A DNA stretch of 64,000 nt from an uncultured Clostridium sp. (GTDB lineage Bacteria > Bacillota > Clostridia > UBA1212 > UBA1255), in NCBI GenBank assembly GCA_900543695.1, contig UQSG01000005.1, positions 16,124 through 80,123 on the forward strand. Reading direction: 5' to 3'. This document shows positions 1 to 64,000 of the stretch, piece by piece. Below the pieces are notes generated by a model. That model saw nothing but the letters and a program-made list of their open reading frames with translations. It did no database searches and was not told the DNA's origin. The stretch's first letter is position 1; every line of letters starts with the position of its first letter. Made by a program: the position numbers and the translations under genes.

Positions 1-1017
1 GTGAATTTTATTAATAACTTTTCCATATCGCTGATTATGATTTTCGGCGGGATTCTGTATATGTATTCACAAAACGGCACGTTTGCCGCAGGATCGCTTT
101 TGTTCATCACATTGGGCGGCGTGGCGCAATTCGTCCAATATTCAAGGAAATTTGCCGGTCCTATCAATGAGTTTGCCAATATTTTAAATGAGTTTCAGTC
201 GGCCTTTGCCGCGGCCGAGCGTATATTCCGGATCATCGACGAACAGCCAGAAGCGCCGGATCCCGCAGGCGCTCCGGCGCTGTGCAGCGTTTCCGGGAAA
301 GTAGAGCTTCAGAACGTTTCGTTTGGTTATTCCCCGGAGAAAACCATATTGCACGAGCTTTCCGTCAATGCGGAGCCCGGCAGAACGATCGCAATCGTAG
401 GACCTACGGGCGCAGGAAAAACGACAATCATCAATCTGCTCATGCGTTTTTACGATGTAAATTCCGGTCAGATCTACGTTGACGGCAATGAAATCCGGAG
501 CGTTCGCCGCGACTCGCTCCGGAAGGCCTATACGATGGTGCTGCAGGATACGTGGCTTTTCCACGGTACGATTTTCGACAATATCGTATACGGAAGAGAA
601 AATGCGACGATGGAAGAAGTGCGGAGGGCGGCAAGGGCGGCGCGCATCGATTCCTATATTGAAAATCTGCCGGACGGCTATGACACCGTGCTTTCAGATG
701 AAGGCGTGAATATCTCCAAGGGGCAGCGTCAGCTGATCACAATCGCGCGCGCAATGCTTTCCGGATCGACAATGCTGATCCTGGACGAAGCGACTTCAAA
801 TGTGGATTCGCGAACGGAAATCAAAATTCAGGAGGCCATGTCGGAGCTGATGATTGGACGTACCTGTTTCGTAATTGCGCACAGACTTTCAACAATTCGA
901 AACGCCGATCTGATTCTGGTGCTCCAGGACGGCCGGATCATCGAACGAGGAAGCCACGACGAGCTGATGCAGTCGGGAGGATTTTACAGTACATTATACA
1001 ATTCCCAGTTCTCATAA
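1..1017 (+). CDS. ABC exporter ATP-binding/permease protein, C-terminal portion (gene starts upstream of window)
   Basis: Reading frame is open to the window edge. Last TM segment, then NBD with Walker A GPTGAGKTT, ABC signature LSDEGVNISKGQRQ, Walker B MLILDEATS and H-loop AHRLST. TAA stop at 1015-1017. Confidence 0.9.
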   Translation: MNFINNFSISLIMIFGGILYMYSQNGTFAAGSLLFITLGGVAQFVQYSRKFAGPINEFANILNEFQSAFAAAERIFRIIDEQPEAPDPAGAPALCSVSGKVELQNVSFGYSPEKTILHELSVNAEPGRTIAIVGPTGAGKTTIINLLMRFYDVNSGQIYVDGNEIRSVRRDSLRKAYTMVLQDTWLFHGTIFDNIVYGRENATMEEVRRAARAARIDSYIENLPDGYDTVLSDEGVNISKGQRQLITIARAMLSGSTMLILDEATSNVDSRTEIKIQEAMSELMIGRTCFVIAHRLSTIRNADLILVLQDGRIIERGSHDELMQSGGFYSTLYNSQFS

Positions 1018-1084
1018 TATTTTTTAGGCAGATCATTTTCCTAAAAATATGATATACTATACGGGTATCTTATTATTAAAGGAG

Positions 1085-1927
1085 ATGTATGGAATGAGCG
1101 AAGAATGCACCCATGACTGCGGCAGCTGCGGAGCCGACTGTCCGAGCCGCGGTCAAGCACAGCCTGAATCCCTGCTGGAAAAGCCGCATGCTGGCTCTGC
1201 AATTAAGAAAGTAATCGCCGTCGTCAGCGGTAAGGGCGGCGTCGGAAAATCACTCGTTACGTCGCTGATGGCGGTGAACATGCGGCGCCGTGAATATCAG
1301 ACCGCGATTCTGGATGCGGACATCACCGGTCCGTCCATTCCGAAAGCATTTGGAATCAAAGAAAAAGCGACCGGAGACGCATCCGGTATTTATCCGGTTG
1401 AGACAAAAACCGGAATTAAAATCATGTCTCTCAATCTGCTGCTGGAAAACGAAACGGATCCGGTGGTATGGCGCGGGCCGATCATAGCGGGAACCGTAAA
1501 GCAATTCTGGACCGACGTGATTTGGGGCGACGTAGATTATCTGTTTGTGGACATGCCTCCCGGAACGGGCGATGTGCCGCTGACCGTATTTCAGTCCCTT
1601 CCTGTGGACGGACTTCTGATCGTCACCTCTCCGCAGGAGCTGGTATCCATGATCGTGGAAAAAGCCGTAAATATGGCTGCGCTTATGAATGTTCCGGTAC
1701 TGGGAATCATTGAAAACATGTCGTATTATATCTGCCCCGATTGCGGCGCAAGGCACAGCATATACGGGGAGAGCCATATTGATGGCATTGCGGCAAAGCA
1801 CGGAATTCCCGTAACGGCCAGACTTCCGATCGATCCAAAATTTGCCGCAGCATGCGACAAGGGCACAATTGAGCTGTTTGAAAATGACGCGCTCGATCAG
1901 ATTGCGGATCAGATTGAGAAATTATGA
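1085..1927 (+). CDS. Mrp/NBP35 (ApbC-like) P-loop ATPase, Fe-S cluster carrier, with Cys-rich N-terminus
   Basis: Deviant Walker A KGGVGKS, CPDCG motif near the C-terminus, N-terminal CTHDCGSCGADCP. AAAGGAG RBS in front of ATG at 1085/1094. Confidence 0.85.
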   Translation: MYGMSEECTHDCGSCGADCPSRGQAQPESLLEKPHAGSAIKKVIAVVSGKGGVGKSLVTSLMAVNMRRREYQTAILDADITGPSIPKAFGIKEKATGDASGIYPVETKTGIKIMSLNLLLENETDPVVWRGPIIAGTVKQFWTDVIWGDVDYLFVDMPPGTGDVPLTVFQSLPVDGLLIVTSPQELVSMIVEKAVNMAALMNVPVLGIIENMSYYICPDCGARHSIYGESHIDGIAAKHGIPVTARLPIDPKFAAACDKGTIELFENDALDQIADQIEKL

Positions 1928-2373
1928 GCAGAAGAGAAACGGCCGTTCGGCTTTTTAAAGAAGGATACAGCTGTTCTCAGGCGGTGCTGCTGGCCTTTTC
2001 CGATCGGATCGGTATTTCTGAAGAGCAGGCTGCCCTGGTGTCTTCCTCCTTTGGCGCCGGCATCGGAAAGCTGCGCGAGACTTGCGGAGCCGTTTCGGGA
2101 ATGCTGATGGCGGCGGGATTAATCAGAGGCTACGCAGAACCGCGGGATCCTGCCGCGAAAGCGGCGCATTACCAATTTGTTCAGGAGCTGGTAGGCGCCT
2201 TCAGAGAAAAAAACGGAACGATTATCTGCCGTGAATTGCTGCGCGGGAAGGTTTCCGACGACATATTGAGACCAGATACTCCGCCGGAAGCCAGAACAGA
2301 GGAATACTATAAAAAAAGGCCGTGCCTCCAAATCATCGGGGACGCGGCAGAACTGCTGGAACGTATGCTGTAA
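1924..2373 (+). CDS. C_GCAxxG_C_C family protein (putative redox-active small protein)
   Basis: 149 aa. Family-typical CSQA...GAGIGKLRETCGAVSG motifs. ATGA start/stop overlap with the upstream Mrp gene suggests translational coupling. Confidence 0.6.
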   Translation: MSRRETAVRLFKEGYSCSQAVLLAFSDRIGISEEQAALVSSSFGAGIGKLRETCGAVSGMLMAAGLIRGYAEPRDPAAKAAHYQFVQELVGAFREKNGTIICRELLRGKVSDDILRPDTPPEARTEEYYKKRPCLQIIGDAAELLERML

Positions 2374-2554
2374 TATAAAACAAGCGTCCAAAATGATAAG
2401 CCCTGCAAGGCGATTGCTGCTTGCCGAAGCCTGTCCTGCCAGCAAAAGAAAAACAGCTGATATGGGAACAGCGGCAGGAGCTGCTTGAAGCGCTTGCCGG
2501 CTATTTGAAATGGAATGAGGCTCCGTCGCAGACCAATATCTCATGGAGGCGGTT

Positions 2555-3616
2555 ATGAAAATCATTGAGGCAACAGACAGGCCGCCGGATTTAATCAACC
2601 GGCTGCTGGAGGTATGGGAACGTTCCGTAAGGGCTACCCATCTGTTTCTGGCGGATGACGAGATCAAAAGCATAAAAGAATATGTTCCGCAGGCATTGCG
2701 TGGAGTCGCCCATTTGATTCTTGCAGAAGACAAAGCAGGCCGCCCCGTGGCCTTTATGGGGATTGAAGATGGTTCGCTGGAAATGCTGTTCCTTTCTCCG
2801 GAAGAACGAGGAAAGGGGCTGGGGAAACGCCTGATCCAATACGGAATGGAAAGCTATGCTGTTGAGCGGTTAGCTGTGAATGAGCAAAACCCGCAGGCAA
2901 AAGGATTTTATGAGCATATGGGCTTTCATGTCTGCAAAAGAACAGACCTTGACGAACAGGGAAACCCCTACCCTCTTTTGTATATGAGTCTTCCCCGGAA
3001 GCCCTTAGAGAAGAGCGAAGGAAACCAGAGGAATACGCCGACATTGGAAACGGAGCGTTTGATTTTGAGAAGATTCACGGAGCAGGATCTGAACGCACTG
3101 TTCCTTATCCTGCAGGATGAGGAAGTCAACAAATTTTTGCCCTGGTATCCTGTAAAGGATATGGACGAAGCAAGACGGTTTTATGAGGAACGGTATGCTT
3201 CAAAATATGCTCAGCCGCAGACGTATGCCTATGCAATCTGTTTGAAAGAGGACAACCGTCCGATCGGCTACATCAAGGTCGATATGGAAGAGCATCATGA
3301 TTTTGGCTATGGACTCCGCAAGGAATTCTGGCATAAAGGCATTGTCACGGAAGCGGGCAAAGCGGTCATAGAGCAAGTGAAAAAGGACGGCTTGCCCTAT
3401 ATCACGGCAACGCATGACAGAAATAATCCCAGAAGCGGCGGCGTCATGCGAAATGCAGGTATGAAATATCAATATTCTTATGAGGAGCACTGGCAGCCCA
3501 AAAACATTTTGGTGACCTTTCGGATGTACCAGCTGAACCTGGATGGGAATGAAAGCCGGGTTTATAAAAAATATTGGGACAATTCGGCTGTGCATTTTAT
3601 AGAAGAGAACATATAA
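2555..3616 (+). CDS. Tandem-GNAT N-acetyltransferase (two fused GNAT domains, second one RimJ/RimL-like)
   Basis: Two acetyl-CoA-binding cores (RGKGLGKRLI... and a second domain after TLETERLILRRF). GGAGG RBS before ATG at 2555. An alternative ATG lies at 2543. Confidence 0.8.
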   Translation: MKIIEATDRPPDLINRLLEVWERSVRATHLFLADDEIKSIKEYVPQALRGVAHLILAEDKAGRPVAFMGIEDGSLEMLFLSPEERGKGLGKRLIQYGMESYAVERLAVNEQNPQAKGFYEHMGFHVCKRTDLDEQGNPYPLLYMSLPRKPLEKSEGNQRNTPTLETERLILRRFTEQDLNALFLILQDEEVNKFLPWYPVKDMDEARRFYEERYASKYAQPQTYAYAICLKEDNRPIGYIKVDMEEHHDFGYGLRKEFWHKGIVTEAGKAVIEQVKKDGLPYITATHDRNNPRSGGVMRNAGMKYQYSYEEHWQPKNILVTFRMYQLNLDGNESRVYKKYWDNSAVHFIEENI

Positions 3617-3636
3617 ATACCAATTCGCCTGACAAG

Positions 3637-3674
3637 AAAGCGGCGGCACAGCCTTCCGGCTGCGCCGCCGCCTT
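3637..3674. terminator. Bidirectional hairpin between convergent genes
   Basis: GCGGCGGCACAGCC-ttcc-GGCTGCGCCGCCGC, a 14-bp stem with one mismatch. A T-rich tract follows on the minus strand (TTTCTTGT). Confidence 0.5.
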
Positions 3675-3724
3675 ACATATTTCCTTCGTTATTGCGCCTC
3701 GGCTGACCGGGCACTTTTTTAATC

Positions 3725-4882
3725 TTATCCGATCTCGCCTTTTCTTCTCACCGTCAATGCGATGACAGCAGAAAGGAGTACGACAATCGCAAAGGCGACT
3801 GCGGCGATCTGTGCATCACCGGTCTCTGCAGGCGGCTCCGGATCAGAAGGGTTTGAAGGATCCGTCGGTTCAGAAGACTGTTCACCAAAGTCTGGGTTCA
3901 AAACTTCCGCAGGCGCATTGGCTTTCTCAGTGTAAAGCTGCATAGAAATACCTGCAGACGGATCTGCTGACGGAAGCACCGGGCCTCCTGCAAGCTGCCC
4001 TTCCGAATAAGTTTCCACGTCTATATCCATCGTAGAAACCACAAGCACCACATTGTTTTCACTCGCGCCATATTTTCCTTGGAAGCAAAGAACATATTCG
4101 CCTGCCGCAAGCGGCTCGTCGAATCTGACCAGATTGACATTGGCCTGACTGAGCGTATGCGTTTCCGTATAAATAGGCTCTCCCTCCAGGGAACCTGGAA
4201 TATCGCCATTGTAAGCATAGACGGAAATATCAATTTCAGGCTTCGCCGGATCGGCAACCCATGCGGGAATATTTAATGCCTGAATCGGAGTGTCACTGGA
4301 AAATGTCTGCGCGTAAAGCGCCTCCGGACCGTGAAACCAAAGCTGACCAAGACGATTGTCATCCGTAATGCTCATAACAGAAGAATTCGATACTACTTCC
4401 GAGCCCATTACAATTTCAAACTCTGCCGTTGCCAGAACCTCAAAACCGTTTGTCGCTCCGCTGAGATTATCGTCGCGGAACATAACAGCTCTATACTTCC
4501 CTTCCTTGATCTCCTTGGGGCTGATGAGCGCGTCGGTGCTCAGATCAACGATCGTGCCGTCCGGAACAACCAGTTCCTTATCGAGCTGATCACCGCTCTT
4601 TACATTCTGCGCATATACCCATCCGGAATTTTTTCCCTGATATAATGTCTTAGAATCCGTTTCGTTCAAATTCAGATCGGTCTCTGCAAAAATTCCGAGC
4701 CAAGTCTCATAAGTGGCCGCACCCGTGATTTTGGCCTTCAGGCTAATTGAGCCCGCGTCCGCTCTGACAACGGTTTTGCTAAGTATCAGTGTCGCTTCTC
4801 CGTCGGCAGAAACGGAAAGCACACCGATGCACATGCTTGCAGCGATTGCAAGAACTACAATGAAACACAGTACTCTTTTCAT
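3725..4882 (-). CDS. Cell-surface protein with N-terminal signal peptide and C-terminal TM anchor, function unknown
   Basis: N-terminus MKRVLCFIVVLAIAASMCIGVLSVSA. Tail: PSDPEPPAETGDAQIAAVAFAIVVLLSAVIALTVRRKGEIG. GGAGG RBS. Compositionally coding over 385 aa. Confidence 0.7.
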   Translation of the reverse strand: MKRVLCFIVVLAIAASMCIGVLSVSADGEATLILSKTVVRADAGSISLKAKITGAATYETWLGIFAETDLNLNETDSKTLYQGKNSGWVYAQNVKSGDQLDKELVVPDGTIVDLSTDALISPKEIKEGKYRAVMFRDDNLSGATNGFEVLATAEFEIVMGSEVVSNSSVMSITDDNRLGQLWFHGPEALYAQTFSSDTPIQALNIPAWVADPAKPEIDISVYAYNGDIPGSLEGEPIYTETHTLSQANVNLVRFDEPLAAGEYVLCFQGKYGASENNVVLVVSTMDIDVETYSEGQLAGGPVLPSADPSAGISMQLYTEKANAPAEVLNPDFGEQSSEPTDPSNPSDPEPPAETGDAQIAAVAFAIVVLLSAVIALTVRRKGEIG

Positions 4883-4983
4883 GGCTTTCCTCCATTAAAA
4901 AAATTTAGAGTAATATAACGACTCTTTATATTTAAAATAACATTTTATTTTTTCTTTTGCAATATTTTTTCAAAAAAAATAAA

Positions 4984-5022
4984 ACGCCCGTCTGCCTTTT
5001 GCGTGGCTTCGGACGGGCGTCT
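4984..5022 (-). terminator. Rho-independent terminator for the 5045-6028 gene
   Basis: Minus-strand stem GACGCCCGTC / GACGGGCGT, followed by TTTTATTTTTTTT. Confidence 0.6.
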
Positions 5023-5044
5023 CGTTCCGATTACTCGGAATCAA

Positions 5045-6028
5045 TTATTTTTTCTTTTTCTTTACTGCGATTCCCGCTACTGCGGCAATGATCACTATAA
5101 CGCCCACGACAATCAGAACAATCGCCCAGGTCGGAAATCCGCCTTCCGTATTGGAATCGGCCGCGGGAGACGTTGCGGCGGCCGGCTTCGGCGTTGCGGT
5201 TGCAGAAGAAGCCGTCTGAGATTCTGTCGGGGTCTCTGTCGCCTCAGGTGTCGGCGTCGCGCCGCCAACTTTATCCACTGCGCATCCGTCTGCTACAAGA
5301 TCATCCAGCGCAATTACCGCGCCTGATCCTCTGAGATCAAACCGTAATGCACTAAGCTGCGCAAATTCGACGCCGAATTCCGCTTTGCTGTCCGGAACAT
5401 ATTCTCCATCCAGGAAAAGGAAGCAGTCTGTTGACAAAGTCTCGCAGACAACAGCAACGGAATAAACACGCTCTGTTTCCAGCTCTGCGACAAGCGTATC
5501 TGCGAAATTATAAAGTCCGAGCGTTCCGTCAACATTTTTAAACGAAAGAATTGCTCCTTCTTCGCTTTCATTGTCCCTCTCAGGGGAATTCGTATCCGTA
5601 ATTTTAAAAGTAAATTTCCCGTCGGCAGGCATTGCGTCGATCCGGATTTTAAATTCTACGACATATGCATCGCCGTCAAACGGCGCCGCCTAGTCGATCG
5701 TCCATCTTCTGCCGTCCAGGAAATCTTTAATCATCAGAGACTGATCTCCGGAAATAGGATTTTCATTTGTGACCATCAAGAAGCTGCTGGCATTGCAGTA
5801 GGAAAAAAATCCGAAAGCGTCGCTTCCTGCAATCGTATACGGGTTGAAATCTCCCGTCGCATAATCCTCCATTGCTTCCAGATCTTCAAAATCCTGATAT
5901 ACTACGTCCGCAAGAAGATCTTCATACCGTTCGTATGTATAAGACTCATCCTCTGCTCCTACCGTCAGAATCCCCATCGCCGCAAGCAGCAGGGCGGCAC
6001 CGACGATGATAGCGCAAAATTTTTTCAT
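5045..6028 (-). pseudogene. Surface-protein gene (N-terminal signal peptide plus C-terminal TM/KKKKK anchor) interrupted by a single in-frame TAG at 5690-5692
   Basis: ORFs 5690..6028 and 5045..5632 are in the same frame. The 57 nt between them translate without stops (AAPFDGDAYVVEFKIRIDA). Only the fused product has both a signal peptide and the C-terminal anchor seen in paralogous-architecture proteins. Confidence 0.5.
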
Positions 6029-6161
6029 TTCATAACCTCCATCCGGACAAAGCCGTCTAAATTATTAATATTTATTATTATATCTGATCTAATATAAATA
6101 CGCAAGATATTCAAAAAATTATTCTGCGCCTCTCCTGACAGATGATTTGTCTGAAAATTTA

Positions 6162-6170
6162 TGATATAAT
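6162..6170 (+). promoter_or_regulatory. Extended -10 element (TGaTATAAT) upstream of the 6223 gene in an AT-rich divergent intergenic region
   Basis: TGATATAAT read directly. No good -35 at 17 bp, hence only an extended -10 call. Coordinates are accurate to about 2 nt. Confidence 0.35.
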
Positions 6171-6222
6171 ACAAAAATTCCTGTATCACAGGCAATATTT
6201 TTTCAAAAAACGGAGGTCCTCC

Positions 6223-6939
6223 ATGTTCGGTACACAAAAAATATCTCAATGCAGACGCATCCTTGCCGTGCTGATTTTTACGCTGCTGACGGCTTCCGTT
6301 TCCTGTACGTCTGATAAAGGAGGCAGCTCGGCGCCGCCTACGATTCCTTCCAGCGCTGCTACCATACCGCCTTTGTCCGTGTCTCCTTCTCAGTCAGTTC
6401 CCACGCCGGATCCCGATCTGCCGGACCGGATCGGTCTTTACATTGATGACGGCGGGACGCGAAGGCTGGTAGAGGCCTCTCATTCCGCGCCCTGGATTGC
6501 CGGGCAGGATATCGAATGCTACGAGGCAATCGCATCGCAGGAGGCTTCCCTCACGGGAACCGGTTTTGCGGAAATCTGGAATACGTGCTGGAGCCAATTC
6601 CCAAATACAAAAAATATCAAAATCGGCTATACAGTCGAACTGCTCTTCAAAACGGGAGAAACGCGCTCCTTCGATGTGCGTTCACCTGAGGATGCGGAAG
6701 AAAACCGAGACTATGTTGAGATTTATCTTTATGACGACGTACATCAGGTCCCCGGGGAATGGTACAGTCATCTTGAAGCTTCCGACATTACGGAAGAAAC
6801 CATTGCGACCTCCATTAAATTTACCGCCGGCAGTAAAATCGAAGAAATTGAAAAAATCCATCTGTCGGCTTATCTGTATCCAGCGGATCTGCCGGAGCAA
6901 ACGCTTGCGGAATACGGCATTGATCTTTTAAGAGCCTAG
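6223..6939 (+). CDS. Hypothetical secreted/lipoprotein
   Basis: GGAGG RBS then ATG at 6223. Signal peptide ending LTASVSC (lipobox-like). Pro/Ser-rich linker. TAG stop at 6937-6939. Confidence 0.6.
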   Translation: MFGTQKISQCRRILAVLIFTLLTASVSCTSDKGGSSAPPTIPSSAATIPPLSVSPSQSVPTPDPDLPDRIGLYIDDGGTRRLVEASHSAPWIAGQDIECYEAIASQEASLTGTGFAEIWNTCWSQFPNTKNIKIGYTVELLFKTGETRSFDVRSPEDAEENRDYVEIYLYDDVHQVPGEWYSHLEASDITEETIATSIKFTAGSKIEEIEKIHLSAYLYPADLPEQTLAEYGIDLLRA

Positions 6940-6962
6940 CGGAAGAAAGGAGCGGAAACAAT

Positions 6963-7928
6963 ATGAGGCTTATGGTTTTAGACCGTTGTACGGTAACACG
7001 GGGCGATATCAGCCTCGATGAATTAAAGCGATTTGGCGAGCTGAAAATTTATGACGTCATTCCGGAGAACCGGCTGGCAGAAACGATTCGCGGCGCAGAT
7101 GCCGTCATCTGCAACAAAGCCAGAATCACGTCAGACGTTATGGCGCAATGCCCGCATTTAAAATATGTCGGTCTGTTTGCCACAGGCTATGATAATGTCG
7201 ACATCCGGGAGGCGGCCAGAAGAGGGATCGTCGTCTGCAACGCCCCCGGTTATTCAACGGACTCGGTTGCGCAGCATACGTTTTCCCTTTTATTAAATCT
7301 GGCCTCCAATACAGTCGCGTACAACGCCTCCGTACACAGCGGAGACTGGATGCGAGCTTCCGTCTTTACCTATTTAAAATATCCGATTACGGAAATTTCA
7401 GGCAAAAAGCTGGGAATTGTTGGGTACGGAGCCATTGGCCGCGCCGTTGCCGCGCTTGGCCGGGCGTTTGGAATGCTGCCGCTGATCCATACAAGAACCG
7501 TGCCGGCAGCCTGCCCGTATCCCGTTGTTTCTTTCGACACTCTGCTTGCAGAGTCCGATTTTATCACGCTGCACTGTCCTCTTAACGATCAGACCAGGCA
7601 TCTGATTAATGCTGCCGCAATTTCTAAAATGAAAAAAACGGCATACCTGATCAATACTTCGCGCGGCGGCGTAATTGAGGAGGAAGCGCTTGCAGAAGCG
7701 CTTCATGCCGGACGGCTCGCGGGCGCGGGAATCGATGTGCTTGCAGAAGAGCCGATGCGGCACGATCATCCGTATTTTTCCGCCCCCAACTGTATTATTA
7801 CGCCGCATATCGCCTGGGCCTCGACGGAAGCGCGCCGCAGACTCATAAAGCTCGTCTGTGAGAATCTTGACGCATTTCTGAGAGGATCCCCCGTGAACAA
7901 CGTAGCGCGGAAGGAACTGATCGAATGA
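6963..7928 (+). CDS. D-isomer-specific 2-hydroxyacid dehydrogenase (glycerate/hydroxypyruvate reductase-like), NAD-binding
   Basis: GIVGYGAIGRAVAA Rossmann motif. Catalytic region INTSRGGVIEE and PHIAWAS. AAAGGAG RBS. Confidence 0.85.
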   Translation: MRLMVLDRCTVTRGDISLDELKRFGELKIYDVIPENRLAETIRGADAVICNKARITSDVMAQCPHLKYVGLFATGYDNVDIREAARRGIVVCNAPGYSTDSVAQHTFSLLLNLASNTVAYNASVHSGDWMRASVFTYLKYPITEISGKKLGIVGYGAIGRAVAALGRAFGMLPLIHTRTVPAACPYPVVSFDTLLAESDFITLHCPLNDQTRHLINAAAISKMKKTAYLINTSRGGVIEEEALAEALHAGRLAGAGIDVLAEEPMRHDHPYFSAPNCIITPHIAWASTEARRRLIKLVCENLDAFLRGSPVNNVARKELIE

Positions 7929-9229
7929 ATTATACAATAAACGCCTGCAGGCTCTCAGGGAAAGTTACGGCAATCCCATCGAAATCACACCTTCACAGGC
8001 AGCTGATCGCCGCCGCGCTTTACGGAACGGATACCGAGATCCGGGCCGGCGCAGCAGCGTCGGAAGATATTGCGGCAACAGAAAATTGTCTGGCTGCTCT
8101 GGGCGCGCAGATCCTCAGATCGGAAAGCGATCGGATCCATGTCAGAGCAATCAGGGAAAGACGCAGGGAGGAAGGCGTCCGGCGGCTTTTCTGCAAAGAA
8201 AGCGGTTCTACGCTTCGGTTTCTTTTGCCCGTGGTATGCGCGCTGGGGCTCCCTGCGGAATTTTATCCGGAGGGCCGTCTTCCCGACAGGCCGCTGTCTC
8301 CGCTGCGAGAAGAGCTGATCCGGCACGGCTGCCGGATTTCAGAGCCCGGAAGCGTGCCGCTTTGTGTAGGAGGCGCCTTGTCTGGCGGCGTTTTTGAGAT
8401 CGCAGGCGGCGTGTCATCCCAGTATATCAGCGGAATATTGCTGGCGCTTCCCCTTCTGGAGGCGGAAAGCACGCTCCGGATTACGGGCACGCTGGAGTCC
8501 CGCCCTTATGTGGAGATGACGCTTGAGGTGCTTGCGGGCTTTGGCATTTCCTTCACACAAGACAGCAGCTTCTCCGCTTTTATTAAACCGCGGGGCGTAC
8601 ATCGGGCACAGACGGTCCGCTGCCTTCAGACCGAAGGCGATTGGTCCAATGCGGCATTCTGGCTGACCGCAGGCGCGATCGGAGCGGAAGAGGTTTGCGT
8701 TTCCGGTCTTTCCCTGACCTCAAAGCAGGGGGACAAAGCAATTCTGCAGCTTCTGAAACAATTCGGCGCTTCTGTGAAAGCGGCTGAAGCAGAAAACGGC
8801 CTGAGCGCTGTTACCGTGTCGCCCTCGCCCCTGAAGGGGATTGAAATCAATGCGGCCGACATCCCCGACCTGGTTCCGATTCTTTCCCTGGCTGCGGCCG
8901 CTGCCGAAGGAACGACCGTTATCCGCGGCGCCGCCAGATTGCGTCTGAAAGAAAGCGACCGTCTTCAGGCCGTAACAGATCTGCTGGGAACACTCGGCGC
9001 CGACATCCGCCAGACGGACGACGGACTGATCATAAATGGAACGTGGAAAAATGGAAAGGCTTCGCTTCAGGGAGGAACGGTAAGCAGCTGCCACGATCAC
9101 CGCATTGCAATGACGGCCGCCATCGCCGCAGCCATTTCCGACGGACCGGTAACGATCCTGGGTGCGGAAGCAGTCAACAAATCTTATCCGACCTTCTGGC
9201 AGGATTTCGAAAAATTAAACGGGAAGTGA
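7925..9229 (+). CDS. aroA: 3-phosphoshikimate 1-carboxyvinyltransferase (EPSP synthase)
   Basis: N-terminal LSGKVTAIPSKSHLHRQLIAAAL and the overall EPSPS architecture. 434 aa. Start overlaps the upstream stop. Confidence 0.9.
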   Translation: MNYTINACRLSGKVTAIPSKSHLHRQLIAAALYGTDTEIRAGAAASEDIAATENCLAALGAQILRSESDRIHVRAIRERRREEGVRRLFCKESGSTLRFLLPVVCALGLPAEFYPEGRLPDRPLSPLREELIRHGCRISEPGSVPLCVGGALSGGVFEIAGGVSSQYISGILLALPLLEAESTLRITGTLESRPYVEMTLEVLAGFGISFTQDSSFSAFIKPRGVHRAQTVRCLQTEGDWSNAAFWLTAGAIGAEEVCVSGLSLTSKQGDKAILQLLKQFGASVKAAEAENGLSAVTVSPSPLKGIEINAADIPDLVPILSLAAAAAEGTTVIRGAARLRLKESDRLQAVTDLLGTLGADIRQTDDGLIINGTWKNGKASLQGGTVSSCHDHRIAMTAAIAAAISDGPVTILGAEAVNKSYPTFWQDFEKLNGK

Positions 9230-9233
9230 ATCT

Positions 9234-10328
9234 ATGTCCTCTGTATTTGGAAAAAACATTAAGATATCGATTTTCGGACAGTCGCACTCTCCGGCGATCG
9301 GCGTCACCCTGGACGGAATTCCCGCAGGTGTAAAAATTGATTTCGACGCCTTGCAGGACTTTCTTGCGCGCCGCGCTCCGGGGACCTCAGAATTTACCAC
9401 GCCGCGCAAAGAAGCCGATATTCCGGAGTTTCTTTGCGGGCTTGTAAACGGCGTCACCTGCGGGGCGCCGATTACAGCGATCATCCGCAACACGAATACG
9501 CGTCCCTCCGATTATGCGGACCTGTCGGATATTCCGCGTCCCGGCCATGCCGACTACACTGCGCGCATAAAATATAAGGGCTACGAGGATCCTACCGGCG
9601 GCGGGCATTTTTCCGGACGGCTGACGGCGCCGCTGTGCATTGCAGGAGGCATCTGTCTGCAGCTGCTTCGTGAGAAAGGGATTCTGATCGGAGCGCACAT
9701 TCGAAAGCTTGGCGCCTGCGAGGACGTCCCCTTCGATCCGTGCAGCGTCTGCGCAGAAGATTTCCGAAAAACGGCCGGAAGGCAGCTGCCTGTTTTAGAT
9801 CCGGCGGCCGAACGGGATATGGGCGAGCTGATCCTGGCACAGAAATTGGCCGGAGACTCTATCGGGGGCACGATAGAATGTGCTATAATAGGACTGCCCG
9901 CAGGCATCGGCGATCCCATTTTCGACGGTCTGGAAAATCGAATCTCCTGCTGCGTTTTTGCCATTCCCGCTGTGAAGGGCATCGAATTCGGAAGCGGATT
10001 TGCGGTCGCCGACAGAAAGGGCTCTGAGAATAACGACGCTTTTTACGTTGAAAGTGGAAAAATTAAAACAAGGACGAATCATCACGGCGGAATTTTAGGC
10101 GGAATTTCTTCGGGAATGCCGATTTTGTTTCGCGCAGCCGTCAAGCCGACGCCCTCCATTGGCCTGGAGCAGGACAGCGTCAGGATGTCTGCCGGCATAA
10201 ACACAAAATTAAAAATATCCGGAAGGCACGATCCCTGCATTCTGCCGCGTGCCGTACCGTGTGTGGAAGCCGCGGCGGCAATCGCCGTTTATGATACACT
10301 GCTTAATTCTACAGAAGGATGTGATTGA
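9234..10328 (+). CDS. aroC: Chorismate synthase
   Basis: MSSVFGKNIKISIFGQSHSPAIGVTLDGIPAGV N-terminus and the GHADYTA region are typical of AroC. 364 aa. Confidence 0.95.
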   Translation: MSSVFGKNIKISIFGQSHSPAIGVTLDGIPAGVKIDFDALQDFLARRAPGTSEFTTPRKEADIPEFLCGLVNGVTCGAPITAIIRNTNTRPSDYADLSDIPRPGHADYTARIKYKGYEDPTGGGHFSGRLTAPLCIAGGICLQLLREKGILIGAHIRKLGACEDVPFDPCSVCAEDFRKTAGRQLPVLDPAAERDMGELILAQKLAGDSIGGTIECAIIGLPAGIGDPIFDGLENRISCCVFAIPAVKGIEFGSGFAVADRKGSENNDAFYVESGKIKTRTNHHGGILGGISSGMPILFRAAVKPTPSIGLEQDSVRMSAGINTKLKISGRHDPCILPRAVPCVEAAAAIAVYDTLLNSTEGCD

Positions 10329-11481
10329 TTTGAAGCATCAGGATTTAAACGATTTGCGTTCCAGGATCGACTCCGTCGACGACGAGATCATCCGCCTTTT
10401 TCAAGAGCGCATGCATATTTCATCTGAGATCGCTGAATTTAAAAAGGACCATGGCCTCCCCGTACAGGACGTGCAGAGAGAGCGGGAAAAGATCAGCGAT
10501 CTGATTGGAAAATCGGAAGAAGATTTTAAGTCCTATACGAGCGTGCTCTATTCCCTGCTGTTTGAGCTGAGCCGTTCTTATCAGGATAAAATTTTATATC
10601 CCTCCTCCGATCTGCAAAATAAAATATCGGCTGCGATTGATAATACGAGCAAAATTTTTCCGCCCTGCGCTACCGTAGCCTGCCAGGGCGTAGAAGGCGC
10701 CTATTCGCAGCATGCCTGCGAAAAGCTCTTCCATATTCCCAGAATTATGTATTTTAATAATTTTGCCAGTATTTTTTCTTCTATCGACAAGGGAATGTGC
10801 GATTACGGCGTTCTGCCGATTGAAAACAGCACCGCCGGCTCGGTAAAGCAAATTTACGATCTGATGATGTATTACAATTTTTATATTGTCCGCAGCGTCC
10901 GCGTTAAGGTCGATCACAATCTGCTTGCAAAAAAGGGCGCGGATCTCGCTCATATTAAAGAAATCTATTCGCATGAGCATGCGCTCGCACAGTGTACGAA
11001 TTATATTAACTCTCTTGGCAATGTTAAGGTAAACGTCGTGGAAAATACGGCGATCGCCGCAAAGCTCGTAGCGGATTCCGACCGGACCGATATCGCAGCC
11101 ATTTCGTCACGCTCCTGCGCGCCGCTTTACGGTCTGGATTGCCTCGCATCCTCCATCCAGGACAAGGGAAATAATTATACGCGTTTTATCTGCATATCCA
11201 AAAATCTGGAAATTTATCCGGGAGCGGACAGAACGAGTCTGATGATGATTATTTCGCACAAGCCCGGTTCTCTTTACAGAGTGCTCGCACGCTTCTACGC
11301 GCTCGGCATCAATCTGGTAAAGCTGGAAAGCCGGCCGATTCCGGATCGGGATTTTGAATTTATGTTCTATTTTGATCTTGATACTCCCGTGTATTCGAAA
11401 GAGTTCATTCAGCTGATCTGCGAACTGGACGGCCTCTGTGAAGAATTCCGTTATCTCGGAAGCTATTCGGAGATGATTTAA
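10321..11481 (+). CDS. pheA: Bifunctional chorismate mutase / prephenate dehydratase with C-terminal ACT domain
   Basis: N-terminal chorismate mutase helix (DLNDLRSRIDSVDDEIIRLFQERMHISSEIAEFK), prephenate dehydratase core, C-terminal ACT. The start is GTG at 10321 or TTG at 10330. Confidence 0.85.
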   Translation: MIDLKHQDLNDLRSRIDSVDDEIIRLFQERMHISSEIAEFKKDHGLPVQDVQREREKISDLIGKSEEDFKSYTSVLYSLLFELSRSYQDKILYPSSDLQNKISAAIDNTSKIFPPCATVACQGVEGAYSQHACEKLFHIPRIMYFNNFASIFSSIDKGMCDYGVLPIENSTAGSVKQIYDLMMYYNFYIVRSVRVKVDHNLLAKKGADLAHIKEIYSHEHALAQCTNYINSLGNVKVNVVENTAIAAKLVADSDRTDIAAISSRSCAPLYGLDCLASSIQDKGNNYTRFICISKNLEIYPGADRTSLMMIISHKPGSLYRVLARFYALGINLVKLESRPIPDRDFEFMFYFDLDTPVYSKEFIQLICELDGLCEEFRYLGSYSEMI

Positions 11482-11482
11482 A

Positions 11483-12754
11483 ATGAAAAGCATCGAAATC
11501 GGGGCCGGATATCACTGCGGCCTGCTGGGGGGAAAGCTGGGGCACAGCTTTTCCCCCTTGATCCACAGCCGCCTGGCGGATTATGAGTATCTTCTCTACG
11601 AAAGGACTGCGGAAGAAGTTCCGGATTTTCTGAGAAGCGGCAGTTGCAATGGGCTCAACGTCACCATTCCGTATAAAAAGACGGCGTTTTCGATCTGTGA
11701 CGAGCTCTCCCCCATCGCTCAGAAAACAGGCAGCGTCAATACGATCGTACGTCTGCCGGATGGCCGTTTGAAAGGTTATAATACCGATTATTTCGGCTTC
11801 TCCTATCTGGTACATAAGGCGGGCTTCGATGTTTCCGCAGGAAAAATACTTGTGCTCGGAAGCGGCGGCGCCTCCGTTACCGTATGCGCGGTCTTAAAAG
11901 ACCTGGGCGCAAAGGAGGTCGTAGTCATTTCGCGCTCCGGTCCGAATGATTACGATAATATCTATACGCTTCATCAAGACGCGCAGTATCTTGTAAATAC
12001 AACGCCTGTCGGCATGTACCCGAATACCGGCGCGGCGCCCGTAGATCTGTCGCGATTTCCGGATTGTGCCGGTGTGATCGATCTCATTTATAATCCTGCC
12101 AGAACGAAGCTTCTGCTGGACGCGGAGCGTGCCGGCGCCGCTGCCGTGAACGGTCTTTCTATGCTTGTCGCGCAGGCAAAGCAGTCGTGCGAGCTGTTTA
12201 CCGGCCGCCCCATCAGCGACAGTACCATCGAAGAAATCGCCGGAGAAATTGAAGCGCTGACCAAAAACATCATATTAATTGGAATGCCGGGATGCGGAAA
12301 AAGCACGGTGGGGGCAAACCTCGCACATGTGCTGAACCGGCCGTTTGTCGATATCGACGACGTAATAGAATCACGGATCGCCATGACAATCTGCGATTTT
12401 TTTAAAGCATACGGGGAAAAGGCTTTCCGAAAAATTGAAACGGAGGTTCTGGCCGAATACGCGAAGGGAAGCGGACAGATTATTGCGACAGGCGGCGGCA
12501 TCGTCACCATTCCGGAGAATCTGCCGCTTATGAGACAGAACGGAACGATCGTCCTGCTGAACCGGCCGCTCCACGAGCTTCCGGTCGCAGGCCGCCCGAT
12601 TTCAATGTCCTGCGATCTCGTACGTCTGGAGCAGGAACGTCTTCCCCTCTATCAGTCGTGGAAGGATGTTTCCGTCAAGTCCGGAAATCCGGAGGAAACG
12701 ACGCGCAGCATTATCTCGCTTCTGTTTCCGCAGCAGCAAGCTTCTGAAGGATAA
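11483..12754 (+). CDS. aroE: Fused shikimate dehydrogenase (N-terminal) and shikimate kinase (C-terminal)
   Basis: AroE motifs (GKLGHSFSPLIHS, YNTDYFGF) followed by a shikimate kinase P-loop IILIGMPGCGKSTVG. Confidence 0.85.
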   Translation: MKSIEIGAGYHCGLLGGKLGHSFSPLIHSRLADYEYLLYERTAEEVPDFLRSGSCNGLNVTIPYKKTAFSICDELSPIAQKTGSVNTIVRLPDGRLKGYNTDYFGFSYLVHKAGFDVSAGKILVLGSGGASVTVCAVLKDLGAKEVVVISRSGPNDYDNIYTLHQDAQYLVNTTPVGMYPNTGAAPVDLSRFPDCAGVIDLIYNPARTKLLLDAERAGAAAVNGLSMLVAQAKQSCELFTGRPISDSTIEEIAGEIEALTKNIILIGMPGCGKSTVGANLAHVLNRPFVDIDDVIESRIAMTICDFFKAYGEKAFRKIETEVLAEYAKGSGQIIATGGGIVTIPENLPLMRQNGTIVLLNRPLHELPVAGRPISMSCDLVRLEQERLPLYQSWKDVSVKSGNPEETTRSIISLLFPQQQASEG

Positions 12755-12760
12755 ACGCAA

Positions 12761-13651
12761 ATGGAACTTCGTGTATTAAATTATTTCCTGGCAATCGCAC
12801 GAGAAGAAAATTTCACAAAAGCGGCGCGGCAGCTCCATGTGACGCAGCCTACGCTTTCGCGGCAGATCGCGCAGCTTGAGAAGGAGCTGGGCGTGGAGCT
12901 GTTTGTAAGAGGCAAGCATAATATTAATTTGACCGAAGACGGCATGATCCTTAAGCGCAGAGCGCAGGAAATGCTTTCCCTGGCTGAAAAAACAAAGCGG
13001 GATTTTTTACATAAGGACGAAGCCCTGGAGGGCGTTCTTTCCATCGGCAGCGGAGAATTTCTGTCCACCCGCTATTTAACCGACTGCATTGCTGCGTATC
13101 GAAAAAAGCATCCGCTTGTACGCTATGAGCTCTACAGCGGGAATGCGGGAAATATTCGCGATTATATCGAAAGAGGTCTGCTCGATCTGGGCCTGATGTC
13201 CGAGCCGATCGACATCCGCAAATATGAATTTGTATCCATGCCGATAAAAGAACAGTGGGGCGCATGGGTCCGAAACGATTCGCATCTGGCGGAAAAGGAA
13301 TCCGTAACGCCGCAGGATCTGGCAGGCGTTCCCTTAATTTCAACCTTGGGCGAATTTATGGAGAGCAGCATCGGGAAATGGTTTGGCGAGTACGCCGGAC
13401 AGGCGGCGATTATTGCAAAAGGAAATCTGCTTTACAATGAAGCAATGTTAGCCCAAAGCAAGCTCGGAGCCGTCATCGGAATCCGTTTAAACTGCAAATA
13501 TGAGGGGCTGCGCTTTCTTCCGTTCTCCCCCGCTCTTGAAAGCGGGACGGCTTTAGCATGGAAAAAAGAGCAGTTTTTTTCCGCCGCCGCCTCTTCTTTT
13601 ATCGAATTTAGTATTCAATACCTAAAAGACATAACTCATAATGAATTATAA
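12761..13651 (+). CDS. LysR-family transcriptional regulator
   Basis: N-terminal HTH MELRVLNYFLAIAREENFTKAARQLHVTQPTLSRQIAQLE plus a substrate-binding domain. 296 aa. Confidence 0.85.
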   Translation: MELRVLNYFLAIAREENFTKAARQLHVTQPTLSRQIAQLEKELGVELFVRGKHNINLTEDGMILKRRAQEMLSLAEKTKRDFLHKDEALEGVLSIGSGEFLSTRYLTDCIAAYRKKHPLVRYELYSGNAGNIRDYIERGLLDLGLMSEPIDIRKYEFVSMPIKEQWGAWVRNDSHLAEKESVTPQDLAGVPLISTLGEFMESSIGKWFGEYAGQAAIIAKGNLLYNEAMLAQSKLGAVIGIRLNCKYEGLRFLPFSPALESGTALAWKKEQFFSAAASSFIEFSIQYLKDITHNEL

Positions 13652-13686
13652 GCATTAGACATCATACGGCAGCCGCACTACAATAA

Positions 13687-13716
13687 AGGCGTTCCAAAAA
13701 AGGAACGCCTTTTTTA
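13687..13716 (+). terminator. Rho-independent terminator after the LysR gene
   Basis: AGGCGTTCC-aaaaaa-GGAACGCCT followed by TTTTTAT. Confidence 0.6.
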
Positions 13717-13743
13717 TCAGCAAGCAGAAGAAAGGAGCCGGAA

Positions 13744-14085
13744 ATGACAACAGACGAAGCAAGCACGCGATATAACATTCCCGAAAAAATATTGAGGGAA
13801 TATGAGCGCTGGGGATTTCGGGAGAACGCCGGAGCGCGGGATTACGACGCGTACGATATTGAAAAACTGAGCATGATCATAACCCTTTGCGAAATTGGTT
13901 TTGCGCCGGAAGAGGTCGAGCAGTATATGCGGCTGCTGCTTGCAGACCGATCCACGGAAAACGAACGGCTGCAAATGCTCAATCAGAAAAGGAACAGGAC
14001 GCTTGATGAAATTCACTTTAAGGAAAAGCAATTAGATCGTCTGGATTATCTGCGTTATGAAATACAGCAGGCAAACGGGGAATAA
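13744..14085 (+). CDS. MerR-family-like small transcriptional regulator
   Basis: N-terminal YNIPEKILREYERWGF ... YDIEKLSMIITLCEIGFAPEEVEQYM matches the MerR HTH/effector-helix pattern. It sits upstream of the flavodoxin/oxidoreductase cluster. Confidence 0.55.
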   Translation: MTTDEASTRYNIPEKILREYERWGFRENAGARDYDAYDIEKLSMIITLCEIGFAPEEVEQYMRLLLADRSTENERLQMLNQKRNRTLDEIHFKEKQLDRLDYLRYEIQQANGE

Positions 14086-14119
14086 ATTTTTACCTCATAT
14101 GAGAAAGGAGTTTGAAAAA

Positions 14120-14770
14120 ATGAAAAAAACAATTTTACTGGTTATGACTATTTTGGCACTTTGCAGCTTTGCAGGCTGCGGAAGCGGCGGCGGAACCGAA
14201 GCCCTGCCGACGTCAGAAGCAGAAACGCAAAGCGGAGCTTCAGCGTCCCCTGCCCCGGCGTCCGGCTCCGGCAGCACGGATGCAAAAGCACTAGTCGTAT
14301 ATTTTTCCTGGTCGGGCAATACCGAAGCAGTTGCAGCGGCGATCCAAAGCCAGACGGGCGCGGAGCTTTTTGAAATCGTTCCCCAGACGCCCTACAGCGA
14401 CGATTATAATACGCTTCTTGATGATGCGCAGGAAGAGCAGAGTTCAGACGCGCGCCCGGCAATTTCCGGCACGATTGAAAATCTGGAGCAATATGATGTG
14501 ATTTATGTCGGATTCCCGAACTGGTGGGGCGACATGCCGATGATTCTCTATACGTTCTTCGACAGCTATGACTTATCCGGTAAAACGATCGCACCGTTCT
14601 GCACCAGCGGAGGCAGCGGCCTTTCCGGTACAGTCAATACGATAAAAGCGCTTGAGCCGAACGCTGCAGTTACGGACGGACTTCATATCGGCAGCTCTGC
14701 CGCTTCCAATCCGGACGGCGCCGTCAGCAGCTGGCTGAGCGAGATCGGACTTGCAGAAGCAGGAGGCTGA
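14120..14770 (+). CDS. Flavodoxin-like lipoprotein (module 1 of 3)
   Basis: AAAGGAG RBS then MKKTILLVMTILALCSFAGCGS lipobox. Flavodoxin core ALVVYFSWSGNTEAVA ... YVGFPNWWGDMP ... PFCTSGGSG. Confidence 0.8.
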   Translation: MKKTILLVMTILALCSFAGCGSGGGTEALPTSEAETQSGASASPAPASGSGSTDAKALVVYFSWSGNTEAVAAAIQSQTGAELFEIVPQTPYSDDYNTLLDDAQEEQSSDARPAISGTIENLEQYDVIYVGFPNWWGDMPMILYTFFDSYDLSGKTIAPFCTSGGSGLSGTVNTIKALEPNAAVTDGLHIGSSAASNPDGAVSSWLSEIGLAEAGG

Positions 14771-14773
14771 CAA

Positions 14774-16210
14774 ATGAAGAAATCTCTGTCGTTTCTTTTA
14801 TCTCTGTTTCTTATCATTGCTCTGACCGCCTGCGGCCAGACGGGCAATAAGGGCGGGCGCGGACCGTCTGAAAATAATATTACAGGGGGATCGGATATGA
14901 ACGCTTCTGATCAATTTGTTCTGATTTCCGGGGGCTCCTTCCAGATGGGCAGCCCGGAATCCGAGGCGTGGCGCAGCGCCGATGAAACGCAGCATCACGT
15001 AACTGTCAGCGACTTTTACATGAGCCGGTACGAGCTGACGCAAAAAGAATACGAGGAAATCATGGGCAATAATCCCAGCAGCTTTACAGGCAGCAATCTG
15101 CCGGTCGAGAGCGTTTCCTGGCTCGACGCAGTCGCTTACTGCAACGCCCGCAGCGAGAAGGAAGGCCTGGCTCCGGCCTATAAAATAAACGGGCAGGAAG
15201 TAACCTGGGACAGAAGCGCAAACGGGTACCGTCTGCCAACCGAAGCGGAATGGGAATACGCCTGCCGCGCGGGAACCACTACGCCATTTTATATGGAAAA
15301 CTCGCCGAGCGCTGCGGAAGCGAATTATTACGGTCATTATCCCTATCAGATCGAAGACCACTATTTTTCACAGGGGGATTTGGAGGTGCAGCCCGGTCAG
15401 TACAGGCAAACGACAATTGCTGTGGGCAGCTTCTCCCCAAATCCATATGGACTTTACGATATGTATGGGAATGTAAGCGAATGGGTATGGGATTATTACG
15501 GCGAATATCCCGCCGAAGAACAAGTCGACCCGGCCGGTCCGGCTTCCGGCACGCTCCGCGTTTATCGGGGCGGCGGCTGGAACGATTTTGCTAAAAATAT
15601 GCGTTCCGCATATCGCGCCACGCTGGAGCAGAATAAAAGCAGCTTTAATCTCGGAATCCGGTTAGTGTTAAATGCCGCTCCCGGCACGGGCAGTATATCG
15701 GGTACGGGCGCGCAGAGTGCAGGCGACGGCGGAAGCGGAAAAATCCTGATCGCCTATTTCTCCTGGGGCGGCAACACGGAAGGAATTGCGGAAGAGATTC
15801 AAAGGCAAACGGGCGCGGACCTGTTTGAGATTACAATGGTCCATCCGTATTCCACGGACTACAGCACCGTTTTAGAAGAAGCACAGCGAGATCAAAACGC
15901 ACAGGCTCGTCCGGAGCTTGCAGGCCGCGTAGAAAATATGGAGCAGTACGGCACGATCCTTTTGGGATATCCCAACTGGTGGGCCTCTATTCCCATGCCA
16001 GTGGCGTCATTCCTTGAAGTATTCGATTTTTCCGGAAAGACGATTATCCCGTTCTGTTCTCACGGCGGCGGCCGCCTGGGCCAGAGCTTAACGGCGATTG
16101 CAAAGCTTGCTCCGGATGCCGCCATGGGAGAAGCCCTTTCCGTACATTATTCGGGCGGCTCCAGCCTTGCGGAGGATGTCGCCGACTGGCTTAGCCGCAA
16201 TGGAATATAA
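14774..16210 (+). CDS. Lipoprotein fusing a formylglycine-generating-enzyme (SUMF1/FGE-sulfatase) domain to a C-terminal flavodoxin-like domain (module 2 of 3)
   Basis: Signal/lipobox LIIALTACGQ. FGE domain GGSFQMGSP...RYELTQKEYEEIMGNNPS...SVSWLDAVAYCNARS...YRLPTEAEWEYACRAG...RGGGW. C-terminal KILIAYFSWGGNTEGIA...GYPNWWASIP...PFCSHGGG. Confidence 0.8.
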   Translation: MKKSLSFLLSLFLIIALTACGQTGNKGGRGPSENNITGGSDMNASDQFVLISGGSFQMGSPESEAWRSADETQHHVTVSDFYMSRYELTQKEYEEIMGNNPSSFTGSNLPVESVSWLDAVAYCNARSEKEGLAPAYKINGQEVTWDRSANGYRLPTEAEWEYACRAGTTTPFYMENSPSAAEANYYGHYPYQIEDHYFSQGDLEVQPGQYRQTTIAVGSFSPNPYGLYDMYGNVSEWVWDYYGEYPAEEQVDPAGPASGTLRVYRGGGWNDFAKNMRSAYRATLEQNKSSFNLGIRLVLNAAPGTGSISGTGAQSAGDGGSGKILIAYFSWGGNTEGIAEEIQRQTGADLFEITMVHPYSTDYSTVLEEAQRDQNAQARPELAGRVENMEQYGTILLGYPNWWASIPMPVASFLEVFDFSGKTIIPFCSHGGGRLGQSLTAIAKLAPDAAMGEALSVHYSGGSSLAEDVADWLSRNGI

Positions 16211-16251
16211 AAATAAAAAGAAGCAGAATGCTCTTTAAGGAGGAAACCACA

Positions 16252-16728
16252 ATGTCAAAAAAATTAGTTGCATTTTTTTCGGCAAGCGGCGTCACAAAAA
16301 ACGTCTCCGAACGGCTGGCAAAGATTGCAGACGCAGATTTATTTGAAATCAAACCGGCGATTCCCTACAGCCGGGCCGACCTGGACTGGACAAATAAAAA
16401 AAGCCGCAGCTCTTTGGAGATGAGCGATCCCGATTCCCGGCCTGAAATTGCAGAAGCGCTTCCTAATATGGAAGAATACGATACCGTATTCCTTGGCTTT
16501 CCGATCTGGTGGTATGTCGCCCCCACTATTATCAATACCTTTCTGGAGAGCTATGATTTTTCCGGAAAGACCATCATCCCATTCGCCACGTCGGGCGGCA
16601 GCGGATTTGGAAGAACGGCAGAGATCTTAAAGCCGCTCTGCGCGCAAACGGCAAAATGGCGGGACGGGAAAATGCTGAACCACATATCAGATAAGGCATT
16701 AAAGGATTGGGCGGCAGGTCTTTCATGA
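16252..16728 (+). CDS. Flavodoxin (module 3 of 3, cytoplasmic)
   Basis: AAGGAGG RBS. MSKKLVAFFSASGVTKNVSE...FLGFPIWWYVAP...PFATSGGSG. Confidence 0.85.
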   Translation: MSKKLVAFFSASGVTKNVSERLAKIADADLFEIKPAIPYSRADLDWTNKKSRSSLEMSDPDSRPEIAEALPNMEEYDTVFLGFPIWWYVAPTIINTFLESYDFSGKTIIPFATSGGSGFGRTAEILKPLCAQTAKWRDGKMLNHISDKALKDWAAGLS

Positions 16729-17318
16729 AAACCGAAAGAGAAAAAATGCTCTGCGGTGAATTTTACGATACCCGCGACCATGAGCTTCGCGCGCTGAGCA
16801 GCAATGCGAAAGATCTGATGCGCATTTACAACAGCCTGCCTGCTGAAAATACAGAGCTGCGCAGTCGAATGATCCGGATGCTGTTCGGAGCCTGCGGCGA
16901 TAACATCCGCGTAAATCAGCCGATTTATGTGGACTATGGAAGCAATATTTCAATCGGCAGCAATTGTCTGATCAATATGAACTGTACGCTGCTGGACACA
17001 GGCAGAATTACAATCGGGGATAACACGCTGATTGGACCGGATGTAAAAATTTATACCGCGTTCCACCCGCTTTCTGCCAGCGAGCGCTATTTTACGGATG
17101 AAAAGGGAGAAAAAGCAGTCCGTACGCAAACTGCCGCCGTTACGATCGGAAGCAACGTATGGATCGGGGGCGGGGCGATGCTCCTGCCCGGTATTACAAT
17201 CGGAGATAATGCCGTAATCGGCGCCGGCAGCGTCGTGACAGGATCCATCCCCGCAAACGCCGTCGCCTGCGGAAATCCCTGTAAAGTGAAAAAATATCTC
17301 ATAGAACAAACGCCGTAA
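16725..17318 (+). CDS. Hexapeptide-repeat O-acetyltransferase (maltose/galactoside acetyltransferase-like)
   Basis: Mac/LacA-like N-terminus then left-handed beta-helix hexapeptide repeats (IGSNCLINMNCTLLD..., IGSNVWIGGGAMLLPGITIGDNAVIGAGSVV). Overlaps the upstream stop. Confidence 0.85.
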   Translation: MKTEREKMLCGEFYDTRDHELRALSSNAKDLMRIYNSLPAENTELRSRMIRMLFGACGDNIRVNQPIYVDYGSNISIGSNCLINMNCTLLDTGRITIGDNTLIGPDVKIYTAFHPLSASERYFTDEKGEKAVRTQTAAVTIGSNVWIGGGAMLLPGITIGDNAVIGAGSVVTGSIPANAVACGNPCKVKKYLIEQTP

Positions 17319-17331
17319 GGAGCTGAAGACG

Positions 17332-18369
17332 ATGAAGTACGGCAAATTAGGAACATCCGAATTAACGGTGTCCCGTATCTGTATGGGCTGTATGGGCTTT
17401 GGGGAAGCCGGCAGCGGCCAGCACAGCTGGACGGTCGGCGAGTCAATTTCCCGGGAAATCATAAAAAAAGGGCTGGCGCTTGGAATCAATTTTTTCGATA
17501 CGGCAATCGCCTATCAAAACGGAACGAGCGAACAGTATCTTGGCAGCGCCCTGCGGGATTTTGCAAAGCGCGACGAGGTGATAATTGCGACAAAATTTCT
17601 GCCGCGCACTCCGGAAGAGATCGATCGCGGAATTACAGGTCAGCAGCATATTGAGAAGCTGCTCGACCGCAGTCTGAAAAATCTCGGTGTGGACTATGTC
17701 GATCTATATATCTATCATATGTGGGATTACGGGACGCCCCTTTATGATATCATGGAAGGGCTGCATCGCGTTGTAAAAGCCGGCAAGGTCCGCTATATCG
17801 GCATTTCAAACTGTTATGCATATCAGCTGGCAAAGGCCAATGCGCTTGCCGAAAAAGAAGGCTTTTCAAAATTTGTGTCGGTACAGGGACATTATAATCT
17901 TATTTTCCGCGAGGAGGAGCGGGAAATGGCAAAACTCTGCGCAGAGGATCAGATTGCCATGACTCCGTACAGCCCGCTTGCCGGCGGCCGGCTTGCCAGG
18001 CTGCCCGGGGAAACCTCAAAACGTCTGCAGGAAGACGAATATGCCCGACTCAAATACGACGCTGCCGCCGAACAGGATCGCGTAATCATCCGGCGCGCTG
18101 CGCAGCTTGCTGAAAATCGCGGCGTTTCCATGACGGAAATCTCTCTGGCCTGGCTTTTGGCGAAGGGAACCTTCCCCGTTACAGGCGCAACGAAGCAGTC
18201 TCATATCGAGGGAGCCGCCAGGGCCGTCGATCTGGTTTTAAGCGGCGAAGAGCTTGCTTTTTTGGAAACGCCGTATGTTCCCCACCCCCTTGTCGGCGTC
18301 ATGGCACAGAATACACCCGATACCGCAAAAGAAAAACATGTTTGGTCTGCGGGAGCAGAACCGGTCTGA
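17332..18369 (+). CDS. Aldo/keto reductase family oxidoreductase
   Basis: MKYGKLGTSELTVSRICMGCMGFG N-terminus, AKR core, 345 aa. Confidence 0.9.
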   Translation: MKYGKLGTSELTVSRICMGCMGFGEAGSGQHSWTVGESISREIIKKGLALGINFFDTAIAYQNGTSEQYLGSALRDFAKRDEVIIATKFLPRTPEEIDRGITGQQHIEKLLDRSLKNLGVDYVDLYIYHMWDYGTPLYDIMEGLHRVVKAGKVRYIGISNCYAYQLAKANALAEKEGFSKFVSVQGHYNLIFREEEREMAKLCAEDQIAMTPYSPLAGGRLARLPGETSKRLQEDEYARLKYDAAAEQDRVIIRRAAQLAENRGVSMTEISLAWLLAKGTFPVTGATKQSHIEGAARAVDLVLSGEELAFLETPYVPHPLVGVMAQNTPDTAKEKHVWSAGAEPV

Positions 18370-18381
18370 AAGGAGAACAAA

Positions 18382-19068
18382 ATGAATCTGCAGGAAACCG
18401 ATCCCGAATTTATGGAACGTTTTGAACACTTTGCTTTGCATGAAGTCGTAAGCGAAGAAAATCAGAGTCTCGAAGAGCAAACGCGATCAATTGTGATTCT
18501 GGCCGCGCTCATCGGCTGTCAGGGAACAGACGCATACCGTGAAATGCTGCCGCAAGCCCTCCGCCTCGGAGTCACGCCGGTAATGGTAAAAGAAATCGTC
18601 TATCAGGCGGCGGACTATTTGGGCTACGCCAGAATGCTGCCTTTTCTAAAGATCACTAACGAGATTCTGATCCGGCACGGAGTCCCGCTCCCGCTGGATG
18701 GGCAGGCAACTACGACACCGGATAATCGGCTGGAAAAGGGCGTTCAGATCCAGACAGAAATTTTCGGAGAACAGATGAAAGAGGCGTGGAAAAACGGGCA
18801 CATCAACCGCTGGCTGGCAGCAAATTGCTTTGGCGATTACTATACGAGAACAGGGCTTACGCTTGCGCAGCGGGAGCTGATTACCTTTTGCTTTCTTATG
18901 GCGCAGGGCGGCTGCGAGCCGCAGCTGATCGCGCATGCGAAAGGAAACATTAATCTGGGCAATGATAAAGAGCTCCTGATTCGTGTCGTTTCGCAATGCC
19001 TGCCCTATATCGGCTATCCACGCAGCTTAAATGCGATCAGCTGTATCAATAAGGCGGTGGAAGAATGA
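18382..19068 (+). CDS. Carboxymuconolactone decarboxylase (AhpD-like) family protein, two tandem CMD domains
   Basis: CMD-type helices (LIGCQGTDAY..., FCFLMAQGGCEPQL). 228 aa. Confidence 0.75.
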   Translation: MNLQETDPEFMERFEHFALHEVVSEENQSLEEQTRSIVILAALIGCQGTDAYREMLPQALRLGVTPVMVKEIVYQAADYLGYARMLPFLKITNEILIRHGVPLPLDGQATTTPDNRLEKGVQIQTEIFGEQMKEAWKNGHINRWLAANCFGDYYTRTGLTLAQRELITFCFLMAQGGCEPQLIAHAKGNINLGNDKELLIRVVSQCLPYIGYPRSLNAISCINKAVEE

Positions 19069-19751
19069 AAGCAAAAACAATCGTAAGGCTTTCCGTTGAT
19101 TTTTTAATGACGATTTTTCTGCTTCTGTTAATGGGCTATCAGTTCTGGGGTGAGACGGCGCACGAATGGGTTGGCGCGGGAATGTTTCTTCTTTTCATTG
19201 CGCATCATATTCTGAATGGAAGCTGGTATAAAAATCTGTTCAGAGGCCGTTATCCCGCAGTGCGTATTCTGACGCTGAGCCTTGATGCTCTTTTGCTGCT
19301 TGCCATGCTCGCTCAAATGTACAGCGGCATCGTAATGTCGCGTTATGTATTCGATTTTCTTCCCATCAGCGGCGGCATGCTGCTGGCCAGACGGCTTCAC
19401 ATTCTCGGTTCCTACTGGGGCTTTCTCTTAATGAGCCTGCATTTGGGGCTTCACTGGAATATGATTCTGGGAATGCTGCGGAAGGTCATGCAGATAAAGA
19501 GCGATTCTAAAGTTCGCAGAGCTGCCGTGCGGGCCGCAGGATGTCTTGCTGCCGGGTATGGCTGTTATGTTTTTATAAAAAGAGAATTTCCCACCTATCT
19601 GCTTCTGAAAAGCGAGTTCGTTTTTCTGGATTACAGTGAATCAAAAATTTTGATTTATCTGGACTATCTTGCTTTAATGGGCCTTTGTATTTTCCTTGCT
19701 CATTATGGAGGGAGGCTTCTAAGCGCCGCCAGGCGGAAACGCGGCCGCTGA
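19065..19751 (+). CDS. Integral membrane protein (DUF4405/cytochrome-b-like fold), function unknown
   Basis: Multiple TM helices with conserved His pairs (HEWVGAGMFLLFIAHHILNGSWY). ATGA overlap with the upstream gene. Confidence 0.55.
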   Translation: MKAKTIVRLSVDFLMTIFLLLLMGYQFWGETAHEWVGAGMFLLFIAHHILNGSWYKNLFRGRYPAVRILTLSLDALLLLAMLAQMYSGIVMSRYVFDFLPISGGMLLARRLHILGSYWGFLLMSLHLGLHWNMILGMLRKVMQIKSDSKVRRAAVRAAGCLAAGYGCYVFIKREFPTYLLLKSEFVFLDYSESKILIYLDYLALMGLCIFLAHYGGRLLSAARRKRGR

Positions 19752-19780
19752 CATCGGCGGCCGCGTTTCCGTCTGCTTTT
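19735..19780 (+). terminator. Strong hairpin at the end of the MerR-flavodoxin-AKR-CMD gene string
   Basis: GGAAACGCGGCCGC-tgacatcg-GCGGCCGCGTTTCC, a perfect 14-bp stem with the stop codon in the loop, followed by a weak GTCTGCTTTT. Confidence 0.55.
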
Positions 19781-19812
19781 GCTGCTCCTCGTCTCTCGCG
19801 CGGGGAGCCGTC

Positions 19813-20082
19813 CTATTTTCCGGCGCTTTCGGAGCGCCCGGCAAGCACATTCAGCTCCTGAATAACCTCCTGAAGCTGCGCTCTTGTCCAGTGCAGATGA
19901 TTTCCAACGGTCCGCAGCGTCAGATTTGCGCCCATTTTCAGCGTGGACATGCTCAGTCTTTTCCCCGTATATTTTTCAACCAGCGATAAAATTCCCGGCA
20001 GATGCAAAATCTCCCGAACCTTTGTATTTTCATGAAACATCGAAAACAGCCTCCATCTCTTGTTCTCTCCCCTTGCTATCAT
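19813..20082 (-). CDS. Small hypothetical protein with possible HTH-like segment
   Basis: ATG-initiated 89-aa ORF with a LTLRTVGNHLHWTRAQL motif. No strong family recognised. A TTG-initiated Cys4 ORF (20079..20282) overlaps its start by ATGA. Confidence 0.3.
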   Translation of the reverse strand: MIARGENKRWRLFSMFHENTKVREILHLPGILSLVEKYTGKRLSMSTLKMGANLTLRTVGNHLHWTRAQLQEVIQELNVLAGRSESAGK

Positions 20083-20289
20083 ATGATATGATGCGGCATT
20101 TTGCTTTTATTCCATGAAAAAAGCCCGGCATAATGCAGCCTCACAAAACAGTATTTACAACCAACTGAAACAATGTTATCTGCCATCTTACACTTAGGAC
20201 AGTAGAACGGAAGTGTTTGCTTTCTGTATCTTCCAGCAATTTTATCCGCGTCCTGCACCTGCAAGCAAGGCATAACAGCCAACGCATAT

Positions 20290-22023
20290 TCATCGTATTC
20301 CCCAGCTTCCGCTCATCATTTGCAGCTGCATCATGTGGGGGTAAATCTTACCCGTTCGTATCAATTTCTCTGGCGCTCCCTGTTCGGCGACGATTCCGTC
20401 TGAAAGTACCACTACCTTATCCGCGCCGCTTACAGTACGCATACGATGGGCGATCACAAGCACAGTCTTATTTTTTATCAAACGCGATAAAGCGGTCTGT
20501 ATGAGGGTTTCATTTTCCACATCGAGGCTTGCCGTAGCCTCATCCAGTAAGATAATCGGGGCGTTTTTGAGAAAAGCCCGGGCAATGGAAATGCGCTGCC
20601 TCTCACCGCCGGATAGCTCGCAGCCGTTTTCTCCTATCATGCTGTTATAACCATCCGGGAGCTTTAAAACGAACCCCTCGCAGTTTGCAAGCCTTGCCGC
20701 TTTGATTACTTCTTCATCGGTAGCATCCTTTCTGCCAATCCGGATGTTTTCCAGAATGGTATTGTTAAATAATGTTACGTCCTGGAAGACGATGGAATAC
20801 AGCGATAGCAAGGTTTCCGGCTCTATTTTTGAAATATCCATTCCTCCAACCGTAATTTTTCCTTTGCCAATATCCCAAAAACGCGCGGCAAGGCGGGAAA
20901 CTGTTGTTTTCCCTCCGCCGGACGGCCCAACCAAAGCAGTAACTTCCCCCTGTTTTGCCGTAAAAGACACGTCCCGCAATACGGCTTCTCCGGTATGATA
21001 GGAAAACTCCACATGCTCGAAAGCAATATCGTATCCTATGTTGGTCAGTTGCTCGCTTCCCATCTGAATGGGCTGATCAAGGATTTCGTTCATGCGGTCG
21101 ATATTTGTTTTGGTCGAAATAACCGCCGCCAGATTTTGCAAAGCTCCTTCCAGCGGGGCATATAGCCTGGAAGCCACCAGCAGGAACAGAAAAAATAATG
21201 GAATTTTGATTTCTCCTCGCACAAGCAGCACAGAACCCACAAGCGCCACTGTAGCGATTCCGAATTTCAGGATCAATGTAGAGGAAACAACGAAAAGGGC
21301 GGTACCAAGTTCTGTAATGATGTGCCGTTTTTCCACATAATCAATTTTTTGATTCAGTCCCTTTAAATAAGCTTCTTCCGCGTTATTGGCCTTTAAGTCC
21401 TGCAGGCTTTCAATGCACTCCTGCACACCGCTTTCAAGGGCGACATTTGCCGCTACGGATTTCCGGTTGAAATATTCCTGTATGCGGCCTGAGAAAAATG
21501 TAATGGTGAAGGCAACCGGCAAAACCCAAACCGCCGCAAGAGCCATGCGCCAGTCATAGGCAAAAAGGCAAGCCGCAATCAGGGTTGTGGAAATGAGAGA
21601 GCCCGCCAAAGCCGGCACATAATGGGAAAACGCAGTTTCCAACGTGGCGCAGTCGCCCATGATGGAGTTCGTCAAATCGGCAAGATTCTTTTTGCCAAAA
21701 AAGGAGAGAGGGATTTTGCGGAGCTGTTCCGCCAAAGAAATGCGTCTTACCCCGCTTTCCACATAAGTCGCCAAATAAGTGGCGTTGTATTGAAAATAGG
21801 TTACAACGAAAATGAAACATAAGCAAGCCAAAACACCCGCCGCATATAAGGCGATGCGGCTCCCGTTTACGCCCCCGTTCATCATATCCATGACAAACAT
21901 ATACAAAAGCCCCACAGGAATCATAAAAGAAATATCCTGCACGACACAGGCAATGCAGCCTTTGATTAAATCCACAGCTCCTTGCCGCGATAAAGCAAAA
22001 CGCCTTTGCAATGCTTTTATCAT
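20290..22023 (-). CDS. ABC exporter ATP-binding/permease subunit B (second half of a heterodimeric pair)
   Basis: 6-TM domain plus NBD (Walker A GPSGGGKTT, signature LSGGERQRISIARA, Walker B ILLDEATASLD). ATG at 22023 after a GGAGG RBS. ATGA overlap with the upstream stop. Confidence 0.9.
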   Translation of the reverse strand: MIKALQRRFALSRQGAVDLIKGCIACVVQDISFMIPVGLLYMFVMDMMNGGVNGSRIALYAAGVLACLCFIFVVTYFQYNATYLATYVESGVRRISLAEQLRKIPLSFFGKKNLADLTNSIMGDCATLETAFSHYVPALAGSLISTTLIAACLFAYDWRMALAAVWVLPVAFTITFFSGRIQEYFNRKSVAANVALESGVQECIESLQDLKANNAEEAYLKGLNQKIDYVEKRHIITELGTALFVVSSTLILKFGIATVALVGSVLLVRGEIKIPLFFLFLLVASRLYAPLEGALQNLAAVISTKTNIDRMNEILDQPIQMGSEQLTNIGYDIAFEHVEFSYHTGEAVLRDVSFTAKQGEVTALVGPSGGGKTTVSRLAARFWDIGKGKITVGGMDISKIEPETLLSLYSIVFQDVTLFNNTILENIRIGRKDATDEEVIKAARLANCEGFVLKLPDGYNSMIGENGCELSGGERQRISIARAFLKNAPIILLDEATASLDVENETLIQTALSRLIKNKTVLVIAHRMRTVSGADKVVVLSDGIVAEQGAPEKLIRTGKIYPHMMQLQMMSGSWGIR

Positions 22024-23795
22024 GCTCTTACCTCCTTTGCAAGTTTCCATTCCACCGCTTCGGAATAATTTTTCCACATCCGGGCAAATACACCGTTTTG
22101 TTCTATTAACCCGCGATGTGTGCCGCTTTCGATGATCTCGCCATCCTGCAATACATAAATACAGTCCGCGCCTGTAATGGACGAGAGCCTGTGGGCAATC
22201 ATTATCACGGTTTTCCCCTTTGACAGCGCGGATAGAGCCTGCTGTACCCGCACTTCATTGTCGGGGTCGGCAAAGGCTGTGGCTTCATCCAAGATTAGGA
22301 TTGGCGCGTTTTTTAAAATCGCACGGGCAATGGCGATTCTCTGCTGTTCACCGCCGGACAGGTACACGCCATTCCCGCCAACCACCGTATCGACGCCATT
22401 CGGCAGCTTTTCAATAATATCTGCACACTGGGCGGCCTCCAACGCATGTATGATTTCATCGCGTGTTGCGGCGGGATTCCCCATACGCACATTTTCCAGG
22501 ATGGATGTTTTGAACAGTCGGCTGTTTTGAAAAACGAACGACACCTTGTTCATCAACGTTTCTTTCGGGATGTCGCGTATGTCGGTATTTCCAATCAAAA
22601 CGCGCCCTTTTTGCGTGTCAAAAAATCTTGTAATGAGATTGGCAAGGGTGGTCTTGCCGCCGCCGGAAGCCCCCACAAGCGCGACGGTCTGCCCCGGCTG
22701 AATCGTCAGCGACACATTGTTTAAAGCATTTTTCTTTCCGTCGTAGCTGTAGCTGACGTGTTCCAATATAATCCCGTTGTCTTTCGGCTCATTGTTTACT
22801 GTGCTTTCGGGCAATGGTTTTTCCCGCAGCACCTCGTCAATCCTGTTAATCGCGTCGCCTACAATCATGGCGTCTTCGCTCATAAACATAATTTTTGTAA
22901 GCGTCGTACCGATAACAGGTGTGATGATAATATAAAAAATCAGATTCAGCAACAGCTCGTTTGACACACCGCCCCTTGACAAAAGGATACCCCCAGCAAT
23001 TAAAAAGGCAAATACGCCGTTGATTGCCGTCGTATAAAACATCATCGGCAGGCGCAATGCTTTTGTATAGGCGATGACCCACTTCTCATAGTTGTCAATC
23101 GCAGCCTTAAAGCGTTTGAAAGAAAATACGGTTTGCCCAAATGTTTTTACCACGGGGATGCCCCTTACATATTCCACCGCTTCATTGGACATAGCGGAAA
23201 GAGAATTTTGATATTCCCGCATTTTCTGCTCCATTCCCGCGCCTGTCATTTTCATCATAATGAGAAATCCAAGCACAACGGGAATCAGGCTGAGTAACCC
23301 CAGCCGCCAGTCAAAGGCAAGCAGCAAAATAAGCAGCCCTGCCGGAGTGGCAATCGCCCCGGCTTTGTCTGGCAGCCTGTGCGCCAGATAGTTTTCCGTC
23401 GCTGCGCTGGATGTATTGACAATCCTCCGAAGGCTCCCGCTTCCATACTTTTCTGTTACTCCAAGCGGCAGGGATGCTATATGGCGCATGAGCTCTTTAC
23501 GGATATTGGAAGCTACTCGGAAGGCGCTCAAGTGAGAACACATTAAAGCGCCTATGTATACAACAATGGAAATCACTGCAAACAATACGGCCGACCAGCC
23601 GTAACGCGCAATATTTCCCGCCTGCGCAAAATCCGGGGCGACGGCCAGCACATCGCGAATGATACGCCATATGTACCAAAACGGCACAAGAGCGACCAGG
23701 GCGCTTACGACCGACAATATCCACGAGAGATAGGTTAATTCCCTGTGCTTGCCGGCATAGCCCATCAGCTTTGATAAATTGGATTGCTTTTTCAT
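22020..23795 (-). CDS. ABC exporter ATP-binding/permease subunit A
   Basis: 6-TM domain plus NBD ([35 protein letters not shown]). 591 aa. Confidence 0.9.
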   Translation of the reverse strand: MKKQSNLSKLMGYAGKHRELTYLSWILSVVSALVALVPFWYIWRIIRDVLAVAPDFAQAGNIARYGWSAVLFAVISIVVYIGALMCSHLSAFRVASNIRKELMRHIASLPLGVTEKYGSGSLRRIVNTSSAATENYLAHRLPDKAGAIATPAGLLILLLAFDWRLGLLSLIPVVLGFLIMMKMTGAGMEQKMREYQNSLSAMSNEAVEYVRGIPVVKTFGQTVFSFKRFKAAIDNYEKWVIAYTKALRLPMMFYTTAINGVFAFLIAGGILLSRGGVSNELLLNLIFYIIITPVIGTTLTKIMFMSEDAMIVGDAINRIDEVLREKPLPESTVNNEPKDNGIILEHVSYSYDGKKNALNNVSLTIQPGQTVALVGASGGGKTTLANLITRFFDTQKGRVLIGNTDIRDIPKETLMNKVSFVFQNSRLFKTSILENVRMGNPAATRDEIIHALEAAQCADIIEKLPNGVDTVVGGNGVYLSGGEQQRIAIARAILKNAPILILDEATAFADPDNEVRVQQALSALSKGKTVIMIAHRLSSITGADCIYVLQDGEIIESGTHRGLIEQNGVFARMWKNYSEAVEWKLAKEVRA

Positions 23796-23905
23796 GCAAA
23801 AACCTCCTTAAAAAATTGATTTTATGATAAGGAAACGGATATGCCGCTTCAGAATATTAGATATAATAGTTAGCATTAACTAACATCCGGACAAAATCAT
23901 AGGGC

Positions 23906-24523
23906 TCATTGCCCCATAATTTTCATCCATCCAGCAGTATAAAACGCCCGCATTTCTTTTAAATAGTACTGGGCTTTTTCAAGCGGCATTTCATGAATAA
24001 TCAATTCAAAAAACGTGTTAAACATGCCAGTAATTAATACGTGCTCCAAATGCTCGTCAATCGGCGGCGCAGATCTGCCCAATTTTTCAAGTACCGCTAA
24101 ATAGTCATGCGTCCCTTTGATTTCTATTTCCACCATCTCGTCAATTAAATGGGAAAAGCGCGTCCCTTCAGAATGGCAAAGGATGAGCTTAAATACATTT
24201 AAATGCTGGTAGGCATACAAAAGCATTTCATCCATACATGCACCGGATATGTCGCCCAAATGTTTTGGCTGCTCCTCCTGCGGAATATTGGAAAAATCCA
24301 GCTGTGCTTTCTGAAAAAGCCACATAAAATGCTCATATTGCTTGCAAACCAACGATTCAAACAGGCTTTCCTTGCTGGCATAATAGCCATAGAACGCGCC
24401 TGTCGTAACGCCTGCTTTTTTCACAATATTGCGTAAGGAAGCAGATTTAAAATCCTTTTCGAGAAATTCCTGCATAGCCGCCGAATGAATTAAGCGCAAA
24501 GTCATTGTTTCTGCTTCGTTCAT
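23906..24523 (-). CDS. TetR/AcrR-family transcriptional regulator
   Basis: N-terminal HTH FKSASLRNIVKKAGVTTGAFYGYYASKESLF. Sits directly upstream of the ABC exporter pair. Start chosen at the third Met from RBS spacing. Confidence 0.85.
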   Translation of the reverse strand: MNEAETMTLRLIHSAAMQEFLEKDFKSASLRNIVKKAGVTTGAFYGYYASKESLFESLVCKQYEHFMWLFQKAQLDFSNIPQEEQPKHLGDISGACMDEMLLYAYQHLNVFKLILCHSEGTRFSHLIDEMVEIEIKGTHDYLAVLEKLGRSAPPIDEHLEHVLITGMFNTFFELIIHEMPLEKAQYYLKEMRAFYTAGWMKIMGQ

Positions 24524-24627
24524 ACACATCCATCCTTTCAGATAACACTGCTATATAACGCCGTTATAGTATAGTTTCTGCACCGGGACTTGTCAATAGT
24601 CTTTAAAAAAATTTTTTACAACGGAGA

Positions 24628-24654
24628 AAGGGCATAGTCGAAGCTATGCCCTTT
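24628..24654 (-). terminator. Hairpin downstream of the 24735-25640 gene
   Basis: AAGGGCATAG-tcgaagc-CTATGCCCTT perfect stem. The T-run on the minus strand is displaced by about 10 nt, so this is a weak call. Confidence 0.4.
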
Positions 24655-24734
24655 CCCGAAAACAGCCTTATGCTGTTTTATGCGTACCGCCCCTATGCCG
24701 GGGCTTTTGTTTTTAAGATATCCGTTTCTCCGGA

Positions 24735-25640
24735 TCAGGCGTTGCTTCTTTTCTTGAGAAGCACTGTCGCCAGCACGGCGGCCATTGCGACTACAGCTGC
24801 AAAATACATTGTATCGCCTGTAGGCGTGTTCGGAGTAGAGGGCTCCGAAGGATCCTCCGTACCGGGATCTACCGGCGTTTCCGGATCCTCTTCCGCAACT
24901 GCCGCAACCTTAAAGTCATCAAAGTAAACGATGTCCAGCAGATTTTCAGGGGAATCCATTCCATGTCCGTCGATCCGGAAAGCGCTGAGCGACGTTAATT
25001 CTCCGGACGCAGCTCCAGCGCCATTTTCAAAGGAGCCAATTTTTTCATCGTCCAGATAAAGATCGTAATTTTTCGTTCCCAGCTCGAATACAGCCGTCAG
25101 AACATAGTCATGGTTCGTTTCCAGGCCGGACTTCGCAGCCGTTTCCACTCCGTTCTGATAACCATGCGCAACAATCTGCCCATTAACCTTCTTTATAGCC
25201 AGGAAATTCGGTGTCCAGGATTCAACATCCTTCCCTGTGCTCCCGACTGTCGCGGTAAAGCCGTAATCTCCAAGCTGCGCAATCCGAAACGTAAATTGCA
25301 GCGCAACATATTTCGTCTCCGCAGGATATGCGGAAGCGTCCACGTTTGCCCGGATATTTGTGGATTCGGATGTATCGGCCGCTCTGAAATAAGTAACCGA
25401 ATTGGTCCCTCCGACTCCATTTTCGACAATCTGAAGGCCGCCCCCCTCGCTTCCGCCTACAAAGAACGGAAATCCGGCAGGCTTCTCCGCGTCGAAAAAT
25501 TTATCGTCTGTCGCGTCAAAATCTTCAAAATCACAGCTGAATACCGGTTCCTCAAGATTCACTGCCGCGGCGAACGCCGGGACTGCCGACAGGGAAGCAA
25601 ACAGCATAACGGCCAGCAAACAAGAAATAAGCTTTTTCAT
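24735..25640 (-). CDS. Cell-surface protein with signal peptide and conserved C-terminal TGD-TM-KKR tail
   Basis: N-terminus MKKLISCLLAVMLFASLSAVPAFA. Tail: PNTPTGDTMYFAAVVAMAAVLATVLLKKRSNA. GAAGGAG RBS. Confidence 0.7.
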   Translation of the reverse strand: MKKLISCLLAVMLFASLSAVPAFAAAVNLEEPVFSCDFEDFDATDDKFFDAEKPAGFPFFVGGSEGGGLQIVENGVGGTNSVTYFRAADTSESTNIRANVDASAYPAETKYVALQFTFRIAQLGDYGFTATVGSTGKDVESWTPNFLAIKKVNGQIVAHGYQNGVETAAKSGLETNHDYVLTAVFELGTKNYDLYLDDEKIGSFENGAGAASGELTSLSAFRIDGHGMDSPENLLDIVYFDDFKVAAVAEEDPETPVDPGTEDPSEPSTPNTPTGDTMYFAAVVAMAAVLATVLLKKRSNA

Positions 25641-25697
25641 TTCTGCAACTCCTTCTCTTTCTGATTCATATGTATCAGATTTTTACAAATCGAGTAA

Positions 25698-25726
25698 ATT
25701 GTATTAAAACGATTTGTCCCTGTCAA
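25698..25726 (-). promoter_or_regulatory. Near-consensus sigma-70-type promoter for the 24735-25640 surface-protein gene
   Basis: Minus strand TTGACA-17 nt-TACAAT, read directly. About 50 nt of leader to the start. Confidence 0.5.
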
Positions 25727-25758
25727 TAGAAAATATTGTTTTTTTCGTAAAATCCTGG

Positions 25759-26079
25759 TTAAATATAAATAATCAAGGCCATAAATACAAGATTTTCTTT
25801 TCCTGTATTTTTCAATGCGTGGCCGCAGCCGTCGGACGTATACGTAACGTCGCCCTCGCGGACGCTGCGCAGCGCGCCGTTGTCATTATATTCGCCTTCC
25901 CCCCGCAGGATAAAATACGTCTCGCACTCACCGTGATGAACGTGATATCCGATCGAGCTGCCGGGCTCCAGTATGATCTGAGCATACAAGCTGCACTTTC
26001 CGTTCATCTGCTCTTTGTCCAGCAGCTCCTGAATATAAGCGCAGCCCTTGCCGCCGTTTAAATTTTCTTCCGTTCGCAT
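25759..26079 (-). CDS. Cupin-domain protein, last gene of the large operon
   Basis: Cupin motifs G(Y)HVHHGECETYFILRGEG ... GHALKN. Only 20 nt downstream of the transporter gene. Confidence 0.7.
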   Translation of the reverse strand: MRTEENLNGGKGCAYIQELLDKEQMNGKCSLYAQIILEPGSSIGYHVHHGECETYFILRGEGEYNDNGALRSVREGDVTYTSDGCGHALKNTGKENLVFMALIIYI

Positions 26080-26099
26080 ATAAAAAACTCCTTTTCTTT

Positions 26100-27368
26100 T
26101 CAGATCAGTACGGCGATCAGCTGGGAAGCAAGCACGACCAGCACAAGCGCCACCGGATAGGTTGCCGCGTAAGCGGAGGCTACATCATCCGTTCCGGATA
26201 CGCCGATCAGCGTTCCCAGTGCCGGCGTGCTCGTCATTCCGCCCGTAATGGAACCAAGATTGTTAAGCAGGCTGATTTTGAGAAGCTTCTTTGCCACAAA
26301 AAACCCAACGAACATGGGAACGACCGTCATGACGACGCCCGCCAGGAAGCCGTACAAAAGAAGCATCGCGCCGTACTGCGAGGCCTGAATCTGTGAAACA
26401 AGCTCTACGCCGCCCTCTACGCCGGCTCCGATCAGGAACAGCATCAGTCCAAATTCGCGGAATACCTTCAGCGTTTTCTCCGAAACCTTCAGACTCAGCC
26501 TGCCGATCCGGCCGAAATGTCCCAAGATCAGCGCCAGAATGAGAGGCCCGCCCGTATTGCCGAGAGAAAACTTGGCGCCCTCGTATCCGGCAGAAGAAAA
26601 CGGAATTGTAACGGATCCCAAAATGATTCCCAGCACTACGGCAATGCCGAACGTGCCGAGTCCGTATTCATCAAGCGCAAGCAGCTTCCGGCCGGATTCT
26701 TCCTTAACCGTCGGAGCTTCGATTCCGGCTTTCATTTTAACGCGTTCCTCCGCCATATTTGCCTTCATGAATTTCGGAACGAGCTGTACGAACAATACTA
26801 CGCCGACAACGCCGAACGGATATGCGATCGCGTGTCCCAGAGAAACCAGCCCCTGCGCATCCTCAGGCACGGCGGATTTTGCAGCAGAAAAGCCCGGCGT
26901 GCTCGTCAGGGCGCCGGACATGATGCCCGTACCAAACGGAGAGCCGATCCCCGGGATCAGAGAAAACAGCGCGCACAGGATCGCGCCGGAGGCAATAATG
27001 ATTACGCCCAAAAGCACATAGGATTTTGCGTTTTTCTTCAGATTCCGGAAAAAGCTCGGTCCGGCGATAAAGCCGACGGCTGTAACGAACAGCACCAGCC
27101 CGACGGCTTCAATCATCTTATAATACTGAACATTTGCCGTATCCGTGCTTTCGATAAAAAAGTTTTCCAGAATCGGAAGCTCCGCTAAGCCCGGCAGCGT
27201 AAAAAGATATCCGAACAGCAGCGCCATCAGGAAGACGCCAGCAGTCCCGAGCGAAACGCCCTTGATCGTGATCCTTCCGAGCGCATACCCGAGCGCGGCA
27301 ATCAGGAAAGAGCCAAACAATACGACCGTCATGCCGCTGAGAGAAAAAATTTTGCTTAAAATATCCAT
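26100..27368 (-). CDS. Putative dicarboxylate/amino-acid exchanger of the AAE (AspT/SucE/YidE-like) family
   Basis: 422 aa, about 10-12 TM helices arranged as an internal duplication. Gly-rich loops (PGIGSPFGTGIMSGALTSTPGFSA). 20 nt after the flavoprotein gene. Confidence 0.6.
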   Translation of the reverse strand: MDILSKIFSLSGMTVVLFGSFLIAALGYALGRITIKGVSLGTAGVFLMALLFGYLFTLPGLAELPILENFFIESTDTANVQYYKMIEAVGLVLFVTAVGFIAGPSFFRNLKKNAKSYVLLGVIIIASGAILCALFSLIPGIGSPFGTGIMSGALTSTPGFSAAKSAVPEDAQGLVSLGHAIAYPFGVVGVVLFVQLVPKFMKANMAEERVKMKAGIEAPTVKEESGRKLLALDEYGLGTFGIAVVLGIILGSVTIPFSSAGYEGAKFSLGNTGGPLILALILGHFGRIGRLSLKVSEKTLKVFREFGLMLFLIGAGVEGGVELVSQIQASQYGAMLLLYGFLAGVVMTVVPMFVGFFVAKKLLKISLLNNLGSITGGMTSTPALGTLIGVSGTDDVASAYAATYPVALVLVVLASQLIAVLI

Positions 27369-27388
27369 TTTCTCCGTTTTCCTCCGTT

Positions 27389-29017
27389 TTATTTCGCTTC
27401 GTATTTCGGATTTCCGTGCGTATATCTCGGAAGAAGCTGCGGGGAGACTTTATCGGTGACAACTCCCGCTTCCGCCAGAGCCTGGTCAAAGCGCGCAATA
27501 TGATCCAGCGTAAGCGCTCCGGTTTTCGAAATCGTTTTTGCCTTCGCCGCAGCGCTGATTCCGGCATTTCTGCCGAATACGATAATATCAAGCAGAGAAT
27601 TTCCCATCAGACGGTTTTCTCCGTGAATCCCTCCTACGGCCTCTCCGGCAACGTAGAGATTCTCCACCTCTGACATTCCGTCAGCGCCGATTTTAATGCC
27701 TCCGTTCTGATAGTGAAGCGTCGGATAAATCAGGATCGGCTTTTCCCTCATATCGTAGCCGTATTTCAGGAACATGCGAAGCATGGCGGGAATGCGCTTT
27801 TCAATTGCGCCCGTGCCGTGAATCGCCTCGATCATCGGCGTATCCAGCCAGATTCCAAAGCCGTCCGGCGTCGGAATGCCTTTTCCTCTTTCCTGGCACT
27901 CGCGAATGATAGATGCCGCGGAAACGTCTCTCGTCTCCAGAGGGTGCATAAATGCTTCTCCGTCTACGTTCACCAGCATGGCGCCCAGAGAGCGAACCTT
28001 TTCCGTCACAAGCGCGCCGAAAATCTGCGCCGGGAACGCGACGCCTGTCGGATGATACTGCAGCGTATAGGCATATAGAAGCGAGGCTCCCGCGCGGTAC
28101 GCCAGAACAAGACCGTCTGCCGTAGCGCCGTAATGGTTCGAGGTCGGAAAGCCCTGGTAATGCAGCCTGCCGGCGCCGCCCGTGGCAATGATCACCGTTT
28201 TCGCACGGGCAACCAGAATCTCCCTTGTTTCCATATTCATCAGGACCGCTCCGGCCGCCTTTCCGTTTTCGTCCAGAATCAGCTCGATGGCCGCCGTGAA
28301 ATCGACGACCGGGATTCCTCTGTTGATGACCTCGTCGCGCAGCACGCGCATAATCTCCGCGCCTGAATAGTCCTTCGCTGCGTGCATACGCTTTCTGGAG
28401 GTTCCTCCTCCATGCGTAGTCAGCATCGTACCGTCCGCTTCCTTATCGAACATCACGCCCAGATCGTTCAGCCATTTTACGGCGCCGGGGCCTTCAGTTA
28501 CCAGTTTATAGAGCAGTTCAGGCACATTTTTAAAGTGTCCGCCGCCAAGCGCGTCGACATAATGGATCATCGGCGAATCGTTTTCCTTGTCTGCCGCCTG
28601 AATTCCGCCCTCTGCCATCATGGTGTTGGCGTCGCCATGGCGCAGCTTTGTGACGATCATCACATTGGCCCCATTTTCATGCGCCATAATCGCCGCGGAA
28701 GAGCCCGCTCCGCCCCCGCCGATCACGAGCACGTCTACGTCATAGTCCGGATGCTCCAGATCCACGGACTCCGGCTTGACGCGGCTGTGCGCCTGCAATA
28801 AAGCCGCAAGCTCCTTGGGTACGCGCTCTCCTTTATTCGGGCCCATGACAAGCGTATCAAAATTTTCTTTTTTATAATCCGGATGGAATTTCGCAAGCAG
28901 CGCCTCTTTTTCCTCCGCCGTCATGCGTCTCGGCTCGAATCCGATACGCGACGGGCGCGTTGCCTCAACTTTCTGGATCGAATCCAGCATTTCCTGTGTA
29001 TATAATGAATCGCTCAT
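27389..29017 (-). CDS. FrdA/SdhA-family FAD flavoprotein (soluble fumarate-reductase-like catalytic subunit) with an ~90-aa N-terminal extension
   Basis: FAD motif DVLVIGGGGAGSSAAI. Conserved QYHPTG and GLYAAGE-type (LYVAGEAVGGIHGENRLMGNSL) motifs. 542 aa. Confidence 0.75.
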   Translation of the reverse strand: MSDSLYTQEMLDSIQKVEATRPSRIGFEPRRMTAEEKEALLAKFHPDYKKENFDTLVMGPNKGERVPKELAALLQAHSRVKPESVDLEHPDYDVDVLVIGGGGAGSSAAIMAHENGANVMIVTKLRHGDANTMMAEGGIQAADKENDSPMIHYVDALGGGHFKNVPELLYKLVTEGPGAVKWLNDLGVMFDKEADGTMLTTHGGGTSRKRMHAAKDYSGAEIMRVLRDEVINRGIPVVDFTAAIELILDENGKAAGAVLMNMETREILVARAKTVIIATGGAGRLHYQGFPTSNHYGATADGLVLAYRAGASLLYAYTLQYHPTGVAFPAQIFGALVTEKVRSLGAMLVNVDGEAFMHPLETRDVSAASIIRECQERGKGIPTPDGFGIWLDTPMIEAIHGTGAIEKRIPAMLRMFLKYGYDMREKPILIYPTLHYQNGGIKIGADGMSEVENLYVAGEAVGGIHGENRLMGNSLLDIIVFGRNAGISAAAKAKTISKTGALTLDHIARFDQALAEAGVVTDKVSPQLLPRYTHGNPKYEAK

Positions 29018-29030
29018 GGCTCCGCCCTCC

Positions 29031-29705
29031 TTATTTTTCGATTTCTCTGTTGTTGTACATGGTTTTCAGCTCATCGAGCGGTTTTGCCATCAGATCCTTC
29101 ATCGGCTGCACATAATCGCCGCGCTCGATCTCCGCGACGCGTTTTTCGAGATGCTCTGATCTTGGCGCGAGATATTTTCCCGTCAGTCTTCTGGCAAGCA
29201 GCGCCACCTGCGGGTGGGAAATCTGCGCCGGGCAGCGCGAGGAGCAGATGCCGCACATCACGCAGTCAAACGATTCTTCTGCACATTTCGCATACTCGGC
29301 TCTCTGCGCGTATGCAATGTACTGCATTACGTTGAGCCCCTGCGTACAGCTCTTCGTACAGGCGTTGCACCCGATACAGCTGTAAATTTCCGGATAAAGC
29401 TGCATCATGATCTGCTCCGTAGGACGGATCTTCTCAATATCATACGTTTGCTTCACAACCGGAAAGAACGGAATCTGCGCCACATACATGTTTTCTTCGA
29501 CTTTCGTCTGGCAGGCAAGGCACACCTTGAGCTCCGGATCTCCTTTGATTCTGTATACCGAAGCGCAGGCGCCGCAAAAACCGTTTCTGCAGCCGCAGCC
29601 GCGCACCAGCTGGTAGCCGGCATATTCCATAGCATCCATGATGGTGAGTTCTGAGGGGACGGAATACTTTTTCCCCATGATAAATACGTTAACCATTTTT
29701 TCCAT
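29031..29705 (-). CDS. FrdB/SdhB-like iron-sulfur subunit (N-terminal 2Fe-2S ferredoxin domain plus two 4Fe-4S motifs)
   Basis: CGCRNGFCGACAS (2Fe-2S). CIGCNACTKSC and CVMCGICSSRCP (4Fe-4S). Confidence 0.75.
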   Translation of the reverse strand: MEKMVNVFIMGKKYSVPSELTIMDAMEYAGYQLVRGCGCRNGFCGACASVYRIKGDPELKVCLACQTKVEENMYVAQIPFFPVVKQTYDIEKIRPTEQIMMQLYPEIYSCIGCNACTKSCTQGLNVMQYIAYAQRAEYAKCAEESFDCVMCGICSSRCPAQISHPQVALLARRLTGKYLAPRSEHLEKRVAEIERGDYVQPMKDLMAKPLDELKTMYNNREIEK

Positions 29706-29737
29706 GTCTTTTTGCCTTCACTTTCTGTAAGAATCCA

Positions 29738-30565
29738 TTAATATTCGTTCGGGAGCTCGTCGAGCTGGTCGCAGCGGAATACCGGTCCGTCCTTACAGAC
29801 GTATTTCGATCCGATATTGCAGCGGCCGCATTTGCCGACGCCGCATTTCATGCGCAGTTCCATTGTTGTATAAACCTGCGTTTTGTCATACCCCATTTCC
29901 TGCAGCGAGGCCAGCGTAAACTTAATCATGATCGGAGGGCCGCAAAGCAGCGCCGTTTTGTGAACGTCGAAATTCAGTTCTTTCACATAAGCAGGAACAA
30001 AGCCCACGTGGCCGTCCCAGCCGTCCTGCGGACGGTCAATGGTGAGGTGAACATCCACATTTTCCGCGTGCGCCCACTCGTTGCGGATCTGATCAATATC
30101 TACAAGATCGTCTGCGGAGCGCGAGCCGTACACGATATCGATTTTACCGTAATCGCCGCGTTTCGCCAGGCAATAATCAATTACGGAGCGCAGCGGCGCA
30201 AGGCCGATTCCGCCTGCAATAAACAGTAAATCCTTTCCCTTCAGCGCCGTGTCAACGGGGAAAGCATGACCGTAGGGCCCGCGTATGGTGATCGCCTGAC
30301 CAACCTCCATCTGATGCAGCCATTCCGTAAAGCCGCCGCACCGCTTGATGCTGAATTCCATATACTCCCGGTTTGTCGGAGAAGACGTAATCGAAAACAT
30401 CGCCTCGCCGACGCCCGGCATTGAAAGCATCGCGCACTGGCCCGGCATGTGGTCGAAGCATTTTCCGCCTTCCGGCGCGTTCACCCGGAAGGTTTTCACG
30501 TCGGGCGTATCCGTGCGGATATCAGTTACGATTCCGATCTGCGGAATCAATACATCGGGATTCAT
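29738..30565 (-). CDS. FlxA-like NAD(P)H:FAD oxidoreductase with C-terminal 2Fe-2S (AsrB/HydG/PyrK family)
   Basis: Ferredoxin-reductase fold (RxYS-like MFSITS, GGIGLAPL). C-terminal CGVGKCGRC. Confidence 0.75.
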   Translation of the reverse strand: MNPDVLIPQIGIVTDIRTDTPDVKTFRVNAPEGGKCFDHMPGQCAMLSMPGVGEAMFSITSSPTNREYMEFSIKRCGGFTEWLHQMEVGQAITIRGPYGHAFPVDTALKGKDLLFIAGGIGLAPLRSVIDYCLAKRGDYGKIDIVYGSRSADDLVDIDQIRNEWAHAENVDVHLTIDRPQDGWDGHVGFVPAYVKELNFDVHKTALLCGPPIMIKFTLASLQEMGYDKTQVYTTMELRMKCGVGKCGRCNIGSKYVCKDGPVFRCDQLDELPNEY

Positions 30566-31614
30566 TTCGATTCACCTCCGAAGGATTTTATCACTTTTAC
30601 AATGTTCATGGACACCGGGCACTTGGAAAGACATCTGCCGCAGCCCACACAGGAGTACTCTCCGCCGTTGTTGGCCGGATAATAGACAAGCTTATGCATG
30701 AAGCGCTGGCGGAAGCGTTCGAGCTGACTCGTACGGGGATTGCCGTGCGCCATCTTTGTAAAATCGGAATACATGCAGGAATCCCAGCAGCGGAAGCGCT
30801 TGATTCCGTGTCCCGTGTCGAAATCACGAATATCGTAGCACTGACATGTCGGGCAGATAAAGGTACACGTTCCGCAGCCAATGCACGACTGATAGAGCTC
30901 CTGCCACTGCGGCGCGTAAAATACATCGTTCAGGCCCGTCGTCAGGCGGTCGCCGCTGAAATATTCCACGCTCAGTCCGCTGAGCGGCAGTCTGGCAAGA
31001 ATCGAGCGGATTTCTTCCTTTCGGTCCTCCAGGGCAGTCTCGTCCTTTTCAGACGCTTCCTCCAGAAGCGTTCCGAGCAGCTTCGTCAGCGCTTCTCCCT
31101 TTTCCGTTTCCGGGTTCCAATACAGCGCCGAATCCGTAAGCCACGTCGTTACGTCGCCTCCCGAGGGCTGCGCGGCGTCTATGCCGAATGTTCCGCAGAA
31201 GCACGTCTCTTCCGGCGCGCTGCACGCCATCGTTACGACGACGCCCGTTTCGCGGCGGCTTTGATAAAACGTATCTACGGGATCGCTGAGAAATACGGAA
31301 TCGAGGATTGCAAAGCTTTTTGCGTCGCAGGCGCGCACGCCGAATACCACAAAAGGCTCCGCCGGATCACGGTCCTCGACAAGATCAATATTCTTCCCGC
31401 TGACGCGGAAGGAAATCAGATTTTCGCTCTGTGGGAAAAACAGTTCTTTTGCCGATTTGACCGTATTGAGGCAATCCAGGCAGACTCTGCTTTCCGGCGT
31501 CCATTTTTCAAACAGGCACTGGCCCGCGTCCTCCACCGGCAGATACAGGCTTTTGACAGCCGATATCGCCGCATAAAGCTCCGGCAGGCGCTCTCTTGCT
31601 ATTTTATACATCAT
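30562..31614 (-). CDS. FlxB-like Fe-S protein (AsrA-type)
   Basis: 350 aa with CSAPEETCFCGTFG and two ferredoxin motifs (CIGCGTCTFICPTC, CVGCGRCLSKCP). ATGA-type overlap. Confidence 0.65.
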   Translation of the reverse strand: MMYKIARERLPELYAAISAVKSLYLPVEDAGQCLFEKWTPESRVCLDCLNTVKSAKELFFPQSENLISFRVSGKNIDLVEDRDPAEPFVVFGVRACDAKSFAILDSVFLSDPVDTFYQSRRETGVVVTMACSAPEETCFCGTFGIDAAQPSGGDVTTWLTDSALYWNPETEKGEALTKLLGTLLEEASEKDETALEDRKEEIRSILARLPLSGLSVEYFSGDRLTTGLNDVFYAPQWQELYQSCIGCGTCTFICPTCQCYDIRDFDTGHGIKRFRCWDSCMYSDFTKMAHGNPRTSQLERFRQRFMHKLVYYPANNGGEYSCVGCGRCLSKCPVSMNIVKVIKSFGGESK

Positions 31615-32609
31615 TTCTTCCCGCCTTTCTCATAGACAATACTCGGCTCCGCGTCCTGCTTCGTATAGGAAGTCAGCGGCGCTTCGATCGTTATGTCCGC
31701 CCCCGCCTGGTATTCTCCGTAAAGCTCATTGATATCTTTAATGAATTTTCGGTTAAGCAGGTGAAGCGGGATATTCTGCGGACAGACTCTCGTACATTCG
31801 CCGCAGTCCGTGCATCTTCCTGCTACGTGAAACGCGCGGATAATATGGAACAGATTTTCTTCGAAATCATCCGTATTCGCTTTGCTGGCGACGCCGGACT
31901 TCGGATTGTCAAATACGCACTGCACGCAGGAGCAGGCGGGGCAGATATTTCTGCACGCGTTGCAGCGGATGCAGCGGGAAAGCTCGTTTCTCCAGAAAGC
32001 GAAGCGTTCTTCTGCCGACAAATGCTCAAGATTTTCGATGTAGGCAAAGCGGCTTCCAAACTCCTGATTCGGAACGGCCTCCTCCGGTTCGTCCGCTTCA
32101 TCAGAAAGCGCGTCGTAAATCATATGCTTTTTACCCTTACAGGCTTTGCACTTTTCAAATAAAACGTCTTTTTTCGCACACGTCTTTTCTCCGTAGAGCG
32201 TTTCAAAAACGACCTGGTCCCCTTCAATTTTCGCTCCGGTAATTCCTCTTATGCCAAGTGCGCGCGCTGCCTCGGGATCTATCTTCCCACTGCAGGGAAC
32301 GCCCAGCACAAAAACGTTTTCCCTGCGGATTCTGTGCTCCTTCAGCAGCTGGTTGAACGAGTATGTATCGCAGGGCTTGAGCAGCGCTATGAGCTTTCCA
32401 TCCTTTTTGGATTCCGCGATGCAGTATTTGCTCTGGTTTGCAGCGCAGAAATCGTCATATATCATATTGTCCAGCGTTTCCTTTGTGAAAACGGCCGGAG
32501 TAACGTCGTAGCAAAACTCTCCGCTTTCCCAGGCCAGAACTCTGTCCGCCGCGCCGTCTTCCAGCAAAGAACGGCATTTCGATAAAATTTCCTCGCTTAT
32601 TCTTTGCAT
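31611..32609 (-). CDS. FlxC-like Cys-rich Fe-S protein
   Basis: Multiple Cys clusters: CIRCNACRNICPACSC, CTDCGECTRVCP, CKACKGKKH. Confidence 0.55.
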   Translation of the reverse strand: MQRISEEILSKCRSLLEDGAADRVLAWESGEFCYDVTPAVFTKETLDNMIYDDFCAANQSKYCIAESKKDGKLIALLKPCDTYSFNQLLKEHRIRRENVFVLGVPCSGKIDPEAARALGIRGITGAKIEGDQVVFETLYGEKTCAKKDVLFEKCKACKGKKHMIYDALSDEADEPEEAVPNQEFGSRFAYIENLEHLSAEERFAFWRNELSRCIRCNACRNICPACSCVQCVFDNPKSGVASKANTDDFEENLFHIIRAFHVAGRCTDCGECTRVCPQNIPLHLLNRKFIKDINELYGEYQAGADITIEAPLTSYTKQDAEPSIVYEKGGKK

Positions 32610-33043
32610 CTCAGATCCTCCAATTTCTTATTTTCACCCAAATTGTGGATAGTCGCTACAAATTCATTCATTGTGGCGGAAAATTTCGCGCCCTCCGCTG
32701 CGGAAATCCATTCCACTCTCGTGCGCTCCCTTTCGATGCCGAGAAAATCAAGCATACTGAACAGGAGCGTCATTCTCCTTCTCGCAAAGTAATTTCCGGA
32801 CGTATAATGGCAGTCGCCGGGATGGCATCCCGCAATGATCACGCCGTCCGCCCCTCTCTGAAAGGCTCGTAAAATAAACAGCGGATTTACGCGGCAGGAA
32901 CAAGGCACCCGGATGACCTTCACGTTCGCCGGATAGGAAAGCCGGCTTGAGCCCGCCAGGTCGGCGCCTGCGTAGCTGCACCAGTTGCAGCAGAACGCCA
33001 CAATCAGAGGCTTGAATTCATTTTTTGTTTCTTCTATCTGCAT
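32597..33043 (-). CDS. mvhD: MvhD/FlxD-type hydrogenase delta-subunit-like electron-transfer protein
   Basis: AFCCNWCSYAGAD...RVPCSCRVNP...GADGVIIAGCHPGDCHY is the MvhD/FlpD signature. 148 aa. Confidence 0.8.
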   Translation of the reverse strand: MQIEETKNEFKPLIVAFCCNWCSYAGADLAGSSRLSYPANVKVIRVPCSCRVNPLFILRAFQRGADGVIIAGCHPGDCHYTSGNYFARRRMTLLFSMLDFLGIERERTRVEWISAAEGAKFSATMNEFVATIHNLGENKKLEDLRCKE

Positions 33044-35034
33044 ATCGCATCAACCTCCGCCATAATTTGTCTTGTTGTAAAGCCCTTCAGATCCATTGCG
33101 CCGGACGGACACGTTACGGTGCAGGCGCCGCAGCCCTGACAGATCGCTTCGTTTACTCTCGCGATTCTGCGGACTTCCCTTCTTCCATGATCGTTGATCT
33201 CCTTATCTACATAATCGATCGCGCCGTAAGGACAGACGCTTGCGCACTGCGAGCAGCCGTTGCACAGCAGCTCGTCAGAGCCGGCCACACACGGATTGCA
33301 TGTCAGCTTATCTTTTGCCAGCAGTCCGATTACCTTTGCCGCGGCGGCGCTTGCCTGCGCGACGGTTTCCGGAATATCCTTCGGCCCCTGGCAGACGCCG
33401 GAAAGGTAGACGCCGGCTGTTGGGCTCTCAACCGGACGCAGCTTGGGATGCGCTTCCGTCAGGAAATTGTTCGTGTCAATGCTCGCCGTCAGCATCGTCG
33501 CCAGATTCTTAACGTCAGGATCCGGCTCGATCGCCGTGGCCAGGACCACCAGATCCGCTTCGATCAGGACCTGCTCGTTCGCAATGAGATCCGAGCCCTG
33601 TACCAGAAGCTTCCCGTCCTTCTCCGCAACCTTTCCGACCATGCCCTTTATGTAATCCACGCCGTATTCTTCTACTGCGCGGCGGTAAAACTCATCAAAG
33701 TTTTTGCCGGGCGTCCGCACGTCGATATAGAAAACGTGCACCTTCGTATCCGGATATTTGTCGCGGATCATCATCGCATGCTTTGCCGTATACATACAGC
33801 AGATTTTGGAGCAGTACGGCTTGCCGCAGCCGGAAATATCTCTCGAGCCCACGCACTGAATGAATACGATTTCATGCGGATGTGCGTGATCAGACGGGCG
33901 CAGCAGCACGCCCTTCGTCGGGCCGGCCGCGTTCATCAGGCGTTCGAGCTCCAGCGATGTAATGACATCTTTATTCTGCGCATATCCGAACTCTTCGAAA
34001 TTTTCCAGTGAAATCGGCCTGTAGCCCGTTGCCACGACAATGGCGCCGTATTCCCGTTCCACGATTTCCTCTTTTTGCGTAAAATCAATCGCTTTCGCCG
34101 TGCAGTTTCTCTCGCACAGTCCGCACTTGCCCGTTTTCAGTTTAATGCAGTGCTCGGGATCGATTACCGCAACGTTCGGGATTGCCTGGGCAAACGGGAT
34201 ATATACCGCGCCCCGGTTGTCGAGTCCCATGTTGAATTCATTCGGCGCCTTGCGGGACGGACATTTTTCCGTACAGACGCCGCAGCCGGTGCAAAGCTCG
34301 GTATTGATATACCTTGGCTTTTTCTTGATTTTCACCCTGAAATTCCCCACGAAGCCCGATACGCTTTCGATTTCGCTGTATGTAAAGAGATTGATTTTAT
34401 CATTCGCAGCGGCATCCACCATTTTGGGCGTCAAAATACATGCCGCGCAGTCGAGCGTCGGGAAGGTTTTATCCAGCTGCGCCATTTTTCCCCCGATCGT
34501 AGGCGATTTTTCCACAATATCGACTTCGTAGCCGGCGTCCGCAACGTCCAGCGCAGTCTGAATCCCTGCGATGCCGCCGCCGATCACAAGCGCCCGTTTT
34601 GTCACCGCGCTTTCTCCAGCCGTCAGAGGCTGATTTAAATTCAGCTTTGCAATCGCCGCTTTTGCAAGAATGATCGCCTTCTCCGTTCCCTCGTCCTTAT
34701 CCTTGTGAATCCAGGAGCACTGCTCTCTGATATTGGCGATCTCTACCATGTACGGGTTCAGTCCGGCAGCCTGCGCCGTCTTCCGGAACGTTGTCTCATG
34801 CATACGCGGAGAACAGGAGCAGACAACGATTCCCGTCAGGCCGTAATCATGGATCGCCTGCCGGATTCTGGACTGTCCGCCCTCCGAGCACATATACTGG
34901 TAATCCGTCGAGATCACGACACCCGGCTCGCCGGCTACACTTTGCGCCACTTTCTCCACATCTACGGTGCCTGCAATATTGCTGCCGCACCAACAAACAA
35001 ATACTCCGATCTTTTGCAATTTATTCACTTCCAA
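33034..35034 (-). CDS. hdrA: Heterodisulfide reductase subunit A (FAD, multi-Fe-S)
   Basis: N-terminal Cys domain FVCWCGSN...VVCSCSP. FAD motif LVIGGGIAGIQTALDVADAG. Inserted and C-terminal ferredoxin motifs (CTGCGVCTEKCP, CNGCSQCASVCP, CQGCGACTVTCP). 666 aa. Confidence 0.85.
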   Translation of the reverse strand: MEVNKLQKIGVFVCWCGSNIAGTVDVEKVAQSVAGEPGVVISTDYQYMCSEGGQSRIRQAIHDYGLTGIVVCSCSPRMHETTFRKTAQAAGLNPYMVEIANIREQCSWIHKDKDEGTEKAIILAKAAIAKLNLNQPLTAGESAVTKRALVIGGGIAGIQTALDVADAGYEVDIVEKSPTIGGKMAQLDKTFPTLDCAACILTPKMVDAAANDKINLFTYSEIESVSGFVGNFRVKIKKKPRYINTELCTGCGVCTEKCPSRKAPNEFNMGLDNRGAVYIPFAQAIPNVAVIDPEHCIKLKTGKCGLCERNCTAKAIDFTQKEEIVEREYGAIVVATGYRPISLENFEEFGYAQNKDVITSLELERLMNAAGPTKGVLLRPSDHAHPHEIVFIQCVGSRDISGCGKPYCSKICCMYTAKHAMMIRDKYPDTKVHVFYIDVRTPGKNFDEFYRRAVEEYGVDYIKGMVGKVAEKDGKLLVQGSDLIANEQVLIEADLVVLATAIEPDPDVKNLATMLTASIDTNNFLTEAHPKLRPVESPTAGVYLSGVCQGPKDIPETVAQASAAAAKVIGLLAKDKLTCNPCVAGSDELLCNGCSQCASVCPYGAIDYVDKEINDHGRREVRRIARVNEAICQGCGACTVTCPSGAMDLKGFTTRQIMAEVDAICR

Positions 35035-35046
35035 TCTTTGCCGCTG

Positions 35047-35439
35047 TTATTTACTGTATTTTCTGAAGGCGCTGACGATGGCCTGCTGCGGGATGTTTTC
35101 GTCCAGCAGCTCCGGCACCATATTCGCTTTCAGATGATTTTCGCCCTGCTGGCGGATCACGCAGAGGCGCACCGCCTCGATCAGCTTTGCAGGCTCGACG
35201 CTTCTGGGGCATCGTTCGATACATGCAAAACAGGACAGGCAGGTCCAGATTGATTTAGATTCCATCAGCTTCCGGATCTGTCCCTTTTCAACCATCGCAA
35301 CAAACTGGTGGGGATGGTATTCCATTTCCTGATAGGAAGGACAGGTTCCGGAGCATTTGCCGCATTTCATACATTTTCTCGTATTTACACCGCTGATCCG
35401 GAGCACGCGTTCCGCAAGTTCCTTTTCGTTTACCGTCAC
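35047..35439 (-). CDS. hdrC: Heterodisulfide reductase subunit C-like 2x[4Fe-4S] protein
   Basis: CMKCGKCSGTCP and CLSCFACIERCP. 130 aa. Confidence 0.8.
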   Translation of the reverse strand: MTVNEKELAERVLRISGVNTRKCMKCGKCSGTCPSYQEMEYHPHQFVAMVEKGQIRKLMESKSIWTCLSCFACIERCPRSVEPAKLIEAVRLCVIRQQGENHLKANMVPELLDENIPQQAIVSAFRKYSK

Positions 35440-35451
35440 AAGTAACCCTCC

Positions 35452-36243
35452 TTATTTTACGCCGAGCGCCTCGGCAAGCAGTTCCGTAAAATAACAGACT
35501 TCCGGCTTTTTGTCTGCCGCAGCGTTTGCCTGCAGATTATACAGGCAAAGAGGACATGCCGTTATAATCGTGTCCGCACCCTTCGAAGCCGCCGATTCCA
35601 GAATCATGCCGCACCGCTTTGCCGGTATGGATTTATCCTCAAGCGAAGTGTATCCGCCGCAGCATTCGTTGCGATACGGCGTGAGGACCGGCTCGGCGCC
35701 GAGGGCGCGGATCAGGTCCTCCATCACAGACGGATTTTCGGGATTATCAAACTGCAGGACTTTTGCCGGGCGCAGAAGCAGGCAGCCATAATAGGCCGCA
35801 ATCTTTCTTCCCTTCAAAGGATTCTTGACCGCCGCCTTGATGTTGTCGAAGCCTACCGTGTCTCTCAGCATTTCCAAATAGTGGACGACTCTTGTTTCTC
35901 CGACGTAATCCGTATCCAGTTTTAAGTAATTATTGACTTTCAGGCGAATGTCGTCGTTTGAAAGCATATCGTCGTTCACTCTTTTTATAACATGGTGACA
36001 GGCCGAACACAATGTCAATAAATCCCTTCCCTGCCGTTTTGCACTGTCAAGCGCGCGTACGGCGGAAAGCTTAGTGGCGATTTCATCCAGTGCAAGAGGA
36101 TAAACGGCCCCGCAGCACTGCCAATCTTGTATTTCCTCCAGCGTAACGCCGAGAGCCTCCGCAGAGGCTCTCGCATAGCGGTCCAGATCTTTTGCCTTTG
36201 TTTTTAACGTGCAACCAGGATAGTAACTGTAAGTCATATTCAA
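35452..36243 (-). CDS. hdrB: Heterodisulfide reductase subunit B-like protein (two CCG domains)
   Basis: YYPGCTL...WQCCGAV...LCSACH and YYGCLLLRP...ECCGGY...ACPLCLYN. Confidence 0.8.
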   Translation of the reverse strand: MNMTYSYYPGCTLKTKAKDLDRYARASAEALGVTLEEIQDWQCCGAVYPLALDEIATKLSAVRALDSAKRQGRDLLTLCSACHHVIKRVNDDMLSNDDIRLKVNNYLKLDTDYVGETRVVHYLEMLRDTVGFDNIKAAVKNPLKGRKIAAYYGCLLLRPAKVLQFDNPENPSVMEDLIRALGAEPVLTPYRNECCGGYTSLEDKSIPAKRCGMILESAASKGADTIITACPLCLYNLQANAAADKKPEVCYFTELLAEALGVK

Positions 36244-36271
36244 TTTTCCTTTCGGTTTTGTAGCGCGGCTT

Positions 36272-37636
36272 TTATACCATTTGCTCCGGCTTGAATACTT
36301 CGTCGAATTTTTCAGCTGTCAGGAAGCCGAGCTGTACGCAGGCTTCCTTCAGGGAAATATTTTCCTTATAAGCCTTTTTGGCGGTTTTTGCCGCGTTGTC
36401 GTATCCGATGTACGGGTTCAGGGCCGTTACGAGCATCAGGGAATTATAAAGATTATGCTTCATTTTCTCACGGTTCGCGGTAATGCCGGATACGCAGTGA
36501 TCATTGAAAGAACGAATCCCGTCCGCCAGCAGGCGCACCGACTGAAGAAAATTGTAAATACATACGGGCATGAATACGTTGAGTTCAAAATTTCCCTGCG
36601 AAGCCGCCATGCCGACCGCCACGTCGTTTGCGATCACCTGCACCGCCACCATCGTCATCGATTCACACTGCGTGGGATTGACCTTGCCCGGCATAATCGA
36701 GCTGCCCGGTTCGTTTTCCGGAATGTGGATCTCGCCCAGTCCGCAGCGCGGCCCGCTGGCAAGCCAGCGCACGTCGTTTGCAATCTTCATAAGATCCGCA
36801 GCAAGCGCTTTCAGCGCGCCATGCGCAAAGACGAGCTCGTCCTTTGCAGTCAGAGCATGAAATTTATTTTCTGCCGAGAGGAAGTGCTTCCCTGTCAGCT
36901 CGCTGACGACCTTCGCGACTTCGGGACCGAATTGCTTCGGCGCGTTCAGGCCTGTGCCGACCGCTGTGCCGCCAAGCGCCAGCTCCTTCAGCCCCGGAAG
37001 CGCCGCCTCCAGCATTCCCTTTGTCTTTTCTATCATGTTTCTCCAGCCGCTGATCTCCTGAGAAAACTTAATCGGCGTCGCGTCCTGGAGATGCGTGCGC
37101 CCGCTCTTTACGACGTCGTCATTTTCGCGTTCAAGACGCCGAAATGTTTCAATCAGCGCGTCCATCGCAGGAAACAGCTGATCCTCGATTCCGATGACAG
37201 CTGCAATATGCATCGCCGTGGGGAACGTATCGTTGGAGCTTTGCGACATGTTGATATGATCGTTGGGATGAAGCAGCTTTTTCCCGCAGATTTCATTGCC
37301 TCTATTTGCAATGACTTCGTTTGCATTCATGTTTGACTGCGTACCGCTTCCCGTCTGCCATACCACAAGAGGAAAATGATCGTTCAATTTCCCGGCGATC
37401 ACCTCGTCGCACGCCTGTGAGATGACGGTTTTCTTTTCTTCGTCCAATTTCCCGAGATTATAGTTTGCGATTGCCGCGGCTTTCTTCAGAATTCCAAAGG
37501 CGTGTGTAATTTCTCTTGGCATGAGTTCTCCGCCGATCTTGAAATTCTGGTAGCTTCTCTGCGTCTGCGCCGCCCAATAGCGGTCTGCAGGCACCTGCAT
37601 TTCTCCCATCGAATCGCGTTCCGTACGATATTCCAT
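36272..37636 (-). CDS. fumC: Fumarate hydratase class II
   Basis: [15 protein letters not shown] signature and the [10 protein letters not shown] region. 454 aa. Confidence 0.9.
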
Positions 37637-37668
37637 GCTCGATTCCTCCTTTGTTTTACAGGCAGGCG

Positions 37669-38619
37669 TTAAAATTTCAGGCCTGCGATCATCTCTTTCA
37701 GGATGTTCCCGCTCTTTTGCATCAGTGCAAGTTCTTCATCCGTAAGCGTAGGCGTGACGCAGCCCTTCACGCCGTCGATTCCTACCACAAACAGATGACT
37801 CAGACAGACGTCGTGCAGACCGTATTCTCCATGCATCATGGAGGACAGCGTCATGATGTAGTCCTTTCCCGAAAACAGCGACTCGCACATACTGCTCACC
37901 GATACGGAAACGGCATAATACGTCGCCTGCTTATATTTAATAATTTTCCCGCCGGAGGTTCTGACGTAGTCCATAACCTCGTTATAGTTCGGAGGTTCAA
38001 TTGTATTTTTCCCGCTGTATTTGACGCCTCTGCAGTAATCCTCAATGCCGATTGCGGCGACCTTTGCCAGTGACCATGGTATAAATGAGGAATCGCCATG
38101 CTCTCCCATTACATATGCATGAATATTCCGCTGACTGACTCCGAAATAATCGGAAAGATAGTAACGAAGACGCGCCGTGTCCAGAATCGTTCCCGATCCT
38201 ATAATTTTGTTCTCAGGCAGGCCGGAATATTTCATAAATGCGTACGTTAATATATCCACAGGATTGCTGACGAGAATGTAAAGCGCGTCGGGCGCGTATT
38301 TTGCGATTTCCGGCGCAATTTCCTTGATGATATTTACGTTGGTCTGCGCAAGATCGAGGCGCGACTGACCCGGTTTTCTGGGAAGTCCGGAGGATACGAT
38401 GACGATGTCGGAGCCCTTTGCATCCTCATACGTTCCGGAATTTACCGTTACCGGGCAGCAGAAGGGTGTTCCCTGCTTGATATCCATCGCTTCCCCGAGC
38501 GCTTTTTCCGCGTTGATATCGATCAGCACAATTTCCGAAGCGATTCCTTTTACAGTCATGGTATAGGCAATTGTTGAGCCGACGCTTCCAGCCCCTATGA
38601 TTGTTACCTTATTGCTCAT
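37669..38619 (-). CDS. mdh: LDH-like malate dehydrogenase (Arg at the substrate-specificity position)
   Basis: LDH/MDH fold ([27 protein letters not shown]) with substrate loop [13 protein letters not shown], the MDH-type PRKPG motif. RBS favours the third Met. Confidence 0.75.
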
Positions 38620-38711
38620 ATGCATCCTCTTTTCTTTCTTTGATAATCGCGCCGCAGGATGCGTTTCCGGAAAATTTCCGCACGCTGAAAAAGCGCCTGC
38701 GCGCTCTGATC

Positions 38712-38740
38712 GATTATCCCATATACGGAATGAATTGTCA
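38712..38740 (-). promoter_or_regulatory. Sigma-70-type promoter of the 13-gene mdh-fumC-hdr-flx-frd operon
   Basis: Minus strand TTGACA-17 nt-GATAAT. About 85 nt of leader to the mdh start. Coordinates accurate to about 2 nt. Confidence 0.45.
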
Positions 38741-38887
38741 ATAAAAGAGGATTAATTTTTAATGAATGGGGAACTTCCTTTTCTTAAAAAACGCGTTTTT
38801 TTCGGTGTTTTTCCAGTTTGCGCTGGCCCGTTTTAAGAAAGACCGCGGCGCCCCGCATACCGAGGCGCCGCTGCTGCTGCAAAGCGT

Positions 38888-41158
38888 TTACTCTTCTTCG
38901 GCAGCTTCTCCGTCGTAAGTCAGGAATTCCTCTGCAACCTGATCCACCACTTCGCTCTGCACATCTGTCAGCGTAAGATTATGCTCCGCGACATATGCCT
39001 GGACGCTCTCGTCAAACGCCTCGTTCTTATATGCGCTGGTAACAGAAGCTACCACCGTTTCCGTGCTTGTATAGGTGCTGCTTGCTACCGTGCCAGACGA
39101 TTCCGAATAATTCGTCAGTCCTTCGATGATTACAAGTTCATAAGAGGAGTCCGTCTTGATGAGCGAAATCGCGCCGATCTCATTCTGAGCAAACGCCCAG
39201 TCGATCACCTCCTGCGCAATGGAGGCAGAGCTCTTCTGCAGATCCAGAAGCCCCGCCGAATAGGAGGCGTCGGACGCGTCGGAATATCCCATTACTAGGG
39301 CCTCCGCAGAGTCGCCGTTTTCCAGCTTTGACTGCAATGCTTCCATCAGCCGCAGAACCTCTGCCTGCTCCGTTTCGGACAAGGCATTGCCCTCTTCATC
39401 CAGAAGGCTCTTGGAAATATGCCGGATTGTAACAATCCTGTAATCGTCGGGATTTTTCTCGTAAAACGCCTTCAGCGCCTCGTCCTCCGGTTCCATTTCT
39501 TCTATGACCTCATTCGCATATTCCGAAACGAACAGCTGATCTATATAAACGGGCTTGTAATCATTTACATTGACGCCGACCAGCAGCTGCATCAATTCGT
39601 CCCGCGTAGACACGTTGTACGCGGTTGCATAATATTCAAGCATCGTATCGATCTGCGAATCCAGTTCTTCCAGCTCGGCGGTGCGTTCCTCCTCCGATAC
39701 GGCCTCTCCGGCCTCTGTCGCCATATCCTTCAGCGCAAGGAAATCCAGGAGCAGCTCCAGGCCGTATTCTTTGGCGTATTCCAGATAGGTTTTTCCATCC
39801 CGGTACTCCTCCAGAACGGCTTCGTTCAAAATCTCATAAAATTTTTCCTCCGAATCGCCCGCTTCCGAAAAATCGTATCCCGTGAAGATCTCGTTCATGG
39901 CCTGGGAGAAAAACTGTACATAGTATGCTTTCAACACCGCTTCTCCGTTATAGTCTGCGACTTTCGTTTCGTCCGCCGCCGCATCGTTATATTCCGGCTT
40001 CGGCGTAGGCTCGGCCGTGGCGGATGGCGACGCAGTAGAATCATCCGTATCGGAAAAATCGCCTGTAAAACTGCGCTTTACTATTTTTTCGATGTATTCT
40101 TCATTAAGGTCTTTGATTTCATAGTCCTTGTTTTCTAAGTACGGCCGCGTTTCTTCTTCAATTTGATTCTCTACAAGCTGCATTTTATACGCGGATTCAA
40201 CCGTTTCTTTTACCGTCTCATCTGTCAGGTCAAGAATCGCAGTACACTGCATGATATGATATCCGTATTCCGATTCAACAATTTCAACCGTATCCGAAGG
40301 CGCCGTCTGCGCCAGCGCCCAGTCTTTAAAGGACTGAACGAAGCTGGAATCCTTCTGCACCGTATAATATCCGTCGTTGTTCGGCTCTCCGGTGCTGCTG
40401 TTTACATCGTCGGATTCCTCCAGAAGATCGTCAAAAGTGATCTCACCTGCATTATAGCGTTCCACAAGCTCCTGCACGGCCTCATATGCCTCTGCTTTTT
40501 CTTCCTCATCCATATCTTCCGTCAGGATCAGGGAATGCCGAACCTCAACCGTTCTGTAGTCTTCCTCATGGTCCGCATAAAACTCCGCCAGCTCGTCGTC
40601 CGTCGGATTCACGGATTCCTCAAGCGCCGCCTTATAATTTTCAAGCGCGCCCGACATGGTGTAATATTCCATCAGATCGTCATACGTCATTCCGTAAGCG
40701 ACCTCGGCCAGATCCTCGACTGTCGATACGCCGAGCGACGTTCCGAGATACGAAAGCATGTAAGAAAAATAGGAATCCGCAGAAGTCTTCAAATCTTCAA
40801 TTTCCGATTCGGAGGGCCACTCCTCTTTCTGGGAATACAGCTCGTACTGGATCATAAATTCCCTGGCAGTTTCCAGCGCATCTTCCACAAAAATATCGTA
40901 ATACGACGTTCCGTCTTTTTCTTTTCCTCTGATCTCATCGTAAAGCGCTTCGCCCTCCAGCTCAAAATCGATGTCCGTATCACCCGCCGTCTGCGCTTCA
41001 TAAACCGTAGTAGAAAAGCTGTTGATAAACAGGCCGTCGGGAATTACGCTGCCGTTTACTTTGCCAATAATTGATTCGCTTTTCTTGCAGCCAGCCAGCA
41101 GGGCGAATATCATGACGCAGGAGAGAACCAGCGCGATGCGTTTCGTATGTTTCTTCAT
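38888..41158 (-). CDS. PpiC/parvulin-type peptidyl-prolyl cis-trans isomerase lipoprotein (PrsA/SurA-like foldase), very acidic
   Basis: Lipobox LLAGCKK. Two parvulin-like cores (TVEVRHSLILT, YRIVTIRHISKSL). 756 aa. Confidence 0.7.
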   Translation of the reverse strand: MKKHTKRIALVLSCVMIFALLAGCKKSESIIGKVNGSVIPDGLFINSFSTTVYEAQTAGDTDIDFELEGEALYDEIRGKEKDGTSYYDIFVEDALETAREFMIQYELYSQKEEWPSESEIEDLKTSADSYFSYMLSYLGTSLGVSTVEDLAEVAYGMTYDDLMEYYTMSGALENYKAALEESVNPTDDELAEFYADHEEDYRTVEVRHSLILTEDMDEEEKAEAYEAVQELVERYNAGEITFDDLLEESDDVNSSTGEPNNDGYYTVQKDSSFVQSFKDWALAQTAPSDTVEIVESEYGYHIMQCTAILDLTDETVKETVESAYKMQLVENQIEEETRPYLENKDYEIKDLNEEYIEKIVKRSFTGDFSDTDDSTASPSATAEPTPKPEYNDAAADETKVADYNGEAVLKAYYVQFFSQAMNEIFTGYDFSEAGDSEEKFYEILNEAVLEEYRDGKTYLEYAKEYGLELLLDFLALKDMATEAGEAVSEEERTAELEELDSQIDTMLEYYATAYNVSTRDELMQLLVGVNVNDYKPVYIDQLFVSEYANEVIEEMEPEDEALKAFYEKNPDDYRIVTIRHISKSLLDEEGNALSETEQAEVLRLMEALQSKLENGDSAEALVMGYSDASDASYSAGLLDLQKSSASIAQEVIDWAFAQNEIGAISLIKTDSSYELVIIEGLTNYSESSGTVASSTYTSTETVVASVTSAYKNEAFDESVQAYVAEHNLTLTDVQSEVVDQVAEEFLTYDGEAAEEE

Positions 41159-41178
41159 ATATGCCTATGCCTCCGTAT

Positions 41179-41424
41179 TTAATCCGTAATAATTCTATAC
41201 AAGTCCTTCGCATCGTCCTTCCGGACGGTTTCCGATACGCTCAGGATTTCAAATTTCGTTTTATTTCCCGAAAAAGAGACCTCCACGATATCGCCGGGCT
41301 TGATCTCCGTGCCGGCCTTTGCGGCTCTGCCGTTCACAGACACGCGTCCTGCGTCGCAGGCTTCATTGGCTACGGTTCGGCGTTTAATGATTCGGGCTAC
41401 TTTTAAAAATTTATCAATTCTCAT
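41179..41424 (-). CDS. S4-domain RNA-binding protein (Hsp15/YabO-like)
   Basis: MRIDKFLKVARIIKRRTVANEACDAGRVSVNGRAAKAG is an S4 fold. 81 aa. Confidence 0.8.
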   Translation of the reverse strand: MRIDKFLKVARIIKRRTVANEACDAGRVSVNGRAAKAGTEIKPGDIVEVSFSGNKTKFEILSVSETVRKDDAKDLYRIITD

Positions 41425-42061
41425 TTTGGATCACTCCTTCGAGATAATGCTTCAAAGCAATTTCCGCATCCAGTCCGGAACGGTCTGCCTGTCTGCAGAT
41501 TTGGTAGAGCGCCGCTCCGAGCTCCTGTTCTGAAACAAAAGGAGGGAGCTCTTCCCGATCGGATCCGGCCTTTCTGATTTTCTTTGCAGCCTTCTGCGCC
41601 CGCATCAGAGCCGGCAATACGTTCGGAATATCCTCCAGATCCTGGCGCAAAGAGGAGAAGCCTTTTTCTTCCAGTTTCCGGCTTTCCCAGTTGGACAGCG
41701 CCTCGCCCGCCGTTGCCGCCGCATCGCCGCCGAACACATGCGAATGGCGGAACAGCATTTTTCGCGCGCAGCGGTCCGTTACGTCTTCAAACGCAAAGCT
41801 GCCTTCTTCCTTTGCCAGAATCGTATGAAAAATGACTTGCAGAAGCACGTCTCCCAGCTCCTCGCAAAGCTTCTCGGGACTTTTCTTCTCAATGGCGTCT
41901 ACCGCCTCGTAAGCTTCCTCAAGCATCGGCTTTATAAGCGATTCATGTGTCTGTTCCCTGTCCCACGGGCATCCCTCCGGTGAGCGCAGGAGCTCAATGA
42001 TATGATATAATTCCTGAAAAGTATACCGCTCGCCGGGCTGCTTTGGTTCCATTTGTATCAT
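41414..42061 (-). CDS. mazG: MazG-family nucleoside triphosphate pyrophosphohydrolase
   Basis: CPWDREQTHESL...EEAYEAVDAI...ELGDVLLQVIFH. Confidence 0.85.
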   Translation of the reverse strand: MIQMEPKQPGERYTFQELYHIIELLRSPEGCPWDREQTHESLIKPMLEEAYEAVDAIEKKSPEKLCEELGDVLLQVIFHTILAKEEGSFAFEDVTDRCARKMLFRHSHVFGGDAAATAGEALSNWESRKLEEKGFSSLRQDLEDIPNVLPALMRAQKAAKKIRKAGSDREELPPFVSEQELGAALYQICRQADRSGLDAEIALKHYLEGVIQNEN

Positions 42062-42192
42062 GTTAACACCCTGTCATTCTCTGAAAATATACGGTTGCAC
42101 GATGTCATGCCGTTTGATTATAATACAAGAAGCGGACAAGAGCAAATTTAATTTCCGCTCTGAACGCATCGCCATCGTTTATTGTAGTAGAG

Positions 42193-42651
42193 GTGTGTAA
42201 ACAAACTGTGTCAGATATATGGTTCTTTATGGGCAAAGCGCTGGAACGCGCATATCATTCTCTGGAGGAGGCTCCGTGTGAAATCCCCGTAGGCTGCGTC
42301 ATCGTACGGGGAAACGAAATCATCGCCTCCGCCTCCAACACCAGAGAAACTGCGAACCGAATCACAGGGCATGCTGAGCTGTGCGCGCTGGACGCAGCGG
42401 CAGCTGTGACAGGCAGTCGGTATCTCGCAGGCTGCAGGATGTTCGTAACGCTGGAGCCCTGTCCGATGTGCGCGGGCGCTCTGCGCGCCGCCCGGATTTC
42501 CGAACTGTATTTCGGAGCTTATAATCTGCGGGAGGGCGCCGCCGGTACCGTTTATAATCTTCTGTATCCGGCCGTAAAAGGATACGGAGGAATAAAAAGG
42601 AGCGAATGCGAATCGCTCCTCAGAGAATATTTTGCAAAGCTCCGCGGGTAA
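42193..42651 (+). CDS. tadA: tRNA-specific adenosine deaminase
   Basis: HAELCAL...TLEPCPMCAGAL zinc deaminase motifs. Start is GTG at 42193 or ATG at 42229. Confidence 0.85.
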   Translation: MCKQTVSDIWFFMGKALERAYHSLEEAPCEIPVGCVIVRGNEIIASASNTRETANRITGHAELCALDAAAAVTGSRYLAGCRMFVTLEPCPMCAGALRAARISELYFGAYNLREGAAGTVYNLLYPAVKGYGGIKRSECESLLREYFAKLRG

Positions 42652-44292
42652 TCAGCTGTTGCGGTCGAAAATTTCAATATCCGCCATGTACCAGCTTCCA
42701 TTCGTTCTTACATACCAAATTCTCGTATTGGTTTCCAGCTTCTGCTGAAAATCCGGCTTGCCGCGCTGCCCGTAAATCCAGTAATCAAAGTAGACCGCAC
42801 ACGAGAAGCAATTTTCTCCGTATACCCGCAGATCATACGCTTCCACGTTTTCAAAGGCCGTGGAATCGTGATCCGTATACCAATACTGACGGTATTCGCT
42901 CATGTCCTGATACATCTGCGTTCCCTTTATGATTCGGGATAAAAACGAACTCATGGAAATATCGTTCGACATGAATCCGGCATAGGTCTTCGCTCCATCT
43001 ATCGCAATCTGCGTATATTCCCCCTGAATCGATTCCGAAACCGCGAAATTTCCCGAATATGTCATGCTGCTCTCATCATACTCCAGAGGCACCGTTTCGC
43101 CGGCAAAATTTTTCGCTTCTATTTCAAGGCCGCCGGAAAGCAAGGACACTTTATAGAGATTCATATACGGCTTGGCAAAAAGCTCCTCCGGGATATTCTT
43201 CAGCTCCGTAATTTCCTGATTTTTCTCCGCAAGCCAGTTTTCGGAGCCCGTGATTTCCGTGCCGTTCACGACAACTGTATAATTCGAAGGAATCTGCAGC
43301 GTGAATACCTTGAAACCGACGTCGAACGTTCTCGTTTCGGAATTATACGTACATTCTATAGGATTTCCGGCGGAATCCTCCACTGTGACCTCCGGCTCCT
43401 GTATCAGCTGTTCTACCCGGTATGTGTTGAACAGGCTCAGCGCATTTTTATCTTCTTCGTTCAGCATATATCGAATCGATTCGTTTTCCTCTGACTGACC
43501 GGTCCTGTGCTGCGCGCCGAGGCGGACGCCGTTTACCGTTACGGTAAAATCAGCCGGTGCGTGAATCGTTATGTCAAGCGGCGCGGCAACGATCTCATTG
43601 CTGCTGTTTGTCTGCAGGGCCAGCGCGGCACCCTCCTGGCTCCGCACCTCTACAGAGCCGGGCTCAGAGAGGAGTCCGCACACCTCATAGCGGTTGATGA
43701 CCAAAGCATCCGAGGTCAGCGCATACTGAGAGCTTCCCGGCTGATCCTTCGCCAGGGTTTTCCGGAAAATATCATCTACTGCCTTCCCGTCAAGATACGG
43801 CACGGCTCCCTCTGGTGCCAGGAGGACTACATTGACCTCCGCAAAGGAAAATTCCGAAATATAGTCAAATTCATACAGACTGAAACCGAATTTACTCTTT
43901 TCGGACGATTGCTTCAGCGTGACCTTACACAAATCCTCTCCGTCCGCTTTTATAATATAGGAGGGACTTGCGAAGCGGTCGTATGAAAACGCTTTTACAT
44001 AAGTAATCTCCTTGCCCTCTGCGGCCTCTTTCAGCTTTGCTTCGTAAGTTTCCCGATCGGCAAAGCCGGTCATGACCACGTCGGTTTTGGCGACAATTTC
44101 CGAATATTGTTTATTTTCGAACAGAGACAGCACCTTGTCCACTTCAACCGTATTCTGGCTGTTTTCATAATCTGAAAGCCAGACGGAAAACACGATCAGC
44201 CCGATTGCCAGCAGGCAAAGAAAGCCCCCGATTATGCCAAAATATATTTTCCAGAATTTTGATGTCTTGATCAGCGTTCTCAGCTTACCCAT
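42652..44292 (-). CDS. Hypothetical N-terminally membrane-anchored extracytoplasmic protein
   Basis: One N-terminal TM (IYFGIIGGFLCLLAIGLIVFSVW) then about 500 aa with no family recognised. Confidence 0.55.
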   Translation of the reverse strand: MGKLRTLIKTSKFWKIYFGIIGGFLCLLAIGLIVFSVWLSDYENSQNTVEVDKVLSLFENKQYSEIVAKTDVVMTGFADRETYEAKLKEAAEGKEITYVKAFSYDRFASPSYIIKADGEDLCKVTLKQSSEKSKFGFSLYEFDYISEFSFAEVNVVLLAPEGAVPYLDGKAVDDIFRKTLAKDQPGSSQYALTSDALVINRYEVCGLLSEPGSVEVRSQEGAALALQTNSSNEIVAAPLDITIHAPADFTVTVNGVRLGAQHRTGQSEENESIRYMLNEEDKNALSLFNTYRVEQLIQEPEVTVEDSAGNPIECTYNSETRTFDVGFKVFTLQIPSNYTVVVNGTEITGSENWLAEKNQEITELKNIPEELFAKPYMNLYKVSLLSGGLEIEAKNFAGETVPLEYDESSMTYSGNFAVSESIQGEYTQIAIDGAKTYAGFMSNDISMSSFLSRIIKGTQMYQDMSEYRQYWYTDHDSTAFENVEAYDLRVYGENCFSCAVYFDYWIYGQRGKPDFQQKLETNTRIWYVRTNGSWYMADIEIFDRNS

Positions 44293-44310
44293 TTTGCGCG
44301 CCTCTTTCCG

Positions 44311-45663
44311 TCATTCATATTGCGTGTTGATCTGATCGACTCTTCCGACCAGAATTGAAGTCGCCATTTTTCTCGGTCCGTAAAGAGATGCACACTGCGT
44401 AATAATCTGCGGGTTGTTTTCCGTTTCAGAATTCTGCACCATATAGGTGGAGGATCCGCCGTCCAGATTGGCCGCGTTTACCGCTCCGTAATTCATCATA
44501 ATTTCGATCAGGTCCTCATACGTTGCCCCCATGCTCGACGGCTGTCTTCCGTCGATGGTCAAGATCAGGAACGCGCCGTCAGCCCGCTGACCGATCGCGG
44601 TCCGCGGATTCAGTCCGGCCTCCGTAAAGCCGCCGACCTCGCAGGCTTCTCCATTCACAACAAGATATGGTCCGAAATTCAGCGCCTCTACAATTCCGCT
44701 GTCCAGCGCCTCCTGCCCTGTCATTTTTCCAAGCACCAGAATTCCCTGCCGGTTGATCCCTATGATCTCATATTCCTGGTTTCGGGAGCCCCACAGAAGC
44801 GCTCCCTTAGAAATTACAATTCCATCCGAATTTTCACGCCCCGTAGGGACGCCGCCATTGCCCTTTCCGGTATCGTAAAAGCCGCCGCCGTTCACTCCAT
44901 ACAGTGCGTTTGCGTTCCGAACCATATCGATCGTCGAAACGCCCTCGTGATCCGTTCCATATGCAGCAGGAGTGCCGATATATACTCGTTTGGGATTCTG
45001 CACGATCAGCAATTTTCCCTTATACGTTTTTCCCTCGATATCAATCAGCTCTATGCTGTTCAGATCCGTTGTCTGTCCGGGATTTTCCGGATCCGTTCCC
45101 GGATTCTCCTCCGGAAGCTTGATCAGCGTCGTATCCGTGGTCGAGCCGCTGTCGATTACGGCGTTTCCCTCGACAATCTCCCGAACCGTCTCGTCGGACA
45201 AAAACCAGGTGGCCAAAAATTTCCCCGCGCTTGTTTCTGTTACGGTCAGAACAAAACGGTCCCGCGCAGCCTTCGACGGTCCATACAGCACGACGAGATC
45301 AACGGCAACCGCAAGCAGAACAATCGCAAGTAAAAAGGTAAGCACGGAAATTCCAACGCGCGAGAGAACCTTTTTGGTGCCGAGCTTTTCTTTTCGGCGA
45401 GAAACGTTCCGGCGCGCCGCAGAGGCGGGTCTTCTCGGCCCGGCCGTTTGGGCAGCAGACCGGGGAGCAACCTCGTCCGCCGCAATTTTGTGCGTATTGC
45501 GTTTCCGCGCCTCATAAACCGCGGGCTGTCTTCGCCTCTGCTCGCGCAGCTTCCGGAGTCTCCATTTTTCAATATAGACAGAAAGCCGGTCTACAACTTC
45601 CTCGCTGCCTTTTTTGGTATAGTCAAGTCTGAATTTCATCTGCTTCAACCCTTTGTATTCCAC
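44311..45663 (-). CDS. Membrane protein with basic cytoplasmic N-tail, one TM and an extracellular phosphodiester-glycosidase-like (DUF2233/NAGPA-type) domain
   Basis: Arg/Lys-rich N-terminus, TM VLTFLLAIVLLAVAV. C-terminal GVNGGGFYDTGKGNGGVP...NLDGGSST pattern. Confidence 0.55.
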   Translation of the reverse strand: MEYKGLKQMKFRLDYTKKGSEEVVDRLSVYIEKWRLRKLREQRRRQPAVYEARKRNTHKIAADEVAPRSAAQTAGPRRPASAARRNVSRRKEKLGTKKVLSRVGISVLTFLLAIVLLAVAVDLVVLYGPSKAARDRFVLTVTETSAGKFLATWFLSDETVREIVEGNAVIDSGSTTDTTLIKLPEENPGTDPENPGQTTDLNSIELIDIEGKTYKGKLLIVQNPKRVYIGTPAAYGTDHEGVSTIDMVRNANALYGVNGGGFYDTGKGNGGVPTGRENSDGIVISKGALLWGSRNQEYEIIGINRQGILVLGKMTGQEALDSGIVEALNFGPYLVVNGEACEVGGFTEAGLNPRTAIGQRADGAFLILTIDGRQPSSMGATYEDLIEIMMNYGAVNAANLDGGSSTYMVQNSETENNPQIITQCASLYGPRKMATSILVGRVDQINTQYE

Positions 45664-45716
45664 ATAAGTCCATATATTCTAAACGTGTAATACTATAACC
45701 CGAAGCACATTTTTCG

Positions 45717-47423
45717 TCAAGTAAGCAGCCTTTGGCTTAACGCCCGGAGACACATTCTGAGCTCGGATACAAAAATACTTTCCTGCTCGCCTGTCCCGGG
45801 AGAAGCGCTGATTCCTCTTGTCAGGGGATATGTCACATAAAAATATTTCCGCGCACGCGTCAGCGCCACATAAAAAAGCCGGCGTTCTTCTTCAAGCAGT
45901 TTTCCGGTAACCGCTCCGTTTCCGGGGAACTCCCCCATAACGGCATCGATAACAAATACTGCATCATATTCCAATCCTTTTGCGGAATGTACGGTAGACA
46001 GGCAAATTGCTTCCTTTCCGCTGCTGCTGCGAGCGTCCAGTTTATCAAGCAATGAGACAGCCTCGCGGTATGAATCGCAAACGCTGCACAAATAAAGCAG
46101 AAAAGACAGCACTGCGTCTTTATAGCGCAGATGCTGCCTCGTCTGTCTGCAGTATGCTTCAAACTGCCGTTCCAGACCGTTTTCCAGAAGACGGCGAAAG
46201 GTCCCGGCAGGCCGGGGCAGAATTCGTCCGCACATACGCTCCGCATTTCTGAGTTCTTTCAGGACCTCATCTACATAGGGAATGGAATGCGTTTCCGGAA
46301 GTCCGCCCTGCAGATCATGCGCAATTCCCGTTTTTGTCAGGAAGGCACTGATTAAAAGACCGGAAATATTATTGCGATATAAAATTCCGACGGTCAGCTC
46401 CGGCTCTCTGCGCTTCAGTGCGGCAATTTCTTTGCGGAGGAACTTGATCTGCATCAGACTGCCGCCGCAGGCCCGTATGCGCGGCAATGCGCCCGGTTCC
46501 TTTTTGCTGTACGGCTTTTTCTCAAAACGATCTGTGTTGAAGGAAATAAATCGTTCAGAAATCCTTACAAGATTCTGTACGGATCTATAATTTCTGCTGA
46601 GACGGTATAGCCTGCAGTCGGGCTGACTTTTGTAAAATGCGCGGAGGCAGCCTGGAGATGCCCCGCGGAAGCCGTATATGCTTTGATCGTCATCGGCCAC
46701 TACAAACAAATTTCTTTTTGGCGCCGCGACAATTCGAAGAACCTCAAATTGCGTCTCCGTCAGATCCTGCGCCTCATCGGCCTGTATAAAGAGAAACCGG
46801 TCCTGATACGCTTCTCGAATCTGCCGCTGCAGAAGACCGTCGGAGTGCAGAATTTCAGCTGCAAGGACAATCATGTCATCGAAGTCAATCAATCCGTGCT
46901 CTCTTTTATACCGTTCATATGCCGCTCTGATTCTTTTTATATTTTTAATTTCGGCTTCTCCGCCGTCCTGCCCTCGGGTGATCTGATTTAATATATACGC
47001 TTCCGCCGCTTCTCCGTTGATTTCAAAATAGATTTGCCTGAGAAGCTCCGTCTTTTCGTCTTTTTCCCCCTCGATTCTTCTGCGGCGAATGCCGGCAAGC
47101 ATTTCATAGCTCCGAAGCAAGCCGTTGCAGAAGCTGTGAACCGTTTGAAACGTGGGCGCGTCCGTTTCCCGCAATTCCGGCAAAAATTGGGCGGCCGCTT
47201 TCTGATAACGGCTTCGCATCTCTTCTCCCGCTGCGTTCGTAAATGTAACGGAAAGAATCCGATCCGGCGCGCACGTTCTGCGAGCGAGATATAGCGTTCT
47301 TTCTGTCAGCACCGTCGTCTTCCCGCTGCCCGGTCCCGCCAGCGTAAGCGCCGGTCCCGTATAATGCGACGCTGCCGCCTGCTGTTCCGGATTTAAAATT
47401 CGGCCGTCTGACATGTCTGACAT
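45717..47423 (-). CDS. Compact UvrD/Rep/PcrA-family DNA helicase (568 aa)
   Basis: Walker A AGPGSGKTT. Motifs II (FIQADEAQD), V-VI (TVHSAKGLEYD, VALTRAR). Confidence 0.8.
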   Translation of the reverse strand: MSDMSDGRILNPEQQAAASHYTGPALTLAGPGSGKTTVLTERTLYLARRTCAPDRILSVTFTNAAGEEMRSRYQKAAAQFLPELRETDAPTFQTVHSFCNGLLRSYEMLAGIRRRRIEGEKDEKTELLRQIYFEINGEAAEAYILNQITRGQDGGEAEIKNIKRIRAAYERYKREHGLIDFDDMIVLAAEILHSDGLLQRQIREAYQDRFLFIQADEAQDLTETQFEVLRIVAAPKRNLFVVADDDQSIYGFRGASPGCLRAFYKSQPDCRLYRLSRNYRSVQNLVRISERFISFNTDRFEKKPYSKKEPGALPRIRACGGSLMQIKFLRKEIAALKRREPELTVGILYRNNISGLLISAFLTKTGIAHDLQGGLPETHSIPYVDEVLKELRNAERMCGRILPRPAGTFRRLLENGLERQFEAYCRQTRQHLRYKDAVLSFLLYLCSVCDSYREAVSLLDKLDARSSSGKEAICLSTVHSAKGLEYDAVFVIDAVMGEFPGNGAVTGKLLEEERRLFYVALTRARKYFYVTYPLTRGISASPGTGEQESIFVSELRMCLRALSQRLLT

Positions 47424-47527
47424 ACGCCTCTCCCCCTTCGACGCAGAAATAAAAAACCGTCCCGGCTTCCTTTAAAATCATCCGGGACGGCAGTGTTTGT
47501 TTTCTTCAAGTCCGCGATCTGTTCAGA

Positions 47528-48559
47528 TTAAACTCTCGCATTTTTCTTTTTGAGGACTACCGTTGCAAGAACAGCAGCCATCGCCACGACAACAGCAAGA
47601 TAAGAGGCGTCGCCCGTATCGGTGTTCTGCTCATTATCATTATCGTTATTATTACCATCGTTGTCGTTTCCGCCCTCGGTGTCAAGAACCGGAGCCGTAA
47701 CGTCTTCTGCGCTTCCGGTCGTAAGGGCGAAGAAGTTGACAACCTTAGAATCCTTGGTAATCGCACGGATATATAATGTTTCCATATCCGCCGTGCCGGC
47801 AATGGTAATATCGAAGCCCGCAGTGGAATGGCCGCTTTCATAAGGCATTCCGGCGGCAGTAACATCGTCTCTTGCCGAAATCGTGCAGGACGTTACATCT
47901 CTCCACGTTTCGCCGTCTGTGCTGTACTGATATTTTTCAATACCGTTTTCTGCAGCGACCCATCCGGAAATTCCGGTATCCTGTCCAAACGTATAATCAC
48001 CCTGTACGGCAAATTCGGTTCCGCCAAGGGGCGCGTTGGCCGGCGCGCTGCCGCCGATGGAATCGATGCTCATCTGGAAATCGGCTTCCTCCGTATAAAC
48101 CGTCGTATCAACGGTGGAATCCGCTGTGATTTCAAACTCGAAAGGATCGATGCCGGCTACCGGCTCATATCCGCCGTTGTCAAGCACAACCGCATAATAT
48201 TTGCCCGGCTTCAGCATAGAATTCGGATTGAGCTCCGCAACTCTGTTGCCTGCGGAATTTCCGCCTTCGCCGATCGATGTATCCGCAGCGGCCTTGTCCT
48301 CCGGCCAGTTAACCGTTTTTGTAGTATCGTTGATATACCACCAAATAAGCGACGTAACGGTGCCTTCGCCCTCGCCGTATTGTTCTCCTTCCTTATAGAT
48401 GCCGACCCAGTCCAGCTCGTCGGTCTCGCCGGAAACCGTCACCGTAAATTCAGCGCCGTCAACCGTTACTTCAATCCCTGCCGCCTGTACAGCCAGCATG
48501 CTCATTGCAGAGATGGCCAGCGCAGCTACAAGAACCAACGCCATGATTTTTTTCTTCAT
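47528..48559 (-). CDS. Cell-surface protein with signal peptide and conserved C-terminal TGD-TM-KKK tail
   Basis: N-terminus MKKKIMALVLVAALAISAMSMLAVQA. Asn/Asp-rich linker. Tail: NTDTGDASYLAVVVAMAAVLATVVLKKKNARV. Confidence 0.7.
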   Translation of the reverse strand: MKKKIMALVLVAALAISAMSMLAVQAAGIEVTVDGAEFTVTVSGETDELDWVGIYKEGEQYGEGEGTVTSLIWWYINDTTKTVNWPEDKAAADTSIGEGGNSAGNRVAELNPNSMLKPGKYYAVVLDNGGYEPVAGIDPFEFEITADSTVDTTVYTEEADFQMSIDSIGGSAPANAPLGGTEFAVQGDYTFGQDTGISGWVAAENGIEKYQYSTDGETWRDVTSCTISARDDVTAAGMPYESGHSTAGFDITIAGTADMETLYIRAITKDSKVVNFFALTTGSAEDVTAPVLDTEGGNDNDGNNNDNDNEQNTDTGDASYLAVVVAMAAVLATVVLKKKNARV

Positions 48560-48605
48560 GATTAAAACCTCCTATGTAAAGTAGTAATATGAAATTACTG
48601 CGTAC

Positions 48606-48634
48606 AGTATAATCATTCGGTTTTTCTTTGTCAA
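48606..48634 (-). promoter_or_regulatory. Near-consensus promoter for the 47528-48559 surface-protein gene
   Basis: Minus strand TTGACA-17 nt-TATACT, then an AGGAGG RBS. Confidence 0.5.
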
Positions 48635-48703
48635 CCCGAGAGCGTCGAATCTGCTCGAGAAAAGGAATGGAAAAAAGTTTGAAGTTTTTTCCATAAAAAT
48701 TTT

Positions 48704-48732
48704 TTGGCATTCCTCCTGCAGATATGATATAC
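48704..48732 (+). promoter_or_regulatory. Promoter for the 48779 gene (TTGGCA plus extended -10 TGATATACT)
   Basis: Read directly. 18-nt spacing to the -10 hexamer. Confidence 0.45.
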
Positions 48733-48778
48733 TCTGTTTCAAAATAATAAGATTTAGTTTTGCCGAAGGATTTCACAA

Positions 48779-50098
48779 ATGATACGGGCCGTTTCCTATT
48801 TGAAAAACACACTCAAAGCTGCCGCCGCGATTTGTATTGCGCTTTTGATTTTCTGCTCCGGGGGCGGCGCTGTTTACGCTTTTTTTGCAAACGCGCTGCC
48901 GTCCAACGAATCCGCAGGGGGCTCTTATATGGTCTATGAATGTGATACGAAGCAGACGCTTTTAAAGCAAAATACGGAGCTTTCGGCGGACTGTACGCTG
49001 CTGGCGCGCCTGATGACATGTCTGCTCGTGCTGGAAAATCCGTCGATTTCCGTCACAGATTACATAACTCCTTCCGAGGACAGCGTTTCCTTATCGGGAC
49101 GGTATTCACTGTTTGCAGCAAATCAGTATTTGGTGGATCATCTCATCAAATCGGTTATCCTGTGCGGGGCCGACAACGCTGCCCGTCTTCTTGCGAAGCA
49201 GGTCAATCCAAATACTGAATATTTTGTTTCTCTGATGAATCAGAAGGCAGGCGAACTCGGTATGGCAAATACATATTTTACAAACCCGGATGGAGCCGCG
49301 GATCAGCTGCAGCGTACTACGGTATCCGACATGTCTCTGTTCTGGACCTATGCCATGACGAACGCGCAGTTTCGGAATGCCGCCGCCTGCTCTGCCGCGC
49401 ATATCTGGGGCGGAACGGCGGTATTAAACGAATGCCGCATGGTGGCAAGCAGCGCTTTTCCGAATGCCTCTCTGATCGCAGGAGCTTATACTATTTACGA
49501 CAGCACAAACGCGTTAGGTACGACGATGTTCTATATCAGCAGCGGCGCGTCGGACGAAGCGCCCTCTGTAAGACTGGTTCTGATTCTTTCGGGAATTTCA
49601 GACGAATCCGCCTATGAAATGGGAAACAGTCAGATTGAAAACGCACTCACAAATTTCAAAAAGACGGCGCTGATAAACCGGCAGGATCTCATCGTCACGG
49701 CAGAGCTCGGAGAAAGCGAGCTGTTTTTGCAGGCGGGAGAAACGTGTTACTGCATGATGCCGGTCGATGTGACAGATTATGTGGAAACCGTCAGCTACAC
49801 CGTATTCGATAATAACTCCTCCCCTGGTGCCGGAACGGCGCTTTCCCTGGACGAGCTTTCTCCGCCGATCGAAGAGGGCTCTCTGATCGGTACGGCAAAT
49901 TATCTGTTAAAGGACGGAAGCGTACATAAGGTCCGGCTGATTGCCGGAAACAGCATTCATTCCGAAAGTAAGACCATTAATATTTTCTATAAAGCCATAA
50001 AAGAAAACACCGATATCGTTGTGTTGATATCGGTGCTGCTTCTTTGCGAGCTTGTGCTCGCTTTCGGAATGATTTTCAGCAAGCTGAGGAAGAAGTAA
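48779..50098 (+). CDS. Peptidase-S11 (D-Ala-D-Ala carboxypeptidase/PBP5) homolog with N-terminal signal peptide and C-terminal TM anchor. Canonical SxxK and KTG motifs not found, so it is probably non-catalytic.
   Basis: DacA-like block FVSLMNQKAGELGMANTYFTNPDG. At the SxxK position the sequence is LLARLMT (Ser to Leu, Lys to Arg). C-terminal LISVLLLCELVLAFGMIFSKLRKK. Confidence 0.55.
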   Translation: MIRAVSYLKNTLKAAAAICIALLIFCSGGGAVYAFFANALPSNESAGGSYMVYECDTKQTLLKQNTELSADCTLLARLMTCLLVLENPSISVTDYITPSEDSVSLSGRYSLFAANQYLVDHLIKSVILCGADNAARLLAKQVNPNTEYFVSLMNQKAGELGMANTYFTNPDGAADQLQRTTVSDMSLFWTYAMTNAQFRNAAACSAAHIWGGTAVLNECRMVASSAFPNASLIAGAYTIYDSTNALGTTMFYISSGASDEAPSVRLVLILSGISDESAYEMGNSQIENALTNFKKTALINRQDLIVTAELGESELFLQAGETCYCMMPVDVTDYVETVSYTVFDNNSSPGAGTALSLDELSPPIEEGSLIGTANYLLKDGSVHKVRLIAGNSIHSESKTINIFYKAIKENTDIVVLISVLLLCELVLAFGMIFSKLRKK

Positions 50099-50102
50099 CG
50101 CC

Positions 50103-51329
50103 TCAGACCTTTCTTTTCGCAAGCTTCGCAAAGCGCGGCAGTCCGTCTTCCATCGGCGGATGCGACTCGCCCTGAATCAGCGGCAGCGCGTAATTAATGT
50201 ACTCCTGCGTTACAAAGTTTCCTTCCGAATTGATCCATTCCCTGGGCAGCTTCTTTTCCGTATTGGCGACGTCGTCCAGGCGGATGAGCTTTACGCCGCA
50301 GTGATAGCCATTTCCGCTGCTCCGCTCAAAGCCGACGCAGTAATCGGTTTTTCCTTCCACCGCGTTCAGAACCGCGGCCTCTCCCGCCATATACGCTTCG
50401 TTTACGTCGGTCAGAGAAGCGCAGTGTGCGGCGCAGCGCTGAAGCAGGCTGAATTCAATCCCGCGCACCTTGCAGCCGATTTTTTCCTTTGCAAGATTGG
50501 CAAGCGTCGTTGCAACTCCACCCAGCTGCGCATGTCCAAATGCATCTCTTACGCCGCTGTCCGCGACAAACCGTCCGTCCGCATATTGCGCGCCTTCCGA
50601 AACGGCTACGATAACTTTTCCGTTCTGACGGTAAATGCGGGAAACGTCGTCAAGGAACTGCTCCTGGCTGAACGGGAGCTCCGGCACGTAAATCAAATCT
50701 GGCCCCTGGCCTTTAATTCCCGCCAGAGCCGTCGCCGCAGTAAGCCATCCCGCATGGCGCCCCATAACCTCAAGCACGCATACCATACCGGTATCGTACA
50801 CTCTGGCGTCATGGTAAATTTCCATTGTAGAAGTCGCTACATATTTGGCGGCGCTTCCGTATCCGGGACAGTGATCCGTGCCGAACAGATCGTTGTCGAT
50901 CGTCTTCGGCACGCCCATCACCCGCATGTCGTAACCGGATTTCTGCATGAATTTGCTGATTTTATTGCAGGTATCCATGGAATCGTTTCCGCCGTTATAG
51001 AAGAAATAGCGGATGTTGTACTTTTTGAATACCTCCAGAAGCCGCAGGTAATCCGTGGGATCCTCTTCGGCATTTTTCAATTTGTAGCGTACAGAGCCCA
51101 GCGCGGAAGAGGGCGTCGTCTTGAGCAGCTCCAGCTCATACGGATCTTCCTTGGACATGTCATAGAATTCTTCTTCCAGCATTCCTTTTATGCCATGTGC
51201 AGCTCCGTATACCTTTGTAATGCAGTCCTGCTTCAGCGCCGTGATAATCACGCCCGCAGCGCTCGCATTGATAACCGACGTAGGGCCGCCGGACTGTCCA
51301 AATATGGCAGCGCCAACAAGTTTTTCCAT
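50103..51329 (-). CDS. 6-phosphofructokinase (PfkA family, long form; phosphoryl donor not decidable by eye)
   Basis: GGPTSVINASAAG, GGNDS, MGR/HxGWL-type motifs. 408 aa. Confidence 0.8.
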   Translation of the reverse strand: MEKLVGAAIFGQSGGPTSVINASAAGVIITALKQDCITKVYGAAHGIKGMLEEEFYDMSKEDPYELELLKTTPSSALGSVRYKLKNAEEDPTDYLRLLEVFKKYNIRYFFYNGGNDSMDTCNKISKFMQKSGYDMRVMGVPKTIDNDLFGTDHCPGYGSAAKYVATSTMEIYHDARVYDTGMVCVLEVMGRHAGWLTAATALAGIKGQGPDLIYVPELPFSQEQFLDDVSRIYRQNGKVIVAVSEGAQYADGRFVADSGVRDAFGHAQLGGVATTLANLAKEKIGCKVRGIEFSLLQRCAAHCASLTDVNEAYMAGEAAVLNAVEGKTDYCVGFERSSGNGYHCGVKLIRLDDVANTEKKLPREWINSEGNFVTQEYINYALPLIQGESHPPMEDGLPRFAKLAKRKV

Positions 51330-51358
51330 ATGTTCCCGAATCCTCCTGTGTCTTTCAA

Positions 51359-52294
51359 TTATGCTTTGTTATTGCAGCCGAGCACATCAACCAGTTTATG
51401 CTTCACAAGCTTTTTGATATTTTCTCTTGCCGGCTTCAGATATTGTCTCGGATCGAAATCGGAAGGAGCTTCCGCAAAATGCTCTCTGATTGCTGCCGTC
51501 ATCGCAAGGCGGAGGTCGGAGTCGATGTTGATCTTGCAGACTGCCATAGAGGCCGCTTTCCTGAGCATATCCTCCGGAATGCCGATCGCGTCAGGCATCT
51601 TTCCGCCGTATTTGTTGATCGTCTCAACATATTCCGGAATGACAGAGGAAGCCCCGTGCAGAACGATCGGGAAGCCGGGAAGTCTCTTTTCCACTTCTTC
51701 CAAAATATCGAATCTGAGCTGCGGCTTCTGACCGGGTTTAAATTTATAAGCGCCATGGCTCGTCCCGATTGCAATTGCAAGAGAGTCCACACCTGTTCTT
51801 TCGACAAATTCCTGAACCTGCGCCGGGTTCGTATAAGAAGCGTCCTCAGCCGATACGTTGACCGCGTCCTCAATTCCGGCGAGACGGCCAAGCTCTCCTT
51901 CTACCGTTACCCCTTTTGCGTGCGCATAATCGACAACCTGTCTTGTGAGCGCAATATTATCTTCAAAGGAATGATGCGAGCCGTCGATCATAACGGACGT
52001 AAATCCGCCGTCGATGCAGGACTTGCACAGCTCAAACGTATCGCCGTGATCGAGGTGCAGGCAGATCGGAAGTCCCGTTTCGATGATCGCTGCCTCGACA
52101 AGCTTCATCAGATACGTATGATTTGCGTATTTTCTGGCGCCCGCGGAAACCTGAAGAATCAAAGGCGCGTTTTCTTCCTTCGCCGCCTCGGTGATTCCCT
52201 GGATGATTTCCATGTTGTTGACGTTAAAGGCGCCGATTGCATATCCGCCTTCATACGCCTTTTTAAACATTTCCTTTGATGTGACAAGTGGCAT
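51359..52294 (-). CDS. fba: Fructose-bisphosphate aldolase class II
   Basis: GAFNVNN, LHLDHG, the SHGAYKF family pattern. AAAGGAG RBS 9 nt before the fourth codon Met. Confidence 0.9.
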   Translation of the reverse strand: MPLVTSKEMFKKAYEGGYAIGAFNVNNMEIIQGITEAAKEENAPLILQVSAGARKYANHTYLMKLVEAAIIETGLPICLHLDHGDTFELCKSCIDGGFTSVMIDGSHHSFEDNIALTRQVVDYAHAKGVTVEGELGRLAGIEDAVNVSAEDASYTNPAQVQEFVERTGVDSLAIAIGTSHGAYKFKPGQKPQLRFDILEEVEKRLPGFPIVLHGASSVIPEYVETINKYGGKMPDAIGIPEDMLRKAASMAVCKINIDSDLRLAMTAAIREHFAEAPSDFDPRQYLKPARENIKKLVKHKLVDVLGCNNKA

Positions 52295-52543
52295 AATGAA
52301 CATCTCCTTTATGTATTTTGATGATACTATTCATATCTTTTACATTATACAACGGCGCAGGCAAAATGCAAGTTAAAAATTGCATTTCCGAAGCAGCGTC
52401 CGGGCCCTGCAAAATACCTATTGACAGGCAGATTTTTTTTGTTATAATTGCACTCGCGTGTTTAGTGAATCTAAACGAAAAGTTTACTTTTGCAAAACAT
52501 CGCAATTCGTCTTTTTTCGAAAAAACAGATGGGAGGCTTTCGT

Positions 52544-53092
52544 ATGCCGGGCTTTGCAATCGGCAGTAAAATCAGGGATCTGCGCATCAAGAACGGGCTG
52601 ACGCAGGAAGAGCTTGCGAACAGGAGCGAGCTGTCGAAGGGTTTTATTTCACAGGTAGAAAGCGAGCAGACGTCGCCGTCGATCGCCACGCTCGTCGATA
52701 TTCTGGAATGCCTTGGCACGAACCTGCGCGATTTTTTCAGTGAATCCGCCGAAGAAAAAATTGTTTTCGGACGGGAAGATTATTTTACAAGCGAGAACGA
52801 GGAGCTTGGCCGCAAAATTACCTGGATCGTTCCCAACGCGCAGAAAAATAAAATGGAGCCGATCCTTGTTACGCTGTCAGGAGGCGGCCGTTCTGATACG
52901 CATGATCCGCATGAGGGCGAGGAATTTGGCTATGTGCTGGAGGGATCCGTCCTGCTGCACCTCGGCGAAGCAGTCTTTCAGATCAAAAAGGGAGAAAGCT
53001 TCTGCTTCGATCCGGAGAAAACGCATTATATCGAAAATACAAAGGAACGGCCTGCAAAATTTTTATGGGTTTCCACGCCGCCAAGCTTTTAA
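52544..53092 (+). CDS. XRE-family HTH plus C-terminal cupin transcriptional regulator
   Basis: IRDLRIKNGLTQEELANRSELSKGFISQVE HTH. Cupin motif HDPHEGEEFGYVLEG. GGGAGG RBS. Confidence 0.8.
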   Translation: MPGFAIGSKIRDLRIKNGLTQEELANRSELSKGFISQVESEQTSPSIATLVDILECLGTNLRDFFSESAEEKIVFGREDYFTSENEELGRKITWIVPNAQKNKMEPILVTLSGGGRSDTHDPHEGEEFGYVLEGSVLLHLGEAVFQIKKGESFCFDPEKTHYIENTKERPAKFLWVSTPPSF

Positions 53093-53119
53093 AGCCGTTA
53101 TACAGAAGGAGAACACACA

Positions 53120-54595
53120 ATGTCACAGCATATCATCGATCTATTCAACATTACAAAAAGCTACGGCGACACGGAAGTCATAAAGGACCTGACGCTTTAT
53201 ATCCGGAAAAACGAATTTATTACACTGCTCGGTCCAAGCGGCTGCGGCAAAACGACTACGCTGAGAATCATCAGTGGATTTGAAAAGCCGGATTCCGGCC
53301 GTGTTCTGTTTGACAACGTCGACATTACCGATCTTCCCCCCCATAAAAGAAAGGTCAATACCGTATTTCAGAAATATTCCCTGTTTCCGCACATGAACGT
53401 CTACGAAAACATCGCGTTCGGTCTTCGGATCAAGAAGCTTCCTGAAAAGCAAATCCGGGAAAAGGTGCGCGACGTGCTGGAGCTCGTGGAGCTGAGCGGA
53501 TTTCAGAAGCGGATGCCGGATTCTCTCAGCGGCGGTCAGCAGCAGCGTATTGCAATCGCCAGGGCCATTGTCAACGAGCCGGAGGTTCTCCTGCTAGACG
53601 AGCCTCTGGGCGCTCTGGATCTGAAGCTGCGAAAGGAAATGCAGGTGGAGCTGAAAGCGATTCAGCAGAAAACCGGTATTACATTTATCTATGTAACACA
53701 CGATCAGGAGGAGGCGCTTACGATGTCTGATACGATTGTCGTAATGAACAACGGCGTCATTCAGCAGATCGGCGTTCCTTCCGACATTTACAATGAACCG
53801 GTCAATGCGTTTGTCGCCCAGTTTATCGGAGAAAGCAACCTTCTGTCCGGCGTTATGCTCCGCGACTGCTTATGCGAATTTGCCGGCCGCCAGTTTGAAT
53901 GCGTGGACACTGGCTTTGAAAAGGATGAAGATGTAGACGTCGTCATCCGTCCGGAGGATATCCGTTTCACTTCCCCCGAAGACGGTATGCTGAAAGGGAC
54001 GGTCGTCAGCGCTCTCTTCAAAGGCGTACACTATGAAATGATCGTCGAATCAGACGGGTTTCGCTGGAAAGTTCACAGTACTAAAATGACGCCTCCCGGA
54101 ACGGAGGTGGGAATGAATATTGCCCCCTTTGATATTCAGATCATGCGGATTCCCTTCAACGTACTCACCGGCTGGATTTTGCCGAAAAACCAGGTAGATA
54201 TCGGCAATACGACGCTGGAATATGCGCTTTCTTCCGGGAACCGGTCAGACACGGAATTTAAGGACGATGAAACGGTAAACGTATACGTGCTTCCCCAGGA
54301 TATCGAGGTTATGCTGCTGGAAAAATCCTCCGGAGGAAAGGCTTCCGTTCCGCCGGAGCAGGACGGCAAGACGGCGCCGGAAGACGAGAAAAACGTCTTC
54401 GAGGGAGAAGTAGAAACGTTCAAGTATAAAGGCGACGATTTCGAGCTCCAGGTAAAATGCGGCGATATCACGCTCGTCGTCCATACGTATCAAAAAGTCG
54501 CAATCGGCCAGAAAATCAAGCTCTATATTCCAAAGGACAAAATAAAAATCAAGAAGAGAGAGGAGATCAGCGAAATTGTCGAAGAGGATCAATAA
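53120..54595 (+). CDS. potA: Spermidine/putrescine ABC transporter ATP-binding protein with extended C-terminal (duplicated TOBE-like) region
   Basis: [34 protein letters not shown]. 491 aa versus about 370-380 for typical PotA. Confidence 0.85.
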
Positions 54596-55433
54596 TGCAT
54601 TAAAATGCGTGCCGGTTTATCTGTGGCTCGTTATTTTCACGGTCGTCCCTCTCCTGATGGTTTTCTTCTACGCGGTCTTTGAAGTCCACGCGGACGGGAG
54701 CGTTCATTTTACGATGACGTACCTGAAAGAGGCCGTCACGAATGGCCAATATCTTGACGCGATGCTGCGTTCTCTGGAATATGCTCTGATCAGTACAATA
54801 ATATGTCTGATTATCGGCTATCCGCTGGCGTTTATTTTGGCAAATATGGAAGAACGTCGAAGAAACTTTGTAGCCGTTTTGTTTCTGCTGCCCATGTGGA
54901 TGAATTTTCTGATTCGGACGTATGCCCTCGCCTCTCTGATCAACGAGCAGGGAATCATTACAAAATTTTTCCAGAAGCTGGGACTGATCTCCGGAAGCAT
55001 CACCGGCACAGAGGGCGCAATCATCATCGGAATGGTTTACAACTTCCTGCCCTTCCTGATTCTGCCCGTTTATACTTCGATCCTGAAAGTCGACCGCAGA
55101 GTAATCGAGGCCGCACGGGATCTCGGCGCGAATACGCTGACGGTATTTCGCCGAATTCTTCTGCCGCTGACCGTTCCCGGAATCATTTCCGGAATTACAA
55201 TGGTTTTCGTGCCCTGTATTACAACGTTCGTAATTCCGCAGCTTCTGAACAATAAAGTCTGGACGATCGGAAGCCTGATCGAATTTCAAATCAACGGAAA
55301 CGCCAACAGCTCCGGAGGCGTAAACAATATGGCCGCCGCAATTTCTTTCATATTAATGATTATTGTCTTTATCTGCATGTCGATCTTCAGCAGGTTCGAT
55401 AACGACGGTGCGGAGAACGGAGGTTTGCTGTGA
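54576..55433 (+). CDS. potB: Spermidine/putrescine ABC transporter permease
   Basis: 6 TM helices, EAA-like loop [20 protein letters not shown]. Alternative-start (TTG) overlap with potA. Confidence 0.85.
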
Positions 55434-56206
55434 AATTTCTGAAGCGTTTCTATCTCGTCATCATACTGCTCTTTTTATACGCCCCGATCTTTGTAATGAT
55501 CTTGTTTTCCTTTAACAGTGGAAAAACGCGCGCTGATTTTACTGGATTTTCCACGCAATGGTACGTTGAAATGTTCCAAAATAAAGAGATGCTCATCGCG
55601 CTGCGCAACACGCTGCTCGTCGCGTTTTGCGCCTCTGTCATCGCCACGGTGCTGGGCACGTACATTGCTTTTATCATTGCAAAAATGTCTCCGGTCAATA
55701 AAAGCATTTCTATGAAGCTGCTGAATATTCCGATGCTGAATGCAGAAATCATCACGGGCGTTTCTCTGATGTTTTTCTTCGTATTCCTGTCGTTTTCTCT
55801 GGGCTTTACGACGCTGCTGATCGCGCATGTGATTTTCGACGTGCCGTATGTAGTGCTTTCGATTCTGCCGAGGCTCCGTCAGATGAACAAAAGTGTTTAT
55901 GAGGCAGCGCTGGATCTGGGCGCAACACCGGCGTTTGCATTCCGCAGGGTGATTCTGCCGGATGTTCTGCCCGGAATCCTCTCCGGCGCATTACTGGCGT
56001 TTACAATGTCATTTGACGACTTTATTATCAGCTATTATACGTCCGGTCCCGGATTTGTAACGCTGTCGGTATATATTAACACCATGACCAAAAGAGCGGT
56101 GCCCCTTACCGTCAACGCGCTTTCGACGTTTATTTTCGTCATGGTTTTCATTCTTTTGCTTATCACGAATTTAAGAAATAAAAAAACCACCAAGGAGGTC
56201 GCTTGA
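55430..56206 (+). CDS. potC: Spermidine/putrescine ABC transporter permease
   Basis: EAALDLGATPAFAFRRVILP loop. GTG start overlapping the potB stop. Confidence 0.85.
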   Translation: MKFLKRFYLVIILLFLYAPIFVMILFSFNSGKTRADFTGFSTQWYVEMFQNKEMLIALRNTLLVAFCASVIATVLGTYIAFIIAKMSPVNKSISMKLLNIPMLNAEIITGVSLMFFFVFLSFSLGFTTLLIAHVIFDVPYVVLSILPRLRQMNKSVYEAALDLGATPAFAFRRVILPDVLPGILSGALLAFTMSFDDFIISYYTSGPGFVTLSVYINTMTKRAVPLTVNALSTFIFVMVFILLLITNLRNKKTTKEVA

Positions 56207-56207
56207 A

Positions 56208-57434
56208 ATGCGCAAATGTTCTTCCCTTTTTACCCGTATCTTTACGGTCGCGGCAGCCGCCGTCCTGCTGCTTAGCTGCGTTCCCGTAAGCGTCGGCGCC
56301 GCTAAGACGAAGCTGTATGTTTTTAACTGCGGAGATTATATTGCGGATACAACAATCGAAAAATTCGAAACGGCATATCCGGAATATGAAGTCGTGTATG
56401 AGGTTTTCGACACAAATGAGGCAATGTATCAAAAGCTTGTCAGCAGCAACATTCCGTATGACGTACTGATTCCTTCTGACTACATGATCGAACGTTTGAT
56501 CAAGGAAAACCGTCTGAAGGAAATCGATATGACGCAGCTGGAAAACTACCATTATATTGGGGAGGCGTATAAGAATACAAGCTATGATCCCGAAAATAAA
56601 TATTCCGTTCCGTATATGTGGGGTACGCTCGGCATTCTCTATAATAAAGAAAAGGTCGATGATGTCGTTGATAGCTGGTCCATTCTCTGGAACGAAAAAT
56701 ATAAAGGACAGATTCTGATGCTTGATTCCATGCGCGATTCCATGGCGGTGGCGCTGGAAAAGCTCGGTTACAGTATGAATACGACGAATGAGGCGGAGAT
56801 CAATGCAGCGGCGCAGGCTTTAATCGAGCAGAAGCCTTTGGTCGCCGAATATGGCGTCGATATTCTGAAGGACAAAATGATTCAGGGCTCCTATGCGTTT
56901 ACGGTCGCTTATTCCGGCGACGCGCTGTATATGCAGAATCAAAACGCTGAGCTGAACGGAGGAGAATCCGTTCTGGAATACGTAATTCCGAAGGAAGGCA
57001 GCAATTTCTGGATCGATGCGATGTGCATTCCTACGACAAGCCAGAATACGGAAGGCGCCATGAAATTTATCGATTTTATGTGCTCGACGGAAATTGCTTT
57101 TGACAACGTCGAATACATTGAATATTCTACGCCGCACACAGAGGCTTTGCAGCAGCTCGGCGAGGAATATATCAATAACGCCATTTATAATCCATCTGCC
57201 GAAATTCTGGAAAACTGCGATTCGTTCTATTATCTGGAGCCGGAAGTACAGGAGCTTTACAATAAAGCCTGGGAATCCGTGCGTCTGGCCTCTGCGACGC
57301 AGACAGAATCGGATTCCGACGGCGGAAGCTGGAAGCTGATCGCCGGGATCGCCGCGGGCGTTGTGATTATTGCACTAATAATTGTTTTCGTTCTATACAA
57401 AAAGAAAATGAACCGCATTAAGTACGAAGAGTAG
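56208..57434 (+). CDS. potD: Spermidine/putrescine-binding protein carrying an additional C-terminal TM anchor
   Basis: Signal/lipobox LLLSCVP and a PotD/PotF-like fold. C-terminal DGGSWKLIAGIAAGVVIIALIIVFVLYKKKMNRIKYEE. Confidence 0.8.
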   Translation: MRKCSSLFTRIFTVAAAAVLLLSCVPVSVGAAKTKLYVFNCGDYIADTTIEKFETAYPEYEVVYEVFDTNEAMYQKLVSSNIPYDVLIPSDYMIERLIKENRLKEIDMTQLENYHYIGEAYKNTSYDPENKYSVPYMWGTLGILYNKEKVDDVVDSWSILWNEKYKGQILMLDSMRDSMAVALEKLGYSMNTTNEAEINAAAQALIEQKPLVAEYGVDILKDKMIQGSYAFTVAYSGDALYMQNQNAELNGGESVLEYVIPKEGSNFWIDAMCIPTTSQNTEGAMKFIDFMCSTEIAFDNVEYIEYSTPHTEALQQLGEEYINNAIYNPSAEILENCDSFYYLEPEVQELYNKAWESVRLASATQTESDSDGGSWKLIAGIAAGVVIIALIIVFVLYKKKMNRIKYEE

Positions 57435-57443
57435 TTCGTCATC

Positions 57444-57480
57444 AGCGCTGGCAGGCAAAAAATGCTTGTCAGCGTTTTTT
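57444..57480 (+). terminator. Rho-independent terminator of the pot operon
   Basis: GC-rich hairpin (CGCTGGCAGGC/GCTTGTCAGCG with G-U pairs) followed by TTTTTT. Confidence 0.55.
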
Positions 57481-57620
57481 ATTATCAGGTATCTGGGGCT
57501 TTGATTCAGAAATATTGTTACTCGCTTCTTGGAGCCTGAGTAAAAATCAAATGCCCCCACTAATTTTTTTACTTTGACCTGGCCGGCTGAGTAAAAATTT
57601 CCGCAAGACATATAAAAAAG

Positions 57621-57652
57621 TGCCGCACTCAGTACGGCACTTCCGGAATTTT
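57621..57652 (-). terminator. Rho-independent terminator for the 57663-59489 gene
   Basis: Minus strand GTGCCG-tactgagtg-CGGCAC followed by TTTTTTAT. Confidence 0.55.
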
Positions 57653-57662
57653 TACTTTCCGT

Positions 57663-59489
57663 TCAGTTATTCCACGGGATCGGATTTCCCTCGCTGAAGT
57701 ACGATACGCCAAGTTCCCCACAGTCATTGTTAAACTCTGCAGAGAGCGCCTCGTAATTTTCCTCGTCCGCAAACTCGCCGCGCTTTGCAAGCATTTTGTA
57801 ATACCGGTACTGCAATTCAGACCTCCGAACATGAAGGAGCGCCGTTTCGTTATCCTCAGCGGCGGCAACCGCATCTGCCCACAAGGCATCCAGCTCCGGC
57901 AGCATTTCATCCGTAATCAGTCCCTGGAAAATATCAACCGCATTGGAAACAAGATTGAATTCTCTGTTATGATCCAGCACCAGGCTGTGAATGATATCCA
58001 GGTATTCTCCTACCTTTGCTCCACCTTCGCCGTAATACGCGTTCAGGAATTCCTGTTTGTGTTGCTCCAGATCGGTGTAAGGATCCCACAAGAGCTTGGC
58101 AAGAAGATAAGAACGCAGCATGCCAAACTCTCCGCTGACGGGATCCTGATAATTGCCCTGAGCAAAAACGCCCTTGATTCCCTTTTCATAGAAATACTGC
58201 GCGTTTTTCTGGAGACGCTCCATATTAGGCATGGGGCACAGATATTGCGCAAAATTTGTCGTATAATCCCATACATACAAATTAAAGCCTGCTTCCAGCC
58301 ACTTCTCTATGTTCTCTACTGCGGAAGCATTCGCCGGGCACTCCGTAAGCGCATGCGGCGCGCAGCTGCTGATGCAGTACCGCACAATCACGTTTTCCGC
58401 AGGCTTCAGGTTGCGCGGAGGCAGAGCAGAGAATTGATAGGCAAGCGTCTCAAAAATCACATCCGGGAATTCATCCTTCAATTCCTCCGCCACGCGGTTC
58501 ACAAACCAGATCAGCGTTCCGGAATAGGAACGTTCCTCCCGGTTGATCTGTTTGCAATTTTCACACGTGCAGTACGATTCAATAACGTAGCTGTCGTTCT
58601 GGGAAATGGGGACGACCTTTGAATCAGGATGCTCCTTCATCCATTCGCGGATCTGATTGACAACGATCTGGAAGACGTCCTCATTAGTAAGACACAGCTG
58701 ACTGTACAGGAATTCAGAGGTTCTTTTCCCATTAATTTCCGAAAAATACTCAGGATGGCTTTCAAAATACTTGTCCACAGGCACCAGCATTTCAAAATTA
58801 TGCACGTGCTGCGGCCCTGCGTTTGAAATTCCGCCGCCCCACTCCGGCGAAATCGATCTGCCCAGAGTTCTGTTGAACAGATTGAAGCAGCTGTTCACGC
58901 GCTGTTTTACGCTCCATTCCTCATCAAAGGCGCACGCCCAGAAAACATCGCGGAAGGAAAAAGCAGGTCTCTGGCTGTCGCGGTAATCAGGATCCAGCAA
59001 AATCGTTTCCATCTTCGGCACTGTTTCGCAGTCGGGAGCAAAGAAGCGGCAGCCCAGCGACTCCAGAAAACCGTACACGCCGTAAAGCGTTCCTCTTCCG
59101 CTGCCGCCTGCAATGACAAGGGTGAAATCCTTCATCTGGACGGTGTAACCCTCTTCTCCCATCCATTCCCAGTCAAAATCACCGTATACATCCCGCGCGG
59201 TTTGTCCAATTACAATTTCATGTCCGGACGGCGCGGATGTATCATCCGTTATTTCCAGAGAGCAGCCTGATATCGATTTGATATATTTTTTCAGCTCATT
59301 CGCCGCCGTTACCTCGGAAGCCTCCGCCTCCGAGGACAGCACGATCTGATATTTGCTCATTTCGTCTTTTACGAGTAAGTTCCTGCCATTTTCCTGATCC
59401 GGCAAGCTGCTCGGGTCTTTACATCCGTTCATTATTCCGCACACTCCAATCAGTATTATCGCTAGAATCCACAAAATATGACGTTTCAT
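57663..59489 (-). CDS. DUF4838-type (glycoside-hydrolase-like) secreted/lipoprotein
   Basis: Signal ILWILAIILIGVCGIMNGC. 608 aa. Resemblance to DUF4838-type glycosidase family members judged from overall pattern only. Overlaps the downstream gene by 4 nt. Confidence 0.5.
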   Translation of the reverse strand: MKRHILWILAIILIGVCGIMNGCKDPSSLPDQENGRNLLVKDEMSKYQIVLSSEAEASEVTAANELKKYIKSISGCSLEITDDTSAPSGHEIVIGQTARDVYGDFDWEWMGEEGYTVQMKDFTLVIAGGSGRGTLYGVYGFLESLGCRFFAPDCETVPKMETILLDPDYRDSQRPAFSFRDVFWACAFDEEWSVKQRVNSCFNLFNRTLGRSISPEWGGGISNAGPQHVHNFEMLVPVDKYFESHPEYFSEINGKRTSEFLYSQLCLTNEDVFQIVVNQIREWMKEHPDSKVVPISQNDSYVIESYCTCENCKQINREERSYSGTLIWFVNRVAEELKDEFPDVIFETLAYQFSALPPRNLKPAENVIVRYCISSCAPHALTECPANASAVENIEKWLEAGFNLYVWDYTTNFAQYLCPMPNMERLQKNAQYFYEKGIKGVFAQGNYQDPVSGEFGMLRSYLLAKLLWDPYTDLEQHKQEFLNAYYGEGGAKVGEYLDIIHSLVLDHNREFNLVSNAVDIFQGLITDEMLPELDALWADAVAAAEDNETALLHVRRSELQYRYYKMLAKRGEFADEENYEALSAEFNNDCGELGVSYFSEGNPIPWNN

Positions 59490-60583
59490 GATTTCGACTT
59501 TCCTTTTTTTCTGACGACGGCAATTACAACGATCAGAACGACGATAACAGCTGCGCCTGCGGCAATTCCGATGATCAGACCGGTGTGATCTGATTTATCC
59601 GTTCCATCTGTAGTTCCCTGAGCTGCAGCTCCCGTCTTGCGCGGTGTCGTCGGCTTGCTGGTCTCAGAGGTTGTTTCCGGAGTCGCTTCCGGAGTTGCAT
59701 CTGCCGTCTCAGCCGGCGTTGGCTGCGGCTCTTCTGTCGCGTCGGGTGTTGTAAAGCTTAAAGAAACGTTTCTAAAGTCCGCGCTGATATCTCTGACCGC
59801 GACGCCGGCAAAAAAGTTTTCGGCTACCAGACGCGCTTTATCAGTCTTGAAAAGCTCGTTGCCCTGGGCGTCCTTCACTGTAGCGGTTTTATAATATGTA
59901 AAGTCCAGATATTCAAAAATTTCCGTATCAAAATCTTCTTCATATTCTCCCGCATCTGCCATCTCAACCGTTGCAAGCAGCGCGTCATTTACATATACTT
60001 CCGCCTTTTGTCCGTCGTCCTTGATGCGGATCGGCACGAATTTCTGCCAATCAATGCCCTCGATCATAAAGTCGTGATAAACGGAAGAAATTCCCCATGT
60101 GCTGTCGCTGTCCTGCGTCTTAATCGACAGCCGGATGCCGCCCTCGATCGGCGACAGCACGATACCCGTCGCACCGATTGACGACATTTCACCCTGACCG
60201 CCCTTCTCTACGTGGAAATCCCATTCATACAAGGCAAAAATATTACCCGTGCGGAAGCAGACGCCGATGTTCGTGCTCAGGCTGTTGGTTCTCAGATCCG
60301 CGGTAAATTCGCTGGGAGACGTAATCTCGTCATAAGAAAGAATCGCGTACAATCCGCCCAGTTCAATATATTTTCCTTCCTCGTCTTCTTCAACCCGCCC
60401 ATACGAGGTGGCATTCGCGCCCTTCGGCTCCCACCAGGAAGCAAAATCCGCAGTTTCCATTAAATCTGTACCGGCTTCATCTTCTTCGATGCCCCCGGTC
60501 TGAACCGTCTCTGCAAAAACGGTTCCCGTACCGATCAAAACGGCCAGCAGAAGAGCCGTAAATAAAAAGGTCAATTTTTTCAT
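59486..60583 (-). CDS. Surface protein (paralog 1 of a pair) with signal peptide and C-terminal TM/RKKGKSKS anchor
   Basis: Shares conserved blocks with the 61614 gene: F(R/I)TG(N/D)(I/V)F(A/N)LYEWDF(H/Y)(V/A)EKGG and YYKTA(T/V)VKDA(Q/S)G(N/T)ELF(K/R)TD. Confidence 0.7.
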   Translation of the reverse strand: MKKLTFLFTALLLAVLIGTGTVFAETVQTGGIEEDEAGTDLMETADFASWWEPKGANATSYGRVEEDEEGKYIELGGLYAILSYDEITSPSEFTADLRTNSLSTNIGVCFRTGNIFALYEWDFHVEKGGQGEMSSIGATGIVLSPIEGGIRLSIKTQDSDSTWGISSVYHDFMIEGIDWQKFVPIRIKDDGQKAEVYVNDALLATVEMADAGEYEEDFDTEIFEYLDFTYYKTATVKDAQGNELFKTDKARLVAENFFAGVAVRDISADFRNVSLSFTTPDATEEPQPTPAETADATPEATPETTSETSKPTTPRKTGAAAQGTTDGTDKSDHTGLIIGIAAGAAVIVVLIVVIAVVRKKGKSKS

Positions 60584-60739
60584 AACAATTCTCCTTTTCT
60601 CCTTTTTATTTTATTTTATCTAATATCCCGTATGTCCCATAGAGTAATATTATCTGATTATTGGAATATCTTTGCATTTAGACCTTTTTCTGTTGACTTA
60701 ATCCGGCAGATTCCATAAAATGAAGCGCGAGGTGACGAT

Positions 60740-61612
60740 ATGAACAGTGATTCCGTTTATGAAGAAATTCCGTTTGAAGACGCCATGTTCCCTATCCGGC
60801 TGCTGCAAAACAAGCGGCTTACGCCCGATACGCCGGAAAAAGGATCTTTAACATGGCATGAACAAATCGAGATTCTCTATTTTCACTCCGGAAGCGCCGC
60901 CGTTACCTGCGGCACGCGTAAATATATTACGGTTCCGGGTGAAATCTATATTATCAATCCGTATGAAATTCATGACGTTGCTTATTACGGAGGAACGCTG
61001 GTATTCGACTGCATTATGGCGGATCCCAGAATTTATCACGGAGCGCAGGACGAGGTCTGCGAGATTAAATACATGTCCCAGATTGAAAATCGCAAAATCT
61101 GTTTTAACAATAAAATTTCTCCTTCCGGTGAGCCGGCAGCAATTATCACGGAGCTGCTGAGGGAATATCAGCAAAAGCAGCCGGCATACGAGCTAAAGGT
61201 CAAAAGTCTGATTCTGAATTTTTTTGCCTGGCTTTTCCGTCACGAAGTCAACGAGAAGCATACGAAAGATGAAATTCTAAGAACGACGCAGAAATTCGAC
61301 AAGCTGAGAAATGCGTTTTCTTATATATACGATCATTACGACGAGGAAATCAATTTAACCGAGCTGGCCGGCAGCTGCAATTTCAATCTTTCTCATTTCT
61401 GCCGGCTGTTCAAATCCGTAACCGGTCAGACAGCCGTCCAATATATCAATGAGGTTCGTATGCTCAAAGCAGAGCTTCTGCTTCGAACCACGAACCTCGG
61501 GGTAGCTGAAATCGCCGGCAAAGTCGGATATCCGGATCCCTGCTATTTCAACAGATGCTTTAAACGGTATTTTCACGCAACTCCTTTGGAAATGCGGAAC
61601 AAACCGGATTGA
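60740..61612 (+). CDS. AraC-family transcriptional regulator (cupin sensing domain plus HTH)
   Basis: C-terminal AraC HTH (SHFCRLFKSVTGQTAVQYINEVRMLKAELLL). N-terminal cupin fold. Confidence 0.85.
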   Translation: MNSDSVYEEIPFEDAMFPIRLLQNKRLTPDTPEKGSLTWHEQIEILYFHSGSAAVTCGTRKYITVPGEIYIINPYEIHDVAYYGGTLVFDCIMADPRIYHGAQDEVCEIKYMSQIENRKICFNNKISPSGEPAAIITELLREYQQKQPAYELKVKSLILNFFAWLFRHEVNEKHTKDEILRTTQKFDKLRNAFSYIYDHYDEEINLTELAGSCNFNLSHFCRLFKSVTGQTAVQYINEVRMLKAELLLRTTNLGVAEIAGKVGYPDPCYFNRCFKRYFHATPLEMRNKPD

Positions 61613-61613
61613 T

Positions 61614-62636
61614 TTATAAACGAGCCTTCCGTCTCAGCGCTTTCGCTGAAACCGCTGACAGAAGCGCGGCTAAGCAGAGGATCGATATGCTCAGATCTCC
61701 TGTGCCAGGATTCGGATCGGCCGGCTCAGGATCTGTAGGCTCCGGATCCGTCGGTTCAGGATCAACCGGCTCCGGATCTGTCGGTTCCTCTTCCTCTCCG
61801 GAAATCGAAATATTATCGATATCGATAGCATTTTCCCGCACTCCGAACCCAAGGTAGCAGTCTTCCGCCGCAACGCGCGCACTGTCAGTACGGAAGAGCT
61901 CGGTTCCAGACGCATCTTTTACAACGGCAGTCTTATAATATACGCCTTCTAAGTATTCCGGAATTTCCGTTGCGGCGTCCTCCGGGTACGTTCCCTCATT
62001 AGAAAGCTCCACAGTAGCCGCAAGCGCGTCTTCGACGTAAATTTTGACAACGGAGCCGTCGTCCTCCACCTTCAGCGTCGTAAATTCTTTCCAGTCCGGA
62101 TTCCCTTCTACCACGATATCCGCATAGGCGCAGCTGGTGCCCCAGGGGCCCTCCGCTCTTGTTTTCACCGCAAGGCGGATTCCGTCGATTACGGGATAAA
62201 TGACGATCCCGACTGCACCGATCGAAGAGCTGCCCTCCATTCCGCCCTTTTCTGCATAGAAATCCCATTCGTAGAGATTAAACACATCGCCCGTTCTGAT
62301 GAAAACGCCCAGCCAGTCCGCCTTCGGCGTTTCCGTTCTGAGATCGACGGAAAAGGTATACGGCGCATCTACGGTTTTTGCGGACTGAAGCTCCAGCAGG
62401 CCAGACGCGTTCAGATAACGGTTTCCTTCTTCTTCCGCAATTACGCTTGCCGCTTCGCCCTGTCCGTTCTTCTCCACCCAGTCTTTTGAAAAAATTTCTG
62501 TGTTGTTGGAAATGGTCCCGACGGTTTCCTCTTCAAAGCTGCCGTCTCCGGTCAATGCAGCGGCGCTGACCGCTCCTCCCACGCAGAACATGCTCAGCAG
62601 GCACAGGAGCAATCCAACGCAAATTGTCTTCTTCAT
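61614..62636 (-). CDS. Surface protein (paralog 2) with PEPxD tandem repeats, TGD motif and C-terminal TM/RRKARL anchor
   Basis: PEPVDPEPTDPEPTDPEPADPNPGTGDLSISILCLAALLSAVSAKALRRKARL tail. Encoded by a 15-nt-period DNA repeat at about 61720-61800. Confidence 0.7.
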   Translation of the reverse strand: MKKTICVGLLLCLLSMFCVGGAVSAAALTGDGSFEEETVGTISNNTEIFSKDWVEKNGQGEAASVIAEEEGNRYLNASGLLELQSAKTVDAPYTFSVDLRTETPKADWLGVFIRTGDVFNLYEWDFYAEKGGMEGSSSIGAVGIVIYPVIDGIRLAVKTRAEGPWGTSCAYADIVVEGNPDWKEFTTLKVEDDGSVVKIYVEDALAATVELSNEGTYPEDAATEIPEYLEGVYYKTAVVKDASGTELFRTDSARVAAEDCYLGFGVRENAIDIDNISISGEEEEPTDPEPVDPEPTDPEPTDPEPADPNPGTGDLSISILCLAALLSAVSAKALRRKARL

Positions 62637-62730
62637 AGTAAATATGCCTCCCTTTTTTGGAAAATTTAATGAAAATATAATAAACCGGAACGTAAAAAAA
62701 CAGTTAGTTCAATCTTGCCGCGTTATTGCA

Positions 62731-64000
62731 TTATTTTTGCATACTCAGCTTTTCAAAAAGCATTTCAACGCCGCGGATTACGGCCATCTCGCTTTTCCTG
62801 CTGCACTGAGGCAGATTATACCAATGCGGCGCGTTGATGATTTCATAATGTCCGGACAGAATTTCTTTCGTTCCCGCCTCTTTTGCGCAGATCGTCTTTC
62901 CGTACCAGTACTCCATATCGCTGAGCAGAGCGTCGTCCATTTTAAATTCGGAAGCAGGCGCCAAATAGCCGTTCGTACCGTTGGCATGTCCGACGATAAA
63001 AACAGAGTCCGTCTCCAGACCGTGTATCCCGCAAATAGCTTCCAGACGGTTTCCGGTCTCACAAAAAATTTCGAACGGCAGAAAAAGGAACGCTGCCCGG
63101 TCCGACAATCGGAGCAGCTGCAGCTCCGCAGACAAAGAATTTTCGCGAGGCGTTTCTTCCCATTCGAGCGTCTCGCACAAAGCCTTTTGATGCCAATAAA
63201 TTTCCCGGACAATCCGCCTGCTTTCAAATGAATCCTCTGCGGATCCGCGTTTTTCCTCAAAAAAATCAATTGTTTTTTGCAGAACAGCCTTCGGCGGGTA
63301 TGGCAGCATTGGAATCTTAACGGTAATGGAAGCAAGCTGCGGCGCGCAGGCCGAGACGCAGCCATCATTTTCAAAATTTTCCAAAGCGGATAACACTTTA
63401 TCCGCAAGCTCGCCGCCGAGTGCCGCAATCCGCTCGTCATCGCCCAATTCGTCCGGAAGAAGAGGATCTGCATCCGCGCCTCTGCCCTGCAGGAACAGAA
63501 ACGGAACGCCGGGATATTTTTCCTGTGCAGCCTGCGTGAGCACGGAAGGATAATCCGCAGAAAGCAGCATCCCGGAAGAGCAGGTCGCATGGCAGGACGC
63601 CAGCACCAGCGCTCCTTTTAAGGAATTTTCCGTGTCATAAAAGCCGCAGATTTTGATTCTTCTGTCACAGAGCTCCCTCCCGCGCCGGTTTCCCATCAGA
63701 GACAGCTCGTCCCCGCGCAGAAATACGGGGCTGCATGGAGATGCCGTTTGAAACGCTTCCTGCACCGTTAAAGCGGCGCACATTCCAATCTGATCCCACA
63801 AATAATAATTAATCGGAAGATCTCCCAGCACCCCGCTGGCCGGAGCAGAATGCGTATGCGTCGCACAGACCGTAACGCAGTCCGGCGTCAGGCCATTCCG
63901 CCTCGCGATGCTTCGCTTCAAGCCCAAAGCGATCCGTTTTTCAAAGCCGCATGCGTCAAATACAGCAAGCGCATACCGAAAGCTTCCGGCGCATATTACA
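62731..64000 (-). CDS. Neutral/alkaline ceramidase-like hydrolase (N-terminus lies beyond the window end)
   Basis: CATHTHSAP (THTHSGP-type motif) near the start. The frame stays open upstream of the TTG-called start to position 64000. Confidence 0.5.
   Translation of the reverse strand, partial: VICAGSFRYALAVFDACGFEKRIALGLKRSIARRNGLTPDCVTVCATHTHSAPASGVLGDLPINYYLWDQIGMCAALTVQEAFQTASPCSPVFLRGDELSLMGNRRGRELCDRRIKICGFYDTENSLKGALVLASCHATCSSGMLLSADYPSVLTQAAQEKYPGVPFLFLQGRGADADPLLPDELGDDERIAALGGELADKVLSALENFENDGCVSACAPQLASITVKIPMLPYPPKAVLQKTIDFFEEKRGSAEDSFESRRIVREIYWHQKALCETLEWEETPRENSLSAELQLLRLSDRAAFLFLPFEIFCETGNRLEAICGIHGLETDSVFIVGHANGTNGYLAPASEFKMDDALLSDMEYWYGKTICAKEAGTKEILSGHYEIINAPHWYNLPQCSRKSEMAVIRGVEMLFEKLSMQK

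Follow-up and report, generated by a model that had tools for sequence, protein, structure and literature searches.

Seven proteins encoded in a 64,000-nucleotide stretch of DNA, here called the window, end in a hydrophobic segment followed by a cluster of basic residues. Do these tails merely hold the proteins in the membrane, or do they mark them for sorting at the cell surface, and if so, by which system? An earlier note on this DNA suggested that they might be a C-terminal sorting signal of an uncharacterised kind. The host is an uncultured human-gut Clostridia bacterium of the GTDB order UBA1212; its lineage (UBA1212/UBA1255/UMGS1537) is uncultured but abundant, and occurs in the human and chicken gut. 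Literature on this lineage yielded taxonomy only.

Two classes of C-terminal tail

Translation confirmed that all seven quoted tails are present at the genes to which they had been assigned (genes are named below by their first coordinate). The tails fall into two classes, four with a motif and three without. The short motif that all seven were thought to share is thus real, as TGD, in the tails of 3725, 24735, 47528, and 61614, but missing from those of 5045, 59486, and the PotD-like 56208. In the first four, the sequence [N/P]-x-x-T-G-D lies 28-32 residues from the C-terminus, ahead of a hydrophobic helix that leads into a Lys/Arg tail. The individual motifs read NTPTGD (24735), NTDTGD (47528), NPGTGD (61614), and PAETGD (3725). 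Asn occupies P4 in three of the four; P3 is Thr in 24735 and 47528, Pro in 61614, and Ala in 3725, so that the P4-P3 pairs are NT, NT, NP, and PA, none being the canonical Leu-Pro.

The tripeptide TGD occurs 10 times among the 19,455 residues of the window proteins, and 4 of the 10 sit directly before a C-terminal helix, 28-32 residues from the end; this placement is therefore not a matter of chance. Simple arithmetic from the TGD counts gives P ~1e-8 for such a placement in four of the eight tail-bearing proteins, the eighth TM/basic tail being that of a D-Ala-D-Ala carboxypeptidase (48779-50098).

On inspection of the sequence, the proteins of 3725, 24735, 47528, and 61614 have hydrophobic N-termini with Ala-x-Ala-like ends, by which all four qualify as carrying a predicted N-terminal Sec signal peptide. 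The claim that all seven proteins have a signal peptide stands for these four and fails for ORF 5045-5632, which has none of its own. This strain has an in-frame TAG that splits a gene for 329 aa (5045-6028), and the ORF is its 3' part.

The motif-bearing tails and their conservation

Gene 24735 (24735..25640, minus strand) encodes a secreted protein of 301 aa comprising a signal peptide, a ConA-like lectin/glucanase jelly-roll domain, an acidic Pro-rich linker, and the NTPTGD tail. Positions 24735-24840 translate to residues 267-301 plus the stop codon (...STPNTPTGDTMYFAAVVAMAAVLATVLLKKRSNA*). Its AF2 model has a pLDDT of 73, with core blocks mostly at 75-95, and Foldseek searches with this model returned lectin, CBM40, and PL7 folds. 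At least this one of the four proteins is thus predicted to adopt a ConA-like lectin fold; in public MAGs it is labelled 'hypothetical protein'.

Residues 249-270 (24831..24896, minus strand) form a Pro/Asp/Glu/Thr-rich linker predicted by AF2 to be disordered, with pLDDT below 50 over residues 252-288. Both length and sequence of the linker differ between homologues, and it is likely a wall-spanning spacer. Next come the motif N-T-P-T-G-D (residues 271-276; 24813..24830, minus strand), the hydrophobic helix YFAAVVAMAAVLATVLL (residues 279-295; 24756..24806, minus strand), which AF2 predicts as helical over residues 279-300, and the basic tail KKRSNA (24738..24755, minus strand), ahead of the stop codon at 24735-24737. 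In eight homologues with 28-60% identity, T274, G275, and D276 are invariant while the linkers vary. We propose that NTPTGD may be recognised by a sortase, which would cut between Thr274 and Gly275.

The other three motif-bearing tails are likewise encoded on the minus strand. Gene 47528 (47528-48559) specifies a 343-aa secreted protein ending in NTDTGD-ASYLAVVVAMAAVLATVVL-KKKNARV (47531..47626), and its orthologues retain the tail in Ca. Egerieisoma faecipullorum (L011) and, as NTNTGD, in the Clostridia MAG HGM11336 (L010). The 340-aa secreted protein of gene 61614 (61614-62636) ends in NPGTGD-LSISILCLAALLSAVSAKAL-RRKARL (61617..61712); in orthologues with 63-67% identity, N-P-G-[T/S]-G-D is fixed and the helix sequence is freely variable, and an NPSTGD variant is present within the species. 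The tail PAETGD-AQIAAVAFAIVVLLSAVIALTV-RRKGEIG (3728..3832) of the 385-aa secreted protein of gene 3725 (3725-4882) was assessed within this genome, where linker and tail resemble those of 61614 (BLASTP E=3.6e-6).

Across 23 compiled tails, P1' is always Gly and P2' always Asp, P1 is Thr in 22 and Ser in one, and P4 is Asn in 16 and Leu in three. P3 is mainly Pro or Thr, Pro accounting for 11 of the 23. Every one of the 23 has a Lys/Arg cluster, and in all of them the motif Thr is placed 27-33 residues before the C-terminus.

Selection on the tails of 24735 and 47528

From the Asn onward, the tails of 24735 and 47528 are identical at 21 of 30 residues, including an 11-residue core, VVAMAAVLATV. 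The same core is found in homologues P0124 and P0141 and in the L011 orthologue; that of the L010 orthologue, VIAMAAVLATV, differs by one residue. As many as 16 of the 21 identical residues are specified by different codons, and synonymous sites are almost saturated. Because most synonymous sites differ, the amino-acid sequence of the tail is under purifying selection. This, together with the invariance of T-G-D across divergent homologues, bears out the suggestion that the tail is selected in its own right. Recent duplication or gene conversion of the two tails was considered and ruled out by the codon differences.

A profile of the two tails run against a database of 5.8 billion proteins gave 16 word candidates, none of which scored. 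A tail alignment searched against GTDB genomes confirmed no more than two loci, each encoding an orthologue of the 47528 protein; the VVAMAAVLATV tail therefore appears confined to this small lineage and two passenger families.

Tails without the motif

The three remaining tails contain no TGD; before the helix they read NTEGGFPTW (5045), SDHTGLIIG (59486), and SDGGSWK (56208). The tail SDHTGLIIGIAAG...RKKGKSKS (59489..59593, minus strand) belongs to a 365-aa protein (gene 59486-60583) that is a paralogue of the 61614 protein (41% identity, E=6e-73). Its orthologues have DHTG, NGAS, PNTA, GGVN, or GNTV at the corresponding place, with no residues conserved; DHTG as a degenerate TG motif was ruled out, as the orthologues do not keep it. 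The tail NTEGGFPTWAIVLIVVG...KKKKK (5048..5152, minus strand) of gene 5045 ends a paralogue of the 24735 protein (BLASTP E=1.8e-5). Its FPTW sequence recurs on homologue P0136, and its sole HMM match covers the TM part. The tail SDGGSWKLIAGIAAG...YKKKMNRIKYEE (57315..57431, plus strand) belongs to a PotD-like solute-binding protein (gene 56208-57434) that matches PotD and SBP families, and it matches tail models at the TM level only.

Because the orthologues of 59486 conserve no motif, the tails of 5045, 59486, and 56208 look like ordinary, uncleaved stop-transfer membrane anchors. Plain anchors lacking a conserved motif, the outcome that the earlier note had set against its own proposal, are thus what three of the seven tails appear to be. 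Since the paralogues of 5045 and 59486 carry TGD tails, paralogue pairs in this genome would use two alternative modes of anchoring.

Scores against curated sorting-signal models

We compared the tails with curated NCBIfam models, chiefly TIGR01167 (LPXTG_anchor, cut-off 15.9 bits) and NF033846 ('NPXTG-anchored protein', cut-off 23.5 bits). Taken alone, the 3725 tail passed TIGR01167 with 16.6 bits; 24735 and 47528 scored 14.8 and 14.2 bits, and 61614 gave no match. Six of seven homologue TGD tails tested in isolation were above this cut-off, at 16.6-21.5 bits. All window tails stayed below the NF033846 cut-off (47528, 18.2 bits; 61614, 14.8; 3725, 8.8; 24735, no match). Among homologue tails, P0137 passed it with 28.4 bits and P0124 reached 21.0. 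The same model aligned weakly, below its cut-off, to tails lacking the motif, namely that of 59486 (13.5 bits) and the SNTGLIIG tail of homologue P0131 (20.6 bits). As full-length proteins, the window members matched neither TIGR01167 nor NF033846; full-length 61614 did match NF053819, a family of sortase-dependent surface proteins, but below threshold.

The comparison with CTERM models that the earlier note had called for gave no match above threshold, for window or homologue tails, to PEP-CTERM, GlyGly-CTERM, PGF-CTERM, Firmicu-CTERM, Synerg-CTERM, Loki/Heimdall-CTERM, or GGIII-like models. Hits at E<=10 were sub-threshold and at the level of TM composition (PGF-CTERM, 7.0; GG_III-CTERM, 13-14.5; Loki-CTERM, 11.8).

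Search for a sortase

As the earlier note had stated, the window holds no sortase: Pfam annotation of nearly all of its genes found none, and a TLxTC regular expression gave no candidate. None was found in the ~92 kb of contiguous genome extending from 18.9 kb before the window to 8.6 kb beyond it, and the fetched flanks of homologues in other species contained neither PF04203 nor a TLxTC-type ORF. Pfam scans of the unannotated window genes for a processing enzyme returned housekeeping functions and two proteins of unknown function, a lipoprotein (6142-6939) and a protein of 546 aa.

A canonical signal, LPGTGD, is found at the end (...GLPGTGDSSNMMLWVALLFVSGGILGAVTYRKKRKSK) of a 2049-aa dockerin/cohesin/Flg_new protein encoded ~7 kb upstream of the window; in strain or species variants it reads LPETGD or LQGTGD. 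The C-terminal 730-aa fragment of this protein scored 17.5 bits with TIGR01167. A canonical sortase substrate in the genome indirectly supports the presence of a sortase. The possibility that the tails match an already described sorting domain, which the earlier note had named as telling against novelty, is therefore what we found: homologue tails pass the NF033846 and TIGR01167 cut-offs, the genome encodes an LPGTGD signal, and the layout is that of class B.

Probable sortase-type sorting signals and the alternatives

We consider it likely that the TGD tails of genes 3725-4882, 24735-25640, 47528-48559, and 61614-62636 act as cell-wall sorting signals of the sortase type, within the LPXTG superfamily, on Sec-exported surface proteins, and that the other three tails are uncleaved stop-transfer anchors. 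This reading rests on the conserved motif, the geometry of the tails and the selection acting on them, their similarity to models, and the genome's own canonical LPXTG signal; from these we infer that a sortase exists, where it cuts, and that the proteins become linked to the wall. An exported protein would be held in the membrane by its helix and basic tail until a membrane-bound cysteine transpeptidase, the sortase, cut between Thr and Gly. The Thr carboxyl would then be coupled to the peptidoglycan cross-bridge, and the acidic Pro-rich linker would span the wall. The P4 Asn and P2' Asp suggest a class B-like specificity for the presumed enzyme. Judging from the aligned tails, the recognition sequence typical of the lineage would be (P)-[N/L/P]-[P/T/A]-x-T-G-D. 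The proposal of an uncharacterised sorting signal thus survives in part: a sorting signal is the most likely function, but its motif and spacing, like its helix and basic tail, match those of sortase signals, and the tails are most likely a variant of the known LPXTG/NPXTG signal and no new sorting system.

Several observations count against this reading. No sortase turned up in the window, the ~92 kb around it, or the other fetched flanks; the window's tails all fall short of the NF033846 cut-off, a single one passes that of TIGR01167, and neither model recognises the full-length proteins; three of the four tails have Thr or Ala at P3 where Pro is usual, and C. difficile SrtB left a non-Pro motif uncleaved in vitro; and the constraint on the VVAMAAVLATV helix exceeds what a generic sortase signal requires. 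The TGD tails might instead be permanent, uncleaved type I anchors in which T-G-D acts as a helix-capping or juxtamembrane element, for instance in contact with a partner membrane protein, and serves no protease or transpeptidase. Conservation of the helix across unrelated passengers and genera would suit a helix that stays in the membrane and makes contacts there, the plain-TM paralogues show that these families do use membrane anchoring, and neither the window nor any fetched flank contains a sortase. We nevertheless regard this explanation as improbable. In the 61614 family it is the helix that is free and NPG[T/S]GD that is fixed, the pattern of an enzyme recognition site; moreover, the spacing between motif and C-terminus, 27-33 residues, is typical of sortase signals, the tails match LPXTG and NPXTG models, and the canonical LPGTGD signal in the genome has the same TGD core. 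A further possibility, tentative and rather unlikely as judged from the tail sequences, reconciles the helix with the sortase-type reading: N-T-x-T-G-D tails with the conserved helix (Y[LF]xVVVAMAAVLATVV) could be served by a sortase of their own, specific to the lineage, class B-like but tolerant of Thr at P3, separate from the LPGTGD enzyme, and guided to these tails in part by contacts between helices within the membrane. If true, this would account for the constancy of the helix across passengers and genera despite saturated synonymous sites, and the tails would form, within an uncultured Clostridia order, a class of sortase signals with a new specificity.

That the TGD tails belong instead to a new system served by a non-sortase enzyme, in the manner of PEP-CTERM with exosortase or GlyGly-CTERM with rhombosortase, seems to us highly improbable. 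The host's uncultured order, the failure of curated models to recognise the full-length proteins, their annotation as hypothetical, and the lack of a sortase in the window and examined flanks would all suit such a system. Yet x-x-x-T-G, the acidic P2', the helix, the basic tail, and the spacing all match sortase signals, LPGTGD and LPETGD in the same genome grade continuously into the N-x-x-TGD forms, and none of the examined loci has a candidate processing enzyme linked to it. It is barely credible that all seven tails form one family, with NTEGG, DHTG, and SDGG as degenerate versions of one signal. NTEGG does look like NT[PD]TG with Gly for Thr, and NF033846 aligns to the 59486 and P0131 tails; however, all these scores are under the cut-off, the 59486 orthologues conserve neither T-G nor any other motif, and in the tails of 5045 and PotD the HMM matches span the TM/basic part only.

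The sortase-type reading leaves the known picture of protein sorting in Gram-positive bacteria unchanged. What the locus adds is a set of paralogue pairs that would differ mainly in their mode of anchoring, covalently to the wall or in the membrane, and a helix that is unusually constrained in sequence for part of a sorting signal. The TGD-tail proteins escape both curated anchor models and public annotation, in which all are labelled 'hypothetical'; wall-anchored lectin-like proteins are therefore under-counted in surface-proteome predictions for this lineage. The remedy would be to include N-[PT]-x-T-G-D tails in the seed alignments.

Comparison with known sorting systems

The four TGD tails differ from plain type I stop-transfer anchors by an invariant motif at a fixed distance; the three other tails resemble such anchors in having a helix and basic cluster without a conserved upstream motif. 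With canonical LPXTG signals (TIGR01167/PF00746), the substrates of class A sortases, the window tails share the tripartite architecture, the spacing, and a T-G-D/E core, but they have Asn-Thr, Asn-Pro, or Pro-Ala in place of Leu-Pro. Streptococcal surface proteins offer a precedent for similar anchor sequences on unrelated passengers within one lineage. The LAXTG signals of class E sortases in Actinobacteria share a non-Pro P3, Ala, with the PAETGD of 3725; this is a resemblance only, as P4 is Leu there and Pro in 3725, and the present host is a member of the Clostridia.

Class B sortases 'target ... variations of NPXTG or NPQTN' (PMC11987632). The C. difficile SrtB cuts PVPPKTGDS and SDSPKTGDN between T and G, and left the non-Pro motif NVQTG uncleaved in vitro (PMC4155245). 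Class B signals (B. anthracis IsdC DNPKTGDE, C. difficile (S/P)PxTGD, NF033846) differ from the window tails in having Pro at P3, where 24735 and 47528 have Thr and 3725 has Ala. Their passengers differ too, being NEAT/haem or known adhesin domains as against small ConA-like and other uncharacterised domains in the window. Both groups share Asn (or Pro/Ser) at P4, the Thr-Gly scissile pair, Asp at P2', a helix of ~17-22 residues with a Lys/Arg tail, and a Pro/acidic linker ahead of the signal on proteins bearing signal peptides; 61614 fits NPXTG exactly, and one homologue tail exceeds the NF033846 cut-off. For B. anthracis SrtB, the P2' Asp of DNPKTGDE is required for full activity (PMC11987632), and by analogy the P2' Asp of the window tails may contribute to recognition.

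Results

Translating the genes named in the earlier note reproduced all seven of the tails it had quoted. The short motif they were said to share is real for four of these proteins (named by gene start in the window), in which TGD stands directly before the helix: PPAETGD in 3725, NTPTGD in 24735, NTDTGD in 47528 and NPGTGD in 61614. It was overstated for the other three, whose tails lack T-G-D (NTEGGFPTW in 5045, SDHTGLIIG in 59486 and SDGGSWK in the PotD-type protein 56208). Of the 10 TGD tripeptides in the window's proteins (19,455 residues in total), four lie 28-32 residues from the C-terminus; from the TGD counts, the chance probability of four C-terminal TGDs was estimated at ~1e-8. The tails of 3725 and 61614 resemble each other (E=3.6e-6). 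Around the proposed Thr|Gly cleavage site in a compiled set of 23 TGD tails, P1' Gly and P2' Asp are present in all 23, P1 is Thr in 22 and Ser in one, P3 is Pro in 11 and Thr in seven, and P4 is Asn in 16 and Leu in three, with the motif Thr always 27-33 residues from the C-terminus. When all likely genes were put through a simple scan, a single further TM/basic tail came up, belonging to a D-Ala-D-Ala carboxypeptidase (48779-50098, Peptidase_S11).

Minus-strand positions 24735-24840 translate into the final 35 residues and stop codon of a 301-aa protein. Its signal peptide and globular domain are followed by an acidic Pro-rich linker (residues about 249-270), the motif N271-T-P-T-G-D276, a helix (residues 279-295, YFAAVVAMAAVLATVLL) and the basic tail KKRSNA. 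An AlphaFold2 model based on an alignment of 8 sequences (mean pLDDT 73; core blocks mostly 75-95) predicts a β-jelly roll, then disorder in the linker (252-278) and a helix at the C-terminal end (279-300). Searched against the PDB with Foldseek, the model matched ConA-like lectin/glucanase folds (E ~1e-7, probability 1.0), including glucuronan and alginate lyases, sialidase CBM40, calreticulin and legume lectins. The family is small, with 19 representatives in an exhaustive HMMER search. Across 8 homologues (28-60% identity) the only C-terminal invariants are T274, G275, D276, one linker Pro and one tail Lys; the motif-region consensus is P-N-x-x-T-G-D-[S/T], the linker differs in both length and sequence, and other homologues repeatedly carry a second subtype of tail, …AF[VI]ALRKKAY. 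Two distant members of the ConA-like family, P0129 and P0132, end in ...KKKGCGGTVASG...KKKK or ...KEKSGCGSIIGGG...KKRK, with Gly-Cys-Gly immediately before the helix; these tails matched no model and could represent another anchoring or lipidation-type tail.

A paralogue of the 24735 protein is encoded at 5045-6028 (minus strand). ORF 5045-5632 is not a stand-alone gene; together with 5690-6028 it forms one 329-aa surface-protein gene, intact in other strains; here Gln113 of the intact allele P0093 is replaced by an in-frame TAG. The resulting fragments of 112 aa and 195 aa are both present on about 20 independent contigs, which shows that the nonsense allele is in circulation in the population. 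The product of 6142-6939 (plus strand), which adjoins the two surface-protein genes, matches no Pfam family; it is a predicted lipoprotein (…LLTASVSC…) whose linker is rich in Pro and Ser.

The tails of 24735 and 47528 have 21 of 30 residues in common; beyond the tail, the passenger domains are not significantly similar. Recent copying as the origin of this near-identity is ruled out by the different codons at 16 of the 21 identical residues. The helix core VVAMAAVLATV is also found in P0124 and P0141, homologues only about 40% identical to the 24735 protein, and is kept in the 47528 orthologue of Ca. Egerieisoma faecipullorum; the orthologue in MAG HGM11336 has VIAMAAVLATV, a single substitution. 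Because codons differ and the core recurs in divergent homologues and orthologues, the tail is selected as protein sequence, as the earlier note had proposed. Among strain variants of the 47528 protein (342-347 aa; P0031-P0044), N and D runs of the Asn/Asp-rich linker (~47627-47700, minus strand) grow and shrink while the NTDTGD tail is unchanged. The gene lies in a block (42652-50098) that is syntenic across genera (L010/L011) and comprises the carboxypeptidase with its C-terminal TM, the NTDTGD protein, a UvrD-like helicase, an NAGPA phosphodiester glycosidase and a 546-aa membrane-anchored protein with no Pfam match (42652-44292).

The 61614 and 59486 proteins are paralogues (41% identity, E=6e-73), and a profile search with the pair separated two orthologue groups. 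All 61614 orthologues (63-67% identity) carry N-P-G-[T/S]-G-D followed by freely differing helices, whereas 59486 orthologues have no conserved pre-helix residues (DHTG, NGAS, PNTA, GGVN, GNTV). One paralogue is thus marked by a fixed motif with a free helix and the other by absence of a motif. Across species the gene order is ceramidase-like, 61614 homologue, AraC regulator, 59486 homologue (the TM-anchored paralogue) and DUF4838/GH67N-like, a block found at 57663-63927 and, in other species of the lineage, at L069/L070. This conserved order suggests a single unit for glycan utilisation whose two lectin-like proteins are anchored in different ways; judged by fold and context, small glycan-binding surface proteins would be the most plausible function. 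The PotD-type solute-binding protein (56208-57434, plus strand) combines an N-terminal signal bearing a lipobox-like LLSC with a C-terminal TM helix and basic tail, a mode of tethering unusual for an ABC-transporter binding protein in a Firmicute.

The left flank was extended through contigs bearing window gene 1049-1927, and a metagenome scan added locus L015. A gene there (L015:6044-12193, plus strand; also in L012-L014), in the same genome as the window and ending about 6.7 kb short of its first position, encodes a 2049-aa protein with Dockerin_1, Flg_new (Listeria-Bacteroides repeat), Cohesin and Glucodextran_B-like domains. It terminates in ...DAG-LPGTGD-SSNMMLWVALLFVSGGILGAVTYRKKRKSK, with LPETGD and LQGTGD variants (L017, L020), and passes TIGR01167 (LPXTG_anchor; cutoff 15.9 bits) with 17.5 bits in its C-terminal 730-aa fragment and 21.9 bits for the tail alone. 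The organism therefore has a sortase signal of orthodox type, built like the window's TGD tails from a TGD core, a helix and a basic tail. One possible role for the protein is that of a scaffoldin, anchored to the wall, in a cellulosome- or mucinolysome-like system of this uncultured lineage.

Labelled hypothetical in public records, the tail proteins gave zero matches at full length to CTERM or anchor tail-domain models; the one related match was sub-threshold, 61614 reaching 24 bits against NF053819, a sortase-dependent surface-protein family with a cutoff of 47. As isolated queries, the 3725 tail passed TIGR01167 (16.6 bits), as did six of seven homologue TGD tails (16.6-21.5 bits), and those of 24735 (14.8) and 47528 (14.2) fell just below. 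Against NF033846 (NPXTG-anchored; cutoff 23.5 bits), the P0137 tail scored 28.4, P0124 21.0, 47528 18.2 and 61614 14.8 bits. None came near PEP-CTERM, GlyGly-CTERM, PGF-CTERM, Firmicu-CTERM or similar models.

Window GC is 50.4%. Proteins at least 90% identical to the window's occur in MAGs labelled 'Clostridiales bacterium' and 'Candidatus Egerieisoma faecipullorum', and identical copies on many human-gut metagenome contigs, which places the source organism, on protein identity, in or near the genus of the latter. That genus corresponds to GTDB order UBA1212, family UBA1255, genus UMGS1537, represented by MAGs only (PMC8035907). A minus-strand cluster at 29031-36243 (HdrA-like Pyr_redox_2/Fer4, MvhD-like FlpD, HdrB-like CCG-domain, Fer4 and FAD_binding_2 proteins) adjoins genes for fumarate hydratase, malate/lactate dehydrogenase and an Asp-Al_Ex transporter. 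The set suggests an electron-bifurcating module of heterodisulfide-reductase-like type, tied to fumarate or aspartate metabolism.

Discussion

The proposal that these tails are a sorting signal under selection was right. The four TGD tails are probably sortase-type wall sorting signals, in an N-[P/T]-x-T-G-D version that most resembles class B and that current models under-detect, and we infer that they are cleaved and the proteins attached to the wall. Pfam annotation and a regular-expression search agree with the earlier note that the window holds no sortase, and none was found in about 92 kb of contiguous genome including the window or in homologue neighbourhoods of other species. Since the genes for housekeeping sortases usually lie apart from those of their substrates, this negative is uninformative. 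That the TGD tails instead hold the proteins permanently in the membrane, the conserved motif being a juxtamembrane one, is unlikely.

In Gram-positive sorting signals, anchor regions are commonly homogeneous lineage-wide across unrelated surface proteins. The helix and tail conservation seen here is notable, beyond what such homogeneity fully explains. The most novel interpretation, a sortase specificity class dedicated to these tails in which the conserved helix is read as well, is rather unlikely. A truly new processing system is very improbable. The view of the signal as uncharacterised was not borne out, for the isolated tails match LPXTG/NPXTG models and parallels with class B sortases are published. 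These enzymes 'target ... variations of NPXTG or NPQTN', and full activity of B. anthracis SrtB requires the P2' Asp in DNPKTGDE (PMC11987632). In PVPPKTGDS and SDSPKTGDN, C. difficile SrtB cuts the T-G bond, and does so better when the native downstream residues are present (PMC4155245). Class B (NPXTG) signals are the closest likeness of the window's N-[P/T]-x-T-G-D tails, and the N-x-x-TGD tails grade into the orthodox LPGTGD signal of the 2049-aa protein.

Follow-up and report, generated by a model that had tools for sequence, protein, structure and literature searches.

Gene content and layout of the locus

The window analysed here, a 64-kb stretch of DNA from an uncultured human-gut Clostridium, carries 13 ORFs, all located on the minus strand at the coordinates given in an earlier note on this sequence. 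Each ORF was assigned to a domain or family with Pfam and NCBIfam HMMs combined with inspection of signature residues, and these data back all 13 gene identities proposed in that note. In the direction of transcription, the locus comprises:

38845..38871, minus strand: intrinsic terminator of the upstream PPIase gene (11-bp stem with 10 G-C pairs, T-rich tail)
38713..38741, minus strand: sigma-70-type promoter-like site (TTGACA and GATAAT separated by 17 nt with an extended -10 TG; 11/12 matches)
37669..38625, minus strand: mdh, LDH-like NAD-dependent malate dehydrogenase, 318 aa (Ldh_1_N and Ldh_1_C)
36272..37636, minus strand: fumC, class II fumarate hydratase, 454 aa (TIGR00979)
35452..36243, minus strand: hdrB-like gene, two CCG domains, 263 aa (PF02754 matched twice)
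35047..35439, minus strand: hdrC-like ferredoxin gene, two [4Fe-4S] clusters, 130 aa (Fer4_8, Fer4_17)
33034..35034, minus strand: hdrA, full-length flavoprotein of the bifurcating type, 666 aa (alignment to methanogen HdrA)
32597..33043, minus strand: mvhD/flxD, [2Fe-2S] connector subunit, 148 aa (PF02662 FlpD, E = 1.4e-55, full length)
31611..32609, minus strand: flxC-like gene, Fe-S protein, 332 aa (Fer4 dicluster domains)
30562..31614, minus strand: flxB-like gene, Fe-S protein of the AsrA/HydB/ShyB type, 350 aa (PF17179 Fer4_22, 106 bits)
29738..30565, minus strand: flxA-like gene, NAD(P)H/FAD-binding subunit, 275 aa (FAD_binding_6, NAD_binding_1, DHODB_Fe-S_bind)
29031..29705, minus strand: frdB-like gene, iron-sulfur subunit, 224 aa (Fer2_4, Fer2_3, Fer4 dicluster domain)
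27389..29017, minus strand: frdA-like gene, soluble fumarate reductase flavoprotein, 542 aa (PF00890, 223 bits)
26100..27368, minus strand: short AAE-family transporter gene, 422 aa (PF06826 matched twice, 204 bits)
25759..26079, minus strand: small cupin gene, 106 aa (Cupin_2, 55.6 bits)

Neighbouring genes are separated by short gaps (mdh/fumC 32, fumC/hdrB 28, hdrB/hdrC 12, hdrC/hdrA 12, flxA/frdB 32, frdB/frdA 13, frdA/AAE 20 and AAE/cupin 20 nt) or overlap (hdrA/mvhD 10, mvhD/flxC 13, flxC/flxB 4 and flxB/flxA 4 nt), and a Shine-Dalgarno-like sequence precedes every start codon. All four overlaps had been described as ATGA junctions, which is literally the case at 31611-31614 and 30562-30565, but not at 33034-33043 and 32597-32609. 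Alternative starts exist for mdh (38619, giving 316 aa and used in metagenome records), hdrB (ATG at 36237, 261 aa) and hdrA (TTG at 35019, 661 aa). Judging from this spacing, the 13 genes are predicted to be co-transcribed. The single near-consensus promoter proposed for them can be recognized as a predicted promoter by its match to the consensus, and lies just downstream of the strong PPIase-gene terminator, which marks the 5' boundary of the operon. At the other side, a search for an intrinsic terminator 3' of the cupin gene found none, and the gene that follows (24735-25640) is preceded by a separate promoter-like site (25726-25698). The gene order is identical on independent human-gut metagenome contigs of the same species (L001-L003), which rules out faulty assembly as the source of this arrangement.

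Conservation of the nine-gene core

Many gut Clostridia share this operon. Among 57 related species-level genomes with enough upstream flanking DNA, 56 contain the collinear core hdrB-hdrC-hdrA-mvhD-flxC-flxB-flxA-frdB-frdA, in which the position of flxC is likewise kept (56/57). The link between Hdr-Flx and FrdBA suggested by the earlier note is thus strongly supported at the functional level by gene-neighbourhood comparison. The mdh, fumC and AAE genes are frequent accessories of this core: mdh is found within the operon in 35 and fumC in 33 of 51 related genomes, one or both of them lie directly upstream of the core in 45 of the 51, and the AAE gene follows frdA in 33 of 59. The regular presence of mdh and/or fumC at this position ties the substrate of the core to fumarate. 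The cupin gene, counted as part of the unit in the earlier note, is indeed packed into it here, but it is placed outside the conserved module, since among all loci compared it occurs in the unit only in this species (L001-L003).

More distant homologues reveal the modularity of the system. In a Gammaproteobacteria MAG (L086) frdB-frdA is followed by a gene for a NuoF-like NADH dehydrogenase subunit, while a 56%-identical homologue (L090) resides in the array OFOR-hdrA-mvhD-hdrC-hdrB-frdB-frdA, which lacks Flx. A natural FrdB-FrdA fusion (P0122) was also found. Taken together, these arrangements point to direct wiring of the partners through Fe-S clusters. In one related genome (L054) frdBA adjoins a CitMHS transporter gene with no adjacent Hdr-Flx, and other distant homologues stand alone, so FrdBA has no strict need for Hdr-Flx.

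Cofactor motifs and catalytic residues of the encoded proteins

The mdh product exceeds both the LDH and the MDH-subfamily cut-offs (NCBIfam). Its specificity loop carries Arg at the Gln102/Arg102 position, i.e. the MDH type, as does its best PDB match, 1y6j. The fumC product passes the fumarase equivalog model TIGR00979 (741.7 bits, cut-off 664.75) and fails the aspartase model TIGR00839 (462 bits, cut-off 681). None of the Hdr, Flx and Frd subunits reaches a curated NCBIfam equivalog cut-off, and their functions are therefore transferred from distant relatives. The HdrB-like protein (114 bits against methanogen HdrB 8rvv; best NCBIfam matches SdhE, 147 bits, and HdrB, 134 bits, both below their own cut-offs) contains two complete non-cubane [4Fe-4S] motifs (C11/C43/C44/C79/C82 and C154/C194/C195/C230/C233). 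Two CxxCxxCxxxCP motifs are present in the HdrC-like protein (best NCBIfam match TIGR03290 HdrC, 70 bits, below cut-off) and two, together with further cysteines, in the FlxC-like protein. HdrA can be aligned over its full length with methanogen HdrA (8rvu, 5odc; 693 bits), scores 800 bits with NF040770 (HdrA2) and retains both the inserted and the C-terminal ferredoxin domain; in these respects it resembles the structurally characterised bifurcating HdrA proteins. The FlxB-like protein matches ShyB (173 bits) and AsrA (130 bits), in both cases below their cut-offs. NADH is predicted to enter at the FlxA-like protein, which is of the AsrB/HydG/PyrK type (HydG and AsrB family matches) and has a [2Fe-2S] motif at its C-terminus.

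FrdB, whose N-terminus resembles those of TfrB and SdhB (NCBIfam), has one [2Fe-2S] motif (C39-x4-C44-x2-C47...C62/65) and two complete CxxCxxCxxxC [4Fe-4S] motifs; motif inspection revealed no three-Cys [3Fe-4S] motif, and neither Pfam nor motif inspection a CCG domain. FrdA is extended by 90 residues at its N-terminus and gives no match to Succ_DH_flav_C (Pfam), i.e. it lacks the C-terminal Sdh domain. Its best NCBIfam match is TfrA (324 bits, cut-off 718), and the top structural matches of its AlphaFold2 model (pLDDT 87.9) are SdhA and FrdA. The catalytic set of SdhA/FrdA is retained: the His of HPTG, the Thr and Glu of LVTE, an Arg, a second His and a second Arg. The His that carries covalent FAD is replaced by Asn131, which is invariant across the family, and the FAD of FrdA is accordingly predicted to be bound non-covalently. 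Non-covalent binding lowers the flavin potential and limits enzymes of this kind to reducing fumarate. The single cysteine of FrdA lies outside the N-terminal extension. With no CCG domain in FrdB and no cysteine in that extension, HdrB provides the unit's only thiol/disulfide-type site. The AAE protein contains two Asp-Al_Ex domains, exceeds the TIGR01625 cut-off (NCBIfam) and has no TrkA_C domains (Pfam). It may be an exporter of succinate or a dicarboxylate:succinate exchanger, both direction and substrate being putative.

Proposed electron flow to fumarate and its published counterpart

We consider it reasonably probable that the unit performs quinone-independent reduction of fumarate with NADH via Flx-Hdr, with ferredoxin as a likely co-product of electron bifurcation. 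It would constitute a cytoplasmic branch from oxaloacetate to succinate, in which Mdh would convert oxaloacetate into malate, FumC would dehydrate malate to fumarate, and the soluble FrdA/FrdB pair (non-covalent FAD, one 2Fe-2S and two 4Fe-4S clusters) would reduce the latter. The proteins presumably form one physical complex, in which electrons of NADH, the donor for FrdAB, would pass through an FlxABCD-HdrABC-type assembly, from FlxA (FAD, 2Fe-2S) via FlxB/FlxC and MvhD/FlxD to the FAD of HdrA. The high-potential branch would lead from this flavin through HdrC and the non-cubane clusters of HdrB straight to the clusters of FrdB, the FAD of FrdA and fumarate, while the low-potential branch would most probably deliver electrons from the ferredoxin domains of HdrA to ferredoxin (net: 2 NADH + fumarate + oxidised Fd -> 2 NAD+ + succinate + reduced Fd). 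Rnf, Ech or a hydrogenase might then consume the reduced ferredoxin, and succinate would probably leave through the AAE transporter. The standard potentials (fumarate/succinate +33 mV, NAD+/NADH -320 mV; quoted in PMC5861303) allow such a reaction thermodynamically. If true, this would represent energy-conserving fumarate reduction in a bacterium that has no membrane-bound enzyme for this step.

The same potentials make the transfer from NADH to fumarate strongly exergonic by itself (PMC5861303), and Flx-Hdr might thus be a mere electron wire to FrdBA, with no ferredoxin reduced. This is consistent with FrdBA relatives whose apparent partner is just one NuoF-like NADH-oxidising subunit (L086), and no ferredoxin gene is present within the operon. 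We nevertheless regard it as unlikely: if one NuoF-like subunit suffices, it is hard to explain why a seven-subunit Flx-Hdr, including full-length HdrA with both ferredoxin domains, is kept in 56 of 57 genomes. To our knowledge, every biochemically characterised complex with HdrA of this type bifurcates electrons, which conflicts with a simple wire. Alternatively, two enzymes could communicate through thiols, Flx-Hdr reducing a disulfide of unknown identity with NADH (and bifurcating to ferredoxin), and a separate FrdBA oxidising the thiols in the manner of archaeal thiol:fumarate reductase. The match of FrdA to TfrA, the two complete CCG motifs of a heterodisulfide-reducing site kept in HdrB and a published description of Flx-Hdr of Pseudoclostridium thermosuccinogenes as passing electrons to "ferredoxin (and thiols)" (PMC7282089) speak for such a shuttle. 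TfrB, however, combines the thiol-oxidising CCG domains and the Fe-S subunit in one polypeptide; FrdB has no CCG domain and the only cysteine of FrdA lies outside its extension, so that FrdBA has no obvious thiol-oxidising site. Moreover, the same module is paired elsewhere with a NuoF-like protein (L086) and the operon contains no candidate gene for a thiol cofactor or a DsrC-like protein, which makes the shuttle quite improbable.

It is more doubtful still that the flavoprotein is an L-aspartate oxidase or a reductase of another enoate (such as urocanate or acrylate) and that the operon serves a different pathway. NadB models score strongly on FrdA (264 bits), every FrdA score is below the curated cut-offs, the AAE family includes aspartate:alanine antiporters, and FumC is homologous to aspartase. 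Yet NadB is outscored by both TfrA and the Sdh/Frd models, and FrdA has His203 instead of Glu at what we take to be the position of E. coli NadB Glu121, in a column not conserved in the family; a NadB-like flavoprotein, which the earlier note named as grounds for refuting its reading, is not what these data show. All dicarboxylate-binding and catalytic residues are retained, the FumC scores favour fumarase over aspartase, 45 of 51 genomes have mdh and/or fumC in the same operon, and no nadA or nadC gene is found nearby. Hdr-type complexes are reversible in principle, and the unit might therefore oxidise succinate with confurcation in an oxidative pathway. This seems barely credible, given that Asn replaces the His for covalent FAD in every family member, and enzymes with non-covalent FAD oxidise succinate with poor efficiency. 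The conversion of succinate and reduced ferredoxin into 2 NADH is, in addition, endergonic at standard potentials, and P. thermosuccinogenes, a carrier of the operon, produces succinate (PMC7282089).

Bifurcating fumarate reduction by an operon of this kind was proposed in 2019-2020 for P. thermosuccinogenes and is not first described here, contrary to the earlier note, which took the gene combination for an undescribed system. A 2019 preprint, cited in PMC7282089, proposes a bifurcating fumarate reductase, and the same Flx-Hdr/Frd coupling was put forward by the authors of the latter paper. The searchable literature holds no biochemical evidence for the existence of the complex, its NADH-driven fumarate reduction or ferredoxin reduction. 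The "succinate operon" of this succinate producer comprises fumC, seven genes for Flx-Hdr, two for Frd and one for a small hypothetical protein; it is highly expressed and changes as one unit, approximately 4-fold, with CO2 supply (PMC7282089). Its gene order matches that in the window and the gene sizes agree almost exactly: fumC is 1365 nt long in both operons, and frdB, at 675 nt, has the length of CDQ83_RS03325.

Organization of the operon and its surroundings

ORF reading of the window revealed 13 consecutive genes in the order mdh, fumC, hdrB, hdrC, hdrA, mvhD, flxC, flxB, flxA, frdB, frdA, a gene for an AAE-family transporter and a cupin gene. The operon, its control region and its surroundings comprise the following features:

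6963-13651 (+): shikimate/aromatic amino acid cluster, in the order D-2-hydroxyacid dehydrogenase, EPSP synthase, chorismate synthase, chorismate mutase-prephenate dehydratase, fused shikimate dehydrogenase-shikimate kinase, LysR regulator
14774-16210 (+): 478-aa protein in which an FGE-sulfatase (formylglycine-generating-enzyme-like) domain is fused, unusually, to a Flavodoxin_4 domain at the C-terminus
24735-25640 (-): 301-aa protein whose N-terminus, MKKLISCLLAVML, resembles a signal peptide or that of a lipoprotein; its gene immediately follows the operon
25759-38625 (-): the 13 ORFs of the operon
38664-38705 (-): 5' leader, beginning with a small hairpin and then a T-run (AGCGC-GCAG-GCGCT-TTTT)
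about 38680-38664 (-): perfect palindrome CGGAAATTTTCCGGAAA in the 5' UTR of the operon, 3' of the hairpin and T-run
38741-38713 (-): single strong promoter-like site of the operon (TTGACA, 17 nt with an extended -10 TG, GATAAT)
50103-52303 (-): phosphofructokinase gene (408 aa) adjoining a gene for class II fructose-bisphosphate aldolase

The operon is as tightly packed as the earlier note had described it, with gaps of 12-32 nt between genes, and the identical arrangement was found on independent human-gut metagenome contigs. The same note had listed four ATGA overlaps; four overlaps are indeed present, and two of them, flxC/flxB and flxB/flxA, are 4-nt ATGA overlaps, whereas hdrA/mvhD and mvhD/flxC overlap over longer stretches (10 and 13 nt, respectively). 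All 13 start codons are preceded by a Shine-Dalgarno-like sequence. The terminator of the upstream PPIase gene (10 G-C pairs) is located directly 5' of the operon promoter-like site, and the gene downstream of the operon has a promoter-like site of its own. A search for a terminator 3' of the cupin gene, the last of the operon, gave none.

Several candidates for control of the operon were considered and rejected. A role of the palindrome as an operator is unsupported, since 52 related loci lack this sequence 5' of the operon. There is no Rex-box match near the promoter, and the sole match in the window (at 41400, with 3 mismatches) is at chance level. Nor was a known RNA element such as a riboswitch supported for the leader, as the whole window gave zero Rfam matches.

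Outside the operon, the 301-aa protein is conserved in contigs of the same species and gave no Pfam or NCBIfam match. The adjoining glycolytic genes fit a saccharolytic fermenter.

Subunits of the Hdr-Flx module and the predicted fumarate reductase

Gene identities were taken from Pfam and NCBIfam profile searches, and the assignments proposed earlier for the operon genes were checked in this way. The product of the first gene belongs to the LDH/MDH family and passes the cut-offs of both the malate dehydrogenase model NF004863 (289.9; cut-off 283) and the LDH model (350.4; cut-off 339). Its specificity loop contains Arg at the switch position (Gln102 in LDH, Arg102 in MDH), as does 1y6j, its closest solved relative. 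Although the LDH models are passed, this signature residue and the operon context favour malate dehydrogenase over LDH. FumC exceeds the cut-off of the class II fumarase equivalog TIGR00979 (741.7; cut-off 664.75) and stays below that of the aspartase equivalog. The AAE transporter is a short form of 422 aa, matched twice by PF06826 (Asp-Al_Ex) and by no other Pfam family, with a TIGR01625 score of 152 (cut-off 72). It lacks the central TrkA_C domains of the full-length AspT/YidE/SucE type (about 540-560 aa), and it falls far short of the cut-offs of the AspT and YidE equivalogs. The cupin has 106 aa.

The seven subunit types of FlxABCD-HdrABC complexes (FlxA, FlxB, FlxC, FlxD, HdrA, HdrB and HdrC) are encoded together in the operon. 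The HdrB-like protein contains two complete CCG motifs with ten cysteines, and the HdrC-like protein contains two 4Fe-4S motifs. HdrA aligned end to end (residues 6-664; 693 bits), both ferredoxin domains included, with the HdrA proteins of 8rvu and 5odc; it has the full four-domain architecture of the bifurcating type, with FAD and six Fe-S cluster motifs, and scores below the NCBIfam equivalog cut-offs (800 versus 1100). MvhD, also called FlxD, consists of an FlpD domain over its full length. The FlxC-like (332 aa) and FlxB-like (350 aa) proteins are both Fe-S proteins, the latter of the AsrA/HydB type, and the FlxA-like protein (275 aa) combines FAD-binding and NAD-binding domains with a 2Fe-2S motif.

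FrdA (542 aa) matched PF00890 with 222.7 bits over residues 95-475 and contains the Rossmann motif VIGGGGAG. Its best-scoring curated family is TfrA (323.8; cut-off 718), and it is well below all equivalog cut-offs, including those of TIGR01812 (255 versus 567) and the FrdA model NF006686 (187 versus 854). Comparison with E. coli SdhA (1nek) and M. smegmatis Sdh1 (7d6v) revealed that the HPTG His, the Thr-Glu of LVTE, the proton-donating Arg, the second His and the second Arg are all retained; H322, E339, R342, H435 and R469 are invariant in the FrdA family alignment A1. Asn131, which is also invariant in A1, aligns with His45 of E. coli SdhA, the residue of covalent FAD linkage. Non-covalent FAD limits enzymes of the Sdh/Frd type to fumarate reduction. 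The C-terminal domain Succ_DH_flav_C (PF02910) is absent from FrdA in the Pfam search. At its other end, the protein carries an N-terminal extension of 90 residues without cysteine, which is folded with high confidence in an AlphaFold2 model (pLDDT 87.9, pTM 0.89). The top structural matches of the modelled protein were SdhA, FrdA and flavocytochrome c3.

The grouping of this flavoprotein with L-aspartate oxidase (NadB), which the earlier note had named among the findings that would speak against its proposal, was not observed. The NadB model TIGR00551 scored 263.6 against a cut-off of 452.75, and the position of the active-site Glu specific to NadB, which we take to be Glu121 in E. coli, is occupied in FrdA by His203, in a column that is variable in the family. 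NadB, or another non-fumarate flavoprotein, was rejected on the family scores, the active-site residues and the mdh/fumC context.

FrdB (224 aa) contains one 2Fe-2S motif and two 4Fe-4S motifs, and no CCG domain. Its third cluster site is a four-Cys CxxCxxCxxxCP motif, not a three-Cys 3Fe-4S motif; since both cubane motifs are full four-Cys motifs, FrdB has no 3Fe-4S site. Its scores are below the cut-offs of both the SdhB/FrdB model TIGR00384 (32.8; cut-off 88) and the TfrB model (41.8; cut-off 385). The operon contains no membrane-anchor gene (SdhC/D or FrdC/D), and none of the 13 window proteins used as queries on the related loci is an anchor subunit.

Conservation of the core and alternative partners of FrdBA

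A scan of species-representative genomes yielded at least 80 loci encoding an FrdA at least 66% identical to that of the window. Those listed are all MAGs, mostly labelled as Clostridia (Acutalibacteraceae, Oscillospiraceae, Christensenellaceae, 'Ruminococcus sp.' and others), and most of the samples came from the guts of humans, ruminants, horses, chickens and other animals. P. thermosuccinogenes is not represented among the best 80 loci listed. In the metagenome collection, 414 blocks contain the exact FrdA sequence of the window. A whole-library HMMER search indicated that FrdA proteins carrying the N-terminal extension form a small subfamily at the 50%-identity level, one member of which is an FrdB-FrdA fusion; the 580 relatives found with degenerate patterns are no count of this family, as ordinary SdhA and NadB genes can match these patterns too.

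When the 13 window proteins were compared by tblastn with the best 80 loci listed, the nine-gene core (hdrBCA-mvhD-flxCBA-frdBA) was found to be collinear in 56 of the 57 loci with more than 7.7 kb of upstream sequence. The proximity of hdrA and frdBA, for which the earlier note had suggested a neighbourhood comparison across Clostridia, is a regular feature among the loci listed. The flanking genes are more variable.

Genes flanking the nine-gene core in the related loci
mdh and fumC both upstream: 23 of 51 loci
mdh only upstream: 12 of 51 loci
fumC only upstream: 10 of 51 loci
neither mdh nor fumC upstream: 6 of 51 loci
AAE gene downstream of frdA: 33 of 59 loci
cupin gene: the window's own species only, among the loci listed

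The sole break of the core among the 57 genomes was observed in a Congzhengia sp. MAG (L054:8079-11605), in which a gene for a CitMHS carboxylate transporter is followed by frdB-frdA with no adjacent Hdr-Flx genes, and a PTS enzyme I gene lies farther upstream. Other arrangements are found in more distant relatives. In a Gammaproteobacteria MAG (L086:7366-10891), three overlapping genes encode an FrdB-like protein (212 aa), an FrdA-like protein (545 aa) that shares the N-terminal extension, and a NuoF-like protein (418 aa) composed of Complex1_51K and NADH_4Fe-4S, a trio that is a candidate soluble three-subunit NADH:fumarate reductase. Another locus (L090:699-9659) contains genes for four subunits of a 2-oxoacid:ferredoxin oxidoreductase followed by hdrA-mvhD-hdrC-hdrB-frdB-frdA, with no Flx genes and an FrdA 56% identical to that of the window; it may encode an Hdr-Frd system linked to ferredoxin or to a 2-oxoacid, and a reductive TCA branch is one possible role for it. 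The association of FrdBA with Hdr proteins recurs in two divergent lineages. A natural fusion of FrdB-like and FrdA-like proteins (P0122, 727 aa; L087:5250-7433) is encoded alone on a short contig, and distant frdB-frdA pairs also occur stand-alone. Since its distant members pair with other partners or stand alone, FrdBA can be considered a portable soluble reductase module.

A further member of the FrdA subfamily, 42% identical and with frdB downstream, is encoded at L088:6001-8357. One sequence in the protein cluster of this contig is named for Prochlorococcus sp. MIT 1201, an unexpected host for a module of anaerobe type.

In public annotation, the proteins of the module appear only as 'FAD-binding protein', '(2Fe-2S)-binding protein' or 'hypothetical'. 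Therefore, standard fumarate-reductase markers are likely to overlook these abundant uncultured bacteria of gut and rumen as succinate producers.

Proposed electron route and relation to known systems

In the proposed cytoplasmic chain, electrons would pass from NADH to FlxA, then through FlxB/FlxC and MvhD to the FAD of HdrA. From this flavin one electron path would lead through HdrC, HdrB and FrdB to the FAD of FrdA and on to fumarate, and the second electron would be transferred to ferredoxin. The potential of ferredoxin is about -420 to -500 mV. With E0' values of +33 mV for fumarate/succinate and -320 mV for NAD+/NADH (PMC5861303), these potentials allow a bifurcating chain from NADH to fumarate.

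A thiol shuttle is implied in the literature for the transfer to the reductase. We favour direct Fe-S wiring of HdrB to FrdB instead, because the unit encodes no CCG protein other than HdrB, there is no obvious thiol-oxidising site in FrdB or FrdA, and the same FrdBA pair has a NuoF-like partner elsewhere. This last arrangement also bears on whether the chain bifurcates at all, or whether the operon encodes a plain NADH:fumarate reductase, for which a single NuoF-like subunit evidently suffices in other genomes. We nevertheless favour bifurcation, because the seven-subunit Hdr-Flx module with an intact HdrA of the bifurcating type is strictly conserved. It is a real possibility, to which we would give slightly less than an even chance, that the nine gene products form one soluble supercomplex representing a new class of bifurcating enzyme (a NADH-dependent, ferredoxin-reducing fumarate reductase) with direct transfer from the non-cubane clusters of HdrB to FrdB without a thiol, that this enzyme provides the main, previously unrecognised energy-conserving route to succinate in many menaquinone-independent gut and rumen Clostridia, and that its portable FrdBA part is also served by NuoF-like and Flx-less Hdr inputs. 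Should the chain operate as proposed, fumarate reduction in such Clostridia would be soluble and quinone-free, and would still conserve energy via reduced ferredoxin and Rnf or Ech; fumarate would also become one of the few high-potential acceptors known to power flavin-based electron bifurcation.

The same logic is found in Bcd-EtfAB (crotonyl-CoA) and caffeyl-CoA reductase-Etf, in which NADH reduces a high-potential enoate (E0' about 0 mV) together with ferredoxin, followed by energy conservation through Rnf (PMC5861303). However, the bifurcating module of these enzymes is Etf, which is unrelated to HdrA, and their substrate is a CoA thioester instead of free fumarate.

The order hdrBCA-flxDCBA presumably sets the window apart from Desulfovibrio vulgaris. 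As cited in PMC7282089 and PMC5861303, the FlxABCD-HdrABC system of that species (Ramos et al. 2015) comprises the same seven subunit types and has the same proposed role, NADH oxidation with bifurcation to ferredoxin. Its proposed high-potential acceptor is the DsrC disulfide, in ethanol/sulfate metabolism, whereas in the window FrdBA is genetically fused to the module; no DsrC-like gene was found in the window region examined.

The thiol:fumarate reductase TfrAB of Methanothermobacter resembles FrdBA in being soluble, without membrane anchor or quinone, and in having 2Fe-2S and two 4Fe-4S clusters in its Fe-S subunit. TfrB is collinear with the N-terminus of FrdB followed by an HdrC-like dicluster and HdrB CCG domains; the CCG domains are fused to the Fe-S subunit in TfrB, whereas in the window they reside on a separate HdrB within a NADH-dependent Hdr-Flx module. 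The electron donors of TfrAB are CoM-SH and CoB-SH; the operon belongs to a bacterium, and the window shows no context for coenzyme M or B. FrdA differs from TfrA in its N-terminal extension and in the lack of the C-terminal domain, and aligns only to positions 6-407 of 546. In type E enzymes (the succinate:quinone reductases and methylmenaquinol:fumarate reductase SdhABE of Sulfolobus, Campylobacter and Wolinella), an HdrB-like CCG protein, SdhE, is the partner of the Sdh/Frd dimer. SdhE is the top NCBIfam match of the window's HdrB-like protein, at 147 bits far below the cut-off of 500. Type E enzymes have, like FrdB, a second 4Fe-4S cluster in place of the 3Fe-4S centre. They are membrane-associated and quinone-linked and contain covalent FAD, in contrast to the system of the window, which gave no sign of membrane association.

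The closest counterpart is the 'succinate operon' of Pseudoclostridium thermosuccinogenes, for which a 2019 preprint by Koendjbiharie and van Kranenburg (doi 10.20944/preprints201912.0288.v1) reportedly proposes a bifurcating fumarate reductase. This operon, described in 2020 by Koendjbiharie et al. (PMC7282089), comprises a fumarate hydratase gene, seven Flx-Hdr genes, two genes for fumarate reductase and one for a small hypothetical protein; it is regulated as one unit, is strongly expressed, and was proposed to mediate NADH-dependent fumarate reduction coupled to ferredoxin reduction. A comparison of gene order and sizes, based on the coordinates in supplementary file 1 of PMC7282089, revealed the same order of fumC, hdrB, hdrC, the five genes from hdrA to flxA, frdB and frdA in CDQ83_RS03315-RS03365.

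Gene sizes in P. thermosuccinogenes and in the window
fumC: 1365 nt; window, 1365 nt
hdrB: 783 nt; window, 792 nt
hdrA to flxA (five genes): 5347 nt; window, 5297 nt
frdB: 675 nt; window, 675 nt
frdA: 1602 nt; window, 1629 nt

The earlier view that this gene combination was not a described system must therefore be abandoned. In addition, a 2024 preprint (bioRxiv 10.1101/2024.09.26.615249) draws on STRING to link HdrA of Firmicutes with Sdh/Frd flavoproteins, e.g. in Ruminococcus champanellensis; full-text literature searches found no biochemical demonstration of such a complex. The operon of the window is a real, well-defined member of a previously proposed system, in which bifurcation is still a proposal. 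It differs from its P. thermosuccinogenes counterpart in starting with mdh, in encoding the 422-aa AAE transporter in place of an 82-aa hypothetical protein, in the additional cupin gene, and in its host, an uncultured mesophilic human-gut Clostridium. The question bears on anaerobic bioenergetics and on succinate production in the gut, and although the idea itself has already been published, our analysis extends the P. thermosuccinogenes proposal by the breadth and strictness with which the nine-gene core is conserved in uncultured gut Clostridia, by the frequent recruitment of mdh, fumC and AAE genes, and by the argument for direct wiring drawn from domain content and from the modularity of FrdBA with its alternative partners.
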